A DNA stretch of 64,000 nt from a virus (IMGVR_UViG_3300043392_000054:118830-182829); one strand, 5' to 3'. Shown: positions 1 to 64,000, numbered from the stretch's first letter. The notes: generated from the letters alone by a model not told the origin. Translations and numbers: made by a program.

Positions 1-58
1 TGAAAGTCCAGAGGGCAAGGCTTCACTTAGCAAATGGGCTAAGAAGTATGCAAATGAG

Positions 59-364
59 ATGGAAGTTAAAGATAGATGGGTTGAAAAGATTAAAAAGTAT
101 TATGGTGACAATATTGACCTTTTAATCGAAAAGTTAATGGACAAATATTATTCTAAAGAGTATACTGATAGAGAACATAAAATGAATGTAGAACCAAGAG
201 AACCTCTCTTATGGCTACTTCGAGATTATGCTGCAACGTATGGTGAAGAGTGCGAGGATGAAAAGTACTTTAATGATTTTACAGCAGAAGCTTATTATAT
301 AGGTTCCTACGTTATTCAGCTCATGATAGGTCAAGGCTCATGCATTAGAATTGATGAAAAATAA
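59..364 (+). CDS. hypothetical protein
   Basis: 101-aa ORF in co-oriented gene run. Confidence 0.7.
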   Translation: MEVKDRWVEKIKKYYGDNIDLLIEKLMDKYYSKEYTDREHKMNVEPREPLLWLLRDYAATYGEECEDEKYFNDFTAEAYYIGSYVIQLMIGQGSCIRIDEK

Positions 365-407
365 TTAGCCCTAAATTTTTTTATGTCGTACTTTTTTTGT
401 AGATTTG
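361..407 (+). promoter_or_regulatory. class I (host-type, probably early) promoter; representative of 18 copies
   Basis: TA(G/T/C)ATTT(G/A) box, like the Bacteroidota -7 element TAnnTTTG, at 400, 950, 1980, 4161, 7829, 18729, 23935, 24514, 27235, 28092, 37288, 44494, 45046, 45689, 56788, 59302, 60340, 62642. Each has an upstream T-tract motif (consensus near AAATATTTTTTTAT) and lies just before a gene or tRNA. Confidence 0.8.
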
Positions 408-431
408 TATTATAATTAAAACAAACACATT

Positions 432-614
432 ATGAGCATTTTTTCAAAAAGAATAGAAGATTTAAAATCACGAGGATTTAGAGAAACTAAAGTAGGAATG
501 ACAAATGATAAATACGCTTTCCTATGGTATCAAATAGATACAGATGAAATATCTGATAGCGAATGGGAGGATTACCTCTTGAAATTAACTAACACTCAAA
601 CAAAATCAATATGA
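432..614 (+). CDS. hypothetical protein
   Basis: ORF after class I promoter. Confidence 0.65.
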   Translation: MSIFSKRIEDLKSRGFRETKVGMTNDKYAFLWYQIDTDEISDSEWEDYLLKLTNTQTKSI

Positions 615-892
615 AAAAATTATTAGCAGTATGGATTGTAGCATTAACAATCATGACGCTTATTTATGGTTGCACTGAAAATCAGAGCGCTAGAAATTAT
701 GGTGGAACAGAAACAGTTCAGCTAGAAAAAGGAGTTCGCGTAGTAAACGTTACTTGGAAAGGCGATGAGCAGCTTGGTTCTTTATGGATTCTCACTAAAA
801 AGGACACTACTACTAAGCCTACTACATATTCATTCAAAGAGAAATCAAATTTTGGTGTAATGGAAGGCACCGTAATTATTATAGAAAAATAA
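611..892 (+). CDS. putative lipoprotein or secreted protein
   Basis: signal peptide MKKLLAVWIVAL... ending IYGC; ATGA overlap. Confidence 0.65.
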   Translation: MKKLLAVWIVALTIMTLIYGCTENQSARNYGGTETVQLEKGVRVVNVTWKGDEQLGSLWILTKKDTTTKPTTYSFKEKSNFGVMEGTVIIIEK

Positions 893-985
893 TTTTAAAA
901 TTTATTAAAAATAATTAGCCCGATATTTTTTAATGTCGGGTTTTTTGTTTATATTTGTATTGTAATTAAAACAAATAAACAAATC

Positions 986-1897
986 ATGGAAAATTCAATC
1001 AAAGTAGGTTACGATTCCCAAACTGGTTTTTATACATTTAAAAACACGTATAATGCAACAGCAGAAATGAACGGCAAGTCTCTTACAGACCCATTGAAAG
1101 GTTTTAGAAGTGGAGAACTTGTAGTAACTTCTGAGAAACCAGAAACTATTACATATAAAACGTCTGGCCGTAAATTAATCGGTTATGACAATATTGAAGA
1201 TTTAACTACTATTTCCGTAGAGAAATATAAAGAACTTGAAGCTAAAATTAAATTAACTAGAGAATGGGATGAAGATTCTGAAGAATTTACATACTCTAAT
1301 TTAGAAGATGAGGTTTTTGCTTTAAGATTTGCAAGAACTTACAAACCTATTTATGAAAATGTTGAAGAAGTTCATAATTTAGAAATTGAGTTTATTGAAT
1401 ATCCTGTAAGTGCTTACAAATGTATTATTCCATTGTATTCTCTAGATGCAAATAATGTATTTGAAACAAAATGTAAATATGTGCCTAATAATATTGAAAT
1501 GTTTTTTGATATTTGTGCCTCATTTGGTATTGATAAAGGCAGAATTGATTTACCTAATCATTCTGGTTTAAGATTTGTTAAAATCGACGATAAATTTGTA
1601 GCAGGTATGGAAGATCATGAAAGGACTTTTGCACCAACAATTATTGATACTTATGAAGGATGTATTACTAGAATGGAATCTACTCGTAAAAAATTAGAAG
1701 ATATAGTTAGTTTTCATGTTGCTAAACAATCTCAAAAGATTGTAGACACATCGACTATTGGGTATCTTTTAACTCAATTAAAATCTGTGCAAAACTCAAT
1801 TTCTAGTTTAGAAGTTAAACAAAAAGAATATAATTCACAGAGAGCCATTTTAAATAGAGTTGGAGAATTAATTAATACTTATAAAGAACAAGCATAA
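986..1897 (+). CDS. hypothetical protein
   Basis: 303-aa ORF after class I promoter. Confidence 0.8.
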   Translation: MENSIKVGYDSQTGFYTFKNTYNATAEMNGKSLTDPLKGFRSGELVVTSEKPETITYKTSGRKLIGYDNIEDLTTISVEKYKELEAKIKLTREWDEDSEEFTYSNLEDEVFALRFARTYKPIYENVEEVHNLEIEFIEYPVSAYKCIIPLYSLDANNVFETKCKYVPNNIEMFFDICASFGIDKGRIDLPNHSGLRFVKIDDKFVAGMEDHERTFAPTIIDTYEGCITRMESTRKKLEDIVSFHVAKQSQKIVDTSTIGYLLTQLKSVQNSISSLEVKQKEYNSQRAILNRVGELINTYKEQA

Positions 1898-2012
1898 TTT
1901 TAAAACTGTGTCAGAATCTGCAATTAAAAAAAATAGAAAAATAAAACATCGATTATTTTTTATTGTCAGATAAATGTGTTATATTTACATATCTAATTAA
2001 AACAACCAAGTT

Positions 2013-2669
2013 ATGAAAATTGTAGTAAATCCAGGTCAACGAGTATTCTTTACTTCAGATACCCATTATAATCACAGTAATATTTGCAGAGGTGTTTCTA
2101 ACTGGGAGGGAAATAGAGAAAACCGAACTCGTGATTATGATACGTTGAATCAAATGAATATTGACCTTATTGATAATATCAATATGCTAGTAATGGAGGA
2201 TGATATTTTGATTCACTTAGGAGATTGGTCTTTTGGAGGTTTTGAATCAATTACTGAATTTAGAAATCAATTGAATTGTAAAAATATTCACCTTTTTTTG
2301 GGCAATCATGACCATCATATTTTAAATAATAAAGATAATGTACGCGACTTATTCTCTTCGGTTAATGAGCAACGAATGGTAACTATTGTGATGCCTCCAT
2401 CAATAAAGAACGGTCCATCTGAGAAACATAGATTTGTTTTAAGTCATTATCCAATTGCTTCTTGGCAAAATATGGGAGAGGGCGTAATGCACTTGCATGG
2501 TCATATTCACACTCCGCATGAATTTAAAATTGGACCAGGTAGAATGATGGATGTTGGAATTGATGGAAATCCAGATTTTCAACCATACACAATTCAACAA
2601 GTTTTGAAACTAATTGCTAATAGACCTATAAAATCTTTATTACAACATCAGCTTGACCATCATGAATAA
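2013..2669 (+). CDS. calcineurin-like metallophosphoesterase
   Basis: motifs SDTH, LGDWS, GNHD, SHYP, HGHIH. Confidence 0.9.
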   Translation: MKIVVNPGQRVFFTSDTHYNHSNICRGVSNWEGNRENRTRDYDTLNQMNIDLIDNINMLVMEDDILIHLGDWSFGGFESITEFRNQLNCKNIHLFLGNHDHHILNNKDNVRDLFSSVNEQRMVTIVMPPSIKNGPSEKHRFVLSHYPIASWQNMGEGVMHLHGHIHTPHEFKIGPGRMMDVGIDGNPDFQPYTIQQVLKLIANRPIKSLLQHQLDHHE

Positions 2670-3144
2670 AGAATCTAAGCGAACTGTTTCAAAACAAAAA
2701 CAGGTCAAAGAAAAAACTTCTGAAGTGTTAAAACAATTTAATGAGCATCTTAACGATGAAGAATTAAAAAGAAATTATGATGGTTTTATAAAAACAAAAA
2801 GTATTATTGAAGTAAGAGTTGAAAGGTATATTACACAAATAAATTCTTTACAAGATAATATTAATAAGCATAGAAACTGTATCATAGATACTCTTAAATT
2901 GGGTTATACAGATATTTCGTATCTTATTGGAGGTTTATCTCAATTGGAATCTGATTTAGAAAGAGTAAATGAGGACTTGTTTAAATCAAAGACAGAATTA
3001 GATAAAATTAATAGCAATATAGAACGTTATGAAGAATTATCTGAAAGAACTAAATTAACTTATTTTAAATTATTATCTAATTCAGGCGATATTAAAGGAA
3101 CTTGGTTAGAATTTAAAGAACAATACAAAGATAAAATATTTTAA
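2653..3144 (+). CDS. coiled-coil hypothetical protein
   Basis: heptad-rich 163-aa ORF. Confidence 0.7.
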   Translation: MTIMNKESKRTVSKQKQVKEKTSEVLKQFNEHLNDEELKRNYDGFIKTKSIIEVRVERYITQINSLQDNINKHRNCIIDTLKLGYTDISYLIGGLSQLESDLERVNEDLFKSKTELDKINSNIERYEELSERTKLTYFKLLSNSGDIKGTWLEFKEQYKDKIF

Positions 3145-3148
3145 AATA

Positions 3149-3532
3149 ATGAAAGAGTTAATATTATTGAGAGGGTTACCTGGTAGCGGTAAATCAACGT
3201 TTGCTGATTTAATCGGTGGTTTTCGTTGTGAAGCTGATATGTTTTTTATGGAAGATGGAGAATATAAGTTTGATGTTAATCGTCTTAAAGAAGCACATCT
3301 TTGGTGTAAAAAGGAATGTGAATCATTTATGGTTAGAGAAAAACCAAAGGTAATAGTATCCAATACATTTACTCAAGAATGGGAAATGGAGGATTATTAC
3401 AAATTGGCAAAAAAATATGGCTATAAAGTAACATCACTTATTGTTGAAAATAGACATGATGGTAAAAGTATTCATAGTGTTCCAGATGCAACATTAGGTA
3501 ATATGAGAAATCGTTTTGAAATTAAACTATGA
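3149..3532 (+). CDS. P-loop polynucleotide-kinase-like protein (AAA_33 type)
   Basis: Walker A GLPGSGKST; VSNTFT and ENRH motifs typical of phage PNK kinase domains. Confidence 0.85.
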   Translation: MKELILLRGLPGSGKSTFADLIGGFRCEADMFFMEDGEYKFDVNRLKEAHLWCKKECESFMVREKPKVIVSNTFTQEWEMEDYYKLAKKYGYKVTSLIVENRHDGKSIHSVPDATLGNMRNRFEIKL

Positions 3533-4125
3533 AAAGCTTATTTGATTTAGAAAGTACTCCTAAAACTGAAGTAGAGTGGGATAAAGTATTAGACCATTGG
3601 ATGGTAGATACTGGAATAAAAGACCCGAAAGATGATAACTTCAATACCCCACCACAAATAGTAAAGTTAGCAATTTGGTTAGAAGAAAGATATACAAAGC
3701 CCTTTAAAAAATGATAAAAAAGATATTTCTATTAGCATTAACGATTGGTCTTTTTTCTATGGGTTATAGAAGTTTAAAAAAAGAACAATGTTCAGTTGCT
3801 CGTAAATTTGAAATAGAAAATAATGGTAAATTAGAAAAACACTTTTTAGTTAAATTTACAGATGGAACTATTCAAGATGAAATAGTTTCAGATGTAGTTT
3901 ATAGAAATATAAAAGAATTAGATTTTTATTATGCAATTAAACAATAATATTATGTACGTAACAATTTTAAATTTTGAAAGCGGTAAAATTGATGTCTTAG
4001 AAATACCAATGTCAAATGCAGGTGATTCGGCTGAATTGTATATCGAAGAAACTTTAAACTATTCTCTTAGTAACTGTGATTGGATGATGACTGCTGAAAA
4101 ACCAGAACTTAATTTTTTAAATTAA
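3529..4125 (+). CDS. three small hypothetical proteins (3529-3714, 3711-3947, 3931-4125)
   Basis: overlapping co-oriented ORFs. Confidence 0.6.
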
Positions 4126-4171
4126 AGTTCCAAATATTTTTTTATATCAATTATTTTAGTTATATTTGTAT

Positions 4172-5269
4172 ATGAAAATTAATCTACAAATACTAGAGCA
4201 ATATGTGTCTGAAGGATATGTGACTAAGCAAGTCCACCCAAAATATCCATTAGCCATATATAATTATACGCAATCAACTCAATATGAAAAAAATTGGGAT
4301 GAAATTACATTGTCTTGTAGAGGATTAATTATGGATACTGAAACTGGAGAAATTGTAGCTCGTTCTTTTCCAAAGTTTTTTAATTTAGAAGAGCTTGATG
4401 ATAAAACTAAAGTATCGCTATTGTCAAATCATAGAGTATCTGTTCAAGAAAAAATAGATGGGTCTTTAGGAATCATTTTTAATTATAAAGGTGAATGGAT
4501 TCTTTGTACTAAAGGTTCATTTACATCAGAACAATCAATTAGAGGAACACAAATTTTAACTAAAAAATATGACCTTAAAAAGTTTAACCCGGCTGTTTCG
4601 TATATCTGTGAAATCATTTATCCGGAAAATCGTATTGTTTGCGATTATCAGGACGCAGAAACACTTGTTTTTCTTACAGCATTTATTGACAATGTTGAAT
4701 TAGAAGAGGATATAGTTCAAGAAGTTTTTCTAGAATCAGGTATAGAATTAGAGGATACTATTTATGATACAGCGTACCTTGAAGAAATTAACTTTGATTT
4801 ATTATCAAGTCTTAAAGCTCAAAATAGTAAGGGTGAAGAGGGCTACGTATTAAGATTTTTACCTTCTAATTATAGAATCAAAATTAAGTTTAGCGATTAT
4901 ATTGCATTACATAGGATAATGACGCAGTGCTCTTCTTATGACATCTGGGAGAACTTGTCTAAATTCAATAAAGTACCAGATGAATTATTAGATAATGTAC
5001 CAGATGAGTTCTATGATTGGATTAGAGCTGAAGAAATTAGTATTCTATCAAATTTTGCACACATATATGCTTTACATGCTGCGTGCTTAACTAATTTAAA
5101 TCTGTCAAAAACTTTACCAAGAGCTGAAGTTGCTAAAGCAATTACATCCGTAAATCAACACAAAATTAGTCATAAGATTTTATTTGCAATGTATGATGGT
5201 AAATTAGTTCATGATATGATTTGGCCATTAGTAAAACCAGCGTATAGTAAACCTTTTAGTAAATTTTAA
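4172..5269 (+). CDS. T4 Rnl1-type RNA ligase
   Basis: YNYT, CRGLI, FPKFFN, nucleotidyltransferase motif I EKIDGS, EGYV, KIKF; ATG at 4172 lies 3 nt after a TATATTTG box, so possibly leaderless. Confidence 0.9.
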   Translation: MKINLQILEQYVSEGYVTKQVHPKYPLAIYNYTQSTQYEKNWDEITLSCRGLIMDTETGEIVARSFPKFFNLEELDDKTKVSLLSNHRVSVQEKIDGSLGIIFNYKGEWILCTKGSFTSEQSIRGTQILTKKYDLKKFNPAVSYICEIIYPENRIVCDYQDAETLVFLTAFIDNVELEEDIVQEVFLESGIELEDTIYDTAYLEEINFDLLSSLKAQNSKGEEGYVLRFLPSNYRIKIKFSDYIALHRIMTQCSSYDIWENLSKFNKVPDELLDNVPDEFYDWIRAEEISILSNFAHIYALHAACLTNLNLSKTLPRAEVAKAITSVNQHKISHKILFAMYDGKLVHDMIWPLVKPAYSKPFSKF

Positions 5270-5275
5270 TATAAT
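5249..5275 (+). promoter_or_regulatory. class II promoter AAAC-N17-TA(T/C)AA; representative of 16 copies
   Basis: exact 17-nt spacing; TATAA-like box begins at 5270, 8189, 15763, 19167, 23607, 28383, 32900, 35814, 37743, 42418, 43873, 44058, 46349, 46612, 47309, 50207; upstream hexamer mostly TGAAAC. Confidence 0.75.
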
Positions 5276-5290
5276 AAGAAAAATATTATT

Positions 5291-5833
5291 ATGGCAAAGA
5301 TTGAAGAAATGCTTTCTGTGATTAAGGATTTAACATCTGACGTAACTATTCCCGGTTTAGATGTTGATACTGTTGTACCCGCAATGGTTGAAGCTAGATT
5401 TAAGAATGAATTGGGTATGATTGAAGATGCTAAACAAAAAGAGGCAGAAACTAAAAAAATGATTGAGTACTATAAAACACAAGGTCGTGTTGAAGTAGAA
5501 ACTCAAATTGCTACTATAAAAATGGGTTACAAAACAGTAAAATCTCAAGTAATTCAAATTACAGCAGCAGCAAAAACAGCAGTTGCTAGTAATTTAATTC
5601 CACCTGTGATTTCAGTACCTCCAGCTGTACCAAATCCTGCTTATGTTTTGGTTGAAAACGCAACAAAGGTTAGTAATTTTATTTCAATGATTGAAGGAGC
5701 TTTAGCTAAATTTGGAGAGATGTTATTAGCAGCTGTTAAAATTGCATTTGAAATTCCAGATATGATTATGGATTTATTGAAGACTTTACTAGACCTTAAA
5801 AAGACAGTGACTGCAATTCCTGTACCAGCATAA
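5291..5833 (+). CDS. hypothetical protein
   Basis: 180-aa ORF after class II promoter. Confidence 0.75.
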   Translation: MAKIEEMLSVIKDLTSDVTIPGLDVDTVVPAMVEARFKNELGMIEDAKQKEAETKKMIEYYKTQGRVEVETQIATIKMGYKTVKSQVIQITAAAKTAVASNLIPPVISVPPAVPNPAYVLVENATKVSNFISMIEGALAKFGEMLLAAVKIAFEIPDMIMDLLKTLLDLKKTVTAIPVPA

Positions 5834-6402
5834 TGGAACATTTTTACGAAAGTATTGGAGAAAATTGGTTTAACTATCAAGACGTTTATAAAAAAATGGT
5901 TGAGATAGCTAAACCAAATTCTCATTTTGTAGAAGTAGGTAGTTGGAAGGGTAGAAGTGCAGCTTTTATGGCAGTTGAAATCATAAACTCCATTAAAAAA
6001 ATACAATTCGACTGTGTAGATACATGGGAAGGTTCAATTGAGCATACTGAAAATAATAGTGTAGTTAATAGAACTCTATATGACGAATTTCTATTCAATA
6101 TTGAACCAGTTTCAAATGTTATTAAACCTATTCAAAAGCTTTCTCTAGAGGCTGCTCAAGATTATGCAGACCAAAGTTTAGATTTTGTATTTATAGATGC
6201 TTCACATGAATATGAAGATGTTTTAAATGATATAAAGGCTTGGATGCCTAAAATAAAATCTGGTGGATGGATTGCAGGTCATGATTATGTAGAAGGCAGA
6301 AAATATTGGGAAGGTGTATATGATGCTGTAAATGAATACTTTAAAGAAATTCCCTTTCAAACAATGAGCCATTGTGATGCATGGCTTTATCAAAAACCAT
6401 AA
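5833..6402 (+). CDS. class I SAM-dependent methyltransferase (Methyltransf_24-like)
   Basis: VEVGSWKGRS, DTWEGS, FIDASHEYE, GGWIAGHDY. Confidence 0.85.
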   Translation: MEHFYESIGENWFNYQDVYKKMVEIAKPNSHFVEVGSWKGRSAAFMAVEIINSIKKIQFDCVDTWEGSIEHTENNSVVNRTLYDEFLFNIEPVSNVIKPIQKLSLEAAQDYADQSLDFVFIDASHEYEDVLNDIKAWMPKIKSGGWIAGHDYVEGRKYWEGVYDAVNEYFKEIPFQTMSHCDAWLYQKP

Positions 6403-7098
6403 TGGAAATCATTTTTTTTATTTTAATTATCATAGTGCCGATTCTAATTTGGAATTGGGTGAAAGCCATATTCACAAAATGGATATGGAATGAAACTCTT
6501 CCAAAAATGACAAATCATGTAAATAAAATAAGTACAAAACAGGCTTTTGTTATCAATGTGTTAAAAAATAAAAAAAAGTAAAATATAATGTTAACCAATA
6601 AACTACTTATTGTACTTTTTTGATAATGTGTCAATTTTACAATATTAAAATAGTTATATATTGTATACACAACATAAACAACAAAGCGGCATGAAAAAGC
6701 AGATTATTTTTTTAACATTATCATTATCATTATTAGTAGTTTTATCTACAATTTTAGGATTTCACACAGTAAAACACTTAAATAGTACACATACAAAAAC
6801 AGATACTCAAAATGAAATTTCAGTGTCTTCTACTATTGCAAACAAAACTGAAAATATTTCATCTACCAAAAAGATAAAACAATATAGAAAGGATAAAATA
6901 GAAACAGAAGTAAAAGCGGAAGAGATACAACAAATTTATTATACAGGACCTTCTTTATTTGAATTAGCAAATGAATTAAATGTTCAAATTGGAAACATAG
7001 AAGAACCAATTAATACAGATATTCCGGTTCAACAGGATAATAGCAATATATTAAGTTTAGCAGAATTAATAGGATTATACGGCATTAAATCATTTTAA
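6381..7098 (+). CDS. two membrane-anchored hypothetical proteins (6381-6581, 6691-7098)
   Basis: N-terminal hydrophobic helices. Confidence 0.55.
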
Positions 7099-7099
7099 G

Positions 7100-7107
7100 G
7101 ATATATA
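7100..7107 (+). promoter_or_regulatory. class III (probably late) promoter GATATATA; representative of 9 copies
   Basis: GATATATA at 7100, 19688, 20876, 23595, 32868, 42414, 43080, 57267, 61479, mostly shortly upstream of virion-type genes; resembles T4 late TATAAATA. Confidence 0.6.
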
Positions 7108-7134
7108 AGTTAATAACAATATATCCAATTACTT

Positions 7135-7797
7135 ATGGAAACCAAATCAAACTCAAAAATCTATCTCTGGTTAGCTATTGCGATATTAGCAATATTATTA
7201 GGCATTGAAAAATGTAATAAATCAGAGGAATCAGTTGCTCAAAATCAAGTGGCATTAGAAGCTAAACCAGCTAAAGTAGATACTATTTTGATTGAAGTTC
7301 CATCTAAGCCAAAAATTGTTTATATTACTAAATATAAAATTATTCCAAACGATAAGAGTAAATCGATTGACACAGCAAATAAAATTGTTGAGGTACCAGT
7401 TAAGGTAGATAGTTCTTTATTATTATCTAAATATTATGGTAGAAATTACCAAATTATCGAGACGACATTAGACCCAGGTTATACTTCAATCGTAACTATT
7501 GACGCTATTTCAAGAAATAAAATCATTGCAAGAAGAACATATCTTAGAACATTTAAGAAAAGACCAAATTATGTCAGTGTTTATCTTGTAGCTCCAGAAA
7601 AACCTAAGACTAGAGAATGGTATGTAGGTGGAGGAACTTCTGTTAGCAAATATGGTTTCAACACAATGCATGGTTCTGTCCTGTTAAAGAACAAACATGA
7701 TGAAATTTATCAATTAAGCGCAGGTATCACTAACACTTCACCATTAGGAGTATATGAGCCTTTTGTTGGTGCATCAATTTTATTTAAAGTAAAATAG
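7135..7797 (+). CDS. membrane-anchored or secreted hypothetical protein
   Basis: N-terminal TM helix, beta-rich C-terminus. Confidence 0.7.
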   Translation: METKSNSKIYLWLAIAILAILLGIEKCNKSEESVAQNQVALEAKPAKVDTILIEVPSKPKIVYITKYKIIPNDKSKSIDTANKIVEVPVKVDSSLLLSKYYGRNYQIIETTLDPGYTSIVTIDAISRNKIIARRTYLRTFKKRPNYVSVYLVAPEKPKTREWYVGGGTSVSKYGFNTMHGSVLLKNKHDEIYQLSAGITNTSPLGVYEPFVGASILFKVK

Positions 7798-7861
7798 TCT
7801 TAGATTTTTATTTGTCAGATTTTTTAATTATATTTACATATAGTTAAAGGATAAATATACA

Positions 7862-8161
7862 ATGAATTTAGAAAAACAAATACTTGCCTATAAAGCAGCT
7901 GCTGAAAATTATACTAAAGAAAATTTAGCGCATTGCCTAGGTAAAAATGTTGAAATCAATCAAGAAGAATATCAATATATCGTCGATATTACAATGTCTA
8001 TTTTAATGACTAGAGATGATATCGGTTATTCAGGCGGTCATTTTGCAAAAGCAATTGTAAATGATGATAATGCCGGTATATTAGAGCACGGAGATGCAGT
8101 GTGTATAAAAGCCCTTAATTTTTTTATTACAGCTAATAAATGGTGTGCAGTTTCTTATTAA
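7862..8161 (+). CDS. hypothetical protein
   Basis: ORF after class I promoter. Confidence 0.7.
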   Translation: MNLEKQILAYKAAAENYTKENLAHCLGKNVEINQEEYQYIVDITMSILMTRDDIGYSGGHFAKAIVNDDNAGILEHGDAVCIKALNFFITANKWCAVSY

Positions 8162-8232
8162 TTTTTGAAACAATGCTAATTTAATAAGTATAATATATAC
8201 AAAAAGAGTTAAAGAAAAGACTTTAATTTTTT

Positions 8233-8315
8233 GCTTCGGTGGTGGAATAGGTAGACACGCAAGACTTAAAATCTTGTTCCTGTAAGGAGTGCCGGTTCGA
8301 TTCCGGCCCGAAGTA
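8233..8315 (+). tRNA. tRNA-Leu(TAA)
   Basis: cloverleaf, loop CTTAAAA, long variable arm. Confidence 0.95.
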
Positions 8316-8316
8316 C

Positions 8317-8426
8317 AATGTAACGACTTAGAAATAAGTGACGGAACAGACGCTAAGTATGAAATGGAAACGTTTGAAGCTCGTATAAAGAAGCGGATTC
8401 GACACAAACCGTACAGACGTTACATT
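8317..8426 (+). ncRNA. putative structured RNA between tRNAs
   Basis: 9-bp closing stem AATGTAACG/CGTTACATT; ACTTA-GAAA-TAAGT hairpin. Confidence 0.5.
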
Positions 8427-8440
8427 AATTTTTAAAATCC

Positions 8441-8512
8441 GGCCCTATAATTAAACGGATATAATGCGTCCCTTCTAAGGATGACTTGGGAGTTCGATTC
8501 TCTCTGGGGCTA
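8441..8512 (+). tRNA. tRNA-Arg(TCT)
   Basis: cloverleaf, loop CTTCTAA. Confidence 0.9.
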
Positions 8513-8513
8513 C

Positions 8514-8546
8514 AAAGCTCTATCATTAATGGTAGAGCTTTTTTAA
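8514..8546 (+). terminator. intrinsic terminator
   Basis: AAGCTCTA...TAGAGCTT plus T tract. Confidence 0.7.
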
Positions 8547-8561
8547 TTTACCAAGTATTGT

Positions 8562-8924
8562 ATGCAACTGTTAGCTACTAAAATTGTTAAAAAAATGGAC
8601 CTTGGCTCTAACGGAAACCTATTCGGCGGAGAATTACTGGCATGGGTCGATGAAGCGGTTGCAGCATACGCAATGTTAATTCTTCAAAATAGGGAAATGG
8701 TAACTCTTAGTATTGATTCCCTTAAATTCGAAAGAGAAGTAAAAGAAGGTGCATTACTTCAAATTAATGCTGGTTTAATCAAAACAGGTACAACATCTGC
8801 AACCTTTGAAGTAGTTGTAAATACTTATGATGTAGTAGATAGTTCAATAGAAAGAGTCTTCAAAACTAATATGACATTTGTCAGAGTCATCAATGGAAAA
8901 CCCCATCCAATTAAGAAAACTTAA
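8562..8924 (+). CDS. hotdog-fold acyl-CoA thioesterase
   Basis: DLGSNGNLFGGELLAWVDE motif. Confidence 0.85.
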   Translation: MQLLATKIVKKMDLGSNGNLFGGELLAWVDEAVAAYAMLILQNREMVTLSIDSLKFEREVKEGALLQINAGLIKTGTTSATFEVVVNTYDVVDSSIERVFKTNMTFVRVINGKPHPIKKT

Positions 8925-9016
8925 AGACATGAAAGATAAAATTAAAGCGATAATAGCATTTATTATAGGATTTGTTTCCTTTCAATTATTATTTCATTTA
9001 GTGATTTTAAAATAAT

Positions 9017-10324
9017 ATGAATAACATAGATAAACAATACCAAGCATTATTACAAGATATTTTAGATAACGGTGTAGAAAAATCAGACCGAACAGGTACA
9101 GGAACAATTTCAGTTTTTGGTAGACAGATTCGCCATAAAATGAGTGAAGGATTTCCATTATTAACCACAAAGAAAATGGCATTCAAAACTATGGTAACTG
9201 AATTACTATGGTTTTTACGTGGTGATACTAATATTAAATTCCTATTAGATTATAATTGTCATATTTGGGACGGTGACGCATATAAGAACTATCAAACTTA
9301 TATGAATAAAAACTTAACAGAGACTAAACATTGTAAAATAATAGAAGTTTCAGAAGACGATAGTGGTATAGGTGCTAAGGGTAGACACTATACAAAAGAA
9401 GAGTTCATCAACAAAATTAAAACTGATGATATATTTGCAAAACAATGGGGAGAATTAGGCCCGGTATATGGTAAACAATGGAGAGATTATAATGGTGAAT
9501 TACGTACTGAATTAAGTACTACAAAGGGTGAAGATGGGTTCTATAAATACATAACAAAACATATTCCAGGGATAGACCAAATTCAAAATCTGATTGACGA
9601 CCTTAAAACAAATCCGGATTCAAGAAGATTGATGGTCTCGGCTTGGAATGTGGCAGCATTAAACCAAATGGTACTTCCGCCTTGTCATTATGGATTTCAA
9701 GTTTATACAAGAGAGTTGAGTTGGGAAGAGAGGTTTGAATTATTTAAGAAACAAAATAATGGTTCACATCCTTATGATAATGAAATGTTAGATGATTATA
9801 ACATCCCAACCAGAGCATTATCTTTAATGTGGAATCAACGAAGTGTAGATACATTCTTAGGATTACCTTTCAACATTGCGTCATACGGTTTATTACTTGA
9901 AATACTAGCTAAAGAAGTAAATATGGTACCTGATGAATTAATTGGTAATTTAGGAGATGTTCATTTATATAAAAATCATATTGAACAAGCTAAAGAACAA
10001 ATTGGCAGAGATTTAACTGATGAAGAGAGATACAATAAATGGTTTAATAATAATGTTGTATCTGGTATGGAAAAGTTCTTTGACCCAAATAACCTACCAA
10101 ACTTTGAAGACCCATATTATGAACCAACACCAAAAAGTAGTCGAGAACCATATCCATTACCAAGGATTGAAATTACTGAAAGAGATTGGTACCAACATGA
10201 AGCAGTTAAAGAACATTTAGGCCCAAAAACTTTTAATGAAAAGATTTTATCTTATAGACCTGATTGTTTTGAATTAATCGGATATAAATCGCATCCATCT
10301 ATTAAAGCACCTTTATCAAATTAA
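9017..10324 (+). CDS. thyA: thymidylate synthase with insertions
   Basis: DRTGTGT, SRR, LPPCH, QRSVDTFLGLPFNIASY, GDVHLYKNH. Confidence 0.97.
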   Translation: MNNIDKQYQALLQDILDNGVEKSDRTGTGTISVFGRQIRHKMSEGFPLLTTKKMAFKTMVTELLWFLRGDTNIKFLLDYNCHIWDGDAYKNYQTYMNKNLTETKHCKIIEVSEDDSGIGAKGRHYTKEEFINKIKTDDIFAKQWGELGPVYGKQWRDYNGELRTELSTTKGEDGFYKYITKHIPGIDQIQNLIDDLKTNPDSRRLMVSAWNVAALNQMVLPPCHYGFQVYTRELSWEERFELFKKQNNGSHPYDNEMLDDYNIPTRALSLMWNQRSVDTFLGLPFNIASYGLLLEILAKEVNMVPDELIGNLGDVHLYKNHIEQAKEQIGRDLTDEERYNKWFNNNVVSGMEKFFDPNNLPNFEDPYYEPTPKSSREPYPLPRIEITERDWYQHEAVKEHLGPKTFNEKILSYRPDCFELIGYKSHPSIKAPLSN

Positions 10325-10488
10325 ATAAATTAATTATGGAATATAAAATAATTGTGGTAGTAGGTATATTTGCTATACTTGCAGTATTACATAAATTATC
10401 AAATAGAAATTATCGAAATCCGCACAATAGAAAATAATACACGATATTAATAAAGTTATATAACTTAAATTATATAACTTTTTTATTA

Positions 10489-11079
10489 ATGGAATTATTA
10501 GATTCAACTATTTTATTATTTAAGCGTAAAGCTTCTGATAAAGTATTAAAGGAATTAGACCAATATTTTAAAGATGTTTTAATTATAAGAGATGAATTGT
10601 CAGTTGAATTAACTGATAAATCTCTAGACTTAATTAACGATTTCATTCAAAAAAATGTTAAGAACGATGTGCTTAATTATTTTGTAGAATTAAACCATCC
10701 AGATAGACCTGACCTAAAGGCATATTCTGCAGTTGCACATATCGACTTAGAGCATTATAAAAAAACAAAAGAATTTAGAAGTCTTTTAAAATTATCAAAT
10801 AATTTTAAATTAGAATCCGGTAATGCAGTCCTTACTCACAGAGGAACTGTAATTTATGATGGTAATTTACTAAGATGGAAAGGAACCTTAAATAAATTTA
10901 CGGTTTTAATAGGACTTAGTGAAGAACATGAACACGTTTCATATATTAAATTTCCAATTCAAGGTGTTTCAGTTCAATTAAATAGAGGCGATATATTAAT
11001 TGCACCAGCTGGTATCACGCATCCTTTTACAGTGACAGATATAATTAATGGTAAATTCAAATTCATTGACTGTTTATGA
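10489..11079 (+). CDS. 2OG-Fe(II) oxygenase-fold protein, copy 1
   Basis: C-terminal FPIQ..LNRGDILIAPAGITHP..V..GKFKF; no clear HxD. Confidence 0.55.
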   Translation: MELLDSTILLFKRKASDKVLKELDQYFKDVLIIRDELSVELTDKSLDLINDFIQKNVKNDVLNYFVELNHPDRPDLKAYSAVAHIDLEHYKKTKEFRSLLKLSNNFKLESGNAVLTHRGTVIYDGNLLRWKGTLNKFTVLIGLSEEHEHVSYIKFPIQGVSVQLNRGDILIAPAGITHPFTVTDIINGKFKFIDCL

Positions 11080-11819
11080 TTTATTCATTTGGTTGCTCTT
11101 TTAGTACGAATTATATGGTTCCATTAGAAAATTTTTGGCTAAATATTTTAGCTAAAGAGATAGGTCATGAATATGAATCATGGGGCAATGGAGGCACAGA
11201 AATGCATGAAGCTTTCCATAGATTAACCTGGTCTATGCGAGATTTTAAAAAGGGCGATATTATCATTTATCAATTTACAGAGCATCATAGAATAGGGCTA
11301 AGACATAATAATTATTATATTTCAACGTCAAGTTTAAAGCATAAAACCGCTAAAGAGGTATTAGATGCAATTCATTTTTTAAGAGAAACTGTTAATATAA
11401 ATAAAACAGATGAAGAATATTTAACCTTATTAGAATTCTCAAATACTTGGATGGATGGTCAAATGTTTTGGAATTATTGGAGAGTTTGGAATTTATTAAA
11501 ATATCTAGAAGATAAAATAGGTATTAAATTTATCTTATTATTTTTAGACCAAACTTGGGCAAATGTAATTCCAAAAGAACATTATACAAATATTCCTATC
11601 TTTAAAATACCTAATAATATTCAAACCGATAAATGGTCTTCTTCACCAGATACTAATATAGCGTTAGACCTATTTTGCTCTGAAAATAAATGGGCTATAA
11701 AAGATGACCTTAAATATAAAAACCATCCAAATTGGCATATAGGAGATGGACATCCTGGAGACCTAGGCCATCTTGGAATCGCAAATACATTAATCAAACA
11801 TATTAATGAAAACAATTAA
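11076..11819 (+). CDS. SGNH/GDSL-hydrolase-like protein, copy 1
   Basis: FGCSFS block I; GDGHPGDLGH block V. Confidence 0.65.
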   Translation: MIYSFGCSFSTNYMVPLENFWLNILAKEIGHEYESWGNGGTEMHEAFHRLTWSMRDFKKGDIIIYQFTEHHRIGLRHNNYYISTSSLKHKTAKEVLDAIHFLRETVNINKTDEEYLTLLEFSNTWMDGQMFWNYWRVWNLLKYLEDKIGIKFILLFLDQTWANVIPKEHYTNIPIFKIPNNIQTDKWSSSPDTNIALDLFCSENKWAIKDDLKYKNHPNWHIGDGHPGDLGHLGIANTLIKHINENN

Positions 11820-12612
11820 AAACATTGTAATAATCGGTACTTCATTTACAGCTGGAGGTGGATTTGAAGAAACAAATCCTAATAGAAAAATATTAGGAAA
11901 ATATGAGTCTATTCCAGATAGAATGGAAGATTGTGCATGGCCAGCGTTTCTTAAAAAGAATTTAAATGGTATTAATGTTTATAATTTAGCAATTCCTGGC
12001 TCGGGTGTAGATTATTTAATTAGAACTGTAAATGAATGGATTGATAAAAATCCTTTGATTTATAAAGATACTTTATTTCTATTAGAAGTTTCAGGTTATG
12101 GTAGATTAGAATTATGGTCAAACGAATATCAAAGACATTTAGTTTGTAATTGGGACTATGGTGTTAGAAATGAAAAATTTTATGCAACTTTACATACTGG
12201 CAATTATTGGAAAGACCCGATTGATTTAGCAGCTAAAATAGAAGAAAATAATCCATTAGTTGAAAAATGGTTAAATACATTTGCAGACCCAAGTATGCTA
12301 GTTGAACAGGTTCAAGAGCGCATGTTTAATTTTTTATGTAGATTAAATTATATGGGTTTGGAATTTAAAATATTTTCAGAAGGTTTTTGCAATCCATTTT
12401 TAGATGAAGACCCGTTAGTACAAGATAATTGTCTAAAATTAAATAGTAGTAAAGGAGAATATAGGTCTATACATCACTATTTAATAGATACAAAATTACA
12501 GATAAAGGATTTTACAAATGGTGAATGTGACGATTTCCATGGTACTTTACAAGCTAATAGAATTATAGCAGAGCAATATTACGCCCAGCTAAAAGCTATA
12601 TATAATATATGA
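11806..12612 (+). CDS. SGNH-hydrolase-like protein
   Basis: IGTSFTAGGG, NLAIPGSG, DFHGTLQANRIIAE. Confidence 0.6.
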   Translation: MKTIKNIVIIGTSFTAGGGFEETNPNRKILGKYESIPDRMEDCAWPAFLKKNLNGINVYNLAIPGSGVDYLIRTVNEWIDKNPLIYKDTLFLLEVSGYGRLELWSNEYQRHLVCNWDYGVRNEKFYATLHTGNYWKDPIDLAAKIEENNPLVEKWLNTFADPSMLVEQVQERMFNFLCRLNYMGLEFKIFSEGFCNPFLDEDPLVQDNCLKLNSSKGEYRSIHHYLIDTKLQIKDFTNGECDDFHGTLQANRIIAEQYYAQLKAIYNI

Positions 12613-14276
12613 TACAGTTAGGTATTTCAGCTTTTTATCACGATTCTTCAGCCTGCATCGTTAAAGATGGAGTAGTTCTTGCTGCAGTTGAAGAAGAGCG
12701 CTTTACTGGTATTAAGCACGATGATTCTTTTCCAACGCAATCTATTAATTGGCTTTTTGATTATTGTAAATTAACATTACAAGATATTGACCAAGTATGT
12801 TGGTATGAAAAGCCAAAAATCAAACAAAATAGAGTTTATTCAATTTTTAATAAGCACTATTTTAAAACTCTATGGAATAGAATTAAATTTCATCATAGAA
12901 ATAGAACAGAAGGCAATATACCTGTTTTATTATTAAATAAATTAGGTTATATGGGACCTATTAAATATACAACACACCATAAATCTCATGCAGCCTTTTC
13001 ATTTTATACCTCTCCATATAAAGAAGCTGTTGTAGTTTCAATTGATGGAGTTGGAGAATGGGAAACAGTTTCAGTTTATCATGGTAAAAGAAATAAGTTA
13101 ACTAGAGTTTCAAACTCAGTATTTCCTAATTCGTTAGGAATGTTATATTCTACTATTACAGCTTTTTTAGGATTTAAACCTAATGAAGGCGAATATAAAG
13201 TAATGGGTTTAGCACCTTATGGGAATCCTAATAAGTACTATGATATTTTAATGAGTGTAATTGAAATTTTACCAAAGGGTAATTTCAAAATACAACAAGA
13301 TTATTTTACTTGGGAATATTCTGATAAGATAATGTTTAATCATAATTTGTGTGAGCTTTTGCAGTTATCTCCAAGATTAAATGGTCAAGAATTAACACAA
13401 GACCATAAAGATTTAGCTGCTGCAATCCAAAGGGTATATGAAACTGTATTTATGCATATTTTAGAATGGGCTAAAAAAGAAACTGGAGCTACTAATTTAT
13501 GTTTAGGCGGAGGTTGTGCCTATAATGGAGTTGCAAATAATAAAGCTTATTCTTTATTTGATAGTATTTGGATTCCATTTTCTCCATCTGATTCAGGCTC
13601 AGCTATTGGAACTTGTTTAAATCATTGTAAAAAAATAAGCAGAGAAAATACCTCGCCATATTTAGGCCCTGAAATAGAAAATGCAGAATTAAAAAAAGCT
13701 ATTGATAAATTTAAAGACTTAATAAAGGTAGAAGAAAACATTTCTCAAAAGATAATAGAAAAAGCAGCGTATGATATTGCAAATGGATTTGTAATAGGTT
13801 GGTGTCAAGGCCAAATGGAATTTGGAGCTAGAGCTCTTGGTAATAGGTCTATTCTAGCTTCTCCTAAATTTAAATATATGAAAAATACTTTAAATAAAGT
13901 AATTAAAAAAAGAGAAGGATTTAGACCATTTGCGCCAACTTGTATAGAATCAAAGGCGAATACTTTTTTTAAAATAGAAGAGCCTATTCCATACATGAAT
14001 CAAGTGGTAGAAGTTAGACCTGAATTTAATTTACCAGCTATTACGCATATTGATGGGAGTGCAAGGGTTCAAACTATAACAAAATCACAAAATTCAAAAT
14101 ACTATAATTTATTACTAAAGGTTGAAGAATTAACAGGTTATCCTATAGTTTTAAATACATCATTTAATTTTAAAGACCAAACCATAACTATGACAGCTGA
14201 GCAAGCAATAGAAAGATTTTTAGATTGTGAAATGCATTCATTAGTTATTAATAATACTTATATAACTAAAAAATGA
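12609..14276 (+). CDS. O-carbamoyltransferase (NodU/CmcH family)
   Basis: HDSSA, EEERFT, HHKSHAA, DGVGE, EGEYKVMGLAPYG, GGCAYN, EFGARALGNRS, KREGFRPFAP, NTSFN. Confidence 0.95.
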   Translation: MIQLGISAFYHDSSACIVKDGVVLAAVEEERFTGIKHDDSFPTQSINWLFDYCKLTLQDIDQVCWYEKPKIKQNRVYSIFNKHYFKTLWNRIKFHHRNRTEGNIPVLLLNKLGYMGPIKYTTHHKSHAAFSFYTSPYKEAVVVSIDGVGEWETVSVYHGKRNKLTRVSNSVFPNSLGMLYSTITAFLGFKPNEGEYKVMGLAPYGNPNKYYDILMSVIEILPKGNFKIQQDYFTWEYSDKIMFNHNLCELLQLSPRLNGQELTQDHKDLAAAIQRVYETVFMHILEWAKKETGATNLCLGGGCAYNGVANNKAYSLFDSIWIPFSPSDSGSAIGTCLNHCKKISRENTSPYLGPEIENAELKKAIDKFKDLIKVEENISQKIIEKAAYDIANGFVIGWCQGQMEFGARALGNRSILASPKFKYMKNTLNKVIKKREGFRPFAPTCIESKANTFFKIEEPIPYMNQVVEVRPEFNLPAITHIDGSARVQTITKSQNSKYYNLLLKVEELTGYPIVLNTSFNFKDQTITMTAEQAIERFLDCEMHSLVINNTYITKK

Positions 14277-14395
14277 TAAACAAACTTATAAATTGGGTAA
14301 AAGCTAAATTAGCTGAAAGAAAAAAGAAGGCAGCTTTTAAAAAAGCTATGGACAAATATAAAAAGCAAGACCCATTTAATTATAAAAATTTCTAA
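14273..14395 (+). CDS. small basic protein (40 aa)
   Basis: MINKLINWVKAK...KQDPFNYKNF; overlaps both neighbours. Confidence 0.55.
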   Translation: MINKLINWVKAKLAERKKKAAFKKAMDKYKKQDPFNYKNF

Positions 14396-14988
14396 TGGAA
14401 CTTTTAAGTGATTCTATTCTCTTTTTTAAAAACATTGTACCCTCAAAATTACTTAATGAGTTAGATACCTATTTTGATAATTGTCAAATAGATGAACACC
14501 TATTTGAAGTAAATGGAACAGATGAAACTAATGCTAAAATCGATTTATTTTTACAAAAAGAAATAATTCCGAATATACTGCAATATTTTTTACATCTTAA
14601 ACATCCTAAACGAGATGACCTAAATGATTTTTCATGGTCTTATTATTTAGATAGGGAATTGTATAATAAAACCGGTAAAATGGAACATTTTATCGAAAGA
14701 TACATGAATATCAAGGTTAATACAACTTGTTTTAGATTAGTTCATCGAAATAATAGTACATACGATGGAAATTTTATAAAATATATGGGTAATATGAATA
14801 ATTTTACTTTCATATTAGGTTTATCAAAAGATAACGAGCATGATTCTAATCTTATATTTCCTATTCAAAGTGTAAATGTTAAATTAAATAGAGGAGACAT
14901 ATTAATAGTTCCAGCTGGTATTACACATCCCTATGGTATAAATTATATTGTTAATGGAAAATTTAAATTTGTTGAAACTATACAATGA
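14395..14988 (+). CDS. 2OG-Fe(II) oxygenase-fold protein, copy 2
   Basis: paralog of 10489-11079 (MELL.DS, LNRGDILI.PAGITHP, NGKFKF). Confidence 0.55.
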   Translation: MELLSDSILFFKNIVPSKLLNELDTYFDNCQIDEHLFEVNGTDETNAKIDLFLQKEIIPNILQYFLHLKHPKRDDLNDFSWSYYLDRELYNKTGKMEHFIERYMNIKVNTTCFRLVHRNNSTYDGNFIKYMGNMNNFTFILGLSKDNEHDSNLIFPIQSVNVKLNRGDILIVPAGITHPYGINYIVNGKFKFVETIQ

Positions 14989-15767
14989 GAGGAAAAATAT
15001 ATTCGTTTGGTTGTTCTTTTAGTACAAAGCAATTATTGCCAAAAAAATTATTTTGGTTAGACATATTAGCTAATAAGTATGGCGTAAAATACGAACAATG
15101 GGGCCATGGAGGCTCTGAATATCAAGAAGCTTTTCATAGATTAACTGGAGCCATGAAAGATTTTAAGAAAGATGACTTAATTATTTTTCAGTTTACAGAC
15201 CATAATAGAATAGGCTTTAATTATCATAATCACTATAATACAACAGCAACGTTAAATGACCACGAGACTGATAAAATGCTCAATAAATTTAAAGCTGCTA
15301 GAGAAATAATTAGGTTTAATAAATCTGATGAAGATTATTTAAATCTATTTGAATTTGCAAATACTTGGGCAGATGGTCAAATATTCTATCATTATTGGAA
15401 GGTTTGGAATCTTTTATCTTATTTAAAAGATACAATTGGTATAGATTTTATTCTTCTTTTTTTAGACCAAACATGGATTAATACTATTCATGATTCTCAT
15501 TATAAACATATACCTATTTTTAAAACTCTTGAAAGGTCTTATTATGATAAAGCTATTAATACTAATGCAGATAAAAATATTTCATTAGCACATTTTTGTA
15601 GAATGGATGGTTATGCAGTAGGTCATGAGCTTAAATGGAAAGATATACCGGGTTGGCATCCAGAGGATGGTCATCCAGGAGAATTAGGCAACCAAAAAAT
15701 GGTAGAAGTAATTATGGAGCACATCAATACTAATTGGGATGAAACAAATCCATGGGTTTTAATATAA
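14985..15767 (+). CDS. SGNH/GDSL-hydrolase-like protein, copy 2
   Basis: paralog of 11076-11819 (FGCSFS, EAFHRLT, DGHPGELG). Confidence 0.65.
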   Translation: MRGKIYSFGCSFSTKQLLPKKLFWLDILANKYGVKYEQWGHGGSEYQEAFHRLTGAMKDFKKDDLIIFQFTDHNRIGFNYHNHYNTTATLNDHETDKMLNKFKAAREIIRFNKSDEDYLNLFEFANTWADGQIFYHYWKVWNLLSYLKDTIGIDFILLFLDQTWINTIHDSHYKHIPIFKTLERSYYDKAINTNADKNISLAHFCRMDGYAVGHELKWKDIPGWHPEDGHPGELGNQKMVEVIMEHINTNWDETNPWVLI

Positions 15768-15785
15768 ATTAAAACAATATACTAA

Positions 15786-16460
15786 ATGAAACATAAAATA
15801 TTAAAGTGGTTAATTGGTGATGAATTTGAATTGGTTCCTAAAAAACAACCTATTGCATTAGGAATTAAAAGTAAAAAGGAATTAATAGAAGAATGTTTAG
15901 AAAATATTGATTTTACAGATATTCGTGAAGCAATGGTTTTATTAGAATGGACATGGATAGATTCTAGAACACCACCTTCAGTTGAAGAACTAAGAGAAGC
16001 TGCAGAAGAAAGATTATATTCTGCATGCTCAGTTGCTTTTGACCCTGAATATAATGGAGAAAAAGATGGAGATAAAATAATAGGACCATTTATGTCTTCA
16101 TGTGGGGGTTTTAGAGCTGAAGCATATTTAGATAAAACATTTAGCCATATTGAAGCTGTAAGATTAGCATTTGAATTAGCTGAATGGCAAGCAGAACAAG
16201 ATTAATATAAAATGGATTCAACACCTGAAGAAAGAAGATGTCTTAAATTAAAAGACTTGAAGCAGTGGCTTAATATGCTACCGAATGAATTTTTAGAATA
16301 TGACCTAGTTACAGCTAATAATGGTATTTTAGCAACTGGAGTGCATGTATATGAAAAAGAATTTAATATTAGAGGCTTTGATATTGATGAAGCATATAAA
16401 CAAATTCTATTTCTACATGCAATTGATGAAAGTAAAAGGTCAAATAAAATAATCACATAA
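15786..16460 (+). CDS. two hypothetical proteins (15786-16205, 16212-16460)
   Basis: ORFs after class II promoter. Confidence 0.65.
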
Positions 16461-17608
16461 TGAATATATCAACAAAGCCTACATTGGCATTCGTTACAAT
16501 GTGTAAAGACGAAGCTCATTGTATTAGAAAAACATTAGATTCAGTTGCTCCATATATTGACTATTTAGTACTATATGATACGGGTTCAACTGATAATACA
16601 ATTGAAGTAGTACAACAATTTATGGATGAAACTGGAATTCCAGGAGAAATCTTTACGGGTACATTTGATGGTTTTGGTAAAACTAAAACTTTAATGATGG
16701 AAAAAGTGTATAATAAAACTGATTATGTTTTACACTTTGATGCCGATGATGTTTTAGAAGGTGATTTTAGCTTTAATCAATCTGATACAGGTTATGATAC
16801 CTATTATATGACGATGACTAAAGGTAATTCAAATTTAACATATTTGTCTACAGTAATATACAATAATAGACTTAAGTGGAAATTTGCAGGTGTAGCACAT
16901 ACGATTATTAAATGTATCGATAAGCCAAATTATAGTATAGGAACTTTAAATAAGGGTTCTGTTTGTTGTGATTCTGTAGGAGCTCGTTCATTTGACCCTG
17001 AGAAGTATTTAAAAGATGCTAATAAACTAACAGGCCAGTTTTTTGAAACTCTTTACGATGACCCAGATGGTCTTAATGCACGTTCTGTTTTCTATGCAGC
17101 ACAAAGCTATATGGATTATGGCGACTATGAATCAGCTTTAAGATGGTACTCATTATATACTAGATTAAACAATACATGGATAGAAGAGAAATTTGAATCT
17201 ATTATGAGAATGGGTATATGTTTAATGCGTTTAGGCAAATCAAAGAATGAAATCTTATTACAATTAGATAATGCATCTTCTATTTTTCCAGACAGAGCTG
17301 AACCATATTATAGAGCAGGTGAATATCTATTAGGTATTGGTGAATACCAATTAGCTTATAATTATTTTAGTAAAGCTAAATCTTGTAAATTAAAAAATGC
17401 TAAAGACAAATATGTGTTATTTATTTTAGATGAATGTTATGAATTAGGTTGTAATGATAATTTATCAGTAGCTTGTTCTCATTTAAATAAAACTGAAGAG
17501 GGAATCAAATTAATTTTAGAAATAATTGATTTACCAAAATATGCTGAGCATAAAGAAAGATTAACTAGAAATCTAGAATACTTTTTTAGTTTACAACATG
17601 CACAATAA
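16460..17608 (+). CDS. GT2-family glycosyltransferase with C-terminal TPRs
   Basis: MCKDEA, DTGSTDNT, DADD; RSVFYAAQSY and PDRAEPYY helical repeats. Confidence 0.85.
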   Translation: MNISTKPTLAFVTMCKDEAHCIRKTLDSVAPYIDYLVLYDTGSTDNTIEVVQQFMDETGIPGEIFTGTFDGFGKTKTLMMEKVYNKTDYVLHFDADDVLEGDFSFNQSDTGYDTYYMTMTKGNSNLTYLSTVIYNNRLKWKFAGVAHTIIKCIDKPNYSIGTLNKGSVCCDSVGARSFDPEKYLKDANKLTGQFFETLYDDPDGLNARSVFYAAQSYMDYGDYESALRWYSLYTRLNNTWIEEKFESIMRMGICLMRLGKSKNEILLQLDNASSIFPDRAEPYYRAGEYLLGIGEYQLAYNYFSKAKSCKLKNAKDKYVLFILDECYELGCNDNLSVACSHLNKTEEGIKLILEIIDLPKYAEHKERLTRNLEYFFSLQHAQ

Positions 17609-18704
17609 ACAATATGATTATCTAATTATTGGTTCTGGTTTTTATGGAGCAGTTTGTGCTTATGAATTAAATCGTCTAGGTAAAAAGGTTCTTATAATTG
17701 AAAAAAGAAATCATATTGCGGGTAATGCGCATACTGAAAGGGTAGAAGATATTGATGTTCATAAATATGGTCCTCATATTTTTCATACTAATGATAAAAC
17801 AATATGGGATTGGATTCAACAATTTGGTGAATTCAATAATTTTAGAAATACTTCAATAGCTAATTATAAAGGTGAAATCTATTCTCTTCCATTTTCAATG
17901 TGGACCTTTAATAAATTATGGGGCGTTTCAAAACCAGAAGAGGCCAAAAAAATTATAGAATCACAAAGATATACTGGCAAAATTACTAATCTAGAAGAGC
18001 AAGCTTTGGCTTTAGTAGGTTCTGATGTCTATGAAAAATTAATTAAAGGTTATACTGAAAAACAATGGAAGAAAGAGGCTAAACTTTTACCAGCTTCTAT
18101 TATCAAAAGACTGCCTGTTCGTTTTACTTGGGATAATAACTATTTTAATGACAGATACCAGGGTATCCCAGTAGATGGGTATACCAAATTATTTGAAAGA
18201 ATGTTAGACGGAATTCCTGTAGAATTAAATGTAGATTATTTTAAAGACCGAGATTATTGGAATGCAAAAGCTAATAAAATTATTTATACTGGACCAATAG
18301 ATGCTTATTTTAATTATGAGCACGGAGAATTAGAATACAAAACAGTAGAATTTAAAAGCCTATTTTTAGAAAATACTGATTTTCAAGGGAATGCTATAGT
18401 AAATTATACAGAGGCAGAAATTCCATATACTAGAATCGTAGAACATAAGCACTTTAATTTTACTGGTCAAAAAAATACAATGGTTTCTTGGGAATATCCC
18501 GTTGATTATAAACGCGGAGTAGAACCGTATTACCCTGTCAATGACGAAAAGAACACAAATATTTATAAAAAATATAAGCAAGTTGCAGATACTTTTGAAA
18601 ACATTCATTTCGGTGGAAGATTAGCAGAATATAAGTACTATGACATGCATCAAGTCATTGCATCAGCTCTTTCAAACTTAAATAAAAATATTTTCTTTAA
18701 ATAA
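17598..18704 (+). CDS. glf: UDP-galactopyranose mutase
   Basis: GSGFYG, HKYGPHIFHT, YTEKQW, YQGIP, YTRIVEHKHF, EPYYP, GRLAEYKYYDM. Confidence 0.97.
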   Translation: MHNKQYDYLIIGSGFYGAVCAYELNRLGKKVLIIEKRNHIAGNAHTERVEDIDVHKYGPHIFHTNDKTIWDWIQQFGEFNNFRNTSIANYKGEIYSLPFSMWTFNKLWGVSKPEEAKKIIESQRYTGKITNLEEQALALVGSDVYEKLIKGYTEKQWKKEAKLLPASIIKRLPVRFTWDNNYFNDRYQGIPVDGYTKLFERMLDGIPVELNVDYFKDRDYWNAKANKIIYTGPIDAYFNYEHGELEYKTVEFKSLFLENTDFQGNAIVNYTEAEIPYTRIVEHKHFNFTGQKNTMVSWEYPVDYKRGVEPYYPVNDEKNTNIYKKYKQVADTFENIHFGGRLAEYKYYDMHQVIASALSNLNKNIFFK

Positions 18705-18757
18705 TTTTTATTTGTCAATTATTTTGTGTAGATTTGTATAAATCAAAAAAATAAAAT

Positions 18758-19141
18758 ATGAAAAACATTCTAAATTTATTCAATCTGAATTTATCAAAAA
18801 AATCACCCAAAATTATGGATGAAGAGCAACAATTAATTCATGATATTGTTGCTAAATTATGTGAAAGCTCAGATTCTATTATTATTGCAAATGATATAAA
18901 TGGAATTGGAACGCAATATCACATTCATAATGAGGCAAATGGTTATTTTGTAGTATTAACTGGAAATTGTATTAAGGTTACTAATAATGAATTGTATATT
19001 GTTCGTTACTTTGAATTAGATATGATTGAAAATCTAATAAAATTAGTAATTAGCAGAATCAATGACGATGTAAATCGTATTCATAATGCTGTAACAATGA
19101 GTGAATTGCAAGTTCTTCAAAGTATGAAAGATTCTTTATAG
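18758..19141 (+). CDS. hypothetical protein
   Basis: ORF after class I promoter. Confidence 0.7.
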   Translation: MKNILNLFNLNLSKKSPKIMDEEQQLIHDIVAKLCESSDSIIIANDINGIGTQYHIHNEANGYFVVLTGNCIKVTNNELYIVRYFELDMIENLIKLVISRINDDVNRIHNAVTMSELQVLQSMKDSL

Positions 19142-19173
19142 AGTGAAACAATACATCTTATTTTAATATAACT

Positions 19174-19194
19174 AAGGAGCTTCGGCTCCTTTTT
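19174..19194 (+). terminator. intrinsic terminator
   Basis: AAGGAGC-TTCG-GCTCCTT plus T tract. Confidence 0.75.
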
Positions 19195-19214
19195 AATTTA
19201 AAAAATAAATCTGT

Positions 19215-19688
19215 ATGAAAATAGTTATTGTTGGTAAAGCAGCTTCTGGTAAAGATTATTTAAGAAAAAGAATGATTCAACAAGGAGCTAAATACGGTGT
19301 TAGTTATACGTCAAGACCTCCTAGAGAAGGTGAAATTGAAGGTGTAGATTATTATTTTACGTCTAAAGAAAATTTTGAAAAGCTAATTACAGAGAATAAA
19401 TTAATCGAATATCAACAGTTTAATGGTTGGTATTATGGTATGACATACGATACATTTAATGAAAGCGATTGCATGATATTAAATGTTGATGGCTTATCAC
19501 AATTACCAGCAGAAATTAGAAAACAGTGTTTTGTTATTTATGTTGATATTGATATGTCAATTAGAAAGCAAAGATTAAGTGAAAGAAATGATAATAACGA
19601 TTCTATCACTAGAAGAATAGAAGCTGACGAGGAGCAATTTAAAGACTTTAATAATTACGATTTTCGCATTACAAATCCAGATTTCTAG
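19215..19688 (+). CDS. gmk: guanylate kinase
   Basis: GKAASGKD, TSRPPREGEIEGVDYYF, FNGWYYG. Confidence 0.9.
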   Translation: MKIVIVGKAASGKDYLRKRMIQQGAKYGVSYTSRPPREGEIEGVDYYFTSKENFEKLITENKLIEYQQFNGWYYGMTYDTFNESDCMILNVDGLSQLPAEIRKQCFVIYVDIDMSIRKQRLSERNDNNDSITRRIEADEEQFKDFNNYDFRITNPDF

Positions 19689-19719
19689 ATATATAGAATA
19701 AAATAAAAGATTCTTTATA

Positions 19720-20862
19720 ATGGCATCAGGCTTAAGTATTTCGGGCACAACATATAACGTAGGCACTACAAACGTTTCAATTATAGTACCACATGACCAA
19801 ACATCGGTTGGTTCAATGTATACTACAGCAACAAGATATAGATACCCTAGAGCAACTACAAATATTGGTGTAGGTTCTTTATACAGAGGTAAAACTTTTA
19901 ATAGATTACAATATGTTGGAGCATTAAGTACTAGATTAACGGGTACTACTACAATTTCAGTTAACTGGGGACTTATTTCTTGGACTTCTGGAAATATTAT
20001 TATTGGAGCAACTAATACAAACTTTGGAACACAGGAGCCACTTGGACCAGATGGTTATAGAGTTTATATGGATACAGCTTCAAGCACTACGGCTACTATT
20101 TCAGTTGGAACTTCTCTTTATGGAGGTGTTTTTTCTGGTTGGAGAAATCAATCTAATACATTAATTAGTACGTCAAATCCTTTTTCATGGAATGGTTTAG
20201 CTACAGCTAATTCATTATATGCATATTGGACATAGTTTTTACATTTAAATAAATTAAATATGGGTTTTATTATTAATAAAAGTTACTCGAGAGATATTAA
20301 ATCAATTGATAATTTTTATGCTAGAATTGAACAAGTAACAATTGAAAGATTACCTGGTACTGCTTATGCAATGATTCAGTATTTTAGAAGCAAAGAGGAT
20401 GCTGCTAAATATACAATGGGATATAGTCGTGAAACATGGGAAACAGAATTAGTTGATATTCCATTCGAATCTTTTCCATTAGATTTTGATGAAGAAACTT
20501 TAATTGATGGAGTTTCTTTTAAAATGCCAGAACCATATACAACTGGATTTAGAATTGGTTGCTATGGTTTCTATTTTCCTTTAGGAGATTTAGAAGAAAC
20601 TGTTGATGAAGAATATGAAATGGTAGATGGTTTTGTAGAAATGCCATATATTGATTTTGATGACGATGGTAACCCCATTGAAATGACAAAAAAGATTCCT
20701 TGTAAGGACCGAGTTTTAGTTAAGTCAACAAGGGTAGTTAAAACTAAAATCAATATAATGCAACCAGAGTTATTAGAGAATCCTTATAAATATCTATATA
20801 CGAGAATTAAACCAGAATTAGAGAAAATATTCGGTGAAGGTTCAATTATAGATGACTTATAA
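19720..20862 (+). CDS. two probable virion proteins (19720-20235, 20260-20862)
   Basis: class III promoter upstream; first ORF is S/T/G-rich. Confidence 0.6.
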
Positions 20863-20917
20863 GAAATTAAGGAAGGATATATACAATAATAAGTAAAAAA
20901 AGGTATTTTAGTATAAT

Positions 20918-21913
20918 ATGGCAAGTTTAAAAAATACAACCATTAATGATACAGGATTTTTAGGTTTACCTGCAGGTACAACTGCACAAAGACCTTCCCC
21001 ATCTAATGGTATGATTAGATATAATACAAGCTCTGGTCAAATGGAAGCCTACGTTAACGGAGCATGGACAACTGTTAGCACGGATTACACTATTGAAATG
21101 GTTTTAGTTGCTGGCGGTGGAGCTGGTGGCGGTGGCTCTAACGGTGGCGGAGGCGGTGGTGGCGGAGGCGTCATTATTAATAGTGGTATATTAGTTACAC
21201 CAGGCGCGGGTTATTCAATAGTAATTGGTGGTGGTGGCTCAGCTGTTATCGGTGGAGGTGTAAGTGGTAACCAAGGTGGTAATAGTACAGCATTTGGTTT
21301 TACAGCTATCGGTGGTGGTGGAGGTGCCCCAAACGGTTCATACGGAGGAGCTCAAAATAATGGTGGTTCTGGCGGCGGCGGAGGTCGCGATACCGTATTT
21401 GGTGATGGATTTTCATTTGGATATGGTACAGTAGGTCAAGGAAATAATGGAGCAGGTGCTTATAAAAACGGTTATGCTTCTGCCGGTGGTGGAGGAGGAG
21501 CAGGTAATGGTGGATACACAGGAGGTGATGACTTAAATGGTAGATATGACCCAATATCTTGCGGAGGTGAAGGTGCTCTAATAAACTGGACAGGAACTAA
21601 TTTCTATTATGGTCCTGGTGGCGGTGGTTCTTTTGAAAATGCATACGGAAATGCAAATGGTCCTGCTCCTGGAGGAAGAGGTCTTGGTGATGGAGGAGGA
21701 AATGGTTCTACAAATCAAGTAGCCCCAACAGCAGGAACAGCTAATAGAGGCGCTGGTGGTGGAGGAGCTAAAAGTAGTTGGTCTGGCGCAGGCGGTTCAG
21801 GCAGATGTATCATAAGATACCCTGGTCCACAAAGAGGTTCAGGCGGAACAATTACATCATATAATGGATATACAATTCATACATTTGATGGAACATCAAC
21901 ATATACAGCATAA
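20918..21913 (+). CDS. glycine-rich fibre or virion protein, paralog 1
   Basis: MASLKNTTINDTG..LPAGTTAQRP..GMIRYNT head plus AGGGAGG glycine-rich domain. Confidence 0.75.
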   Translation: MASLKNTTINDTGFLGLPAGTTAQRPSPSNGMIRYNTSSGQMEAYVNGAWTTVSTDYTIEMVLVAGGGAGGGGSNGGGGGGGGGVIINSGILVTPGAGYSIVIGGGGSAVIGGGVSGNQGGNSTAFGFTAIGGGGGAPNGSYGGAQNNGGSGGGGGRDTVFGDGFSFGYGTVGQGNNGAGAYKNGYASAGGGGGAGNGGYTGGDDLNGRYDPISCGGEGALINWTGTNFYYGPGGGGSFENAYGNANGPAPGGRGLGDGGGNGSTNQVAPTAGTANRGAGGGGAKSSWSGAGGSGRCIIRYPGPQRGSGGTITSYNGYTIHTFDGTSTYTA

Positions 21914-21916
21914 ATT

Positions 21917-22969
21917 ATGGCAAGTTTAAAGAATACAAATATTAATGACACTGGGTTTTTACAATTACCCTCAGGTACAACAGCTCAAAGACCGACAGGT
22001 GTCAATGGTATGATGAGATATAATACTACTTTAAATGTAGTTGAAATATTTAATGGAGCAACATCTACTTGGAATATAGTAGCTGCAAGCGGTTATACAG
22101 TTGATGTATTAATTGCAGCAGGTGGTGGCGGTGGTGGAGCTGGCGGTACCATTTGGTATGGTGGAGGCGGTGGCGGTGGAGCCGGCGGTCTTCGTGTTAT
22201 TAGTAATATTGGAGTAACAGTAAATTCCTCATATGCTATTGTAGTTGGTGCAGGTGGTTGTGGCTCTCAAAGTAATAGTCAAGGTGTAATTTATTGGGGT
22301 TCTAACGGCGGAGATTCTTCTGCTTTTGGATACACATCAATAGGTGGCGGGCATGGAGGTAGTTTTAATGGAGATGGGCCTTATTGGTATGGACAAGCAG
22401 GTGGTTCTGGTGGAGGTTCAGGTCGTGATAAAACAGACGGTAATGGTGCAGGAACTGCTGGCCAAGGCAATGGTGGAGGAACAGCTTACGCAGGTGGTTA
22501 TGCATCAGCTGGCGGCGGAGGAGGTGCTGGAGAAGGTGGATGGACTGGTGGTGCAGATGGACAAGGTCAATATGTTTCAGGAAATCAATCTGCTGGAGGT
22601 ATTGGATTAGCATATAACTGGACAGGCACTAATATTTACTATTGTGGCGGCGGTGGAGGTTCATTTTCTTCAGCATACGGTGGAGTTGGTGGATTAGGAG
22701 GAAGAGGATATAATGATGGTGGAGGACAAGGTTCAGGTAGTCAACAAATAGGTGGAACTGCTGGATTAGCAAATAGAGGACAAGGTGGAGGTGGAGCCCA
22801 CTCAAACAAAGGAGACAACGGTGGATACGGTTCTACGGGTTATGCTGGCGGCTCTGGTGTAGTATTAATTAGATATTCTGGACCTCCTAGAGGTAGAGGC
22901 GGAATTATTACACAATCTGGAGGTTATACTTGTCATCAATTCAATGGTTCCGGAAACTTTATAGCTTAA
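21917..22969 (+). CDS. glycine-rich fibre or virion protein, paralog 2
   Basis: same N-terminal module and glycine-rich domain. Confidence 0.75.
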   Translation: MASLKNTNINDTGFLQLPSGTTAQRPTGVNGMMRYNTTLNVVEIFNGATSTWNIVAASGYTVDVLIAAGGGGGGAGGTIWYGGGGGGGAGGLRVISNIGVTVNSSYAIVVGAGGCGSQSNSQGVIYWGSNGGDSSAFGYTSIGGGHGGSFNGDGPYWYGQAGGSGGGSGRDKTDGNGAGTAGQGNGGGTAYAGGYASAGGGGGAGEGGWTGGADGQGQYVSGNQSAGGIGLAYNWTGTNIYYCGGGGGSFSSAYGGVGGLGGRGYNDGGGQGSGSQQIGGTAGLANRGQGGGGAHSNKGDNGGYGSTGYAGGSGVVLIRYSGPPRGRGGIITQSGGYTCHQFNGSGNFIA

Positions 22970-22987
22970 TAACATATAATTAATAAC

Positions 22988-23164
22988 ATGTCAACTTTAA
23001 AAAATACAACCATTAACGATACTGGATTTATACAAATACCAGCTGGTACTACTGCTCAACGTGTAGGTACAACAAATGGAATGATAAGAGTAAATACAAA
23101 TACAACACCCTACGTATTAGAAATATACCAAGGCGGTTGGAGAACTTTAAAAATATTAAACTAA
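22988..23164 (+). CDS. stand-alone N-terminal module of the fibre paralogs (58 aa)
   Basis: MSTLKNTTINDTGFIQIPAGTTAQRVG..GMIRVNT then stop. Confidence 0.65.
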   Translation: MSTLKNTTINDTGFIQIPAGTTAQRVGTTNGMIRVNTNTTPYVLEIYQGGWRTLKILN

Positions 23165-23171
23165 ATAAAAT

Positions 23172-23579
23172 ATGGCACATTTTGCAGAAATAGATGAGAA
23201 CAACGTTGTTGTAAGAGTAGTAGTAGTTCCAGATGAGCATGAATCTCGCGGACAAGAATATTTATCACAAGACTTAAATCTTGGAGGTACATGGTTAAAA
23301 ACATCATATAATACATTTGCAGGAACTCACACTGGTGGAGGAACTCCATATAGATTAAACTTTGCAGCAGTAGGAGATATTTATGACCCTCAATTAGATG
23401 GATTTATTAAGAAATCACCATTCTCATCTTGGGTAAATATTGACCCTGCAACAGGTTTCCGTATTCCACCGGTTGCTAAACCGGCAGATGCGCCAGATTA
23501 TTCTTATTATCATGAATGGGATGAATCTAACTTAGCGTGGGTACAAGTTCAAAATCCATCATTTATAAATCCTGAATAA
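23172..23579 (+). CDS. fibre-associated protein
   Basis: MAHFAEIDENNVVVRVVVV, TSYN, YRLNFAAVG: a type commonly found beside glycine-rich phage fibre genes. Confidence 0.65.
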   Translation: MAHFAEIDENNVVVRVVVVPDEHESRGQEYLSQDLNLGGTWLKTSYNTFAGTHTGGGTPYRLNFAAVGDIYDPQLDGFIKKSPFSSWVNIDPATGFRIPPVAKPADAPDYSYYHEWDESNLAWVQVQNPSFINPE

Positions 23580-23630
23580 TTTTTGAAACAAAAGGATATA
23601 TAGAAGTATAACATACAAATTAAATTAACA

Positions 23631-23738
23631 ATGCAACAGCAAGTGCTACATATTATAGAAAACAATTATTGGTTTAGTAACAAACCGACGAATTGTGATA
23701 TGTCTAACGTAGGGCTCAAAGTTGTATTTATGAATTAA
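23631..23738 (+). CDS. putative leader peptide (35 aa, 6 Asn)
   Basis: MQQQVLHIIENNYWFSNKPTNCDMSNVGLKVVFMN, between promoter and terminator. Confidence 0.5.
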   Translation: MQQQVLHIIENNYWFSNKPTNCDMSNVGLKVVFMN

Positions 23739-23769
23739 ATTAAATTTACATTAAATATAATAGTTAAAG

Positions 23770-23795
23770 GAGCCCGATTTTATCGGGCTTTTTTA
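23770..23795 (+). terminator. terminator or attenuator hairpin
   Basis: AGCCCGA-TTTTA-TCGGGCT plus T tract; 5' arm GAGCCC complementary to GGGCTC at 23712-23717. Confidence 0.75.
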
Positions 23796-23810
23796 TTGCA
23801 TAAACAAAAG

Positions 23811-23881
23811 GTTCTTATAGTGAAAAGGTATCACGTCTGACTGTTAATCAGTTATTATTGGTTCGAATCCAATTAGGAACG
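23811..23881 (+). tRNA. tRNA-Asn(GTT)
   Basis: cloverleaf, loop CTGTTAA. Confidence 0.9.
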
Positions 23882-23956
23882 CAAAAAAATTGAAAATAAT
23901 TCGCTAAATATTTTTTTTATTCGAGAATTATTAGTAGATTTACATAACTTAAAACA

Positions 23957-23971
23957 GTTCTTTGACATATT
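23957..23971 (+). promoter_or_regulatory. boxA-like antitermination element (also 24543-24557 and 30350-30363)
   Basis: GTTCTTTGACATAT in three copies, two directly after class I promoters. Confidence 0.65.
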
Positions 23972-23981
23972 GGTAAAAGTT

Positions 23982-24062
23982 GCCCGGGTGATGGAATGGT
24001 AGACATAACGGTCTTAGAAACCGTGGTCGAAAGACGTGAGAGTTCGAGTCTCTCCCTGGGTA
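23982..24062 (+). tRNA. tRNA-Leu(TAG)
   Basis: cloverleaf, loop CTTAGAA, variable arm. Confidence 0.95.
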
Positions 24063-24069
24063 CAAATAA

Positions 24070-24139
24070 GTACGAGTTGGTCGTGGCGGCCAGCAGGTCT
24101 GCAAAATCTGCGGAGTCAGTTCGATTCTGACCTTGTACT
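24070..24139 (+). tRNA. tRNA-Cys(GCA)
   Basis: loop CTGCAAA, U73, short D-loop. Confidence 0.85.
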
Positions 24140-24220
24140 CTACATCCTGTCTCCACAGACACACACATCCGGGAGATGAGCAGGATTACGTCGAATAAAG
24201 GAGAGGAATAAGACGATTCT

Positions 24221-24296
24221 GGACCAGTAGCTCAGCTGGTAGAGCACTAGACTGAAGATCTAGGTGTCGCAGGTTCGAATCCTGCCTGGTCCACCA
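24221..24296 (+). tRNA. tRNA-Phe(GAA)
   Basis: canonical, CCA encoded. Confidence 0.97.
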
Positions 24297-24299
24297 TAT

Positions 24300-24374
24300 T
24301 GCGGGATGCGTAGAAAATGGTTATCTCATCGGTCTCATAAGCCGAGGTTCCGGGTTCGAGTCCCGGTCCCGCAA
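24300..24374 (+). tRNA. tRNA-Met(CAT), initiator-like U1-A72
   Basis: TGCGGGA/TCCCGCA, loop CTCATAA. Confidence 0.85.
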
Positions 24375-24380
24375 CAACAT

Positions 24381-24453
24381 AGAGTAGTATATCAATGGCT
24401 AGATTACACGTTTTGGGTGCGTGAGGTTGCAGGTTCGAGTCCTGCCTACTCTA
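24381..24453 (+). tRNA. tRNA-Pro(TGG)
   Basis: loop TTTGGGT. Confidence 0.88.
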
Positions 24454-24567
24454 CTTAAAAAAAATAATTTAAAAATAATTAGCAAAATATTTTTTTATAT
24501 CAAGAATTATAGTTATATTTACATAAGAATTTAAATAAGAGAGTTCTTTGACATATTAGTAAAATAA

Positions 24568-24640
24568 GCAGGTATCGTATAATGGCTTATTACTCTAGCC
24601 TTCCAAGCTGGAGATGAGAGTTCGATTCTCTCTACCTGCT
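24568..24640 (+). tRNA. tRNA-Gly(TCC)
   Basis: loop CTTCCAA, U73. Confidence 0.93.
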
Positions 24641-24643
24641 CTA

Positions 24644-24738
24644 AATCATGAGGCCATTGGTTGGCAGCACCTCCCCAAGGTTGAATCTTAGGATTCTTTA
24701 TGGCAAAGCTGAAATTGGTTCGAATCCAATCATGATTA
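24644..24738 (+). ncRNA. tRNA-scaffolded RNA (TLE-1)
   Basis: acceptor AATCATG/CATGATT, D stem GCC/GGC, T arm ATTGG-TTCGAAT-CCAAT; small hairpins instead of an anticodon arm. Confidence 0.75.
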
Positions 24739-24744
24739 CAATAT

Positions 24745-24823
24745 TGCGATGCAGGTGCATTGACGGTCTCATGAGCCGTATTGGTAGATATACCCAACAG
24801 AGGTTCGAGTCCTCTAATCGCAA
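24745..24823 (+). tRNA. atypical tRNA-Met(CAT)-like
   Basis: anticodon arm ACGGT-CTCATGA-GCCGT, truncated D region, long variable arm, normal T arm. Confidence 0.6.
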
Positions 24824-24872
24824 CAAATCTTAGGAGTAATTAACTTAAGACTGACAGGTTCGAAACTGTCGA

Positions 24873-24945
24873 TTGATTATGGTGTAAAGGCGCACAGAGA
24901 CCGTAATTGGAGCTCAGGATTAAGGTTCGAATCCTTATTAATCAG
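24873..24945 (+). ncRNA. tRNA-like RNA with irregular anticodon arm (TLE-2)
   Basis: TGATTA/TAATCA acceptor, D stem GTG/CAC, T arm TAAGG-TTCGAAT-CCTTA. Confidence 0.55.
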
Positions 24946-24951
24946 CAATAT

Positions 24952-25023
24952 TGAGTATTAGCTCAGCGGTAGAGCTCTCGACTGTTAATCGAGCGGTCCT
25001 AGGTTCGAATCCTAGATACTCAG
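24952..25023 (+). tRNA. tRNA-Asn(GTT), second copy
   Basis: canonical cloverleaf. Confidence 0.95.
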
Positions 25024-25028
25024 CAATG

Positions 25029-25095
25029 TATTTAACGCTCCAACTTAGGTTGGTAAGCATCCGATAGTAACCTCGGACGGGCAATGTGTTAAATA
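25029..25095 (+). ncRNA. putative three-way-junction RNA
   Basis: TATTTAAC/GTTAAATA closing stem; CCAAC-TTAG-GTTGG and TCCGA/TCGGA hairpins. Confidence 0.5.
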
Positions 25096-25120
25096 AGCGG
25101 TAAGGAAAAGACGAAAATAT

Positions 25121-25244
25121 TGTCAAGAGGCGAGAGGAACACGCCCCGAAACATTGATTCAAAACTTTCTGACAGAAGAACGGAGTCTCTGCTTTATCAA
25201 TGTGCTGATGGAGACTATCACTGGTTCGAATCCAGTATTGACAA
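25121..25244 (+). ncRNA. tRNA-scaffolded RNA with pseudoknot cargo (TLE-3)
   Basis: acceptor TGTCAA/TTGACA, D stem GCG/CGC, T arm ACTGG-TTCGAAT-CCAGT; crossing helices ACATTGAT/ATCAATGT and AGTCTC/GAGACT. Confidence 0.75.
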
Positions 25245-25245
25245 C

Positions 25246-25429
25246 TAAAACAACTAACTGATTAACACTAAATAGTAACACTATCGGCAGTACGATTCTG
25301 CACTAGAAATTGGATTTGATGTGTTATCTCACAGTCTAAGATGTGAATAGTTTAGGTTAATGTAAACATAAAGTAGCTTATGGCCAAATGTAAAGTGTTT
25401 ATCCACTTAGAAGGCAGTTAGTTGTTTTA
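25246..25429 (+). ncRNA. 184-nt structured RNA
   Basis: perfect 15-bp closing stem TAAAACAACTAACTG/CAGTTAGTTGTTTTA plus internal hairpins. Confidence 0.65.
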
Positions 25430-25435
25430 AAATAT

Positions 25436-25528
25436 AGTCAGGTGACGGAATGGTAGACGTATTTGGGTTCTCTGCCCGATACCTTTGTAAAGGCAAAAAG
25501 CTTACAGGTTCGAATCCTGTCCTGACTA
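25436..25528 (+). ncRNA. tRNA-scaffolded RNA, AGTCAGG family (TLE-4)
   Basis: AGTCAGG/CCTGACT-A, Leu-type D arm, non-canonical loop TTCTCTG, CCTTT/AAAGG arm, ACAGG-TTCGAAT-CCTGT. Confidence 0.8.
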
Positions 25529-25542
25529 CAATATTAAAATAC

Positions 25543-25710
25543 GGTCAAGTAGCGGAATGTTTGCACTAGAGGTTTATTTCTGATGGTGTTGACTTGGTTA
25601 AACGCTAAGTAGTAAAGCTAACTACAGACAAAGCTGTGACGGACCCTGAAGTACAAAGGGTTGAAGTAGAAGATTACGCACGGTTATAGGTTCGAATCCT
25701 GTCTTGACCA
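25543..25710 (+). ncRNA. tRNA-scaffolded RNA, 168 nt (TLE-5)
   Basis: GGTCAAG/CTTGACC-A, insert of about 35 nt in the D-loop, three cargo hairpins, ATAGG-TTCGAAT-CCTGT. Confidence 0.75.
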
Positions 25711-25783
25711 CAAGGAGTTCCCAATCTCAAGTGCTGGTTAACCTTAAAAAGTTATCCGTATGAGCCCATCAAAATTGGAATTT

Positions 25784-25863
25784 GCCTGTATCGCATAGCG
25801 GCAATTGCGGCTGACTGTAAATCAGCTCCTTCGGGTTCAGAGGTTCGAGTCCTTTTGCAGGCA
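25784..25863 (+). tRNA. tRNA-Tyr(GTA)
   Basis: loop CTGTAAA, variable arm. Confidence 0.93.
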
Positions 25864-25920
25864 CGATTAAACAAAAATATTTACGTAAGTATAATTAATA
25901 CAACTATTAAAATTAAAATT

Positions 25921-26139
25921 ATGACATCTAACGAATTCACTTATTGGTTACAAGGTTTTTTTGAAATTTCAAAAGCTGCTAATGTAAAAGAACTTGATGA
26001 AGTGCAAACTCAAATTATCAAAGACCATTTAGAATTAGTTTTTAAAAAAGAAACACCTAATAGAACATGGTCCGATACGGGTGGAAATAGAGGCACGTGC
26101 GGAACTGCGGGAACTGCGGGAATTCCGTTTGGAATGTAA
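25921..26139 (+). CDS. hypothetical protein in tRNA array
   Basis: MTSNEFTYWLQGFFEIS... Confidence 0.65.
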   Translation: MTSNEFTYWLQGFFEISKAANVKELDEVQTQIIKDHLELVFKKETPNRTWSDTGGNRGTCGTAGTAGIPFGM

Positions 26140-26150
26140 GATATTAATTT

Positions 26151-26231
26151 GGGAGTATTGAGCAATTGGTTGGCTCGCCGGTCTGTAAAATCGGTCCTTC
26201 GGGCATGTAGGTTCGAGTCCTACTGCTCCCA
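26151..26231 (+). tRNA. tRNA-Tyr(GTA), second divergent copy
   Basis: loop CTGTAAA, variable arm. Confidence 0.9.
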
Positions 26232-26236
26232 CTAAA

Positions 26237-26336
26237 GTATTAGTAATTCAGTGGTAAGACTGGCGTCCCCTCATGGTTAAGGGCCGAAAAGCTGGGAATA
26301 AGACGATCGCCGTTGGTTCGAGTCCAACCTAATACT
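26237..26336 (+). ncRNA. tRNA-scaffolded RNA (TLE-6)
   Basis: GTATTAG/CTAATAC (extends to 9 bp), D-like TAATTCAGTGGTAAGA, branched GGCG/CGCC cargo, GTTGG-TTCGAGT-CCAAC. Confidence 0.75.
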
Positions 26337-26342
26337 TTAAAT

Positions 26343-26413
26343 ACGAGTGTGGTGCAATGGTAGCATTCCGGTCTCCAAAACCGTCGATGGGAGTTCGAAT
26401 CTCTCCACTCGTG
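26343..26413 (+). tRNA. tRNA-Trp(CCA)
   Basis: loop CTCCAAA. Confidence 0.93.
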
Positions 26414-26476
26414 CAAATAGTTTTACAGGTCGTTCTGTCCTTGGGTTCTATAAATCAAAAATCCTAAAAAAGGCCA

Positions 26477-26550
26477 GGACTCTTAGCTCAGTTGGTTAGA
26501 GCACCCGACTCATAATCGGTAGGTCGTAGGTTCAAGCCCTACAGGGTCCA
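26477..26550 (+). tRNA. tRNA-Ile2/Met(CAT)
   Basis: body resembles bacterial lysidine-modified Ile2 tRNAs; loop CTCATAA. Confidence 0.9.
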
Positions 26551-26555
26551 CATTT

Positions 26556-26627
26556 GATTCTTTAGGCTAACGGATAAACCTCTCGGCTACGAACCGAGGA
26601 TTGAATGTTCGAATCATTCAGGAATCA
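26556..26627 (+). tRNA. tRNA-Arg(ACG)
   Basis: loop CTACGAA. Confidence 0.9.
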
Positions 26628-26633
26628 CAATAT

Positions 26634-26707
26634 TGCGATATGGTAGAGATGGTTTCTTACGGTGCTCTCATAAGGCACAGACATTGGTTCAAATCCAATT
26701 GTCGCAA
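26634..26707 (+). tRNA. tRNA-Met(CAT), U1-A72
   Basis: TGCGATA/TGTCGCA, loop CTCATAA. Confidence 0.85.
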
Positions 26708-26759
26708 CAAAAGTTTTTACGGTGGTTCTGGTTCTTCAAAAACGCTATCACCTCCACCA

Positions 26760-26833
26760 GACTCCGTAGCTCAGTTGGTTAGAGCACCTCACTTTTAATG
26801 AGGGGGTCAATGGTTCGAGTCCATTCGGGGTCA
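26760..26833 (+). tRNA. tRNA-Lys(TTT)
   Basis: canonical. Confidence 0.96.
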
Positions 26834-26839
26834 CAATAT

Positions 26840-26933
26840 GCTTCATACACAATTCTGCAATCTCTCAGTTAAAAGCTGTTGCAGACGTAAATGAATAATC
26901 CAACATGGTTATTAGTTGTGAACAATATGAAGC
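26840..26933 (+). ncRNA. putative Y-shaped structured RNA
   Basis: GCTTCATA/TATGAAGC and CACAA/TTGTG closing stems; TCTGCAA/TTGCAGA and AATAA/TTATT arms. Confidence 0.6.
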
Positions 26934-26938
26934 TCCAT

Positions 26939-27012
26939 GCACCTTTAGCTCAGTTGGTTAGAGCACCGACCTGATACGTCGGGGGTCGAAGGTTCGAGTC
27001 CTCCAAGGTGCA
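26939..27012 (+). tRNA. tRNA-Ile(GAT)
   Basis: loop CTGATAC. Confidence 0.94.
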
Positions 27013-27021
27013 CAATTATAT

Positions 27022-27097
27022 GGTGTTTATCGTCTAACGGTTAGGACGCTGGTTTGTGGTACCAGCAATCTGAGTTCGATTCTCAGTAGACACCCCA
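27022..27097 (+). tRNA. tRNA-His(GTG)
   Basis: G-1:C73, loop TTGTGGT, CCA encoded. Confidence 0.95.
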
Positions 27098-27099
27098 AT

Positions 27100-27184
27100 G
27101 GAAGTTTGTCCGAGTGGCTTATGGTGACACTTTGCTAAAGTGTTGGATGTAATAGTCCCACAGGTTCGAATCCTGTAACTTCCT
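27100..27184 (+). tRNA. tRNA-Ser(GCT)
   Basis: loop TTGCTAA, long variable arm. Confidence 0.92.
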
Positions 27185-27275
27185 CAATGACAAAAACAAT
27201 CGATAAAAGATTTTTATTTATTGAAACTTTTAGTTACATTTACAGTATATTAATATATACCAAATTTGACTTATA

Positions 27276-27656
27276 ATGGGAAATAGCCTGAAAAATGAAT
27301 TTGCAGCATACGAACATGCATTGGCTGTAAAAGAATTAGGGTTTAATTGGAAGTGTTTTGGCTTCTATGATAGTCCAACCCTTCAATTAATGCATTGTAT
27401 AAACTCTGAGCCTTGGATGGGAAATGCAGTTGTTGCAGCACCGCTAAAAAGTCAACTATTTAGATTCTTTCGGGAGAAGTATAATCAAAATTCATTTATT
27501 GAATTAGTTTATCAAGATGGAATAAAATATGATTATGTTTTATATGCAGATAAAGATGAAGAAGTATGCGGAAATTTTGGAGATGGACCTTTTAATACTT
27601 ACGAAGAAGCAGAGAATGCTTGTATCGATAAACTTATAGAACTAGCTAAACAATAA
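27276..27656 (+). CDS. hypothetical protein, paralog of 40732-41103
   Basis: shared YE.A.A..LGF, AAPLK..F..FREKY, YE.AEN..ID.LIELAKQ. Confidence 0.75.
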   Translation: MGNSLKNEFAAYEHALAVKELGFNWKCFGFYDSPTLQLMHCINSEPWMGNAVVAAPLKSQLFRFFREKYNQNSFIELVYQDGIKYDYVLYADKDEEVCGNFGDGPFNTYEEAENACIDKLIELAKQ

Positions 27657-27657
27657 A

Positions 27658-28355
27658 ATGAAAACAAGAATTCATGTTAATCAACACAATATTCGTTCAA
27701 ATAAAACAAAGGGTACAGATTTACCAGTTATAACTATTAAACAGGGTAAAAAAAATACTTATTGTAATGAAGTAGAAATACTTGGTCCTAGTAAAATTAT
27801 TTATTCAGGCTCAGGTTGTGATACTGCAGCTTTATTAGGTTGTGGTGCTAGAGTAGTGATAGAAACAGAATCAGATGTGATAATTAAATAAACAATAAAT
27901 TATGAAATGGTTAGATAGAAATATTTTGTATATTACCTTTGGCTTTTTAGCAGCTTGTATTCTTTTTCAAATGTGGTATATTCAAAAATTAAAAAGTGAA
28001 TTAAAGTTGTTTAATCAAAAACAAATTGTTATGCCAAAAAAATAATTTGAAAATAAAGGCTCAAATATTTTTTATTGTCACCGGAATTTAGTAGATTTAC
28101 AGTATACTAATAAACAATAAGACAATGACTGAAGAACAAATCTACAACGAGCAACAGGAATACAATCGTTACCAAGAGTTGATTAATACAAAGGAAATCT
28201 TAACTCAAGAAGAGTATGAACTTTGTAAAGCTTGGAATGCTGATGAGGCTTGGAAATATTTAAATGATATTGGTAATGGTCAATGGTTAAACATCAACGT
28301 TTACTCTGAAGTGGATAAAGAAGAGTTTGACCTTAGAAAGGAAATGGGTTTTTAA
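27658..28355 (+). CDS. two hypothetical proteins (27658-27891, 28125-28355)
   Basis: ORFs interrupting the RNA array. Confidence 0.65.
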
Positions 28356-28396
28356 TTATTGAAACTATATAAAAATAGTACATATAATATATACAT

Positions 28397-28468
28397 TGCG
28401 GGGAGGACAAATGGTAAGTCGTTAGTCTCATAAGCTAAAGAAGGTAGTTCAATTCTACCCCCACGCAA
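28397..28468 (+). tRNA. tRNA-Met(CAT) with bulged acceptor
   Basis: TGCGGGG/CCC(A)CGCA, loop CTCATAA. Confidence 0.8.
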
Positions 28469-28470
28469 CA

Positions 28471-28741
28471 ATGAGTAAGAGATACTCAGCAGTCTTTAAT
28501 CCAAGACTCATTTAACAATGGATAGGGTAATGGACCGGACATCCTAACTATATAAAAAGCCGGTCTCATGGGGATAAAGGAACGGGGACACGGTTCCTTC
28601 CCAGTAAGTGTTGACTTTTTAAGCGGTAAGACGCGTTGGGTTTTTGAAAGCAAAAAACTATAAATATCTACCCATCTAGAATCTCAAGGTGGGGAAAGAA
28701 GTTCTGAGGTTGGCGAGCTCTTCTATAAAAAAGCAATCCAT
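28471..28741 (+). ncRNA. large pseudoknotted RNA candidate
   Basis: ATGGAT/ATCCAT long-range helix; crossing TAGG/CCTA with GACCGG/CCGGTC; AAGGAAC/GTTCCTT with loop ACAC/GTGT. Confidence 0.6.
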
Positions 28742-28748
28742 CCACTAT

Positions 28749-28863
28749 AGTCAGGTGGCGGAATGGTAAACGCAGGTTCGGTGGAGCAAAAGAACTCCAT
28801 ACCAGAGTAAGCAATTAGTTTATGACTAACACCTATTTACAGGTTCGAATCCTGTCCTGACTA
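28749..28863 (+). ncRNA. tRNA-scaffolded RNA, AGTCAGG family (TLE-7)
   Basis: AGTCAGG/CCTGACT-A, GCG-GAATGGTAAA-CGC, branched AGGT/ACCT cargo, ACAGG-TTCGAAT-CCTGT. Confidence 0.8.
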
Positions 28864-28879
28864 CTAAACAAATAACATT

Positions 28880-29068
28880 ATGAGAAAAGAAGAAACATTA
28901 ATTTTAAGCAGAGAAGATATGATTGCAGCTGTAAGTGATAAAGATGTTCAGCATATTAATTGTTCTGACTTTAAGATTGATAGTAACCTATTTCAAAAAA
29001 GTAGTATTGTTTTGTTCATAGACGATAATAATCAATCTAAGATTCTTAAAAACCGATACGGCTTATAG
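28880..29068 (+). CDS. small hypothetical protein between two copies of a TLE 3' half
   Basis: 62 aa; its TAG stop lies inside the relic T arm ATAGG-TTTGAAT-CCTGT-TTTGACT-A (29065-29089). Confidence 0.6.
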   Translation: MRKEETLILSREDMIAAVSDKDVQHINCSDFKIDSNLFQKSSIVLFIDDNNQSKILKNRYGL

Positions 29069-29093
29069 GTTTGAATCCTGTTTTGACTACGGT

Positions 29094-29227
29094 TCTGTGC
29101 TGCCTGAACGTACAGAAGGTTTTAAGTGACCTTGCTTAGATACTTAATGACTGATGGAAAGACATCGAATTCAATAGTACCTGAACAGTTAAATAGAGTG
29201 GGTATCCGCACAAAATGCTATTGAATT
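29094..29227 (+). ncRNA. structured RNA candidate
   Basis: TTCTGT/ACAGAA hairpin; 10-bp AATTCAATAG/CTATTGAATT closing stem. Confidence 0.45.
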
Positions 29228-29231
29228 ATTT

Positions 29232-29321
29232 AGTCAGGTGGCGGGAGTCTACACGGAGGCATCTGTGTGTTGGTTCGAGTCCAACGAGGTGTAAATACAG
29301 GTTCGAATCCTGTCCTGACTT
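29232..29321 (+). ncRNA. tRNA-scaffolded RNA with nested second T arm (TLE-8)
   Basis: AGTCAGG/CCTGACT; cargo has ACACGGA-GGCA-TCTGTGT and GTTGG-TTCGAGT-CCAAC; terminal ACAGG-TTCGAAT-CCTGT. Confidence 0.75.
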
Positions 29322-29324
29322 CAA

Positions 29325-29415
29325 AATAATTAGAGAGAATGTGGGTTCGAATCCCACCTGGGCTGTCCGGTGAGGAGGGCCCGGTAGTGGAAAGGGACAA
29401 AGCACTCTATTTATT
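29325..29415 (+). ncRNA. circularly permuted tRNA-like module
   Basis: order is T arm (29341-57), acceptor 3' strand CTGGGCT, TCC/GGA cap, acceptor 5' strand GGCCCGG, D arm GTG/CAC; closed by TAGA/TCTA and AATAA/TTATT. Confidence 0.7.
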
Positions 29416-29434
29416 AAAGTATTGTAATAAACAT

Positions 29435-29521
29435 AGTCGGGTGACGGAGAGGAAACGCATGGTAAGACGCGTAATTACTTACACGGCTCACCACACACAG
29501 GTTCGAATCCTGTCCTGACTA
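29435..29521 (+). ncRNA. tRNA-scaffolded RNA, AGTCAGG family (TLE-9)
   Basis: AGTCGGG/CCTGACT-A, ACAGG-TTCGAAT-CCTGT, TGGT/ACCA and GTAAG/CTTAC cargo stems. Confidence 0.75.
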
Positions 29522-29523
29522 CA

Positions 29524-29709
29524 ATGTATCAAATGTGCAGTGAAAATTAGTGTAGGCATACATTGATGAGGTGGGTTCGATTCCCGTTTAATAATTCCTA
29601 ACTATGGAGGAAGCCAAGTAGCTGAGAACACATTATAGCCGGAATGGGTTGTGCACCTTGTCTAAGAGACCCTAATAGTTCCTAATAGGTCGGTATGGAA
29701 CTGATACAT
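29524..29709 (+). ncRNA. pseudoknotted RNA with internal T-loop hairpin
   Basis: ATGTATCA/TGATACAT closing stem; GGG-TTCGATT-CCC; crossing GACC/GGTC and AGTTCC/GGAACT. Confidence 0.55.
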
Positions 29710-29716
29710 AGTAATA

Positions 29717-29851
29717 TAGGTTGATTGGGGAATGGTTATGTCGATAGTTCGAGAGTGAATGCTGACTGACATAATCGGAGTTTAGAAGTATTCACCATAG
29801 TAAAGCCAATCATAAAAGTAGATGTCCACTGAACCATCTTCTACTTTCCTA
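29717..29851 (+). ncRNA. pseudoknotted RNA candidate
   Basis: TAGG/CCTA, GATTGG/CCAATC, TTATGTC/GACATAA crossed by GTGAATGCT/AGTATTCAC. Confidence 0.55.
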
Positions 29852-29856
29852 ATAAA

Positions 29857-29975
29857 TAAGAGGCGGTGAAAGCTGTAATGATGAGCTTACGAGGTTAAGG
29901 TTTGAAAAAGGGTTAATAGTACGACTTAAAGCCTGCACTCATCATCAGTAACCCTGAAAGACCCGTAGCCTCTTA
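29857..29975 (+). ncRNA. pseudoknotted RNA candidate
   Basis: TAAGAGGC/GCCTCTTA closing stem; TGATGAG/CTCATCA crossed by AGGGTTA/TAACCCT. Confidence 0.6.
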
Positions 29976-29978
29976 ATT

Positions 29979-30051
29979 GCTTCCATAGCTCAGTTGGTAG
30001 AGCAGCTGATTTGTAATCAGCAGGTCGTTGGTTCGAACCCGACTGGAAGCT
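29979..30051 (+). tRNA. tRNA-Thr(TGT)
   Basis: canonical. Confidence 0.96.
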
Positions 30052-30054
30052 CGC

Positions 30055-30115
30055 TGGATTATTGAATTGAATGATACGAGCCCCGAAAGTTCGAAATGAG
30101 TCATTCGATAATCCA
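30055..30115 (+). ncRNA. long hairpin RNA candidate
   Basis: TGGATTATTGAAT/ATTCGATAATCCA stem. Confidence 0.4.
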
Positions 30116-30119
30116 AATT

Positions 30120-30258
30120 GATTCTATAGTTGTTTAGGTCGCTCCGAAAACAACGAGTGGGTTAATGATGGTTTAATATTACTGTCCAATATTCTAGATA
30201 AAGTGATAAGTGATTAAACAAGTAATTAACAAGATGGGTTCGATTCCCATTAGAATCG
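30120..30258 (+). ncRNA. tRNA-scaffolded RNA, 139 nt (TLE-10)
   Basis: GATTCTA/TAGAATC-G, enlarged D arm GTTG/CAAC, long cargo stem GTTAAT/ATTAAC plus GTTTAAT/ATTAAAC, ATGGG-TTCGATT-CCCAT. Confidence 0.75.
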
Positions 30259-30263
30259 CATTT

Positions 30264-30337
30264 GGTTCGTTAGTAGAGTTGGTTACAATGTCGCCCTGTC
30301 ACGGCGAAGGTCACGGGTTCGAGTCCCGTACGAACCG
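30264..30337 (+). tRNA. tRNA-Asp(GTC)
   Basis: canonical, G73. Confidence 0.95.
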
Positions 30338-30338
30338 C

Positions 30339-30726
30339 ATTACATTATCGTTCTTTGACATATAGGAGAAAACAAATTATGGATATACTATCATTCGTTT
30401 TAGGGATTGCTGTTGTCGTGGTTATTGGATTATCAATAGTTGCGGTTATTGCATTTGTTAAGGCAAAGAAAATAGAAAAACAATTAGAAAACGTAGAATC
30501 TCATATTTTCAGAATATTGCAATCTGAAATATCAGATACACATCTAAAAATTGATGAAGTTGAAAAAGGAACTCATCAGTTAATTGATGAAGTTGAAAAA
30601 GGAACTCATCAAAGAATAGATGAATTAGAAAACAACGTCTTTTCTCAAATGGATTCGAGATTAGATAAACTAGAAAACAAATTAACAACTAAAAAATAAA
30701 AATTAGTTGAAGAACGATAATGTAAT
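30339..30726. repeat. 17-bp perfect inverted repeat bracketing an ORF
   Basis: ATTACATTATCGTTCTT (30339-55) / AAGAACGATAATGTAAT (30710-26); left arm overlaps boxA. Confidence 0.85.
30379..30699 (+). CDS. membrane-anchored coiled-coil protein
   Basis: N-terminal TM helix; 33-nt tandem repeat encoding IDEVEKGTHQ twice. Confidence 0.75.
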   Translation: MDILSFVLGIAVVVVIGLSIVAVIAFVKAKKIEKQLENVESHIFRILQSEISDTHLKIDEVEKGTHQLIDEVEKGTHQRIDELENNVFSQMDSRLDKLENKLTTKK

Positions 30727-30729
30727 TTT

Positions 30730-30801
30730 GGCCCTATCGACAAGCGGTTAAGTCACGTCTCTTTCTAAGATGAGTCACGGGTTCGAATCCCGTTGGGGCT
30801 A
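30730..30801 (+). tRNA. tRNA-Glu(TTC) with U37
   Basis: Glu-type acceptor and D arm; loop CTTTCTA. Confidence 0.8.
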
Positions 30802-30809
30802 CTTTAAAT

Positions 30810-30880
30810 TATTCCATGGTGTAACGGTAACACTACTGTTTTTGGTGCAGTCGTTGGAGGTTCGAATCCTTCTGGAATAA
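30810..30880 (+). tRNA. tRNA-Gln(TTG)
   Basis: loop TTTTGGT. Confidence 0.92.
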
Positions 30881-30989
30881 CAGCTTAAAACCGCATCGGG
30901 TATCGTGAACAAGGGAGGCCTGCAACTTGAAATAAAGACAAATCACGTTAAATCTCTCCATTGAAGGTGCTATCGGTGACCTTCTAAAT

Positions 30990-31063
30990 AGTGGTATAGC
31001 TCAGTTGGTTAGAGCATCGATCTGATACGTCGGGGGTCCCTGGTTCGAGTCCAGGTATCACTA
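30990..31063 (+). tRNA. tRNA-Ile(GAT), second copy
   Basis: loop CTGATAC. Confidence 0.9.
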
Positions 31064-31078
31064 CTAAATTTTATCAAT

Positions 31079-32167
31079 ATGAAAAGTAATGAGTTCTTAA
31101 AGGCATACTTAAATGCCTATTCACCGGTTGCGCAAGAGGCCGAAGGTCAACAAATATGGGTTGACTATGTAAAACAATTCACCAATGAAGTTAAGGTAGA
31201 TGCTTATGGTACTGCGGTTGCTAGAGTTCAAGGTTTTCAACCTATTTTACAACATAGAATGGGAGTGCCATACAAAGTTGTAATTGAAGCACACTGTGAT
31301 GAGATTGCCTGGATTGTAACTCAAATTGAAAAAGAAGGCTTTATTAGAGTTGCAAGACACGGTGGTTCTGATAATATGATTGCTGCTTCTAAAACAGTTT
31401 TAATTCACACTCATACAGGACAAAAAGTACCAGGTGTTTTCGGACACCCGGCAATTCATACTAGAAAAACGGTTACAGAAATGGGACCAGAATATCATGA
31501 ATTATGGATTGACTTAGGCGTCGAGTCTGATGAAAAGGTAAAAGAACTTGGAGTTGAGGTTGGTAACGTAGTTACGTTTGATGACCAATTCAGTGAGCTT
31601 GGAGACTACTATGTTGGTCGCTCATTAGATAATAAGATTGGTGGTTTTATCATCGCAGAGGCCTTGAGAAGAATCACAGAGCTAAAAGAAAAGCTACCTT
31701 ATGACCTATATGTAGTTAACTCGGTACAGGAAGAGGTTGGTTTATATGGTGCAAAGATGATTGCTAAGAGTTTAAAGGCTGATTTGGCTTTAGTGCATGA
31801 TGTTTGTCATAATACAAATACACCAAAGATGAATAAGGCAAAGGATTCTGATGTGAAAGGCGGTAAGGGACCAACATTAGAATTTACAGCCCAAAATCAT
31901 AGAATGATTATCTCTAAGTTAAGAGAAGTGGCCGAAAAGACTGAAATCGACCTACAACTACAAGTTGGTAGTTATGGTAATGACACAATGGCATTCTTTT
32001 TAGAGAACACACCAACTGCAATCGTTGCAACTCCATTAAAGTATATGCATTCAACTTGTGAAATGGCTCATAAAGAGGATGTAGAAAATTGTATTAAATT
32101 ATTTGTGAATTTCTTACTCAATATTAAGCCCGAGTGGATAGATACTGTAAAAGGTGAAACATTCTAA
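31079..32167 (+). CDS. M42-family (M20/M42) aminopeptidase
   Basis: EAHCDEI, GRSLDNKIGG, VQEEVGLYGA, DVCH, KYMHSTCE. Confidence 0.92.
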   Translation: MKSNEFLKAYLNAYSPVAQEAEGQQIWVDYVKQFTNEVKVDAYGTAVARVQGFQPILQHRMGVPYKVVIEAHCDEIAWIVTQIEKEGFIRVARHGGSDNMIAASKTVLIHTHTGQKVPGVFGHPAIHTRKTVTEMGPEYHELWIDLGVESDEKVKELGVEVGNVVTFDDQFSELGDYYVGRSLDNKIGGFIIAEALRRITELKEKLPYDLYVVNSVQEEVGLYGAKMIAKSLKADLALVHDVCHNTNTPKMNKAKDSDVKGGKGPTLEFTAQNHRMIISKLREVAEKTEIDLQLQVGSYGNDTMAFFLENTPTAIVATPLKYMHSTCEMAHKEDVENCIKLFVNFLLNIKPEWIDTVKGETF

Positions 32168-32869
32168 GTGAAATTTCTTATTGCATTTCTATTACTATCA
32201 TTTAGCATATTCGGGCAGGACACTACTAAACACAAGGCCTCAATTATGCTAAATGGTAGTTTTTCTGATATAAATGGGCAATCTCAAATTGCAGCCAATA
32301 TTAGTAATTCATATTCTATTACTAGAAAACACATAGAAAATTTAGTTCTTGTTAAATATTTATATGCGAATGAAAATGGACAAATAATTATTAATGACTT
32401 TATTGTTAGAATTCAACCTAGATATTTAAGAAAAGACTGGAGTGCTTTTGCATATCATCAATTTTCAAGTGTTTTATCTAGAAAGATTAATAATAGAAAT
32501 GAAATTGCATTAGGAGCTGGGCGTTATTTAATTAAGAAAAAAGATTTCTATTCTACACTATCATACGCTACCATTTATGTTAATACTAGATATATTACAG
32601 ATTTAAATATTACAAGTGTTAGACACTCAACTAGAATTCAAGTAGGTGGTAATATTAAAAGAGTGACATATACAATGGAAGCATTTTATCAACCCTCATT
32701 TCAAGACCTAAGTAATATTAACTATACATACGACATAAAGGTATCTGTACCAATTGTAAAAAAACTTGCATTTAATATAAATTCATACGGTAATTATGAG
32801 TCTTTTAATTTAAAGGGAGTTAGTAGTTCTAATGATATTTTAAGCCTAGGCGTCATTTATAATTACTGA
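32168..32869 (+). CDS. outer-membrane beta-barrel protein (DUF481-like)
   Basis: signal peptide, amphipathic strands, C-terminal LGVIYNY. Confidence 0.6.
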   Translation: MKFLIAFLLLSFSIFGQDTTKHKASIMLNGSFSDINGQSQIAANISNSYSITRKHIENLVLVKYLYANENGQIIINDFIVRIQPRYLRKDWSAFAYHQFSSVLSRKINNRNEIALGAGRYLIKKKDFYSTLSYATIYVNTRYITDLNITSVRHSTRIQVGGNIKRVTYTMEAFYQPSFQDLSNINYTYDIKVSVPIVKKLAFNINSYGNYESFNLKGVSSSNDILSLGVIYNY

Positions 32870-32912
32870 TATATAATGAAACAATCAATTTAATTATTAT
32901 ATAAATTAAGCA

Positions 32913-33239
32913 ATGGCAAAATGCGTTCATCATATTTGGAATACAACAGATACTGAGCCCTGTTGGCAATGCGAAGAATTAAAATATAGTGATAGATTAA
33001 AAACAATTACTAATATGGCAAAGGAAACTTGTGTAATGTGCGGAGTTGAAACTAAATATGACATTAATGACCATGTCGATTTTAGACATGGTTACGTTGA
33101 AGGTTTAGGTCAAACTTGTCCTAAATGTTCAGGTCTTCATAATATCAATGAAGTAATGATTGAAATTCCAGGGGAAATGATTAGAAATACACCTAATAAT
33201 TATGAATTAGGTGAAAAGGTTAGAAGACTATTAGATTAA
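32913..33239 (+). CDS. Cys-rich hypothetical protein
   Basis: CxxC pairs. Confidence 0.6.
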   Translation: MAKCVHHIWNTTDTEPCWQCEELKYSDRLKTITNMAKETCVMCGVETKYDINDHVDFRHGYVEGLGQTCPKCSGLHNINEVMIEIPGEMIRNTPNNYELGEKVRRLLD

Positions 33240-33242
33240 ATT

Positions 33243-34502
33243 ATGCTAAATATTAATTTTATTAAACAAAATGCAGATTTTGTTAAGGAAAGACTTTTAT
33301 TCAAAGGATTTAAAGATATTAATCTTGTAGATGACCTAATAGACGCATCTAAAGATAAGCATGCATTACAGCAAAAAAGTGAATTGATTCAATATGAAAT
33401 CAATCAAGTTTCAACACAAATCGGTGTTTTATTTAAAAACGGAGAGGATGTTACTAAATTAAAGGCATCTATTTCACCACTTAAACAAGATTTAGTAGTT
33501 TTAGTAGAAGATATACGTCAACTTGAAGATAAAATACAAAATATTTTATATCAATTACCAAATCTACCTAATGAAGAGGTTCCTTATGGTGAAAGTGCTG
33601 AACAAAATGAAGTAGTGTACCAAGAAGTAGTTAATACAGAAAAAGCTCCTTTAGCACAATATGATTTAATTGAAAAATATAATTTAGTTAATTTTGAATT
33701 AGGTTCTAAAATTACAGGTCGTGGATTTCCAGTTTTTATTGGAGATGGTGCAAAATTACAAAGAGCATTAACCCAATACTTTTTAGATTTTAATACTAAT
33801 GCAGGTTATTTAGAATACATTCCGCCATTTATGGTAAATGAAGACTCAGCTTTAGCAACTGGTCAATTACCTGATAAAGATGGACAGATGTACTATATGG
33901 AAAAAGATGAACTTTATCTAATTCCAACTGCTGAGGTACCTGTAACAAATGTTTATCGAGATACTATTATTAAAGAGTCAGATTTACCAATTAAAATGAC
34001 AGCACATTCTCCTTGTTTTAGAAGAGAAGCTGGTAGTTTTGGTAAAGAAGTTAGAGGATTGAATAGAGTACATCAATTTGAAAAGGTTGAAATCATTCAG
34101 ATTGCGCATCCTGAAAAGAGTGAAACTGCATTAAATGAAATGGTTGAGCATGTTAAAAATTTGTTAGAATCTCTAGAATTACCATATAGAATTTTAAAAT
34201 TGTGTAGCCATGATATGAGTTTTACCTCAGCTATTACTTATGATTTTGAAGTTTGGAGCCCAGGTCAACAAATGTGGTTAGAAGTAAGTTCAGTTTCTAA
34301 TTTCAATACATATCAAACGCATAGAATGAAATGTAGATTTAAAGACCAGAATGGTAAAATGCAAAATCCGCATTCTTTAAATGGTAGTGCATTAGCTTTA
34401 CCAAGAATTTATGCAGCTTTAATTGAAACATTCCAAACAGAAAGGGGTATAAAGATACCAGAGGTGTTAAAGCCTTATTTTGGAAAAGATTATATAGAGT
34501 AA
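33243..34502 (+). CDS. serS: seryl-tRNA synthetase
   Basis: N-terminal coiled coil, LPNLP, LIPTAEVPVTN, CFRREAG, GLNRVHQFEKVE, EVSSVSN, LNGSALALPR. Confidence 0.97.
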   Translation: MLNINFIKQNADFVKERLLFKGFKDINLVDDLIDASKDKHALQQKSELIQYEINQVSTQIGVLFKNGEDVTKLKASISPLKQDLVVLVEDIRQLEDKIQNILYQLPNLPNEEVPYGESAEQNEVVYQEVVNTEKAPLAQYDLIEKYNLVNFELGSKITGRGFPVFIGDGAKLQRALTQYFLDFNTNAGYLEYIPPFMVNEDSALATGQLPDKDGQMYYMEKDELYLIPTAEVPVTNVYRDTIIKESDLPIKMTAHSPCFRREAGSFGKEVRGLNRVHQFEKVEIIQIAHPEKSETALNEMVEHVKNLLESLELPYRILKLCSHDMSFTSAITYDFEVWSPGQQMWLEVSSVSNFNTYQTHRMKCRFKDQNGKMQNPHSLNGSALALPRIYAALIETFQTERGIKIPEVLKPYFGKDYIE

Positions 34503-34505
34503 CAT

Positions 34506-34664
34506 TGTAGTGTGGCGAAATGCGTACGCTCGGCAGACGCACCCTCCTGTCTCGGGGGTGAGGAGTTCAAAATAAAGTAAGGATATCGGGGTAGACCACC
34601 AGCTTGCAAGCGCTATTGTCCTTTACCTAATTGCCTCGTGGTGGTTCGACTCCACCCACTACAG
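34506..34664 (+). ncRNA. 159-nt tRNA-like RNA with giant variable arm (TLE-11)
   Basis: TGTAGTG/CACTACA-G73, D-loop insert, arm CCCTC-CTGTCTC-GGGGG, branched variable domain of about 80 nt, GGTGG-TTCGACT-CCACC. Confidence 0.8.
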
Positions 34665-34685
34665 CTATAAAAAAACTAAGTAGAA

Positions 34686-35204
34686 ATGAATTTTATTATT
34701 AGAATTGGTAAACCAGGTCTTGATTTAATTAAAGAATTTGAATCCCTACAGTTAAAACCATATCTATGCCCAGCCGGTGTTCCTACTATTGGATACGGAA
34801 GCACTTATTACGAGGATGGAAAAACAGTAACTTTGAAAGATAAAGAAATTACTGCTAAAAGAGCTGAAGAATTATTAATGAATACTTTAGCAATGTATGA
34901 AAAAACAGTTGCAACATTTGTACAAACTACTATTAATGGCCACCAATTTGATGCTTTAGTATCTTTTTGTTTTAATGTCGGTGTTTCTGCTTTCAAAAAT
35001 AGTACATTACTTAAAAAGGTTAACTCTATACCAAATGACCCGTCTATTGAATTTGAATTCTTAAAGTGGTGTAAAGCCGATGGTGCCAATAATGGTATAG
35101 ACGATGATAATGACGGACAGATTGATGAAAAGGGAGAAAAGAGAATTCTTAAAGGTCTACTAAAAAGAAGACAAGCTGAGGCTAAATTATATTTCTCTAA
35201 ATAA
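34686..35204 (+). CDS. GH24 phage lysozyme
   Basis: LIKEFESLQLKPYLCPAGVPTIGYG, FDALVSFCFNVG, GLLKRRQAE. Confidence 0.93.
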   Translation: MNFIIRIGKPGLDLIKEFESLQLKPYLCPAGVPTIGYGSTYYEDGKTVTLKDKEITAKRAEELLMNTLAMYEKTVATFVQTTINGHQFDALVSFCFNVGVSAFKNSTLLKKVNSIPNDPSIEFEFLKWCKADGANNGIDDDNDGQIDEKGEKRILKGLLKRRQAEAKLYFSK

Positions 35205-35787
35205 TATCATCGCTTTCTAATAAAGTATACGTGAAAGAGTTTCCATGGATTTTGGAAGCTCTTTTGCATATAGCCATAAATTCAGCAAAATCCTTTGCTT
35301 TTTTAAAAACTTGACAACCTTCACTCCAGTTTTCAACCCATGTTGATTCTGTTTTAGAATTAGATTTATGAATGTTGATACCAAATAAACCTGTTTGTGG
35401 TTTAACTTCATCGAATTTAGTATCCTTATTAGCATCTCTAAAAACGGTTAGAGGCTTAGATTGACAAAGAGCTTCATATTTGCCTTTGTGCATTCCTATA
35501 TAATAAGCACTTCTATATTGTCCAGGTACTAAAATAGCTACACCAATTGGATTAGTTACTGTTTGCATAGCTTTTGTACCTGGGTCTGTTGTAATTGGCC
35601 ATTCAAAATACTTCCACTCACCGCCCTCTTTAAAGCTAATAGTAATTATATCATCGAATAGGTTAGTAACCTTATCATTAGTCTTTTTATTTCTAATACC
35701 AACTATGTTAACGTCAAGGTCTCCATTTGTGAACCATTTATAACCCTTCTTAAGCATTGCGGCTTCAATTTGTTCTTTCGAATACAT
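35197..35787 (-). CDS. L,D-transpeptidase (YkuD)-like protein
   Basis: GINIH...NWSEGCQV His/Cys motif; TTDPG; convergent overlap with lysozyme. Confidence 0.65.
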   Translation of the reverse strand: MYSKEQIEAAMLKKGYKWFTNGDLDVNIVGIRNKKTNDKVTNLFDDIITISFKEGGEWKYFEWPITTDPGTKAMQTVTNPIGVAILVPGQYRSAYYIGMHKGKYEALCQSKPLTVFRDANKDTKFDEVKPQTGLFGINIHKSNSKTESTWVENWSEGCQVFKKAKDFAEFMAICKRASKIHGNSFTYTLLESDDII

Positions 35788-35835
35788 GTTGTAAACTTTT
35801 TTCTTTTTGTATATATAATACTTAAACACATAGCT

Positions 35836-36441
35836 ATGAAATTAACATTTGGTGATTCATTTCTTGATAGTATTGATAGAGTAATATTCGAACAGTCTAA
35901 ACTATATAAAATCTATTCTATTTTTAGAAGAGACTTATGGCATTTCTTTAAAAATATTTATAGATTCAGAAAGATGTTATGGGCACATCGTTGGTGGGAT
36001 TATAACTTTACGCTTCATGCAATGCAAACCTCTTTACAGATTATGGAAAAAGGTATGCATAAAGGTTCAGAAATTAGAGAAAATCGTGATAAAAAAATAG
36101 CTAAGATGCAAAGAGCTATTCAAATCATTGAAAATATTAGAAATCAAGATTATATTGAAATCGTAGAATCTGTTGTTGGACCAATTAAGTTTGAAGATTT
36201 TGCATTTGAACCAGTTTTAGATGAAGCTGGTCGACCAACTAATCAATATACACTAAAGGATACTTTATCGGATGAAGCAAAGGCTCATCGTGATTTTGTC
36301 TATAAAACAGTCGATTTATTAGAAGAGGCAGAATGGAATGAATTATGGAGTATTTTTAAAGGCCAAAATTGGAATGAATTTAGTGGTAATGACTGGGATA
36401 CTAAATTTGATGGTACAGGTTTACGTTCTTGGTGGGATTAA
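35836..36441 (+). CDS. hypothetical protein
   Basis: ATG at 35836 after class II promoter. Confidence 0.7.
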   Translation: MKLTFGDSFLDSIDRVIFEQSKLYKIYSIFRRDLWHFFKNIYRFRKMLWAHRWWDYNFTLHAMQTSLQIMEKGMHKGSEIRENRDKKIAKMQRAIQIIENIRNQDYIEIVESVVGPIKFEDFAFEPVLDEAGRPTNQYTLKDTLSDEAKAHRDFVYKTVDLLEEAEWNELWSIFKGQNWNEFSGNDWDTKFDGTGLRSWWD

Positions 36442-36462
36442 AATAAAAAAAATTAAAATAAA

Positions 36463-37029
36463 ATGAAGCATATTAAAGATTATTTGACATGGTTGTTTGA
36501 GTCTCAACAAGAAGATGTCAATGAAAAGAAGGCAACTTACGAGTATGGTTGCGCAATGTTATACTTTGATTTTCCAGAAATGGCAGAATTACATGATAAA
36601 ATTGACCCTGAACACGTGTTCAAGGATCCAAATGACCCGACCTTTGGTCTAGAAGATGAACCGCATTGTACTTTATTATATGGTCTACATAAAGAGGTCT
36701 CAGATGAAATGGTTGAAAATATTATGAAGAATTATGCATTTGGAAATTGTACAATTAAAAATGCTTCTCTATTTGAGAATGAGAAGTTCGATGTGCTTAA
36801 ATTCGATGTAGAAGGTGATAATTTACATGATTGTAATAAAGAACTTTGTAAGCTACCACATACTACAGATTATCCAAACTATCATCCACACATGACAGTT
36901 GCTTATTTAAAACCTGGAATGGGAAAAGAATATGCTGACATGTTTAAGGATAGAATGCATGAATTAAAGCCTAAACATGTTGTTTATTCAAAACCTGATG
37001 GAAGTAAAACTATAATTGAATTAAAATGA
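36463..37029 (+). CDS. 2H phosphoesterase (T4 57B/Acb1-like) with CTS-like N-terminus
   Basis: PHCTL and PHMTV HxT motifs; N-terminus MKHIKDYLTWLFESQQEDVNE. Confidence 0.8.
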   Translation: MKHIKDYLTWLFESQQEDVNEKKATYEYGCAMLYFDFPEMAELHDKIDPEHVFKDPNDPTFGLEDEPHCTLLYGLHKEVSDEMVENIMKNYAFGNCTIKNASLFENEKFDVLKFDVEGDNLHDCNKELCKLPHTTDYPNYHPHMTVAYLKPGMGKEYADMFKDRMHELKPKHVVYSKPDGSKTIIELK

Positions 37030-37559
37030 AAAAGCTAATAGTTACAGATGAATTTAGAACTAATCCATTAGCATTAACCCCAGGTGGTTCAGTTGTTGAA
37101 ATAGTATATAAGGATGGGCGGAATATGGTTTATGATAAAATTAAATTTCCAGCTGCTTATATAGCAAAATTAGATTTAACTGAGATTAAACAGCTTTTTT
37201 TAAATAATAGAGAAATAAAAATTGTAAATTAATTAAAATTTTTTTAAAATAAAAGCCCAAATATTTTTTTATTTGGGCTTTTTTTATTATATTTACATAT
37301 CTTAAATAATAACACAATGAAAAAAATATTATTAATTGCAACCGCACTGGGAATGATGTCCTGCGAAGTAAAACCAACAAAATCTACGGCGACTGAAGTA
37401 TCGACTGACGGTAAAGTCAGTTATGATTTCGGTGATGGATACTTTAACGTATATGTTGTAAATATAGATGGATGTCAATATTTATTTAGAGCGCATGCTC
37501 GGAATGCATTATTAACTCATAAAGGTAACTGTACTAACTCTATTCATTCAGTACGATGA
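37026..37559 (+). CDS. hypothetical protein (37026-37232) and small lipoprotein (37317-37559)
   Basis: second ORF has lipobox MMSC. Confidence 0.6.
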
Positions 37560-37752
37560 AAAAGCTACTCCTTATCCCGCTCATTTGCTTCTCTTGTGAA
37601 GTCAAGGAACCACCAAAGCCAGTTAATGTGGCTAAGGTTACACAAATTTACTCGATTAATCATCAACCGCACACAGGTGTATTTAATCAATATGTGCCAA
37701 ACTTAGTATATTCTGGGAAATAAACTTTACCGTTTAATTTAATATAATAGAC

Positions 37753-38199
37753 ATGATACTAGAGAAACAACTTATTCAAAATACTAAACCTAACTTGAAT
37801 TCAAGAGTTTATCCATTAGAAACCCTCGAACATATTAAGTTACAGATTGAAAAATACAATACTGAAGTTGGGCTTGATTTAGGAACCTTAGGTTCTACTA
37901 CTTCTCCCGTAGTTTTAATCAAAGATATTGCATTTAGATACTATAACCCTCAAATTGAAAACGAAGCACTTTACGTTGACATTGAAGTTTTAGAGACTAA
38001 AGCTGGTATTAAACTTAAAAAACTTTTAGAAAAAGATGTAGTAGTATTTAGACCTGCTGGTTATATTGAACTTAAAGAAGACCACGATGCTCTTGATACT
38101 GCAAGGACTTTATTAAATTTAAATTATATCGTTGGATTGGATTATAAATTGACTACAATTAATGCTATTCCAAAAGAAGACGATTCATTAAACTTTTAA
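37753..38199 (+). CDS. prohead-protease (T4 gp21)-like protein, catalytic motifs degenerate
   Basis: NLNSRVYP and LETKAGIKLKKLL retained; GELxHP replaced by GTLGST, SRGxG replaced by PAGYI. Confidence 0.5.
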   Translation: MILEKQLIQNTKPNLNSRVYPLETLEHIKLQIEKYNTEVGLDLGTLGSTTSPVVLIKDIAFRYYNPQIENEALYVDIEVLETKAGIKLKKLLEKDVVVFRPAGYIELKEDHDALDTARTLLNLNYIVGLDYKLTTINAIPKEDDSLNF

Positions 38200-38203
38200 A
38201 ATT

Positions 38204-38698
38204 ATGTGTTATAGCGAAATAGAAGGTAATTTATCAGAATTAGCACAAAGAGGCCATTTTGATGTAATTGTTAATTACTGTAACTGTTTTAATTTAAATC
38301 AAAATAATAAATCGTTTGTTGAAATTAATAAATGGGCAGATTGTTCTCAGTTTCCATTAGAGCATCCTGAAACAAATGGTCAAATCAACAAACTAGGAAT
38401 GATTGATTATGAAGTGTCAACATATGCTAATGCTGAACAAATTACATTGATTCCTTTTGCAGATTTTGACCTAGCAGTTGTTAATGCATATACTCAATAT
38501 TTACCAGATTCTGCGGAAAAAACCTATTTTGATAAAGAAGCATTTACAATTTGTTTACGAAAAATCAATAATGTTTTTCAAGGTAAAAGGGTAGCATTAT
38601 TAAAGGTAGAAGATACTGATATGGGTTTATATTGGAATCAATATAAAGAAATTGTAAAAAGAGAATTAGCAGATTGTTGTGTCACTGTAATAAAATAA
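38204..38698 (+). CDS. macro-domain-like protein, degenerate
   Basis: EGNLSELAQRGHFDVIVNYCNCF, VVNAYTQY; lacks MGxGIA and GxGxxGG loops. Confidence 0.55.
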   Translation: MCYSEIEGNLSELAQRGHFDVIVNYCNCFNLNQNNKSFVEINKWADCSQFPLEHPETNGQINKLGMIDYEVSTYANAEQITLIPFADFDLAVVNAYTQYLPDSAEKTYFDKEAFTICLRKINNVFQGKRVALLKVEDTDMGLYWNQYKEIVKRELADCCVTVIK

Positions 38699-38702
38699 AG
38701 TT

Positions 38703-41570
38703 ATGATATATCACCCGGAATTAGGAAAAATTAAAGTCTTATTAGAATATAATAGCGAAAAGAATTTTAAATTAGTTAAAGCTTTTCTTAGAGTTGATTA
38801 TGATTGGTATGGTACTCGTAGATTTGTTTGGTCAAATAAGAGTCGATATTACACTTTATGGGGTAACACTGATAACTTAGAGGATATGGGTATCACTGAA
38901 TTATTGACTCCTACTGGTCGAAGACCTTCCTTTAAATCTTGTGTTAATAAATTTTATACAATGGTCAAAAATTCAGACCAAGTTAATTTTATAAAGTAAT
39001 GAATATACTTCAAACTTTTAAAGAGATAAAAAAGAGTCCATTTAAATTACCAACATGGACTCAGTATATTGGTAAATCACAATACGGTACACCTTATTTC
39101 TGGCCTATAAATTTCTGCTCTACTATTATTTCTATTAGACGATTAAAATTAAGGTCAGAAGAAGATTATCAAAAACGTATAGAGCAAAGAAAGCCTTATA
39201 TTGTAAGTGAAGGATACAAAAAAGAAATTAGGTACCTTAATTTACCAATGGCTAGAAGAACAAAGAATTGGATTATTAATGTATTTGGTCAAGAATTCTA
39301 TATAGAACTCGGTTCTCCAATTGCTATCGATTCAACTCAATTGGGTTGGAAGCATAAATACGATACACCAAGATTTGAATGGGCTCCAAGTTTTAAAATC
39401 TTCTTTTTTAAATGGCAGTACTGTATTTGGTTAAATTCTCCAGGAGATGCTAGAGACGAATATTGGGAAATGCTTTTATGGTATTTGTATTATGCTGATA
39501 AAGACATTAAAAAGGCAGAACAAACTTGGCCTTGGGTAAATTCTAAAATAAAAGAGAGTACGTGGAATAAAAGCTTATTAAAATAAAGAAATGATTAGAT
39601 TTGAATTAACTGAAACACAAGAGGCCAAACTTGACGATTGGAAAGAGGCTATTAAAAAAGTTTATGGTAATTATGGGACCTATGAATATAGATTTAGCCA
39701 TGCTAGTGGAATCGGCTTAGAAGTTAGGGTTTATTCTAGTCTTGCTAGAACTGAATTAGACCTTACTGAAGTTGAAAATTGGTAATTAAAAGAAAATAAT
39801 AATGGATAAATTAGAAGCATATAAACGATTATTAGCAGATTCATTTCAATTAGATATGAATGCAGGAGATTTCTTTTATTATGCATGTGCTCAAATGTTA
39901 CCAGTAGTTGCCGAAGATGTTGATTGGGTTGCGGAACACATTCAAGAATTTGAAGATGAAGGCCTATATTCAGCAATGGCATATATTCAAAATCAAGAAC
40001 CAATTCTACCATACTTGACTCAGGATTTTGATAAAGCAATAAAAGTATTAATGGATAGAAAACAAGAAGTGTTTGGTGATATTGATTGGGATTTTCATGG
40101 ATATAAAGATGCAGGTCCTTATAGAACTATAAACAAAGATTAGATTATGACAAATAATAAAACTATGACCTACTCAGACGACAATATTGGTAATGTAGTG
40201 TACGACTATATAGAACAAGTAATTGATGACATAATTAAGAATGATGGTCAACCTCACAGAAAGGTGTTTGATGAAACGCTTCAGTTATTCATATTTAATA
40301 GAGTTGACTATCTACAGTTTGTATTTAGGGATTTAAGGGTGAGTACTCATAATCCAATTCATTATTTGCATGTTAAACCTATGCTATTTACTTTTAGCGA
40401 GAACCCAGGGTTACACACTCTCGAAACAGAAGTTATTAGCACAGCTTACGATAATCCACAGTTATATCTAGACATAGATATTGAACGAAGCGATGTTCGA
40501 CGAGTAAAGAAAATGGTTGCCACTGGATGGGGAGGATTTGGATATGGTAGAACGGTAGATGAATATACTGAAGTGGAAACAGTAGAAGGAGGTAATGTAT
40601 TAAATCCCGAAGGTGTAAAAAGAAAGGCTCTTCTAGAATTAAAGAAACATGTTATGCCTGAGTTAGGAGCATACCTAAACAGAACCACAATTTTTATTAA
40701 CTCAACTGGTTTTCGGCCAAAGAATTTATAAATGATGGAAAAAGAATTTGTTACTTATGAGCAAGCTGCAGCCTTAAGAGATTTAGGATTTAATGAGACG
40801 TGTTTGGGTTGTTATATTTATGAAGTTGAAACATTAACTTGGAAGTTAAATTATGCAATGTATGACAACGATATTAGATGGGTTATAGCTGCCCCACTTA
40901 AACAACAAACATTCAAGTGGTTTCGGGAGAAGTATGATGTAGACTTTTACATTACTCGTAGCTTACCAAATGTAATAAGTAAAGATATTTATCACATTGT
41001 ATTGAATGATATATGGATTCCTAATGATTCTCATAGAAATTATGAAGATGCAGAAAATAGGTTAATTGATAATTTGATAGAACTAGCTAAACAGAAAAAA
41101 TAATGAAAGCAGAAATAGAAATATACAGCACAGAAATAATTTATCGAGTAGGTTATGAAGATGCTGACTATGAAGATGAATTTGATGTTAAGCAAATAAA
41201 CGAGGATGGTAAAGTTAAATGGAAGATAGAATCTGTAATATATGGCGCTATAACAAATAGTTCAGCTATCGGTAAAAAGCTACTCAAACATATTCAAAAA
41301 GAGGTTACATCTAAAGACAAAGACACGAATTATTGGAAACAGAATGCTGAAGAAGATTATGCTACAACACCAATCAGTGTACTGAGATATATTTCAGAAT
41401 TAGAAAAGCAGTTAAAATCAGCTTATACAGAAGAAAGGGTTAAAGACCTTTTATTAGCACAAAGAGGCAATTCCTATGTTGCAGTTTTAACTAAATGTAG
41501 AAATGAGGAGATTGCGACAGCAGCTGCAGCAGCACCAGAACCTTGGAATTGGGATAATACAGGAAAATAA
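38703..41570 (+). CDS. seven tandem hypothetical proteins (38703-38999, 38999-39586, 39591-39785, 39802-40143, 40147-40731, 40732-41103, 41103-41570)
   Basis: abutting co-oriented ORFs. Confidence 0.7.
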
Positions 41571-41582
41571 GTTATATACTGT

Positions 41583-42230
41583 ATGGAAGAACGGAAATTA
41601 ATTAGTATTGCCCCACCTAAGGGTTTAGAATTACAAAATTATTTACAATATTTTAAAGACTTTAAAATCAAGGTCTTAAAAGAGGATGACCAAGTTGAAG
41701 GAGCTTTAATTCTTACAGGTGGCCCAGATATAGGCTTAAATCAAAAGAGAGATTCTCAAGAGTTAAATTGGGTCAAACAAGCTTTAGAAAAGAATTTACC
41801 AATTCTTGGAGTTTGTAGAGGTATGCAATTATTGAATGTCTTTTTTGGTGGAGAGGTTACTAGTTTAAGTGATATTTTAGCAGAAGAACACAGAACTCAT
41901 GAATCATTTAAAGACGATGAAGACCATCTTTTATATGAATCACAGTTTCATCTAGTTGAAGACATCATAAATCTGAAACAGTTTGTAGTTAATTCAAGGC
42001 ACCATCAATATTGCTCTAAAGTAGCAGAAAATTTTAAAGTAACTCATTATAATTTTAGTAAATTACCGTTAGATGTTTCTATTATTCCAGAGGCTTTTAT
42101 TGACCATAAGAGAAATATTTTAGGGGTACAATGGCACCCAGAAAGACAAGATTATACTGAAGCTTTAGAATATAATACGTATCCTTTAAATTGGTTAAAA
42201 CAACAAATAGATGGCAAAAAGAGCAATTAA
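41583..42230 (+). CDS. class I glutamine amidotransferase / peptidase C26
   Basis: LTGGPD, GVCRGMQ, NSRHHQ, GVQWHPE. Confidence 0.9.
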   Translation: MEERKLISIAPPKGLELQNYLQYFKDFKIKVLKEDDQVEGALILTGGPDIGLNQKRDSQELNWVKQALEKNLPILGVCRGMQLLNVFFGGEVTSLSDILAEEHRTHESFKDDEDHLLYESQFHLVEDIINLKQFVVNSRHHQYCSKVAENFKVTHYNFSKLPLDVSIIPEAFIDHKRNILGVQWHPERQDYTEALEYNTYPLNWLKQQIDGKKSN

Positions 42231-42679
42231 TTATTATGGATGTAGTTGGTGTTTAACTGTCTATGATGCAAATGATATGTATTTAATTAATAGAAAGGGG
42301 CATAATACTTACTATTGTGAGAAATGCAATACTAAAACCCAAAATACCGAATGGAATTTAGGATTAGTAAAAGGACCTAAAATCAAAAAAGTGTTGAAAC
42401 AGAAAAAGAAATAGATATATAAAGTATATAAAAAAAAACAACAAAGATATGTTATACTTAATTGGATTAATCGTATTATTAGGTGGTATAGCAGCTTATA
42501 TGCTGACTAAAAAACACCCAGAAGCTCCAGTAGTTACAACTTCTGAAGATAAAAAGCCAGCTGGTTGGATGGATTTAGGTGGAGACCCAAATGCAGACAA
42601 ATATACTAGCAAGGTAAATCAATCTCTTCAGGAGAATGATGCTAAAGCTAAAAAAACTAGAACTAAAAAGGCTGAATAA
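42211..42679 (+). CDS. Zn-finger protein (42211-42414) and membrane-anchored protein (42449-42679)
   Basis: CxxC pairs; N-terminal TM helix. Confidence 0.6.
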
Positions 42680-42696
42680 GTCCTTTTAGTTTTAAT

Positions 42697-43001
42697 GGGG
42701 GTATAGCTCAGATGGCTAGAGCACCTGCCTTGCACGCAGGGGGTCGTGGGTAGGTAAAGAGCCCACTTAAGTAGTGATACTTAAATAAAAAACCGGATGA
42801 ATTGCTGGAAATCTAAGTCAGAAATGATATGACAATCAGCAGCCAAGCTTAAGATACATCTTAAGAAGGTTCAGAGACTAGTGGAGAAGTAAAGTCTTCT
42901 TAATAACCACATTAGCGTCCGGCATCTCATTAGAGATGAAGATATAGTCCGACACTCTTTCGAAAGAAGAGATTACAGTAAGTCGAATCCCTCTATCTCC
43001 A
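42697..43001 (+). tRNA. tRNA-Ala(TGC) interrupted in the T-loop by a group I intron
   Basis: 5' exon 42697-42751 (…GTCGTGGGT) plus 3' exon 42983-43001 (TCGAATCCCTCTATCTCCA) rebuild a cloverleaf with G3:U70. Confidence 0.93.
42752..42982 (+). mobile_element. group I intron (231 nt, IA-like, no ORF)
   Basis: P1 GTGGGU/GCCCAC with U:G; P2 with GTGA loop; P3 CCGGAT/GTCCGG; P AATTGCTGGAAA; Q AATCAGCAG; R GTTCAGAGACTAG; P7.1; P8; S AAGATATAGTCC; P9 GAAA; terminal G. Confidence 0.93.
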
Positions 43002-43003
43002 CT

Positions 43004-43032
43004 AAGGTCTGTGAATTCACAGACCTTTTTTT
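43004..43032 (+). terminator. intrinsic terminator
   Basis: AAGGTCTGTG-AATT-CACAGACCTT plus T tract. Confidence 0.85.
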
Positions 43033-43091
43033 ATTTTACAATGTATTTAGTTCGATTGCTATATTCTCCACATTTCTTAGATATATAGAAT

Positions 43092-43862
43092 ATGAAAGAA
43101 ATTATAAAATGTGATGAGTGTGGTGAAATATTCGATAATAAGAAAATAAAAGCTAATCATATTAGGTGGAAACACAGAGACCAGTCTGCGTATATAATTA
43201 AAGCATCTTTTATATTAAAAGATTCTTATGAAAAGAAGCATGGGACTATTTTAAAAGAATCTGTAAAATGTTCCTGTGAAACGTGTTCAAATATAATTGA
43301 AATAGAGTATAGAGAAAATAAAAAGAAGAAATATTATTTTTGCTCTAGGTCATGTTCTAATTACAGAGGAAAAAGGTCAATTGAAACTAAACAAAAAATT
43401 TCAGAATCTTTAAAACAAAAAAGTACATTAAAAAAATGTAAATGTAAATATTGTTTAAATGAATTTGAATATAATAGACCTAAAATGTTTTGTTCTAAAG
43501 CATGTTATACTCTATTTAAAAGAAAGGATAAATCTGGATTATCTAATTATAGAATTGATGCTTCTTTTAAATTTGATTTAAAAGATTATCCAAATGAATT
43601 TGATTTTAGTTTAATAGAAAAATATGGATGGTATAGCGCAGCAAATAGAGGAAATAATTTAAATGGTATTAGTCGAGACCACATGATAAGTGTTAAATAT
43701 GGATACGATAACAATATAGACCCAAAAATAATTGCGCATCCTGCAAATTGCAAGTTGATGAGACACAATGATAATGTTTCGAAATTTTCAAATTGTTTAA
43801 TTACGTTGGATGAACTTTTAGAAAAAATTAAAATCTGGGATGAAAAATATGAAACCTTTTAA
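43092..43862 (+). CDS. free-standing HNH-type homing endonuclease
   Basis: C2H2-like finger, FCSxxC fingers, RSIETKQKISESLK DNA-binding motif, C-terminal SRDHMIS..HPANCKLMRHNDN. Confidence 0.75.
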   Translation: MKEIIKCDECGEIFDNKKIKANHIRWKHRDQSAYIIKASFILKDSYEKKHGTILKESVKCSCETCSNIIEIEYRENKKKKYYFCSRSCSNYRGKRSIETKQKISESLKQKSTLKKCKCKYCLNEFEYNRPKMFCSKACYTLFKRKDKSGLSNYRIDASFKFDLKDYPNEFDFSLIEKYGWYSAANRGNNLNGISRDHMISVKYGYDNNIDPKIIAHPANCKLMRHNDNVSKFSNCLITLDELLEKIKIWDEKYETF

Positions 43863-44096
43863 ATAAGTATTATATAAATTTTATATTTAATATAAATCAT
43901 TTATCATGGAAGATTTAAGACGCACGCAAGGTAGAAACCCTAAAAAAGTTAAATTGCAAGAAGATTATATGGACATTATCATGCTAGTTGCAGTTATTTT
44001 TTGTACATTGTATGCTATTTTTTCAGCCTAATTTTGAAACTTTTTTAATTAATCCAGTATAATTTATATAATTTTTAATAACTTAAACAACAATTT

Positions 44097-44261
44097 ATGA
44101 AAAAGGCAATCTTTTTATTATCAGTAGTAACATTTATTTCATTAGCATCAGTTTCTTGCTCTTCAAGCACTCAATCAGGAACAGCTGATTCAACTCAAGT
44201 AGACTCAACTCAAACAGATTCTTTAGCAACTGACTCAGTAGCTGTAGATTCTACAAAATAG
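44097..44261 (+). CDS. small lipoprotein with five D-S-(T/L/V) motifs
   Basis: lipobox SVSC, then ADSTQVDSTQTDSLATDSVAVDSTK. Confidence 0.8.
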   Translation: MKKAIFLLSVVTFISLASVSCSSSTQSGTADSTQVDSTQTDSLATDSVAVDSTK

Positions 44262-44364
44262 TTAAAATTTTTAAAGGATACATTCAGCAAATTTACAAAT
44301 TTGGCTATAAATCAAAAAAAAACGTATCCTGTAAATTATTAAAGAGATTAAAATCTCTTTAAAA

Positions 44365-44440
44365 GCGAAAGTAGCTCAGCTGGTAGAGCATCACCTTGCC
44401 AAGGTGAGGGTCGCGAGTTCGAACCTCGTCTTTCGCTCCA
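44365..44440 (+). tRNA. tRNA-Gly(GCC)
   Basis: canonical, CCA encoded. Confidence 0.97.
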
Positions 44441-44525
44441 CAAATTTTTTAAAAATAAAAGCTCAAATATTTTTTTATTTGGGCTTTTTTTTGTAGATTT
44501 GCTATGTAATTAAAAATTAATAAAT

Positions 44526-46321
44526 ATGAAGCTATCGCAAATTAATGAAGAATGTAAATATTATTTAAATATACTTACTGCACAAGTTAGTTCTCCTTTT
44601 GCAATTAATGTACTTGAACACAAAAAAGCAATTCGAGATATTTTAGATAATTTTGAAGGACATTTACATAAATGTTATAATTCTAACGGAATGTATGACC
44701 ATGCTTCTTTAAAATATCATGCAACATATATGAGTGAAGCTGCTATAATAATTAAATCTAAATTAACTAAAGGTGAATTTATATCAATAACACACAGAGA
44801 ACATGCTAAACCTCTTGCTATTTTAATTGAAGAAATGCAAGGTCTCTCGGGTCAAAAATTACTTACATATTTATATGAAAATCTTAAAAGCGTAACTATA
44901 TTAAAAGAAGAAGCTAAACTTATTGATGTTAAATATAAAACAACTATGCCTAATAGTTTTATATTATTTTCTAGATTTGAAGAATTTGGAATAAAATTAG
45001 TTAAAAATAATTAACTCAATATTTTTTATTCTCAAGTATTTTAGTTATATTTACAGTATCAATAATTAATAAACAGACAATGGAAATTAAAATAGGTTCA
45101 AAAGTAAAACATATACCAACGGGTAAGATTGTCACGGTGAAATCGAAAACTAAAGTCTTTATTCAAGGAACTATTCCAGATGAAGAAGTTGATTGGATGG
45201 TAGGTAGGTCAGTTAAAGTTCGAATCACCGAATGTGAAACTTATATTGAACCACCTAAAGAGAAATCTGCGTATGAAAAGATGCGTGAAAGAAATATGGA
45301 AGATGCTAAGAAATTAACTCCGGTTCCAAAAGAAATTGGTCAACATATTTTATGGTTGAAATTAGCAGTTACAGACCGAGTTGAAAAGATTGAAAATCTA
45401 ACCGATAATGAGTTAAAAACTTTTCGTTCTGAAGGAACTTTTGGTTTCACTGAACCTTATGTGAATCTATTAATGCATTATGCGTATGAAGCTGGTAAAA
45501 AGAACGCAACTGATAGTTTAACGCGTCATTTTAATGAATCGACTAAAAATATGAAAGCTGCCATTGATGCTATTGTTACTGCATTGGATGATAATGACCT
45601 TTTACCAGAGAATGAGAATTATGAGTGGTAATTTTGAAACTTTGTAAAAAAATTACTTAAATAATTTTTATTTGTCGATTATTTTTATTAGATTTACATA
45701 TCATTAAAAAATAAACATTATGAAAAGCATGAAAATAACATTTGGATTAATTTCATTTTTAGTAGCATCGTTAATTATTGGAACGATTGCATATAGTATT
45801 AAAGCATATAATCATATTGAAACTCACATTGTAAAGGTAGAAGGTAAAGAAAGAATTACAGAGTCAAATGGAAAAAATGTTGTGTCTTTCTACTTGGTTT
45901 ATACTGATAAAGGTACTTTTAAATTAGAGGACGATTTGTTTAGAGGTAACTTTTATTCAAGTGATGTGTATGGAAAACTTAGAGAAGATTCTACATATAC
46001 ATTTAAAACTGCAGGTTATCGAATTGGTTGGATGAGTGAATACCCTAACATTATTGAAGTAAAATAGTTATGTCACCAGCAAAATACGTAATTGTCGATG
46101 GTTGTGCAATCATCTTCTCGGCAGCAATCCAACATAAAGATATGGTTGGTTACAATAGTAAAGCAACTGGGGCTGGGTTTGTTCATTTTTCTACAGAAGT
46201 TGATGAATATGGAGAAACTATTATTAAGGCAAGTGCTTATGGTAAATCTATTTCACTTGGCATAGAATCCCAGGAAGGAGACTCGAGAATTTTAACAAAT
46301 CAAATTACTAATACATATTAA
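44526..46321 (+). CDS. four hypothetical proteins (44526-45014, 45080-45631, 45720-46067, 46070-46321)
   Basis: three have their own class I promoter. Confidence 0.7.
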
Positions 46322-46355
46322 TTTTTGAAACTTTATAGGAATACCCTATATAATA

Positions 46356-46587
46356 GATACAGTAGATGTTTTACGATAGCCTAACCAACAGGTTTGTTTC
46401 ATCTTAAAATAAAACAAAGTAGAGATGGTTAAGTTTGACAGTGATTATCTTTGAACAACTGTATTGCTTTGGCGACCACGAGCGCCCGTTCTCAATGATG
46501 AATGAAATCTCGTCCGGTTACATGCAAAACTGTTAATGCATGACCATAGTTAAAGGGAACCTGTGCACAGGGTTCCCTTTCTTTTTT
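46356..46587 (+). ncRNA. stand-alone sRNA of about 230 nt
   Basis: class II promoter at 46326-54; stems ATACAGT/ACTGTAT, ACGAG/CTCGT, CATGCA/TGCATG; terminator AAAGGGAACC/GGTTCCCTTT at 46552-87. Confidence 0.65.
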
Positions 46588-46634
46588 ATGAAACAAAATG
46601 ATAAAGATAAATATAATTCATAAACATTATATAA

Positions 46635-47276
46635 ATGGCAGCAATTAAGCAAGAAATTAACAGATTAGACCTTATTCCGGCTCTTTTAAATAGCCAATGT
46701 CCTGGAGGTAAAGGTGTAGAAATCGGAGTTTTTAAAGGACAGTTTACTAAACATATCTTAGACCGATGGGACGGTACATTATACCTAGTTGACCCATGGA
46801 GAGCATTAGATGAAGAAGAATATTTAGATTCCTCTAATCATGCTAATCACAATGATGCATATTCTCAAACAATGGAGAGAATCAAAGGCAATGAAGACCG
46901 AGCATTTATGATTAGAGCTCTTTCGAATCAAGCAGCAGACCTATTTCCAGATAATTCATTAGATTTTGTCTATATTGATGGCAATCATGCTTATGAATAT
47001 GTTAAAATGGACCTTGAAATGTGGTGGCCTAAATTAAAAGCAGGTGGTATTTTTGCTGGTCATGATTATTTACCAATAGATTGGTTTAAAGACCCTAATT
47101 TCGCTGAAAATGGCATTGATAAACATATTTGGCATTACCCAGAAGATAAGCCAGACCAATTATCATATTCAGGTGTATTTGGAGTAAATCCAGCTGTGGA
47201 TGAATTTGCTCAAAAGAATGGAATTACGTTTAAGGTGACTAATGAATATTATGGAACCTTTTTTGCAATCAAATAA
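46635..47276 (+). CDS. class I SAM-dependent methyltransferase (Methyltransf_24-like)
   Basis: VEIGVFKG, LVDPW, YIDGNHAYE, GGIFAGHDY. Confidence 0.85.
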   Translation: MAAIKQEINRLDLIPALLNSQCPGGKGVEIGVFKGQFTKHILDRWDGTLYLVDPWRALDEEEYLDSSNHANHNDAYSQTMERIKGNEDRAFMIRALSNQAADLFPDNSLDFVYIDGNHAYEYVKMDLEMWWPKLKAGGIFAGHDYLPIDWFKDPNFAENGIDKHIWHYPEDKPDQLSYSGVFGVNPAVDEFAQKNGITFKVTNEYYGTFFAIK

Positions 47277-47318
47277 TGAGTTAAGTGAAACCTTTATAAT
47301 GTGTTAAGTACAATTTTT

Positions 47319-47777
47319 ATGATAAAAATAATTTTATATTGGTATAATTTTTTTAAAGAGCTGTTTTATGTTTATAAATATCGTAAAGCTTCTCTGTCAA
47401 TTAAAACTGAATTAGAAAAAGAAGGCCTTAGAGTTGACCAATTAGGTAGAATTTATACTGTAATTAATTTACCTGAAGAAGTTTCAAGTCAAGCTGAATT
47501 AATGCAACAGTCTTATGTTTTGCAACAATTATCGCCAATTACTCAAATCTTAATGAAATATGGTATGGCTGATAGTTCTTTTCCTGAGCTTAGAAAGATT
47601 GAAAATAGCAATTCATATCTAATTATCTTATATCCAGAAATTGATTATATTGAATTATCAGTCTTTTTGGTTAATTTAGCCCTAACTACTGTAGTCGGAA
47701 CTGTAATTTATTACGCTATCAAATGGGTTCCTTTCGCTTGGTTATTAGCAACAGCCCAGGCTTATTTGCCTAAATAA
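47319..47777 (+). CDS. membrane protein
   Basis: C-terminal TM segments. Confidence 0.6.
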   Translation: MIKIILYWYNFFKELFYVYKYRKASLSIKTELEKEGLRVDQLGRIYTVINLPEEVSSQAELMQQSYVLQQLSPITQILMKYGMADSSFPELRKIENSNSYLIILYPEIDYIELSVFLVNLALTTVVGTVIYYAIKWVPFAWLLATAQAYLPK

Positions 47778-48514
47778 TGGAAGTTTCTGTCAATAGAATT
47801 GAAAAAAATGGCTTGAGATACTATCAAGTTAAAGAAGACGAAGCCATAGTTGGAGAATTTCCATCTGTGACCACTATTTTGGGTAATACAAAAGATATGT
47901 CAGGATTAGATAAATGGAGAGATAAAGTAGGTCATGAAGAGGCAGACCGAATCTCAAAGCTTTCTATGAATCGAGGTACTGTGATGCACCGACTTATTGA
48001 ATTGTATAAACCTTTGAGCGGTAGTAAAGAAGAGCGCTTAAGGATTATTACAGATTTATTAAAGACAGACCCAGAAATCAATGAATTTGACCAAGAATAT
48101 ATTGACCAGGGTTTTGAATTCTTTATGAAATTCTATAATAATTCTAGTCAGTTTTTTGACAGAGTTAAAGAGGTTTTAGCAGCTGAAAAGTTTTTATGGT
48201 CTATTAAAGGAGGTGGTTATGCTGGTACAGTTGATAATGTATCCGTGTTATTAGATGATACAGTTGCTATTATTGATTATAAAAATTCTAGGAAACCTAA
48301 AATGGAAGGTTGGATTCAAGATTATTTTATTCAAGCTTCTGCTTATGTCATAGCTTTTTGGGAAAGAACCGGAATCAGAGCAACTTCTGTAGAAATTTGG
48401 ATTGCAAATGAATTAGATGGTTGCCCTCAGATTTTTAAGTTAACAGAATCTGATATTAAAATCTATTTTAAGATGTTTCAGGAACGTTTATCGAAATTTA
48501 AATCAATTTCTTAA
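47777..48514 (+). CDS. PD-(D/E)XK exonuclease (Cas4/YqaJ-like)
   Basis: PSVTTIL, GTVMH, E..YAGTVD, IIDYKNS, QASAY. Confidence 0.85.
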   Translation: MEVSVNRIEKNGLRYYQVKEDEAIVGEFPSVTTILGNTKDMSGLDKWRDKVGHEEADRISKLSMNRGTVMHRLIELYKPLSGSKEERLRIITDLLKTDPEINEFDQEYIDQGFEFFMKFYNNSSQFFDRVKEVLAAEKFLWSIKGGGYAGTVDNVSVLLDDTVAIIDYKNSRKPKMEGWIQDYFIQASAYVIAFWERTGIRATSVEIWIANELDGCPQIFKLTESDIKIYFKMFQERLSKFKSIS

Positions 48515-48545
48515 AATATATACTATAATAAATAAATGTAATATT

Positions 48546-50187
48546 ATGCAAAAATTAAACGAATTCTTAGCTCAACATGGTCTTAAAGTTATTATTGTTT
48601 TATTAGCTTTAACTTATGCTAAATCTTGTAGTGTTGATTCTGAATTAACAAAAGTTAAAAAGCACTTAGCCGTAATTGATTCTTTACCGACTAGAAGTGA
48701 TTTAAAGGTCGAAGGTTTAAAGGCTGAAAAAAGAATGATTCAAGCTACTGACAGAAAAATGTTAGATGTACAACGTCAAACTCAAATTGACGAAGAATTA
48801 AAAAAATTGGACAAATAAAATGCCAATTGAAAGGAAATCACATGGTTTTGGGGACACTATAGCTAAATTTACAGCTGCAACCAATATAGATAAAGTGGTA
48901 AAGGTTGTAGCTAATTTAGCTGGTTATAATGACTGCGGGTGTAATGAAAGAAGAGAAGCTCTAAATAAAGCATTTCCTTATAAAAATAATCAAATTAATA
49001 ATGAACAAAACAAATCTAGTCAATAATTTTGTTATTGGCACTTTTGTAATGCTATATTTAATCGTGTCTATTATTTCAACAGTACACGTAATTAACTTTT
49101 TTAGCCTATCTAATCCATATTGGTTAGCAGTTTCTCTTGCAATCGCGTTTGAGGTTGGTGCAGCCGCATCTTTAGCCTCTTTAATTGCATTAGATAAAAT
49201 GAACAAAGGTCTTGTATGGGCTCTTTTTATTACAATTACCTTAATGCAAATGCAAGGTAATATGTATTACGCATTTACTAATCTACAAGATTATAAATCT
49301 TGGTCAGAATTATTTAATCTAATAGAAGAGGACCAATTATATCAAAGAAGAGTGCTTTCATTTGTTTCGGGTGCTATTTTACCTCTTGTTGCTTTAGGTT
49401 TTATTAAATCCTTAGTGGATTATATCAAGCCTGAGAAAGTTGAAGAGTCTGAAAAAAAAACTAAAGTCGGTAGTCTAGAAGGACCTATCGGAACTAATGG
49501 ACCTGACGATTCTACGTTGCAACCAGTTTTAGCAGTAGACCCAACACCTGGTCAAGCTTCAATTGAAGAACCTGTGGATTCCACAATAGGGTTTGATATT
49601 GAAACAAAGGACGATAAAAGGGATATTATTAAAACAGAAGATGACCTAAATCATTTTTTAGATAATTCTGGCCAAGGATTAGTAAATTCAAAACCTAGAC
49701 CTAGAGTTATAGGAGATGATAATAGACCAACTGGATTTCAACACCCTGACGTAATTAGCTAATGCTAAAAAGACTACATTTTAATTTAGTAAAACCTTAT
49801 ATCAATAAATCATTAGATATTGATTCAATGCAACAGGTTCTGGATAAACCAGACTCTGTTGCTTATTGTTTGTATTGTATCAAAAATGATGTCAAAGAGA
49901 TAATGAAGTTTGCTGAATTAAATGACCCAGAATGGGACTTGATGGCTCATGTTAGAGTTAGATACGCTTTAGTAGGTGCAGCAAAAAGACAAGCTTGGGA
50001 AGTAAAACCCTTTTCAAAATTAATAAAGGTTAAACCTGAATACAATTTTATTTGCATACTTGATTCCTTAAAAGAGGGCAAAATGATGTATTATAAGAGA
50101 TTCAAGACTACTAACCCAGATATTATCTATAAATTAGTTCAAGAGGCTTATCAAGATTTACAATTAATTACTGGCTACTTTGAATAA
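48546..50187 (+). CDS. four hypothetical proteins (48546-48818, 48820-49026, 49001-49762 multi-TM, 49762-50187)
   Basis: abutting ORFs; TM helices in first and third. Confidence 0.65.
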
Positions 50188-50238
50188 ACAAATCTAAATT
50201 AATTAGTATAAATACTTTATCACTAACTTATTTATATA

Positions 50239-52155
50239 ATGATTGGAATTTGGATTGACACACCAGCCTTAGGCGATACTATTGCTGCAATTCCTACTTG
50301 TAAAAAAATTTCAGAAGCATACGGCCAATCGGTCCATATTATAGCAAATCATGCCTATTTATTTGAAGGTATTGAATACGTTGCAAGCACTTCTAAACCA
50401 GACCATACTAATTTCAATAACTTTGATAAAGTTCATAGACTTTTTGGACCTTTAGTCGGTAAAGGATATGAATTACAAGGTGGAGAAAGGGTCGAGTGGA
50501 GATATTCAAATATGGACATTCGTCAATTTCATGCAGTTTCACAAGGATTTACACTTTTAGAATCTGAAATGGAAACCTCTTTACATATTGAAAGAGAGCG
50601 AGAATTGATATTCGAGAATCAAATTCTTAAGGACTATGTAATTATACATCCAACTACAACTTGGGCCACTAGAACATGGGATACTGAAAAATGGCAAGAG
50701 CTATGTGATAAATTAGCTTTTGCTAATATTCCAGTTGTAGCAGTTGGTAGAAGCGGTAAAGAACAAGGATTCTATAATGTAGATAAACCTGTGATGGATA
50801 TTAATATTCGTTTAGGTGTTAATCTATTAGATGACCCAGATAATGATGTTGCAGAATTAAGATGGATGATGAATCATCGAGCTCGCTGCGTAGTGACAAT
50901 GGATTCAGGTATTTTACACGTTGCAGGAACCACTGATGTTAATATTATTCAATTAGGTAGTTCAATTGACTATAAATTACGAGCACCCTATAGAAATGGT
51001 TCACAAGATTATAAATTTCAGTATATTGGTGGTTCTTGTAATTTAGCTTGTTCAAGTAATATGAAATACAATGTCCAGATTCATGGAAATATACATGGTG
51101 TACCTCCACAAGTTTATTGTTTAGAAAATAAGCCAACATTTGAATGTCATCCTGACGTAAATAAGGTGTTCGAGGGCGTAAAGTCATTATATAAGCATAA
51201 TGAAATCAGGTATGATATAGACCCTAAAAGAATCTGTGTAACTACAATCTATAATGATAATTATCAAAACATGGCAAATATTACAGCTTTTGATAATTTT
51301 GAAAAGTATTGTAAAATCCATGGCTACTCTTTAGAAGTTATTAAAGTAGAGGATGATAAAATAGAAAGAACACCACACTGGGAAAAAGTTAAGGTTGTAA
51401 AATCTTTATTACAAAGTGGTAAATACGATTGGGTTTTCTTTATAGACTTGGATTGTCTATTTATGAATACCACTATCAAATTGGAATCATTTATTAGTGA
51501 TGAACATTTTATGGTCATTACGGGCCATGATGACATTCCAGATACTCCTATTTTAAATCAACATGGCACAAAGTCTATTATGACTGCGCAGTTCTTAATT
51601 AAAAACTGTGAAGAATCTATTAAATTTCTTGATGATGTTTGGGCTGCTGAAGAAACTCAAGATAAAATCAAAGTGTTTGATTATGAAATGCGTCAATTTA
51701 GATATTCAGCAGATAAATCTGAATTTAAGCAAGGCATTAAAATCATAGACGGTAAAAACTTTAATAGATTTTGGTACAGCAATAGTATTTTTATGATTCA
51801 TCATTTTCCAAAGACAAACGATGATGTATGGCAATACGGAGATTTTATAGTTCATGTCCCTGCTGGAGCAGCTGAACAAAGATTAGCACATTTAAGTGAC
51901 CTAAACTATTTTTCAGGTGGAGCAATGATTGGGCATAGAATTGAAGAGGATGTAGTTTTATTTGAACCTCTATCTGATATTCAAAACTTTAAGATGGTTA
52001 TTATAGATGCAGAAGGTTCAAGAACTAATTACCATTTTGATGAATTAAAGGTTCGAACTGTTGGTAAACTTTGGATGAATGCAGATATAAAGAAACCAAT
52101 TAGAGTTGAAGGTTATAATAAAGAACAAGAATTAATATCAATACAAGTTTTATAA
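50239..52155 (+). CDS. two-domain glycosyltransferase (GT9-like plus GT34-like)
   Basis: ALGDTIA, VTMDSGILHVAG; second domain WEKV..WVFFIDLDCLFMN. Confidence 0.8.
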   Translation: MIGIWIDTPALGDTIAAIPTCKKISEAYGQSVHIIANHAYLFEGIEYVASTSKPDHTNFNNFDKVHRLFGPLVGKGYELQGGERVEWRYSNMDIRQFHAVSQGFTLLESEMETSLHIERERELIFENQILKDYVIIHPTTTWATRTWDTEKWQELCDKLAFANIPVVAVGRSGKEQGFYNVDKPVMDINIRLGVNLLDDPDNDVAELRWMMNHRARCVVTMDSGILHVAGTTDVNIIQLGSSIDYKLRAPYRNGSQDYKFQYIGGSCNLACSSNMKYNVQIHGNIHGVPPQVYCLENKPTFECHPDVNKVFEGVKSLYKHNEIRYDIDPKRICVTTIYNDNYQNMANITAFDNFEKYCKIHGYSLEVIKVEDDKIERTPHWEKVKVVKSLLQSGKYDWVFFIDLDCLFMNTTIKLESFISDEHFMVITGHDDIPDTPILNQHGTKSIMTAQFLIKNCEESIKFLDDVWAAEETQDKIKVFDYEMRQFRYSADKSEFKQGIKIIDGKNFNRFWYSNSIFMIHHFPKTNDDVWQYGDFIVHVPAGAAEQRLAHLSDLNYFSGGAMIGHRIEEDVVLFEPLSDIQNFKMVIIDAEGSRTNYHFDELKVRTVGKLWMNADIKKPIRVEGYNKEQELISIQVL

Positions 52156-55100
52156 TGAGAGCATTTATTTCACATACAACTGAAAATTACGAACATGTTG
52201 TACTTAATTTAGCTAAAAGTATTAATAGGTACTCAGTACATCCATTAATAGTTTATACAATTGACTATGATGCTAGTGATGCATTAAAAGATTTGGCCAT
52301 TTGTAAAAGATTAGACCTTAATTTACCCATTTCAAATACTGATGATTTTGTAGAGTTTGAAGGAAACCAATATGTAAATAGAGGTACATATAGAACTTAT
52401 ATGACCCTTTCTGCAAAAATCGATTGCATGTTAGATGCAACTGAAATGGGTATTAAAGAATGGGTTTATCTGGATGCAGATTGCATTGCTAATACAAACG
52501 TAGATGACATGTTTGAATATGCAAAGCAAGTTAAAGACTACCCTTTAGCCTCTCTGGGACCTCAGGAATACGCCCTATTAATAGAAGGTGATGAATTAAT
52601 AGGAAATCCTTTCTGGAAAGAAGATGGTTCTACAGATAATACAAACTGTCTGGAATGGAAGCTAATGGATTTCTTTGGAATGAAACCTGAAGACCGGTCT
52701 ACTAATTATAGAACTACAAATATTTTAGTTGGAACTAATAAAGTAGGAGCTTTCTTAAAATTATGGAAAGAGGCTAAGAATGTATTTCCAAAGTTATTTG
52801 ATACCTATAAAGCTATGCCATATCATGAAGAAACATTATACAATGTTTTAGTTTGGCAAAGAGATGACCAGTATTTACCAATGGTTTATATCAATATCCA
52901 AGGTGTAGAAACTGTTGAAGATTTTTTAGCTAATGAAGTAGAAGAGGATACATTAAAAGGTGCATTTTATAAGTTTCCGGCTGATAAAAATCAGATTAAA
53001 GTTTTTCATGGAGAAAAAAGAGCTGAAGAAATAGAAAAGGTATTTAGATTATTAGGTGAAAAGAAAGAAGCATTAAAGATTTTATTTTTAGCACCACATC
53101 TTTCAACTGGTGGTATGCCAGCATTTCTATTAAGAAGAATTCAAATGCTAAAGAAGTGGACTAAGCATGAAATCTTTGTAGCAGAATGGACTCTTTATTC
53201 AGGTGCTTATGTTGTTCAGCGCAATCAAATTCTTGATATAATTCCAGAAGACCACTTTATTTCATTAGGTTTTTTAGGAGAGGATGAAGAAACTCATTTA
53301 AGAGGTAGAAGCAGAATCGTTAATATCTGTTATCAATGGGGTATTGATGTAATTCATATTGATGAAATTCCAGAGGGTTTTGATGGATTCTCGGTCTTTC
53401 CAATAGAATTACAAAGAGAATTATACAATGAAAGACATCCATGGAAAATAGTTGAAACTTGTCATAATGTTTGGTTTAAACCAAATGAAATGAAACGAGC
53501 TGAACCAGATGCATACGCTACTATTGTTCATGAACATATTAATAATACCTTTAAGGGTCGTGGTGTAAAAACTGAATTGATTCAATTTCCAATTGATAGA
53601 CCAAATGATAATGTCTTACCAAATAGAGAAGAAATCCTATCTGAAATGGGATTTAGAACTAGTGGAGAATACCATATTGTAAATATTGGTCTATGGACTC
53701 CTGGTAAAAATCAAACTTATGCTTTACAAATAGCTAAGCATCTATATGATTATTATGGTCAAACTTACCAGTTTCATTTTATTGGTAACCAAGCCCCTAA
53801 TTTTGAACAGTATTGGAGACCTTTAATGGAAGATGTTCCACCAAATTGTCATATTCATGGTGAAAGAGATGATAGCTGGAGATTTTTATTAATGGCAGAC
53901 CTAATGTTATTTACATCGACATGGGAGTGTAACCCTATTGTTTTAGCCGAAGCACATGGTTATGGATGCAAAACAATGGCCTTTAATTTACCACAATATG
54001 GAGACCGTTGGACTGATAAAATCACAACACTATCAGGTACTATTCACAAAGATGCAAATGAATTAGTAAATCAATGTGCAATTAAAAAGGAGACCAAGTT
54101 ACCAAATGGTATCGATGGACATAGATTTGCAATGCAACATGATAAATTATACACAGAATTAGCAAAAACATCACCATATAGAAGACCAACTACATTAATG
54201 TTAAATGACAGATATAGTATAGAATTTAATAATGTTCTTAAATTCGTGAATAAACATGAAACACCATGTAATGTTGAATTTTGGGACCAAGATTCAGGTA
54301 AATTAATTCACTTTCATAATGGTTTAGGCTCTAATTATTGGTGCTCACCATCTCCACAATATTTTGTAAATTGGAAAGTTGTAATGCATTGGGAAGACAG
54401 GTCTATTGAATGGGTAATGGACCTAAAAGATAAGACAGTTTATGTTGAAATAGGCAGTTCAAGTCTTGGAGATAGTTTAGCCTTTGTAGAAGTTGTTAGA
54501 GCTTGGGTTAAACAAAATGGGATTAAGAAGTGCTATTTAATGACCTATAAAAACTTCTTATTTGATTGGGATGATTATGCTAAAGACAATGTTTTTCCAT
54601 CTCATCCAGGTACAGCTTACCCAGAATTTGATTATAGATTTTATTTAGGTGTGCACATGGGAACTGAATCAAATGGAGAACCTGCATGGTACCCAAATAA
54701 AAATAAAAGAGATTGGAGAGCTATTTATTTAGGAGATGTAGCAGCTGATGGTTTAGGTTATAAAGGTAATGCTGAATTAAGACCAAGATTAGCTTTTAAA
54801 GAGGCAGAAAGACCAATTGAAAACAAATATATTGTAATTGCTACTCAATCCACAGCTCAGTCAAAGTATTGGAATAATCCAACAGGTTGGCAAGAATTAG
54901 TAGATTGGCATTTACAAAACGGTTATGAAGTATATTTAGCTTCCAAGGAACATGATGGTTATATGGGCAACTGGTATCCTAAAGGAGTTAAGCAATTACC
55001 AGAACCTTTAGAAGAGGTTGCAAATTGGATGCGACACGCTGAATATTTTATTGGCATCTCAAGTGGTTTAAGTTGGTTAGCTTGGGCTTTAGATATACCA

Positions 55101-55328
55101 GTAGTTATGATTTCAGGCTTTACACCAGAAGTATGCGAGTTTACTGATAAGACCCTAAGAATTATAGATAAGTCAGTATGTAATTCATGTTGGGAATGGG
55201 GTCATTTTGATAAAGGTGACTGGCATTGGTGTCCAGCTCATAAAGGAACGGAAAGAGTTTATGAATGTAGTAAAGTAATTACTGCACAAAGAGTAATAGA
55301 ACAAATTAAAAATTGGAATAAAAAATAA
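52155..55328 (+). CDS. multidomain glycosyltransferase with Aah/TibC-like heptosyltransferase C-terminus
   Basis: WVYLDAD; APHLSTGGMP GT4-like domain; SSSLGDSLA, STAQSKYWN, GISSGLSWLAW, VVMISGFT, C..CW..C..C cluster. Confidence 0.8.
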   Translation: MRAFISHTTENYEHVVLNLAKSINRYSVHPLIVYTIDYDASDALKDLAICKRLDLNLPISNTDDFVEFEGNQYVNRGTYRTYMTLSAKIDCMLDATEMGIKEWVYLDADCIANTNVDDMFEYAKQVKDYPLASLGPQEYALLIEGDELIGNPFWKEDGSTDNTNCLEWKLMDFFGMKPEDRSTNYRTTNILVGTNKVGAFLKLWKEAKNVFPKLFDTYKAMPYHEETLYNVLVWQRDDQYLPMVYINIQGVETVEDFLANEVEEDTLKGAFYKFPADKNQIKVFHGEKRAEEIEKVFRLLGEKKEALKILFLAPHLSTGGMPAFLLRRIQMLKKWTKHEIFVAEWTLYSGAYVVQRNQILDIIPEDHFISLGFLGEDEETHLRGRSRIVNICYQWGIDVIHIDEIPEGFDGFSVFPIELQRELYNERHPWKIVETCHNVWFKPNEMKRAEPDAYATIVHEHINNTFKGRGVKTELIQFPIDRPNDNVLPNREEILSEMGFRTSGEYHIVNIGLWTPGKNQTYALQIAKHLYDYYGQTYQFHFIGNQAPNFEQYWRPLMEDVPPNCHIHGERDDSWRFLLMADLMLFTSTWECNPIVLAEAHGYGCKTMAFNLPQYGDRWTDKITTLSGTIHKDANELVNQCAIKKETKLPNGIDGHRFAMQHDKLYTELAKTSPYRRPTTLMLNDRYSIEFNNVLKFVNKHETPCNVEFWDQDSGKLIHFHNGLGSNYWCSPSPQYFVNWKVVMHWEDRSIEWVMDLKDKTVYVEIGSSSLGDSLAFVEVVRAWVKQNGIKKCYLMTYKNFLFDWDDYAKDNVFPSHPGTAYPEFDYRFYLGVHMGTESNGEPAWYPNKNKRDWRAIYLGDVAADGLGYKGNAELRPRLAFKEAERPIENKYIVIATQSTAQSKYWNNPTGWQELVDWHLQNGYEVYLASKEHDGYMGNWYPKGVKQLPEPLEEVANWMRHAEYFIGISSGLSWLAWALDIPVVMISGFTPEVCEFTDKTLRIIDKSVCNSCWEWGHFDKGDWHWCPAHKGTERVYECSKVITAQRVIEQIKNWNKK

Positions 55329-55334
55329 TTAATT

Positions 55335-55733
55335 ATGAAAATCGAAGTATCTAACGGAGAAATCCTTGACAAACACACAATTTTAAAGATTAAATTAGAA
55401 AAAATTCAAGACCCAACTAAAAGAGTTAATATTCAAAAAGAATGGGATACTTTAACCCCATGTGTTGACAGAATCATGTCAGATTCAGAAAACGAGGCCG
55501 CGGTTTCACAAGCATACCAAGATTTATTAGAAGTAAATCGTACTCTTTGGAAAATAGAGGATGAAATTAGAGATTGTGAGAGAGCGCAAGATTTTGGTAG
55601 TGAATTTATTAGATTAGCAAGAGCAGTTTATTACACTAACGATGATAGAAATTTAGTAAAGAAGAAGATAGATAGTTTAAGTGGTTCAACCTTAACTGAA
55701 GAAAAGTCTTACCAAGACTATAAAAACAAATAA
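55335..55733 (+). CDS. DUF6165-like protein
   Basis: VSNGEILDK..IL.IK, LW.IED.IR, F...AR.VY..ND.R. Confidence 0.65.
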   Translation: MKIEVSNGEILDKHTILKIKLEKIQDPTKRVNIQKEWDTLTPCVDRIMSDSENEAAVSQAYQDLLEVNRTLWKIEDEIRDCERAQDFGSEFIRLARAVYYTNDDRNLVKKKIDSLSGSTLTEEKSYQDYKNK

Positions 55734-55737
55734 GACA

Positions 55738-56055
55738 ATGAAAAGCAAACTTGAAAAATTTGCAGATTTGTTTAAGAGTATTACTTTTGATATTTGTATT
55801 AAGGAATCTTCTATCATCGATGAAGAATTAGAAGAAACTGGTAAAAAACATCAACAGAGTCCTGAAACAAATGAAAAGGCTAAAGTTGAATTAAGCAAAG
55901 CTCTTCAGCGTGCTAAAAGTGATTTAGCATCTGCTAAAAAATTATTTAAGCAAGGTAAATTAAGTAACGATGACTTACTTGAATATGAATGGAGAGTTTA
56001 CGAACTAAAAGAACAATTAGACCAAATAGATAACGAAGATGAAGAAATACGTTAA
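55738..56055 (+). CDS. hypothetical protein
   Basis: 105-aa ORF. Confidence 0.65.
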   Translation: MKSKLEKFADLFKSITFDICIKESSIIDEELEETGKKHQQSPETNEKAKVELSKALQRAKSDLASAKKLFKQGKLSNDDLLEYEWRVYELKEQLDQIDNEDEEIR

Positions 56056-56755
56056 ATTATACGAAGAATTTATAGAAGAAGGCATTAATGACCCTAATAT
56101 CTTAAAAGCTTTCTTTATGGCCGGTGGCCCAGGTTCAGGTAAATCATACGTAGCTGCAGAGTTATTTAATATTCCTAAAGAAACTACTCAATCCGTTTCT
56201 TATAGAACAGGTTTAAAAACTGTCAATTCAGACCCAGCTTTTGAATTAGAATTAAAGAAAATGGGAGTTGACCCTAAAACATTAGGAGAAATGGACCCAG
56301 AAGAATTTGATAAACTAACTAAAGGTGAAGATTCTCCAAGAGCTAAGGCTAAAAAAATTACAATGGCTAAACAAGAATTATACATTAATAATTTATTAGG
56401 TATGATTATTGATGGTACAGGTGATGACTTTAGAAAAATTGCAGATAAGAAAAAATCTTTAGAAGCTCATGGTTATGATTGCTTTATGGTTTTTGTCAAT
56501 ACTTCTTTAGAAGTTGCATTAGCAAGAAATGCTAAAAGAAGCAGGTCTTTACCAGAAGAATTAGTTAAAGAGAGCTGGCATGCTGTTCAAAATAATTTAG
56601 GTAAATTTCAGAACTTATTTGGTTCTACAAATATGATTATCGTCGATAATACAGTTGATATGGCAGTTGATTTTGAAATGATTGAAAAATCTATTCAAAA
56701 AATGCTAAATAAGCCTATTCAAAATCCAATTGGAAAAAAAATCTTAAAAAAATAG
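56039..56755 (+). CDS. P-loop kinase (zeta-toxin/AAA_33-like) with CTS-like tag
   Basis: MKKYVKLYEEFIEE; AGGPGSGKS, NSD..FE, IIDGTG, ALARN..R.R. Confidence 0.75.
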   Translation: MKKYVKLYEEFIEEGINDPNILKAFFMAGGPGSGKSYVAAELFNIPKETTQSVSYRTGLKTVNSDPAFELELKKMGVDPKTLGEMDPEEFDKLTKGEDSPRAKAKKITMAKQELYINNLLGMIIDGTGDDFRKIADKKKSLEAHGYDCFMVFVNTSLEVALARNAKRSRSLPEELVKESWHAVQNNLGKFQNLFGSTNMIIVDNTVDMAVDFEMIEKSIQKMLNKPIQNPIGKKILKK

Positions 56756-56816
56756 TCAATATATTTTTTTATATCAAAGTTTTTAGTTATATTTGTATAT
56801 AATTAAAGAATACAAC

Positions 56817-57275
56817 ATGCAAAAACAAATATTATACATCGATTTAGACGGAGTTGTAGTTGACTTAGAAGGAAATGCAATCAAAAGACACGGAGCAGAC
56901 GCAGTAAATCATTTGGGCAAATTAACATCAATAGATAAACATCTTTTTGATACACCAGAACCAGTTTCAGGCGCTATAGAAGCAGTTACTTTATTAATGA
57001 AAGAATATGACGTATTCTTTTTAAGCACTGCACCATGGAGTAATGTTAATGCTTGGTCTGCTAAAAGAGTTTGGGTTCAAAAACATTTTGGTAAATTAGG
57101 TCATAAAAGACTTATTCTTTCTCACAGAAAAGACCTATTAATGGGAGATTATCTTATTGATGACCGACCAAATAATGGAGCTGCAGAATTTAAAGGACAA
57201 TGGCTTCAATTTGGTAAAGAAGGCTTTGAGAACTGGGATAAGGTTTTAAATTACCTAATTAAAAGTGATATATAA
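56817..57275 (+). CDS. 5'(3')-deoxyribonucleotidase (NT5C, HAD)
   Basis: YIDLDGVVVD, LSTAPW, K..WV, GDYLIDDR. Confidence 0.9.
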   Translation: MQKQILYIDLDGVVVDLEGNAIKRHGADAVNHLGKLTSIDKHLFDTPEPVSGAIEAVTLLMKEYDVFFLSTAPWSNVNAWSAKRVWVQKHFGKLGHKRLILSHRKDLLMGDYLIDDRPNNGAAEFKGQWLQFGKEGFENWDKVLNYLIKSDI

Positions 57276-57297
57276 TCCATAAAATATTATTTGGAAA

Positions 57298-58981
57298 ATG
57301 AAAAAGGTTAAATTATTTGAGCAATACGTAGCTGAAAAGAAATCAGACTATCAAGTTTATCATAATACTTATTCTGCTGCAATTGATACAGCATTAGAAT
57401 ATGCAGAAGATAATGGCTATGAATACGATAAAGAGGAAACCTTTACTAAAATAGGAATGGGTGATAAAAAACCTAAAGATGGAGTTACTAATAAGTTTAC
57501 TATCACTCTGTATAAAGATGGTAAAGAACAAAAGAAAGCTCTTCAAATCCAGGTTTATGGAATGGGTAATAAATATGAATTAAACGCATATATCGCATAA
57601 TGAAAAAGGTAAAACTATTTGAAGACTTTATTAATGAAGCTTATAAGCAAGTTCCCTATAATGTAAAGATTGCAGGAGTTTATAAAGTCGATATAGATGA
57701 TGCAGAATGCACTGTTAAAGTGGCTGGTTTTGAAAGACAAGGTGATGACACAGATGCTCTTTATTTAATGGACACTGACCCTTATAAATCTCTATTAGGT
57801 AGTCTTATTGTCAAGAATAAAGATATGTTTAGCTTACCAAAGGGTAAAACAGTTAAGGCTCATTCTACGACTAATAATAATGTAACAATAACACGTTTAA
57901 GAGACTTATAAAAAATAAAATAATTATGAAACACGTTAAATTATTTGAACAGTTTATTGGTGAAATGAGTCATAAAGATGTTCACTTTAAAGATATTATG
58001 CAAATGTATCTTAAAGGAGGTTCATTTACAAAAAAGAAAGTAGCTTCAGTTGTTTGCAAAAATCCTAATGCTTCTCAAAAAGAAATTGAAGATGCTTTAG
58101 AAGATTCAGATTATAATGAAATCATTGAATTTGAAGATGAATTAGGAATTCATGAAGCAATTGTAAATGAAGAATCTGGCAAGATGAAACAAATTAGAAC
58201 TGGAAAGCCAGAAAACATATATTATGTATTTTATAAAGGCAAATTTGATGTGGACTACAGTTCAATGGGTCCTCGTCCCGTGCAACAATATTACAAAAAT
58301 GAATTTAAGGTAAGAAAACCAAAGGGTTCTGAATTTGATTTTAATCCTGATTTTAAAGTTGTTTCTAAAACTCAATATGAAAAATATCCAGAGGATTATA
58401 AAGAATTAAAACCATTTGTTGATAAATTTTGGGATGAATTAGGTGTTAAAGAATCAACTGTAAATGAAAGTTGGGAAGCTAAAGATGGTAAAGTGTTATC
58501 TAATGGCAAACTTATAGGTTATTATAGTTTTGATAGTGATTCAGATTCTTTTTGGGTAGATGACTTTAAAGGTAAAGGTCAAAAATCATTTGAAGAAAAA
58601 TCAGAAGTGATTGCATATTTTAAAAAGCATGAAAAAGAGGCACTTAAAGCATTACAAAACTTTAAAGAAGTAGATGAATCTATTGTAAATGAAGAATCTT
58701 CTAAAAAAGATTTAGAGCTTCAAAGAATAAAGTTATTAAATCAAGCATTTAAAGCAATGCCTAATTCACCTAAGCAACTTAAAATCAAAGAAGAGATACA
58801 AAAAATCGAATCTCAAATTAAAGAATTAAGTGAAGGTGTTGGTACTGAAATTGGAGATTCTTCAACATTACAACCAAATCCGGGTGAATCTGAAGAATCT
58901 TTTAAAATCAGAACTTTTTCAGCTAACGTTGACGATTATGAAAAGTTCGTAACTGGTAAAAAAATAGTTAAAACTTTTTAA
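57298..58981 (+). CDS. three CTS-tagged proteins (57298-57600, 57600-57911, 57926-58981)
   Basis: MKKVKLFEQYVAE, MKKVKLFEDFINE, MKHVKLFEQFIGE; GATATATA upstream. Confidence 0.8.
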
Positions 58982-59039
58982 AGGATTTGAATATATAGAT
59001 TGTAGTTTTACTCTATAACCTAATAATATTAAATCTTTT

Positions 59040-59210
59040 ATGGAAAGTTTCATCGCAGAAGTCGGTCCAGCTTCTGTGTGCGAAACTAAAGAGAATCTTA
59101 CTCATCTAAAAGAAGTAATAGTTGAACAAATTACCAAAGGTTTAACTATACTAAATGATGATGACGAAGCGTCAAATTGGTTTTTCTACGGAGTTGGTGG
59201 TCCGGCCTAA
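59040..59210 (+). CDS. 56-aa ORF followed by terminator (59219-59246)
   Basis: ends WFFYGVGGPA; hairpin AAAGGAATCC-AATT-GGGTTCCTTT plus T tract. Confidence 0.5.
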   Translation: MESFIAEVGPASVCETKENLTHLKEVIVEQITKGLTILNDDDEASNWFFYGVGGPA

Positions 59211-59331
59211 AAGAAATTAAAGGAATCCAATTGGGTTCCTTTTTTTATGAAAAAAATTAAAAATAAATGCTTAAATATTTTTTACTGTCATTTATTTTGT
59301 GTAGATTTACAGTATAATAAAAAGAGATAAT

Positions 59332-60171
59332 ATGAAAACAGTTAAATTATTTGAACAATTTGTAAATGAATCTAGAGGTTCTGAATTCTCACATGCAGTT
59401 TTAACTGCTCTAGAGCCAACTATCTTAGAAATGGTTGAAAATATCAAAGCTCAAATCATTGAACAATATGCTAAAAAGAATGAAACGTACACTGTTAGCG
59501 CTTTTGAAGAAAGAATGATTTACTTAGGTTTAATTGTTGATATGTTAAAATCATTTGAGAAATACACAGAACCAACTGATAAATTAATTAAAATCCAAGC
59601 AAATATTGCTCGTAAAGGTGTTGAAATCTATGCAGTTGTTGAGAGAGACGGTGTACAATATGACTATTTCACTGAAGCTATTGGTGCTGGAGGTTATAAT
59701 ATTCAATCTTATCACTATCGTTATTTAACTAAAACTAAATTACCTAACGGTAAAATTAAAGGTACTTTATCTAATGAATATGCTGAGCAATTAAAGAAGT
59801 TAACTAAAGTTGAAAAGATGAATGCTGAAATTAAATCTTATCAAGTTAGAATTGAAAGAAATAATGAAATTATTCAAGCTTCTCTAGGTTTTACAGACGA
59901 AGAAATTTTAGCTAAAGTTAATGCTGGTGATAATATAATGGGAAAACCTTATCAATGGCCAACATGGGCAGAAATCGTTAAAAATGGTGCTGCTAAGAAT
60001 TATAATAATGATGAAGCTGCTTATAATAAACAAAAGTCAGATGCTGAAGCAGATAGCATAGAATTTTGGAAAAGGAGAAACATTAAATGGAATCAAGAAA
60101 ATAACAAAGCTCTTGAAAAGAATATTTCTAAACTTGAAGCTAAATTAGCACAAATCACATCTCAATCTTAA
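59332..60171 (+). CDS. CTS-tagged protein
   Basis: MKTVKLFEQFVNE. Confidence 0.8.
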   Translation: MKTVKLFEQFVNESRGSEFSHAVLTALEPTILEMVENIKAQIIEQYAKKNETYTVSAFEERMIYLGLIVDMLKSFEKYTEPTDKLIKIQANIARKGVEIYAVVERDGVQYDYFTEAIGAGGYNIQSYHYRYLTKTKLPNGKIKGTLSNEYAEQLKKLTKVEKMNAEIKSYQVRIERNNEIIQASLGFTDEEILAKVNAGDNIMGKPYQWPTWAEIVKNGAAKNYNNDEAAYNKQKSDAEADSIEFWKRRNIKWNQENNKALEKNISKLEAKLAQITSQS

Positions 60172-60388
60172 TCAATGCAACTATATTTAGAAGCAACAGT
60201 TCGATTAATAGCTGAAAAGCTAGGCTCTCCTGAAAAGGTGAAAGCTTGGCTTGAATCGGGCGAAATCAAACAAACCAAATCTGGTGTAATTTATTTTCAA
60301 ATAAAAGAAAAATAATTTTTATTTGTCGATTATTTTTAGTAGATTTGCATAAGTTAATTATTAATCAAGTCACTTTAATTAAAAGAAC

Positions 60389-60893
60389 ATGAGGACAATC
60401 AAACAATTTAAAGTTCCTAAAGGAATTAAATCAAAACAACCAGAACATCTTAAAGAATTTAATCGTTGGGCTAAAAAAAATAGAATCTCCACAAAATGGG
60501 TGGCTGACACTGAAGAAAAACGTGATTTTATTGTAAGATTACAAGAGGCAAAATTCGCAGAAGCAATGTTAAAAGAAAGAACAGATGAAGAAAAACATAA
60601 AGAGGTTATCTAATCCAGATTCCTTAAGTGGAACAAGTCTTAAAGGTACTATTAATGGTATCGCATTTATTGAATTATTTGCAGTTCTTGGCGCTCCAGA
60701 TGCCGAGGAAACAGATGGTTCTCAATTTGAATGGCATATAGATTTTAAAGGTCAACCAATTTGCTTATATGACTGGCATAAAGGTGACCGAATTCAAGTC
60801 TTAGACCAAAATAGAACTTGGAATATAGGTTCTAATGCAAATGTTGCAGATTTTATTGAGCATTTAGATGCTTTAGTAAAACAAAATCGTTAA
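60389..60893 (+). CDS. two hypothetical proteins (60389-60613, 60585-60893)
   Basis: after class I promoter. Confidence 0.65.
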
Positions 60894-60909
60894 CTAAACC
60901 CCAAACAGT

Positions 60910-61479
60910 ATGTTTTATAAGTATGATAAAAAGAATTTTGTATTTAAAACAATTAACACTAAATTCTATTTCAATGCAATCTTTGGAGTACTATTTACAT
61001 TTGTACTCTCATCTTTTGTAAGTTATAAATACGGTATTTATCAAAGTATTAATGGTCTAACAGATAATGAGCGTGCAGTCATTATTAAAAGACAAGACCA
61101 ATTTGAACAGGAGAAATTAGTTCAAATGATGAAAGAGTTAAACGTTAAGTTTCCTTGGATTCCATTAGCACAATCGATGGTTGAAACTGGCCATTGGAAA
61201 TCAAATATTTTTATTGAAAACAATAATTTATTTGGTATGAAAGAGGCTAAACAACGCATCTCTACAGCAGGAGGAACACAAAATGGGCATGCATATTATG
61301 AAACTTGGAGAGAATCTGTTTATGATTATGCATTCTATCAATCTCGATATCTAGCCTCTATTCGCTCAGAACAAGAATACTTTCAATATCTTTCGGCAAG
61401 TTATGCAGAGGACCCAAATTATATTCGAGCTATCAAAGCTGCTATATCTGATAATAATTTAAAACAATTATTTAAGTAG
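60910..61479 (+). CDS. membrane-anchored glucosaminidase (GH73-like)
   Basis: AQSMVETG, NNLFGMK, YAEDPNY. Confidence 0.85.
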   Translation: MFYKYDKKNFVFKTINTKFYFNAIFGVLFTFVLSSFVSYKYGIYQSINGLTDNERAVIIKRQDQFEQEKLVQMMKELNVKFPWIPLAQSMVETGHWKSNIFIENNNLFGMKEAKQRISTAGGTQNGHAYYETWRESVYDYAFYQSRYLASIRSEQEYFQYLSASYAEDPNYIRAIKAAISDNNLKQLFK

Positions 61480-61510
61480 ATATATAAAGTTAGAATATAA
61501 TAATATTATT

Positions 61511-64000
61511 ATGAAGAAAATAAAACTATTTGAAGAGTTTATAGGCGAGTATATTGTAAATGAAGGCGCAGATTATGAATATCTAGTTGATTTGTTATTA
61601 AACGCAAAACCAGCATACGATGTTTATTATAATAATAGTCAAAATGTTGTCAACGTTGGAGGAACTGGTTATAGTGAAGGAGAGCTTGTAAAACAACTAA
61701 AAGGTGAGCCAGGATTTGCATGGAAGATTAGAAATAACTTCTACTATGCGCAACAAGATCCAAAAGAAACTAAAAAACAAATAGAAAAATTATCAAAAGG
61801 TAAAATACAAGTTGATAATTCTACATCTATTGTAAAATATAAAGTCAAATAATGATGAAAAAAGTAAAGTTATTTGAAGAGTTTTTAGCAGAATCAATTG
61901 AGTCTAAAATTAGGTCTCAGTTGATTCAATTTTTACATGAAGGTGTAAAAATGATTCCAGTTGCTTCAATTAATGAAGGTTTAGTTGACAAAGCTCAATA
62001 TGAACTGGATTTATTGATGAAGAATGCTGAAGGAACCCCAGTTGTTAAAGAATTTGTGCCTGAAATCATGGCTCTAGTAAAGAAATTTGCAGATTCTGGT
62101 CAAAGCGGTGGATCAGCACCTTTTGTATCTCAAATTATTGTTCAAGTATTACAGAAATTATTGAAGCATGAACCTCTTGGAGAGGGTATTATGGGAACTG
62201 ATGATGAATGGAGCGATATGTCAGATATGGAAAATGTTGCTGAAGGAACTGGAAGTTTTCAAAATATGAGGCTTAGCTCTGTATTTAAAGAGGGCAAGAA
62301 CGGTAAACCTTATTATTTAGATGCAATTGTATTTACACCCGAAGGAAAAGATTATAGCTTTACAAGCAGTGGTGTTGGTATGACTGAAGGCAGCGAAGAA
62401 ACAATAGGCTCTTTTCAATACATTAAATCATTTCCATTTATACCAAAGACTTTTACAATTGATGTATGTGAAAAAGAGTACCGTAAATTAGAAGATGGTT
62501 CTATGGTTGAAGAAGAAGGTGGAGGCTGGTGGGAAAGCTGGTTAGCAGACCCTAAACAATTAGACCAAGTTTGGGAATATTACGATAAAAAAGAACCAAA
62601 AAAGAAATAGCAAATATATTTTTTATTTCGTATAAATTTATTATATTTGTAAAACAAAAACAAAATTATGAAACACGTTAAATTATTCGAACAATTTATC
62701 AATGAAGGCAACTCATCTTTTACTAAAGATGAAGTTAAAACTATTAAATCATTGCTTACAAAAGAAACTGGATTTAAAAATTCAGATGAGTATGCAGGAT
62801 TACCATCCTTATTAATTGGAGATTATCAAGATAGCGAAGTATTGGTATTATTTAAGAAAAGTATTGGAGATGAACCGGCTTCTATAGATAATATTGAAGT
62901 TGATTTTATTAAGTGTGTAAGTGCGATTAGAGGCCTTTCAATTTATAATCCTGCAGAATTCAAGCTTATGAAACAATGGGCTAAAAAATGGGACTTTAAA
63001 ATAACTGGCCAAACGGATAATTTATATACTAACAAACAAATTTTACCTAAAGATGTTCAAAAAATGGCTGAAGAATTTACAGATATTCTTGTACAAGCTT
63101 ATGGTAAAGACCGCATGAAAACATATTAATATGAAACACATTAAATTGTTTGAAGATTTTATTAGCGAAGGTGTTAAATATGAATCTGGCAGAGGTATTG
63201 TTTCAGAATGGTCTGGTACTGCAACCTCTGAAAAAGAATTCATTGAGATGATTAAAAGGATGCCAGAAACATTAAAATCTATTGTTGTAACTAATAGCAC
63301 ATCTAGTTTTAATCCTAGTAGAGAAAAGTTTGAAGGTCCTATTGATTCTGCAAAGAAGAACAAAATCATTAAGATAGTTAAAGATATGACTAAAGCTTTT
63401 AAAAAGCAAGGTGATGAAATTACTGCTTATGAGTTAATGTCATTCTATGGTGTTAGTAATGCTGAAAAACATAATACAGACCCGGCATATATTCAATATA
63501 GAACAGAAAAAATAAGTGCATTTAATCATGATATGAGTGCAGGTCGTTACGGTTCATTAGATTAAAAAAAATTACATAGAAAAATGAAATACACAAAAAG
63601 ATTTGAACAATTTGTAGATGAGTCTATTGTTAATGAGGCTTCAGAAATATCTCTTAATGATTTAGATTCAAACAAACAAAAATTAGTCAATGAACTTGTA
63701 AAATTTTTTGGCGGAAAAGTACTTAATATCTGGGGAGGAATTCATGGTAATATTGTCGATATTCAAATGTCTGAGCCTGTATGGAGAATGGATACACAAG
63801 ATTTAAAAGATTTGATTTCATTAAAAATTAGATGGATTGAATTTGACAAAAAAACAGTTTCAATAGGATTTTAATATGAAACACATAAAATTATTCGAAG
63901 ATTTTATAAACGAAGAAAAAGTTTATATTGATTTTTTAAATAAGAAAAAAGGATTCTCACAAGATAGAATTAAATTTAATTCTTATGAGGAAGCCGTAAA
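61511..64000 (+). CDS. six CTS-tagged proteins (61511-61852, 61852-62610, 62668-63129, 63131-63565, 63584-63874, 63876 to window end)
   Basis: MKKIKLFEEFIGE, MKKVKLFEEFLAE, MKHVKLFEQFINE, MKHIKLFEDFISE, MKYTKRFEQFVDE, MKHIKLFEDFINE. Confidence 0.8.

Follow-up and report, generated by a model that had tools for sequence, protein, structure and literature searches.

The window, which is the whole 64,000-nucleotide stretch analysed here of a 182,829-bp contig, carries 11 neighbouring genes whose products begin with the same short tag (Table 1; proteins are denoted by W and their start in the window). The tag has 13 residues, with the consensus MK-[KH]-[VI]-KLFE-[EQD]-F-[IVL]-x-E. Deviations occur in W56039, where it reads MKKYVKLYEEF-IEE with an extra residue and Y for F, and in W63584, where MKYTKRFEQF-VDE is farthest from the consensus. 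An earlier sequence-only reading of this DNA had placed a shared tag on these 11 N-termini, and all 11 are present there. A six-frame scan of the whole contig found 12 tags, all at ORF starts and none inside ORFs or on the minus strand. The twelfth lies at contig position 49618 (g49618). A degenerate DNA pattern gave 11 forward and 0 reverse matches on the contig, and the reversed-pattern control gave 0.

Table 1. Tagged genes and associated signals, in window coordinates. Each tag starts with its cargo gene.
Feature	Position	Strand	Remark
Rnl1-type RNA ligase	4172..5269	+	possible weak tag variant, ends Y-V-S-E; outside the count of 12
Cargo 1, P-loop kinase (Zeta_toxin/AAA_33), 238 aa	56039..56755	+	14-aa tag; Pfam match
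GATATATA late-promoter-like box	57267..57274	+	31 nt before W57298 start
Cargo 2, 100 aa	57298..57600	+	conserved and tagged in relatives
Cargo 3, 103 aa	57600..57911	+	
Cargo 4, 351 aa	57926..58981	+	
Intrinsic-terminator-like hairpin and T-run	59219..59242	+	ends 57298-59210 operon
Cargo 5, 279 aa	59332..60171	+	confident fold (AF2)
GATATATA late-promoter-like box	61479..61486	+	32 nt before W61511 start
Cargo 6, 113 aa	61511..61852	+	second site YIVNE directly after tag
Cargo 7, Tad3 homologue	61852..62610	+	41-residue leader; starts MMK (61852) or MK (61855)
Cargo 8, 153 aa	62668..63129	+	
Cargo 9, 144 aa	63131..63565	+	
Cargo 10, 96 aa	63584..63874	+	most diverged tag; second site SIVNE directly after tag
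Cargo 11	63876..64000	+	cut by contig end; the tagged array may continue past it

The same reading had described the bodies behind the tag as unrelated and one of them as a P-loop kinase, and both descriptions are borne out. In an all-vs-all BLASTP comparison no pair scored better than E = 0.005, a marginal value reached by the single pair g49618 and W63131. W56039 contains the P-loop GPGSGKS and matches Zeta_toxin (32.4 bits, cut-off 22.3) and AAA_33 (32.2 bits, cut-off 27); tagged homologues of this kinase are encoded in relatives. Nine of the 11 bodies have no recognisable function. For 8 of 10 bodies, neither PHROGs nor Pfam gave a match, and PDB sequence searches with W59332, W57926, W62668, W63131 and W56039 gave nothing significant. 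The AF2 model of W59332 is confident overall (pLDDT 88), with values below 50 at residues 1–15, the tag, which we take as disordered. Foldseek found no PDB match to this model, and the ESM Atlas yielded no usable match for W59332 or W62668. For W62668, a similarity to a GmrSD N-domain cluster at TM 0.49 was discarded as too weak. Within W57926, the motif E-[AS]-[IT]-VNE recurs three times, with its last residue at positions 82, 181 and 256, so that the protein may be a polyprotein; its C-terminal ~38 residues are common to other tagged proteins.

One could argue that the 11 genes are fast-diverging paralogues of a single ancestor in which the N-terminus alone is still recognisable, since they stand in tandem and many of their products are small. 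We give this explanation hardly any credence, because Tad3 and the P-loop kinase are known folds unrelated to each other, a further body has a predicted fold without a PDB match, and the BLASTP comparison found no similarity among bodies beyond the marginal pair. Moreover, three of the bodies have untagged homologues in other phages. These untagged relatives, of the Tad3 homologue, the P-loop kinase and the 279-aa protein, begin where the leader of the tagged protein ends. For instance, the kinase homologue of pelagiphage HTVC008M starts right after the position of the tag's Glu, and a homologue of W59332 in Tenacibaculum phage pT24, found via BFVD, is without the tag. The W59332 family comprises 174 proteins, and most of the best 120 of these 174 start with a variant of the tag. 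Judged by such relatives, the tag is a separable module, attached here to proteins that other phages encode without it.

The tag is also found in other uncultured phages. In IMG/VR, the tag heads at least 211 ORFs, with bodies of at least ~104 families. About 85% of these cargo families are without a known domain; the families include Tad3 and an Acb1-like 2H phosphoesterase. Head genes of the T4 type (Gp23 and/or S77) occur in 18 of the 21 large tagged contigs, and both tagged contigs that are at least 90% complete carry Gp23 and S77. In a complete relative (G009), the syntenic cluster has 14 tags, and only 3–4 of its bodies are common with the cluster in our window. Degenerate patterns found no tag in the cultured phages HTVC008M, Flavobacterium phage immuto and Tenacibaculum phages PTm1 and pT24, the latter two being the nearest cultured relatives by capsid protein. 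Among the records scanned, a variant of the tag occurred only in the uncultured 462-kb LR756500. We found no cultured phage with the tag, and our literature search found no paper on this tag outside T-even phages.

Conservation acts on the peptide, since synonymous codons vary freely: across the 211 IMG/VR tags, synonymous usage is about equal to that of the bodies, and all synonymous codons are used. This bears on two explanations at the nucleic acid level. The tag might act within the mRNA, where the beginning of the coding sequence could serve translation as an operator or enhancer or be bound by a RegA-like repressor, in keeping with a conserved part at the translation start of many genes. 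We regard this as highly improbable, because the DNA and ribosome-binding regions upstream of the tags are not conserved and conservation tracks the class of amino acid rather than the codon. Alternatively, the conserved stretch could be mainly a DNA-level homology handle for swapping cargo cassettes by recombination, with a peptide that has no sorting role. A recombination-handle role has been proposed for the internal-protein loci of T-even phages, and both the high turnover of cargo in syntenic clusters and the head-to-tail recurrence of tags every 0.3–1 kb would suit it. Against such a role as the main one stand amino acids that are fixed while synonymous positions vary, and tag variants in other lineages, in which the DNA is different but the aromatic/aliphatic/Glu pattern persists. 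Hence, we consider it quite unlikely as the main explanation; as a secondary benefit it could be compatible with a sorting function of the peptide.

Such a sorting function is known from phage T4, where the capsid targeting sequence (CTS) MKTYQ-EFIAE occurs on internal proteins IPII and IPIII, with a longer relative on IPI, and is removed by the prohead protease gp21 (Mullaney and Black 1996, reviewed in PMC9026906 and PMC3012670). Targeting depends on residues 4 and 7 of the CTS, and processing on residues 8 and 10 (PMC9026906). We confirmed the CTS sequence in the T4 record itself. When the 12 tags of the contig are aligned from their final Glu, all 12 have F or Y at −6, F or Y at −3, I, V or L at −2 and Glu at 0. 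Hence, all four CTS positions that matter are kept: the aromatics at 4 and 7, the aliphatic at 8 and the Glu at 10, the last two belonging to the [LI]-x-E site of gp21. The IMG/VR tags have F or Y at the two targeting positions in 211/211 and 210/211 cases, a count that is partly circular because the retrieval pattern demanded F at both. Likewise, Glu at the end of the tag in 211/211 cases is partly circular, because the DNA pattern used for fetching and the regular expression used for ORF calling both demanded this position.

The contig also encodes a head of the T4 type. A Gp23-type capsid protein (PF07068, 142 bits, E = 1.4e-42) and a Peptidase_S77 (PF03420, 44.1 bits, E = 1.4e-12) were both found above the cut-off. 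Aligned with T4 gp21, the S77 domain retains the conserved His (LGEL-[DN]-HP) and Ser ([IV]-SSR), and in this phage the gp21-type protease and the scaffold form a single fusion protein. A related tag occurs on an acidic protein of 123 aa that is encoded between portal and protease, and in one relative (G015) genes with the canonical tag lie directly upstream of the protease-scaffold gene. In the capsid protein itself, an alignment with T4 gp23, in which homology begins near residue 70, gave no unambiguous [LI]-x-E maturation site, and this comparison was dropped as evidence on the specificity of the protease. The phage is an uncultured T4-like jumbo phage and a distant relative of T4.

The likeness to T4 goes beyond the residues. 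In both phages the signal is N-terminal, starts with MK, pairs aromatics at the targeting positions with an aliphatic residue and Glu at the processing positions, and sits on otherwise unrelated proteins, in the company of a Gp23-type capsid and an S77 protease. In both, cargo is hypervariable among relatives, and at least one cargo belongs to a family of immunity inhibitors (IPI* against GmrSD in T4, a Tad3 homologue here). There are also differences. The CTS has 10 residues, whereas the tag has 13 and adds a [VI]-K-L turn. T4 has three internal proteins and Alt, in contrast to at least 12 tagged genes on a contig that is 64% complete, and relatives have as many as 16 strict matches. Unlike in T4, some tagged cargo has two-step leaders or repeated internal sites, protease and scaffold are fused, and the host is probably a Bacteroidota bacterium. 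A similarity over 10–13 residues cannot prove homology with the CTS. Jumbo phages such as SPN3US and phiKZ pack many different proteins, known as Ejection (E) proteins, into their heads, and their prohead protease cuts after Glu (PMC5694885; PMC7411985). Yet, these phages use another cleavage motif and no single short N-terminal tag shared by the cargo, which was defined by proteomics rather than read from sequence as here.

The late-promoter-like box GATATATA occurs 25 times on the plus strand of the contig and 0 times on the minus strand. Genes with such a box upstream include those for the sheath, a fibre-like protein and the protease-scaffold fusion, as well as W57298, W61511 and g49618. 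This suggests that a GATATATA late promoter drives two of the tagged operons. Upstream of W62668 lies a host-type promoter region (Bacteroidota-like TAnnTTTG), resembling those before g49618 and before window position 4172. Since several tagged genes have host-type promoters (W62668, g49618) or lack a late box of their own, the tagged genes are not all demonstrably late.

W61855, which is cargo 7 read from its MK start, matches Pfam PF25185 with E = 9e-22 (77.5 bits, cut-off 27), and its residues 47–245 align with residues 7–190 of the 194-residue chain of PDB 9b7d_B (E = 4e-35). By these matches, the protein is a homologue of Tad3, an inhibitor of type I Thoeris that binds the TIR protein ThsB as a homodimer (PMC13728456). 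Its leader of 41 residues consists of the tag, a helix and an A-S-I-N-E-G linker. The AF2 model places the helix at residues 7–29 and gives pLDDT below 50 at residues 37–42, so that a second I-N-E site falls in a disordered linker at the junction of leader and body. The PDB Tad3 (194 aa) and ~70 untagged Tad3 loci in other phages have no counterpart to these ~41 residues and no tag in their neighbourhood, in contrast to W61855 and its clade. The untagged loci start within a few residues of the start of the match, which corresponds in most of them to residues 40–50 of W61855. There are 10 leader-bearing Tad3 homologues, seven of which sit among 4–14 tagged ORFs; a search for loci related to one homologue with a variant tag found none. 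The leader of W61855 and its clade would point to a protein that arrives with the particle rather than one made once infection has begun.

An alternative explanation might be that the tag attaches the proteins to a different common partner, for example a chaperone or modifying enzyme, the host's polymerase, a membrane or a replication compartment, and that the proteins act unpackaged in the producing cell. Being short and amphipathic and present on many unrelated proteins, the tag would suit any common receptor, and host-type, early-looking promoters at some tagged genes fit this explanation. Against it stand the match to the four mapped CTS positions, protease motif included, the association of the tag with contigs encoding T4-type heads and an S77 protease, and the tagged genes inside the head module. 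In addition, a second site of identical type, [IV]-N-E, stands exactly at the leader/body junction of the Tad3 homologue, as a removable propeptide predicts. We therefore consider docking to another partner unlikely.

Our preferred reading is that the tag is this lineage's version of the T4 capsid targeting sequence, with a probability of roughly 0.7. The sequence-only reading had proposed such a capsid-targeting role, and the T4-type head, the CTS residues, the modular nature of the tag, the late promoters at two operons and the Tad3 cargo all agree with what it predicts and support it in part. That the tagged proteins dock, are cleaved, reside in the head and are injected, and that the other cargo counters defences as well, we infer. 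As to the arsenal of anti-defence or takeover effectors that the sequence-only reading further proposed, the Tad3 homologue is the only one of the 11 bodies in a demonstrable anti-defence family. Because the tag keeps the key positions of T4 and one cargo is a homologue of a known immunity blocker, preformed effectors probably travel with the DNA of this phage. The tagged proteins would be made late, at least from the two GATATATA-driven operons, and the tag would dock them on the scaffolding core of the prohead. The S77 protease-scaffold fusion would then cut after the terminal Glu of [IVL]-x-E, and in some cargo also at a second or internal [IV]-N-E site. Matured cargo would stay packaged beside the DNA and be delivered along with it to the next host, where the Tad3 homologue could block Thoeris immunity ahead of any phage gene expression.

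It is about an even bet that an entire clade of ~250-kb uncultured T4-like jumbo phages, probably with Bacteroidota hosts, marks its injected proteome with one tag that can be read from the sequence. If the tag targets heads, the injected cargo of many uncultured jumbo phages could be listed from sequence alone, and searching with the tag would be a practical way to discover proteins for anti-defence and host takeover. Proteins delivered with the DNA are prime candidates for first-line defence inhibitors, and the Tad3 homologue provides a built-in positive control. The two-step leaders and polyprotein-like cargo would widen the known substrates of prohead proteases. A short, portable loading tag from a phage lineage outside E. 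coli could also help to engineer particles with protein payloads. Finally, a Thoeris blocker that is made late and packaged for the next infection would represent a delivery route not described for Tad proteins.

All 11 tagged starts listed by the sequence-only reading were recovered, and each carries MK-[KH]-[VI]-KLFE-[EQD]-F-[IVL]-x-E. When all six frames of the contig were scanned along its full length, this motif was found at ORF starts only, with a twelfth copy at contig position 49618 (genes are named g by contig position, tagged ORFs W by window start). A degenerate DNA pattern gave 11 forward and 0 reverse matches, and the reversed pattern, used as a control, gave 0. In line with the claim that the proteins behind the tag are unrelated, there was no significant similarity between any of these bodies. 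The 11 tagged genes of the array are a minimum, because the contig end cuts the array. Weaker variants of the tag on three more proteins (see table) were left out of the count. The last ~38 residues of W57926, a 351-aa cargo (window 58850-58981), are similar to the C-termini of tagged proteins in relatives (loci L156 and L118; E ~5e-5), and may represent a C-terminal module common to some cargo.

The regions upstream of the tagged starts differ: some starts overlap the preceding stop codon, while others come after promoters. Within the tags, every synonymous codon for Leu, Phe, Glu, Lys, Ile, Val, Gln and Asn occurs, in proportions roughly as in the bodies (211 tags, IMG/VR). The DNA pattern that collected these tags was codon-degenerate at the positions tested, and the codon-use result is free of detection bias. 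Therefore, given the differing upstream regions and the free use of synonymous codons, selection on the tag works at the peptide level.

The capsid targeting sequence (CTS) of T4 is present exactly twice in the T4 record, at ipII and ipIII. According to a review, the CTS residues that mainly matter are 4 (Tyr) and 7 (Phe) for targeting, and 8 (Ile) and 10 (Glu) for processing (PMC9026906). When the two peptides are aligned from the terminal Glu, these residues correspond to positions -6, -3, -2 and 0 of the window tags, which hold F/Y, F/Y, I/V/L and Glu, respectively. All four determinant positions are matched in 12/12 window tags. The window tag is longer by three residues.

The contig, a 182,829-bp IMG/VR virus record that is 64% complete (CheckV) and ends with the 64-kb window, has a G+C content of ~30% and nearly all of its genes on the + strand. 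Among its products are a major capsid protein of the Gp23 type (PF07068, E = 1.4e-42) and a prohead protease of the S77 gp21 type (PF03420, E = 1.4e-12). The head module runs from the portal through a 123-aa acidic protein and a 616-aa protease-scaffold fusion to the capsid protein. The scaffold part of this S77 fusion is a long coiled coil in which Y-[ST]-E-H-[IV]-A-E-like heptad blocks recur. The protease domain has 26% identity to T4 gp21 (E = 1e-11); the conserved His and Ser motifs, which hold the catalytic pair, are retained. Such S77-scaffold fusions (600-750 aa) are common to tagged relatives, and the annotation of Tenacibaculum phage PTm1 includes one. By capsid protein, the contig is closest to records of uncultured huge phages, Lak phages of Prevotella and Tenacibaculum jumbo phages, and TAnnTTTG-type -7 boxes precede several genes; hence, a Bacteroidota host is likely.

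Other features of the window include 27 tRNA genes in a dense array, where additional tRNA-like matches have no ARAGORN call. Immediately before the tagged array come two very large glycosyltransferases with several domains each (638 and 1057 aa; GT9, GT1/4 and GT34-like domains), which may have a role in DNA or surface glycosylation. An untagged endolysin (glucosaminidase domain, N-terminal hydrophobic segment) lies mid-array, and an NT5C 5'-nucleotidase is likewise untagged.

Features on the contig, with coordinates
Feature	Position	Details
GATATATA sites	window 7100, 19688, 20876, 23595, 32868, 42414, 43080, 57267, 61479	+ strand; 16 more on contig
Operon	window; opened by box at 57267, closed by terminator-like hairpin 59219-59242	W57298, W57600, W57926, small ORF
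Common promoter-like region	window 62620-62667; window 4120-4171; contig 49560-49617	
Weak tag variant		123-aa head-module protein
Weak tag variant	contig 36528	628-aa protein
Weak tag variant	window 4172	Rnl1-type RNA ligase
Protease-scaffold fusion	contig 64213-66063	locus L009 1432-3282
tRNA array	window 23800-31100	
tRNA-like matches	e.g. 28398-28467, 28749-28863, 29435-29521	within tRNA array
Glycosyltransferases	window 50239-55328	
NT5C 5'-nucleotidase	window 56793-57275	
Endolysin	window 60910-61479	

Comparison with untagged homologues shows that the tag is a bolt-on module. W61855, the Tad3-like cargo, matches Pfam Tad3 (E = 9e-22) and the solved Tad3 chain 9b7d_B (194 aa; E = 4e-35), the latter over residues 47-245 only. 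About 70 of 80 Tad3-family loci in IMG/VR encode proteins of 180-205 aa with no tagged ORF within 10 kb, and these proteins start within a few residues of where the W61855 similarity begins (residues 40-50 at most loci). At the 10 loci where the homologue has an extra ~41 residues, 7 have 4-14 more tagged ORFs nearby. The AF2 model of W61855 has a helix at residues 7-29 and predicted disorder at residues 37-42; the disordered stretch reads A-S-I-N-E-G, a second [IV]-N-E site exactly at the junction of leader and body. Likewise, the homologue of the kinase cargo W56039 in pelagiphage HTVC008M begins at the residue directly after the tag's Glu, and that of W59332, a 279-aa cargo, in Tenacibaculum phage pT24 starts at the body. 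The AF2 model of W59332 (pLDDT 88) is confident apart from residues 1-15. Its family comprises 174 proteins; among the best 120, the tag is present in 59 and, by profile score, a weaker variant in 14. The Tad3-like homologues also include fusions of 410-420 aa (proteins P0034-P0075) in which the Tad3 body is preceded by a DUF5824 domain and a variant tag, so that one leader may load two domains.

Sites of the form [ILVFYT]-[ILV]-N-E after the tag are ~6x commoner in tagged proteins (4 in 1,763 residues) than in untagged proteins (19 in 53,417). Three E-[AS]-[IT]-VNE sites that are nearly identical are found in W57926 (residues 79-82, 178-181 and 253-256), the first two preceded by stretches that resemble each other, and in both W61511 and W63584 the tag is directly followed by a second site. 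These extra cleavage-like [IV]-N-E-type sites may point to two-step leaders and a polyprotein-like cargo.

An IMG/VR scan found at least 119 loci with at least 211 tagged ORFs, which group into ~104 body clusters (64 singletons) among the matches listed. Only about a dozen of 96 body-cluster representatives matched Pfam, with Tad3, Acb1/2H phosphoesterase, kinase, CHAP, PAP2, cytidylyltransferase, ATP-grasp enzyme, LRR and two DUFs as the families. Gp23 and/or the S77-scaffold fusion were encoded by 18 of the 21 tagged contigs longer than 90 kb, and both by the tagged contigs at least 90% complete (2/2). Relatives carry 4-16 strict tags each. In one of them (G015), the protease-scaffold gene is immediately preceded by canonical-tag genes; in a complete, 256-kb relative (G009), the syntenic cluster has 14 tags and only 3-4 bodies in common with the window. 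The tagged cluster is a hypervariable locus, as the T-even IP loci are.

The contig has 25 copies of the box GATATATA on its + strand and none on its - strand; 18 of the 25 lie at most 60 nt (mostly 25-45 nt) upstream of a start codon. Most likely it is the late promoter of this phage lineage, because it precedes the tail sheath, fibre-like protein and protease-scaffold genes, and it is the probable counterpart of T4 TATAAATA. The box also precedes W57298, W61511, g49618 and g36528; the stop codon of W61511 overlaps the start codon of the Tad3-like gene that comes after it. Purely late expression probably does not hold for every tagged gene, because the promoter regions of W62668 and g49618 are of host type. 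A promoter-like region of ~40 nt with a Bacteroidota-type TAnnTTTG box at its end precedes W62668, the RNA ligase and g49618 alike, and hints at early transcription by the host polymerase and at a Bacteroidota host.

Capsid targeting is the best-supported explanation of the tag, with a probability of about 0.7. Packaging, clipping and injection of the tagged proteins are steps that we infer, since no phage bearing the tag was found among the cultured phages looked at and a literature search found no published description of it. The proposed anti-defence role holds, by family match, for one cargo, the Tad3 homologue, and is a candidate role for the rest. The system would be a variation on the T4 internal-protein system rather than a different kind, with packaging presumed here. 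Because the Thoeris blocker appears to be made late, its storage for the next infection makes most sense.
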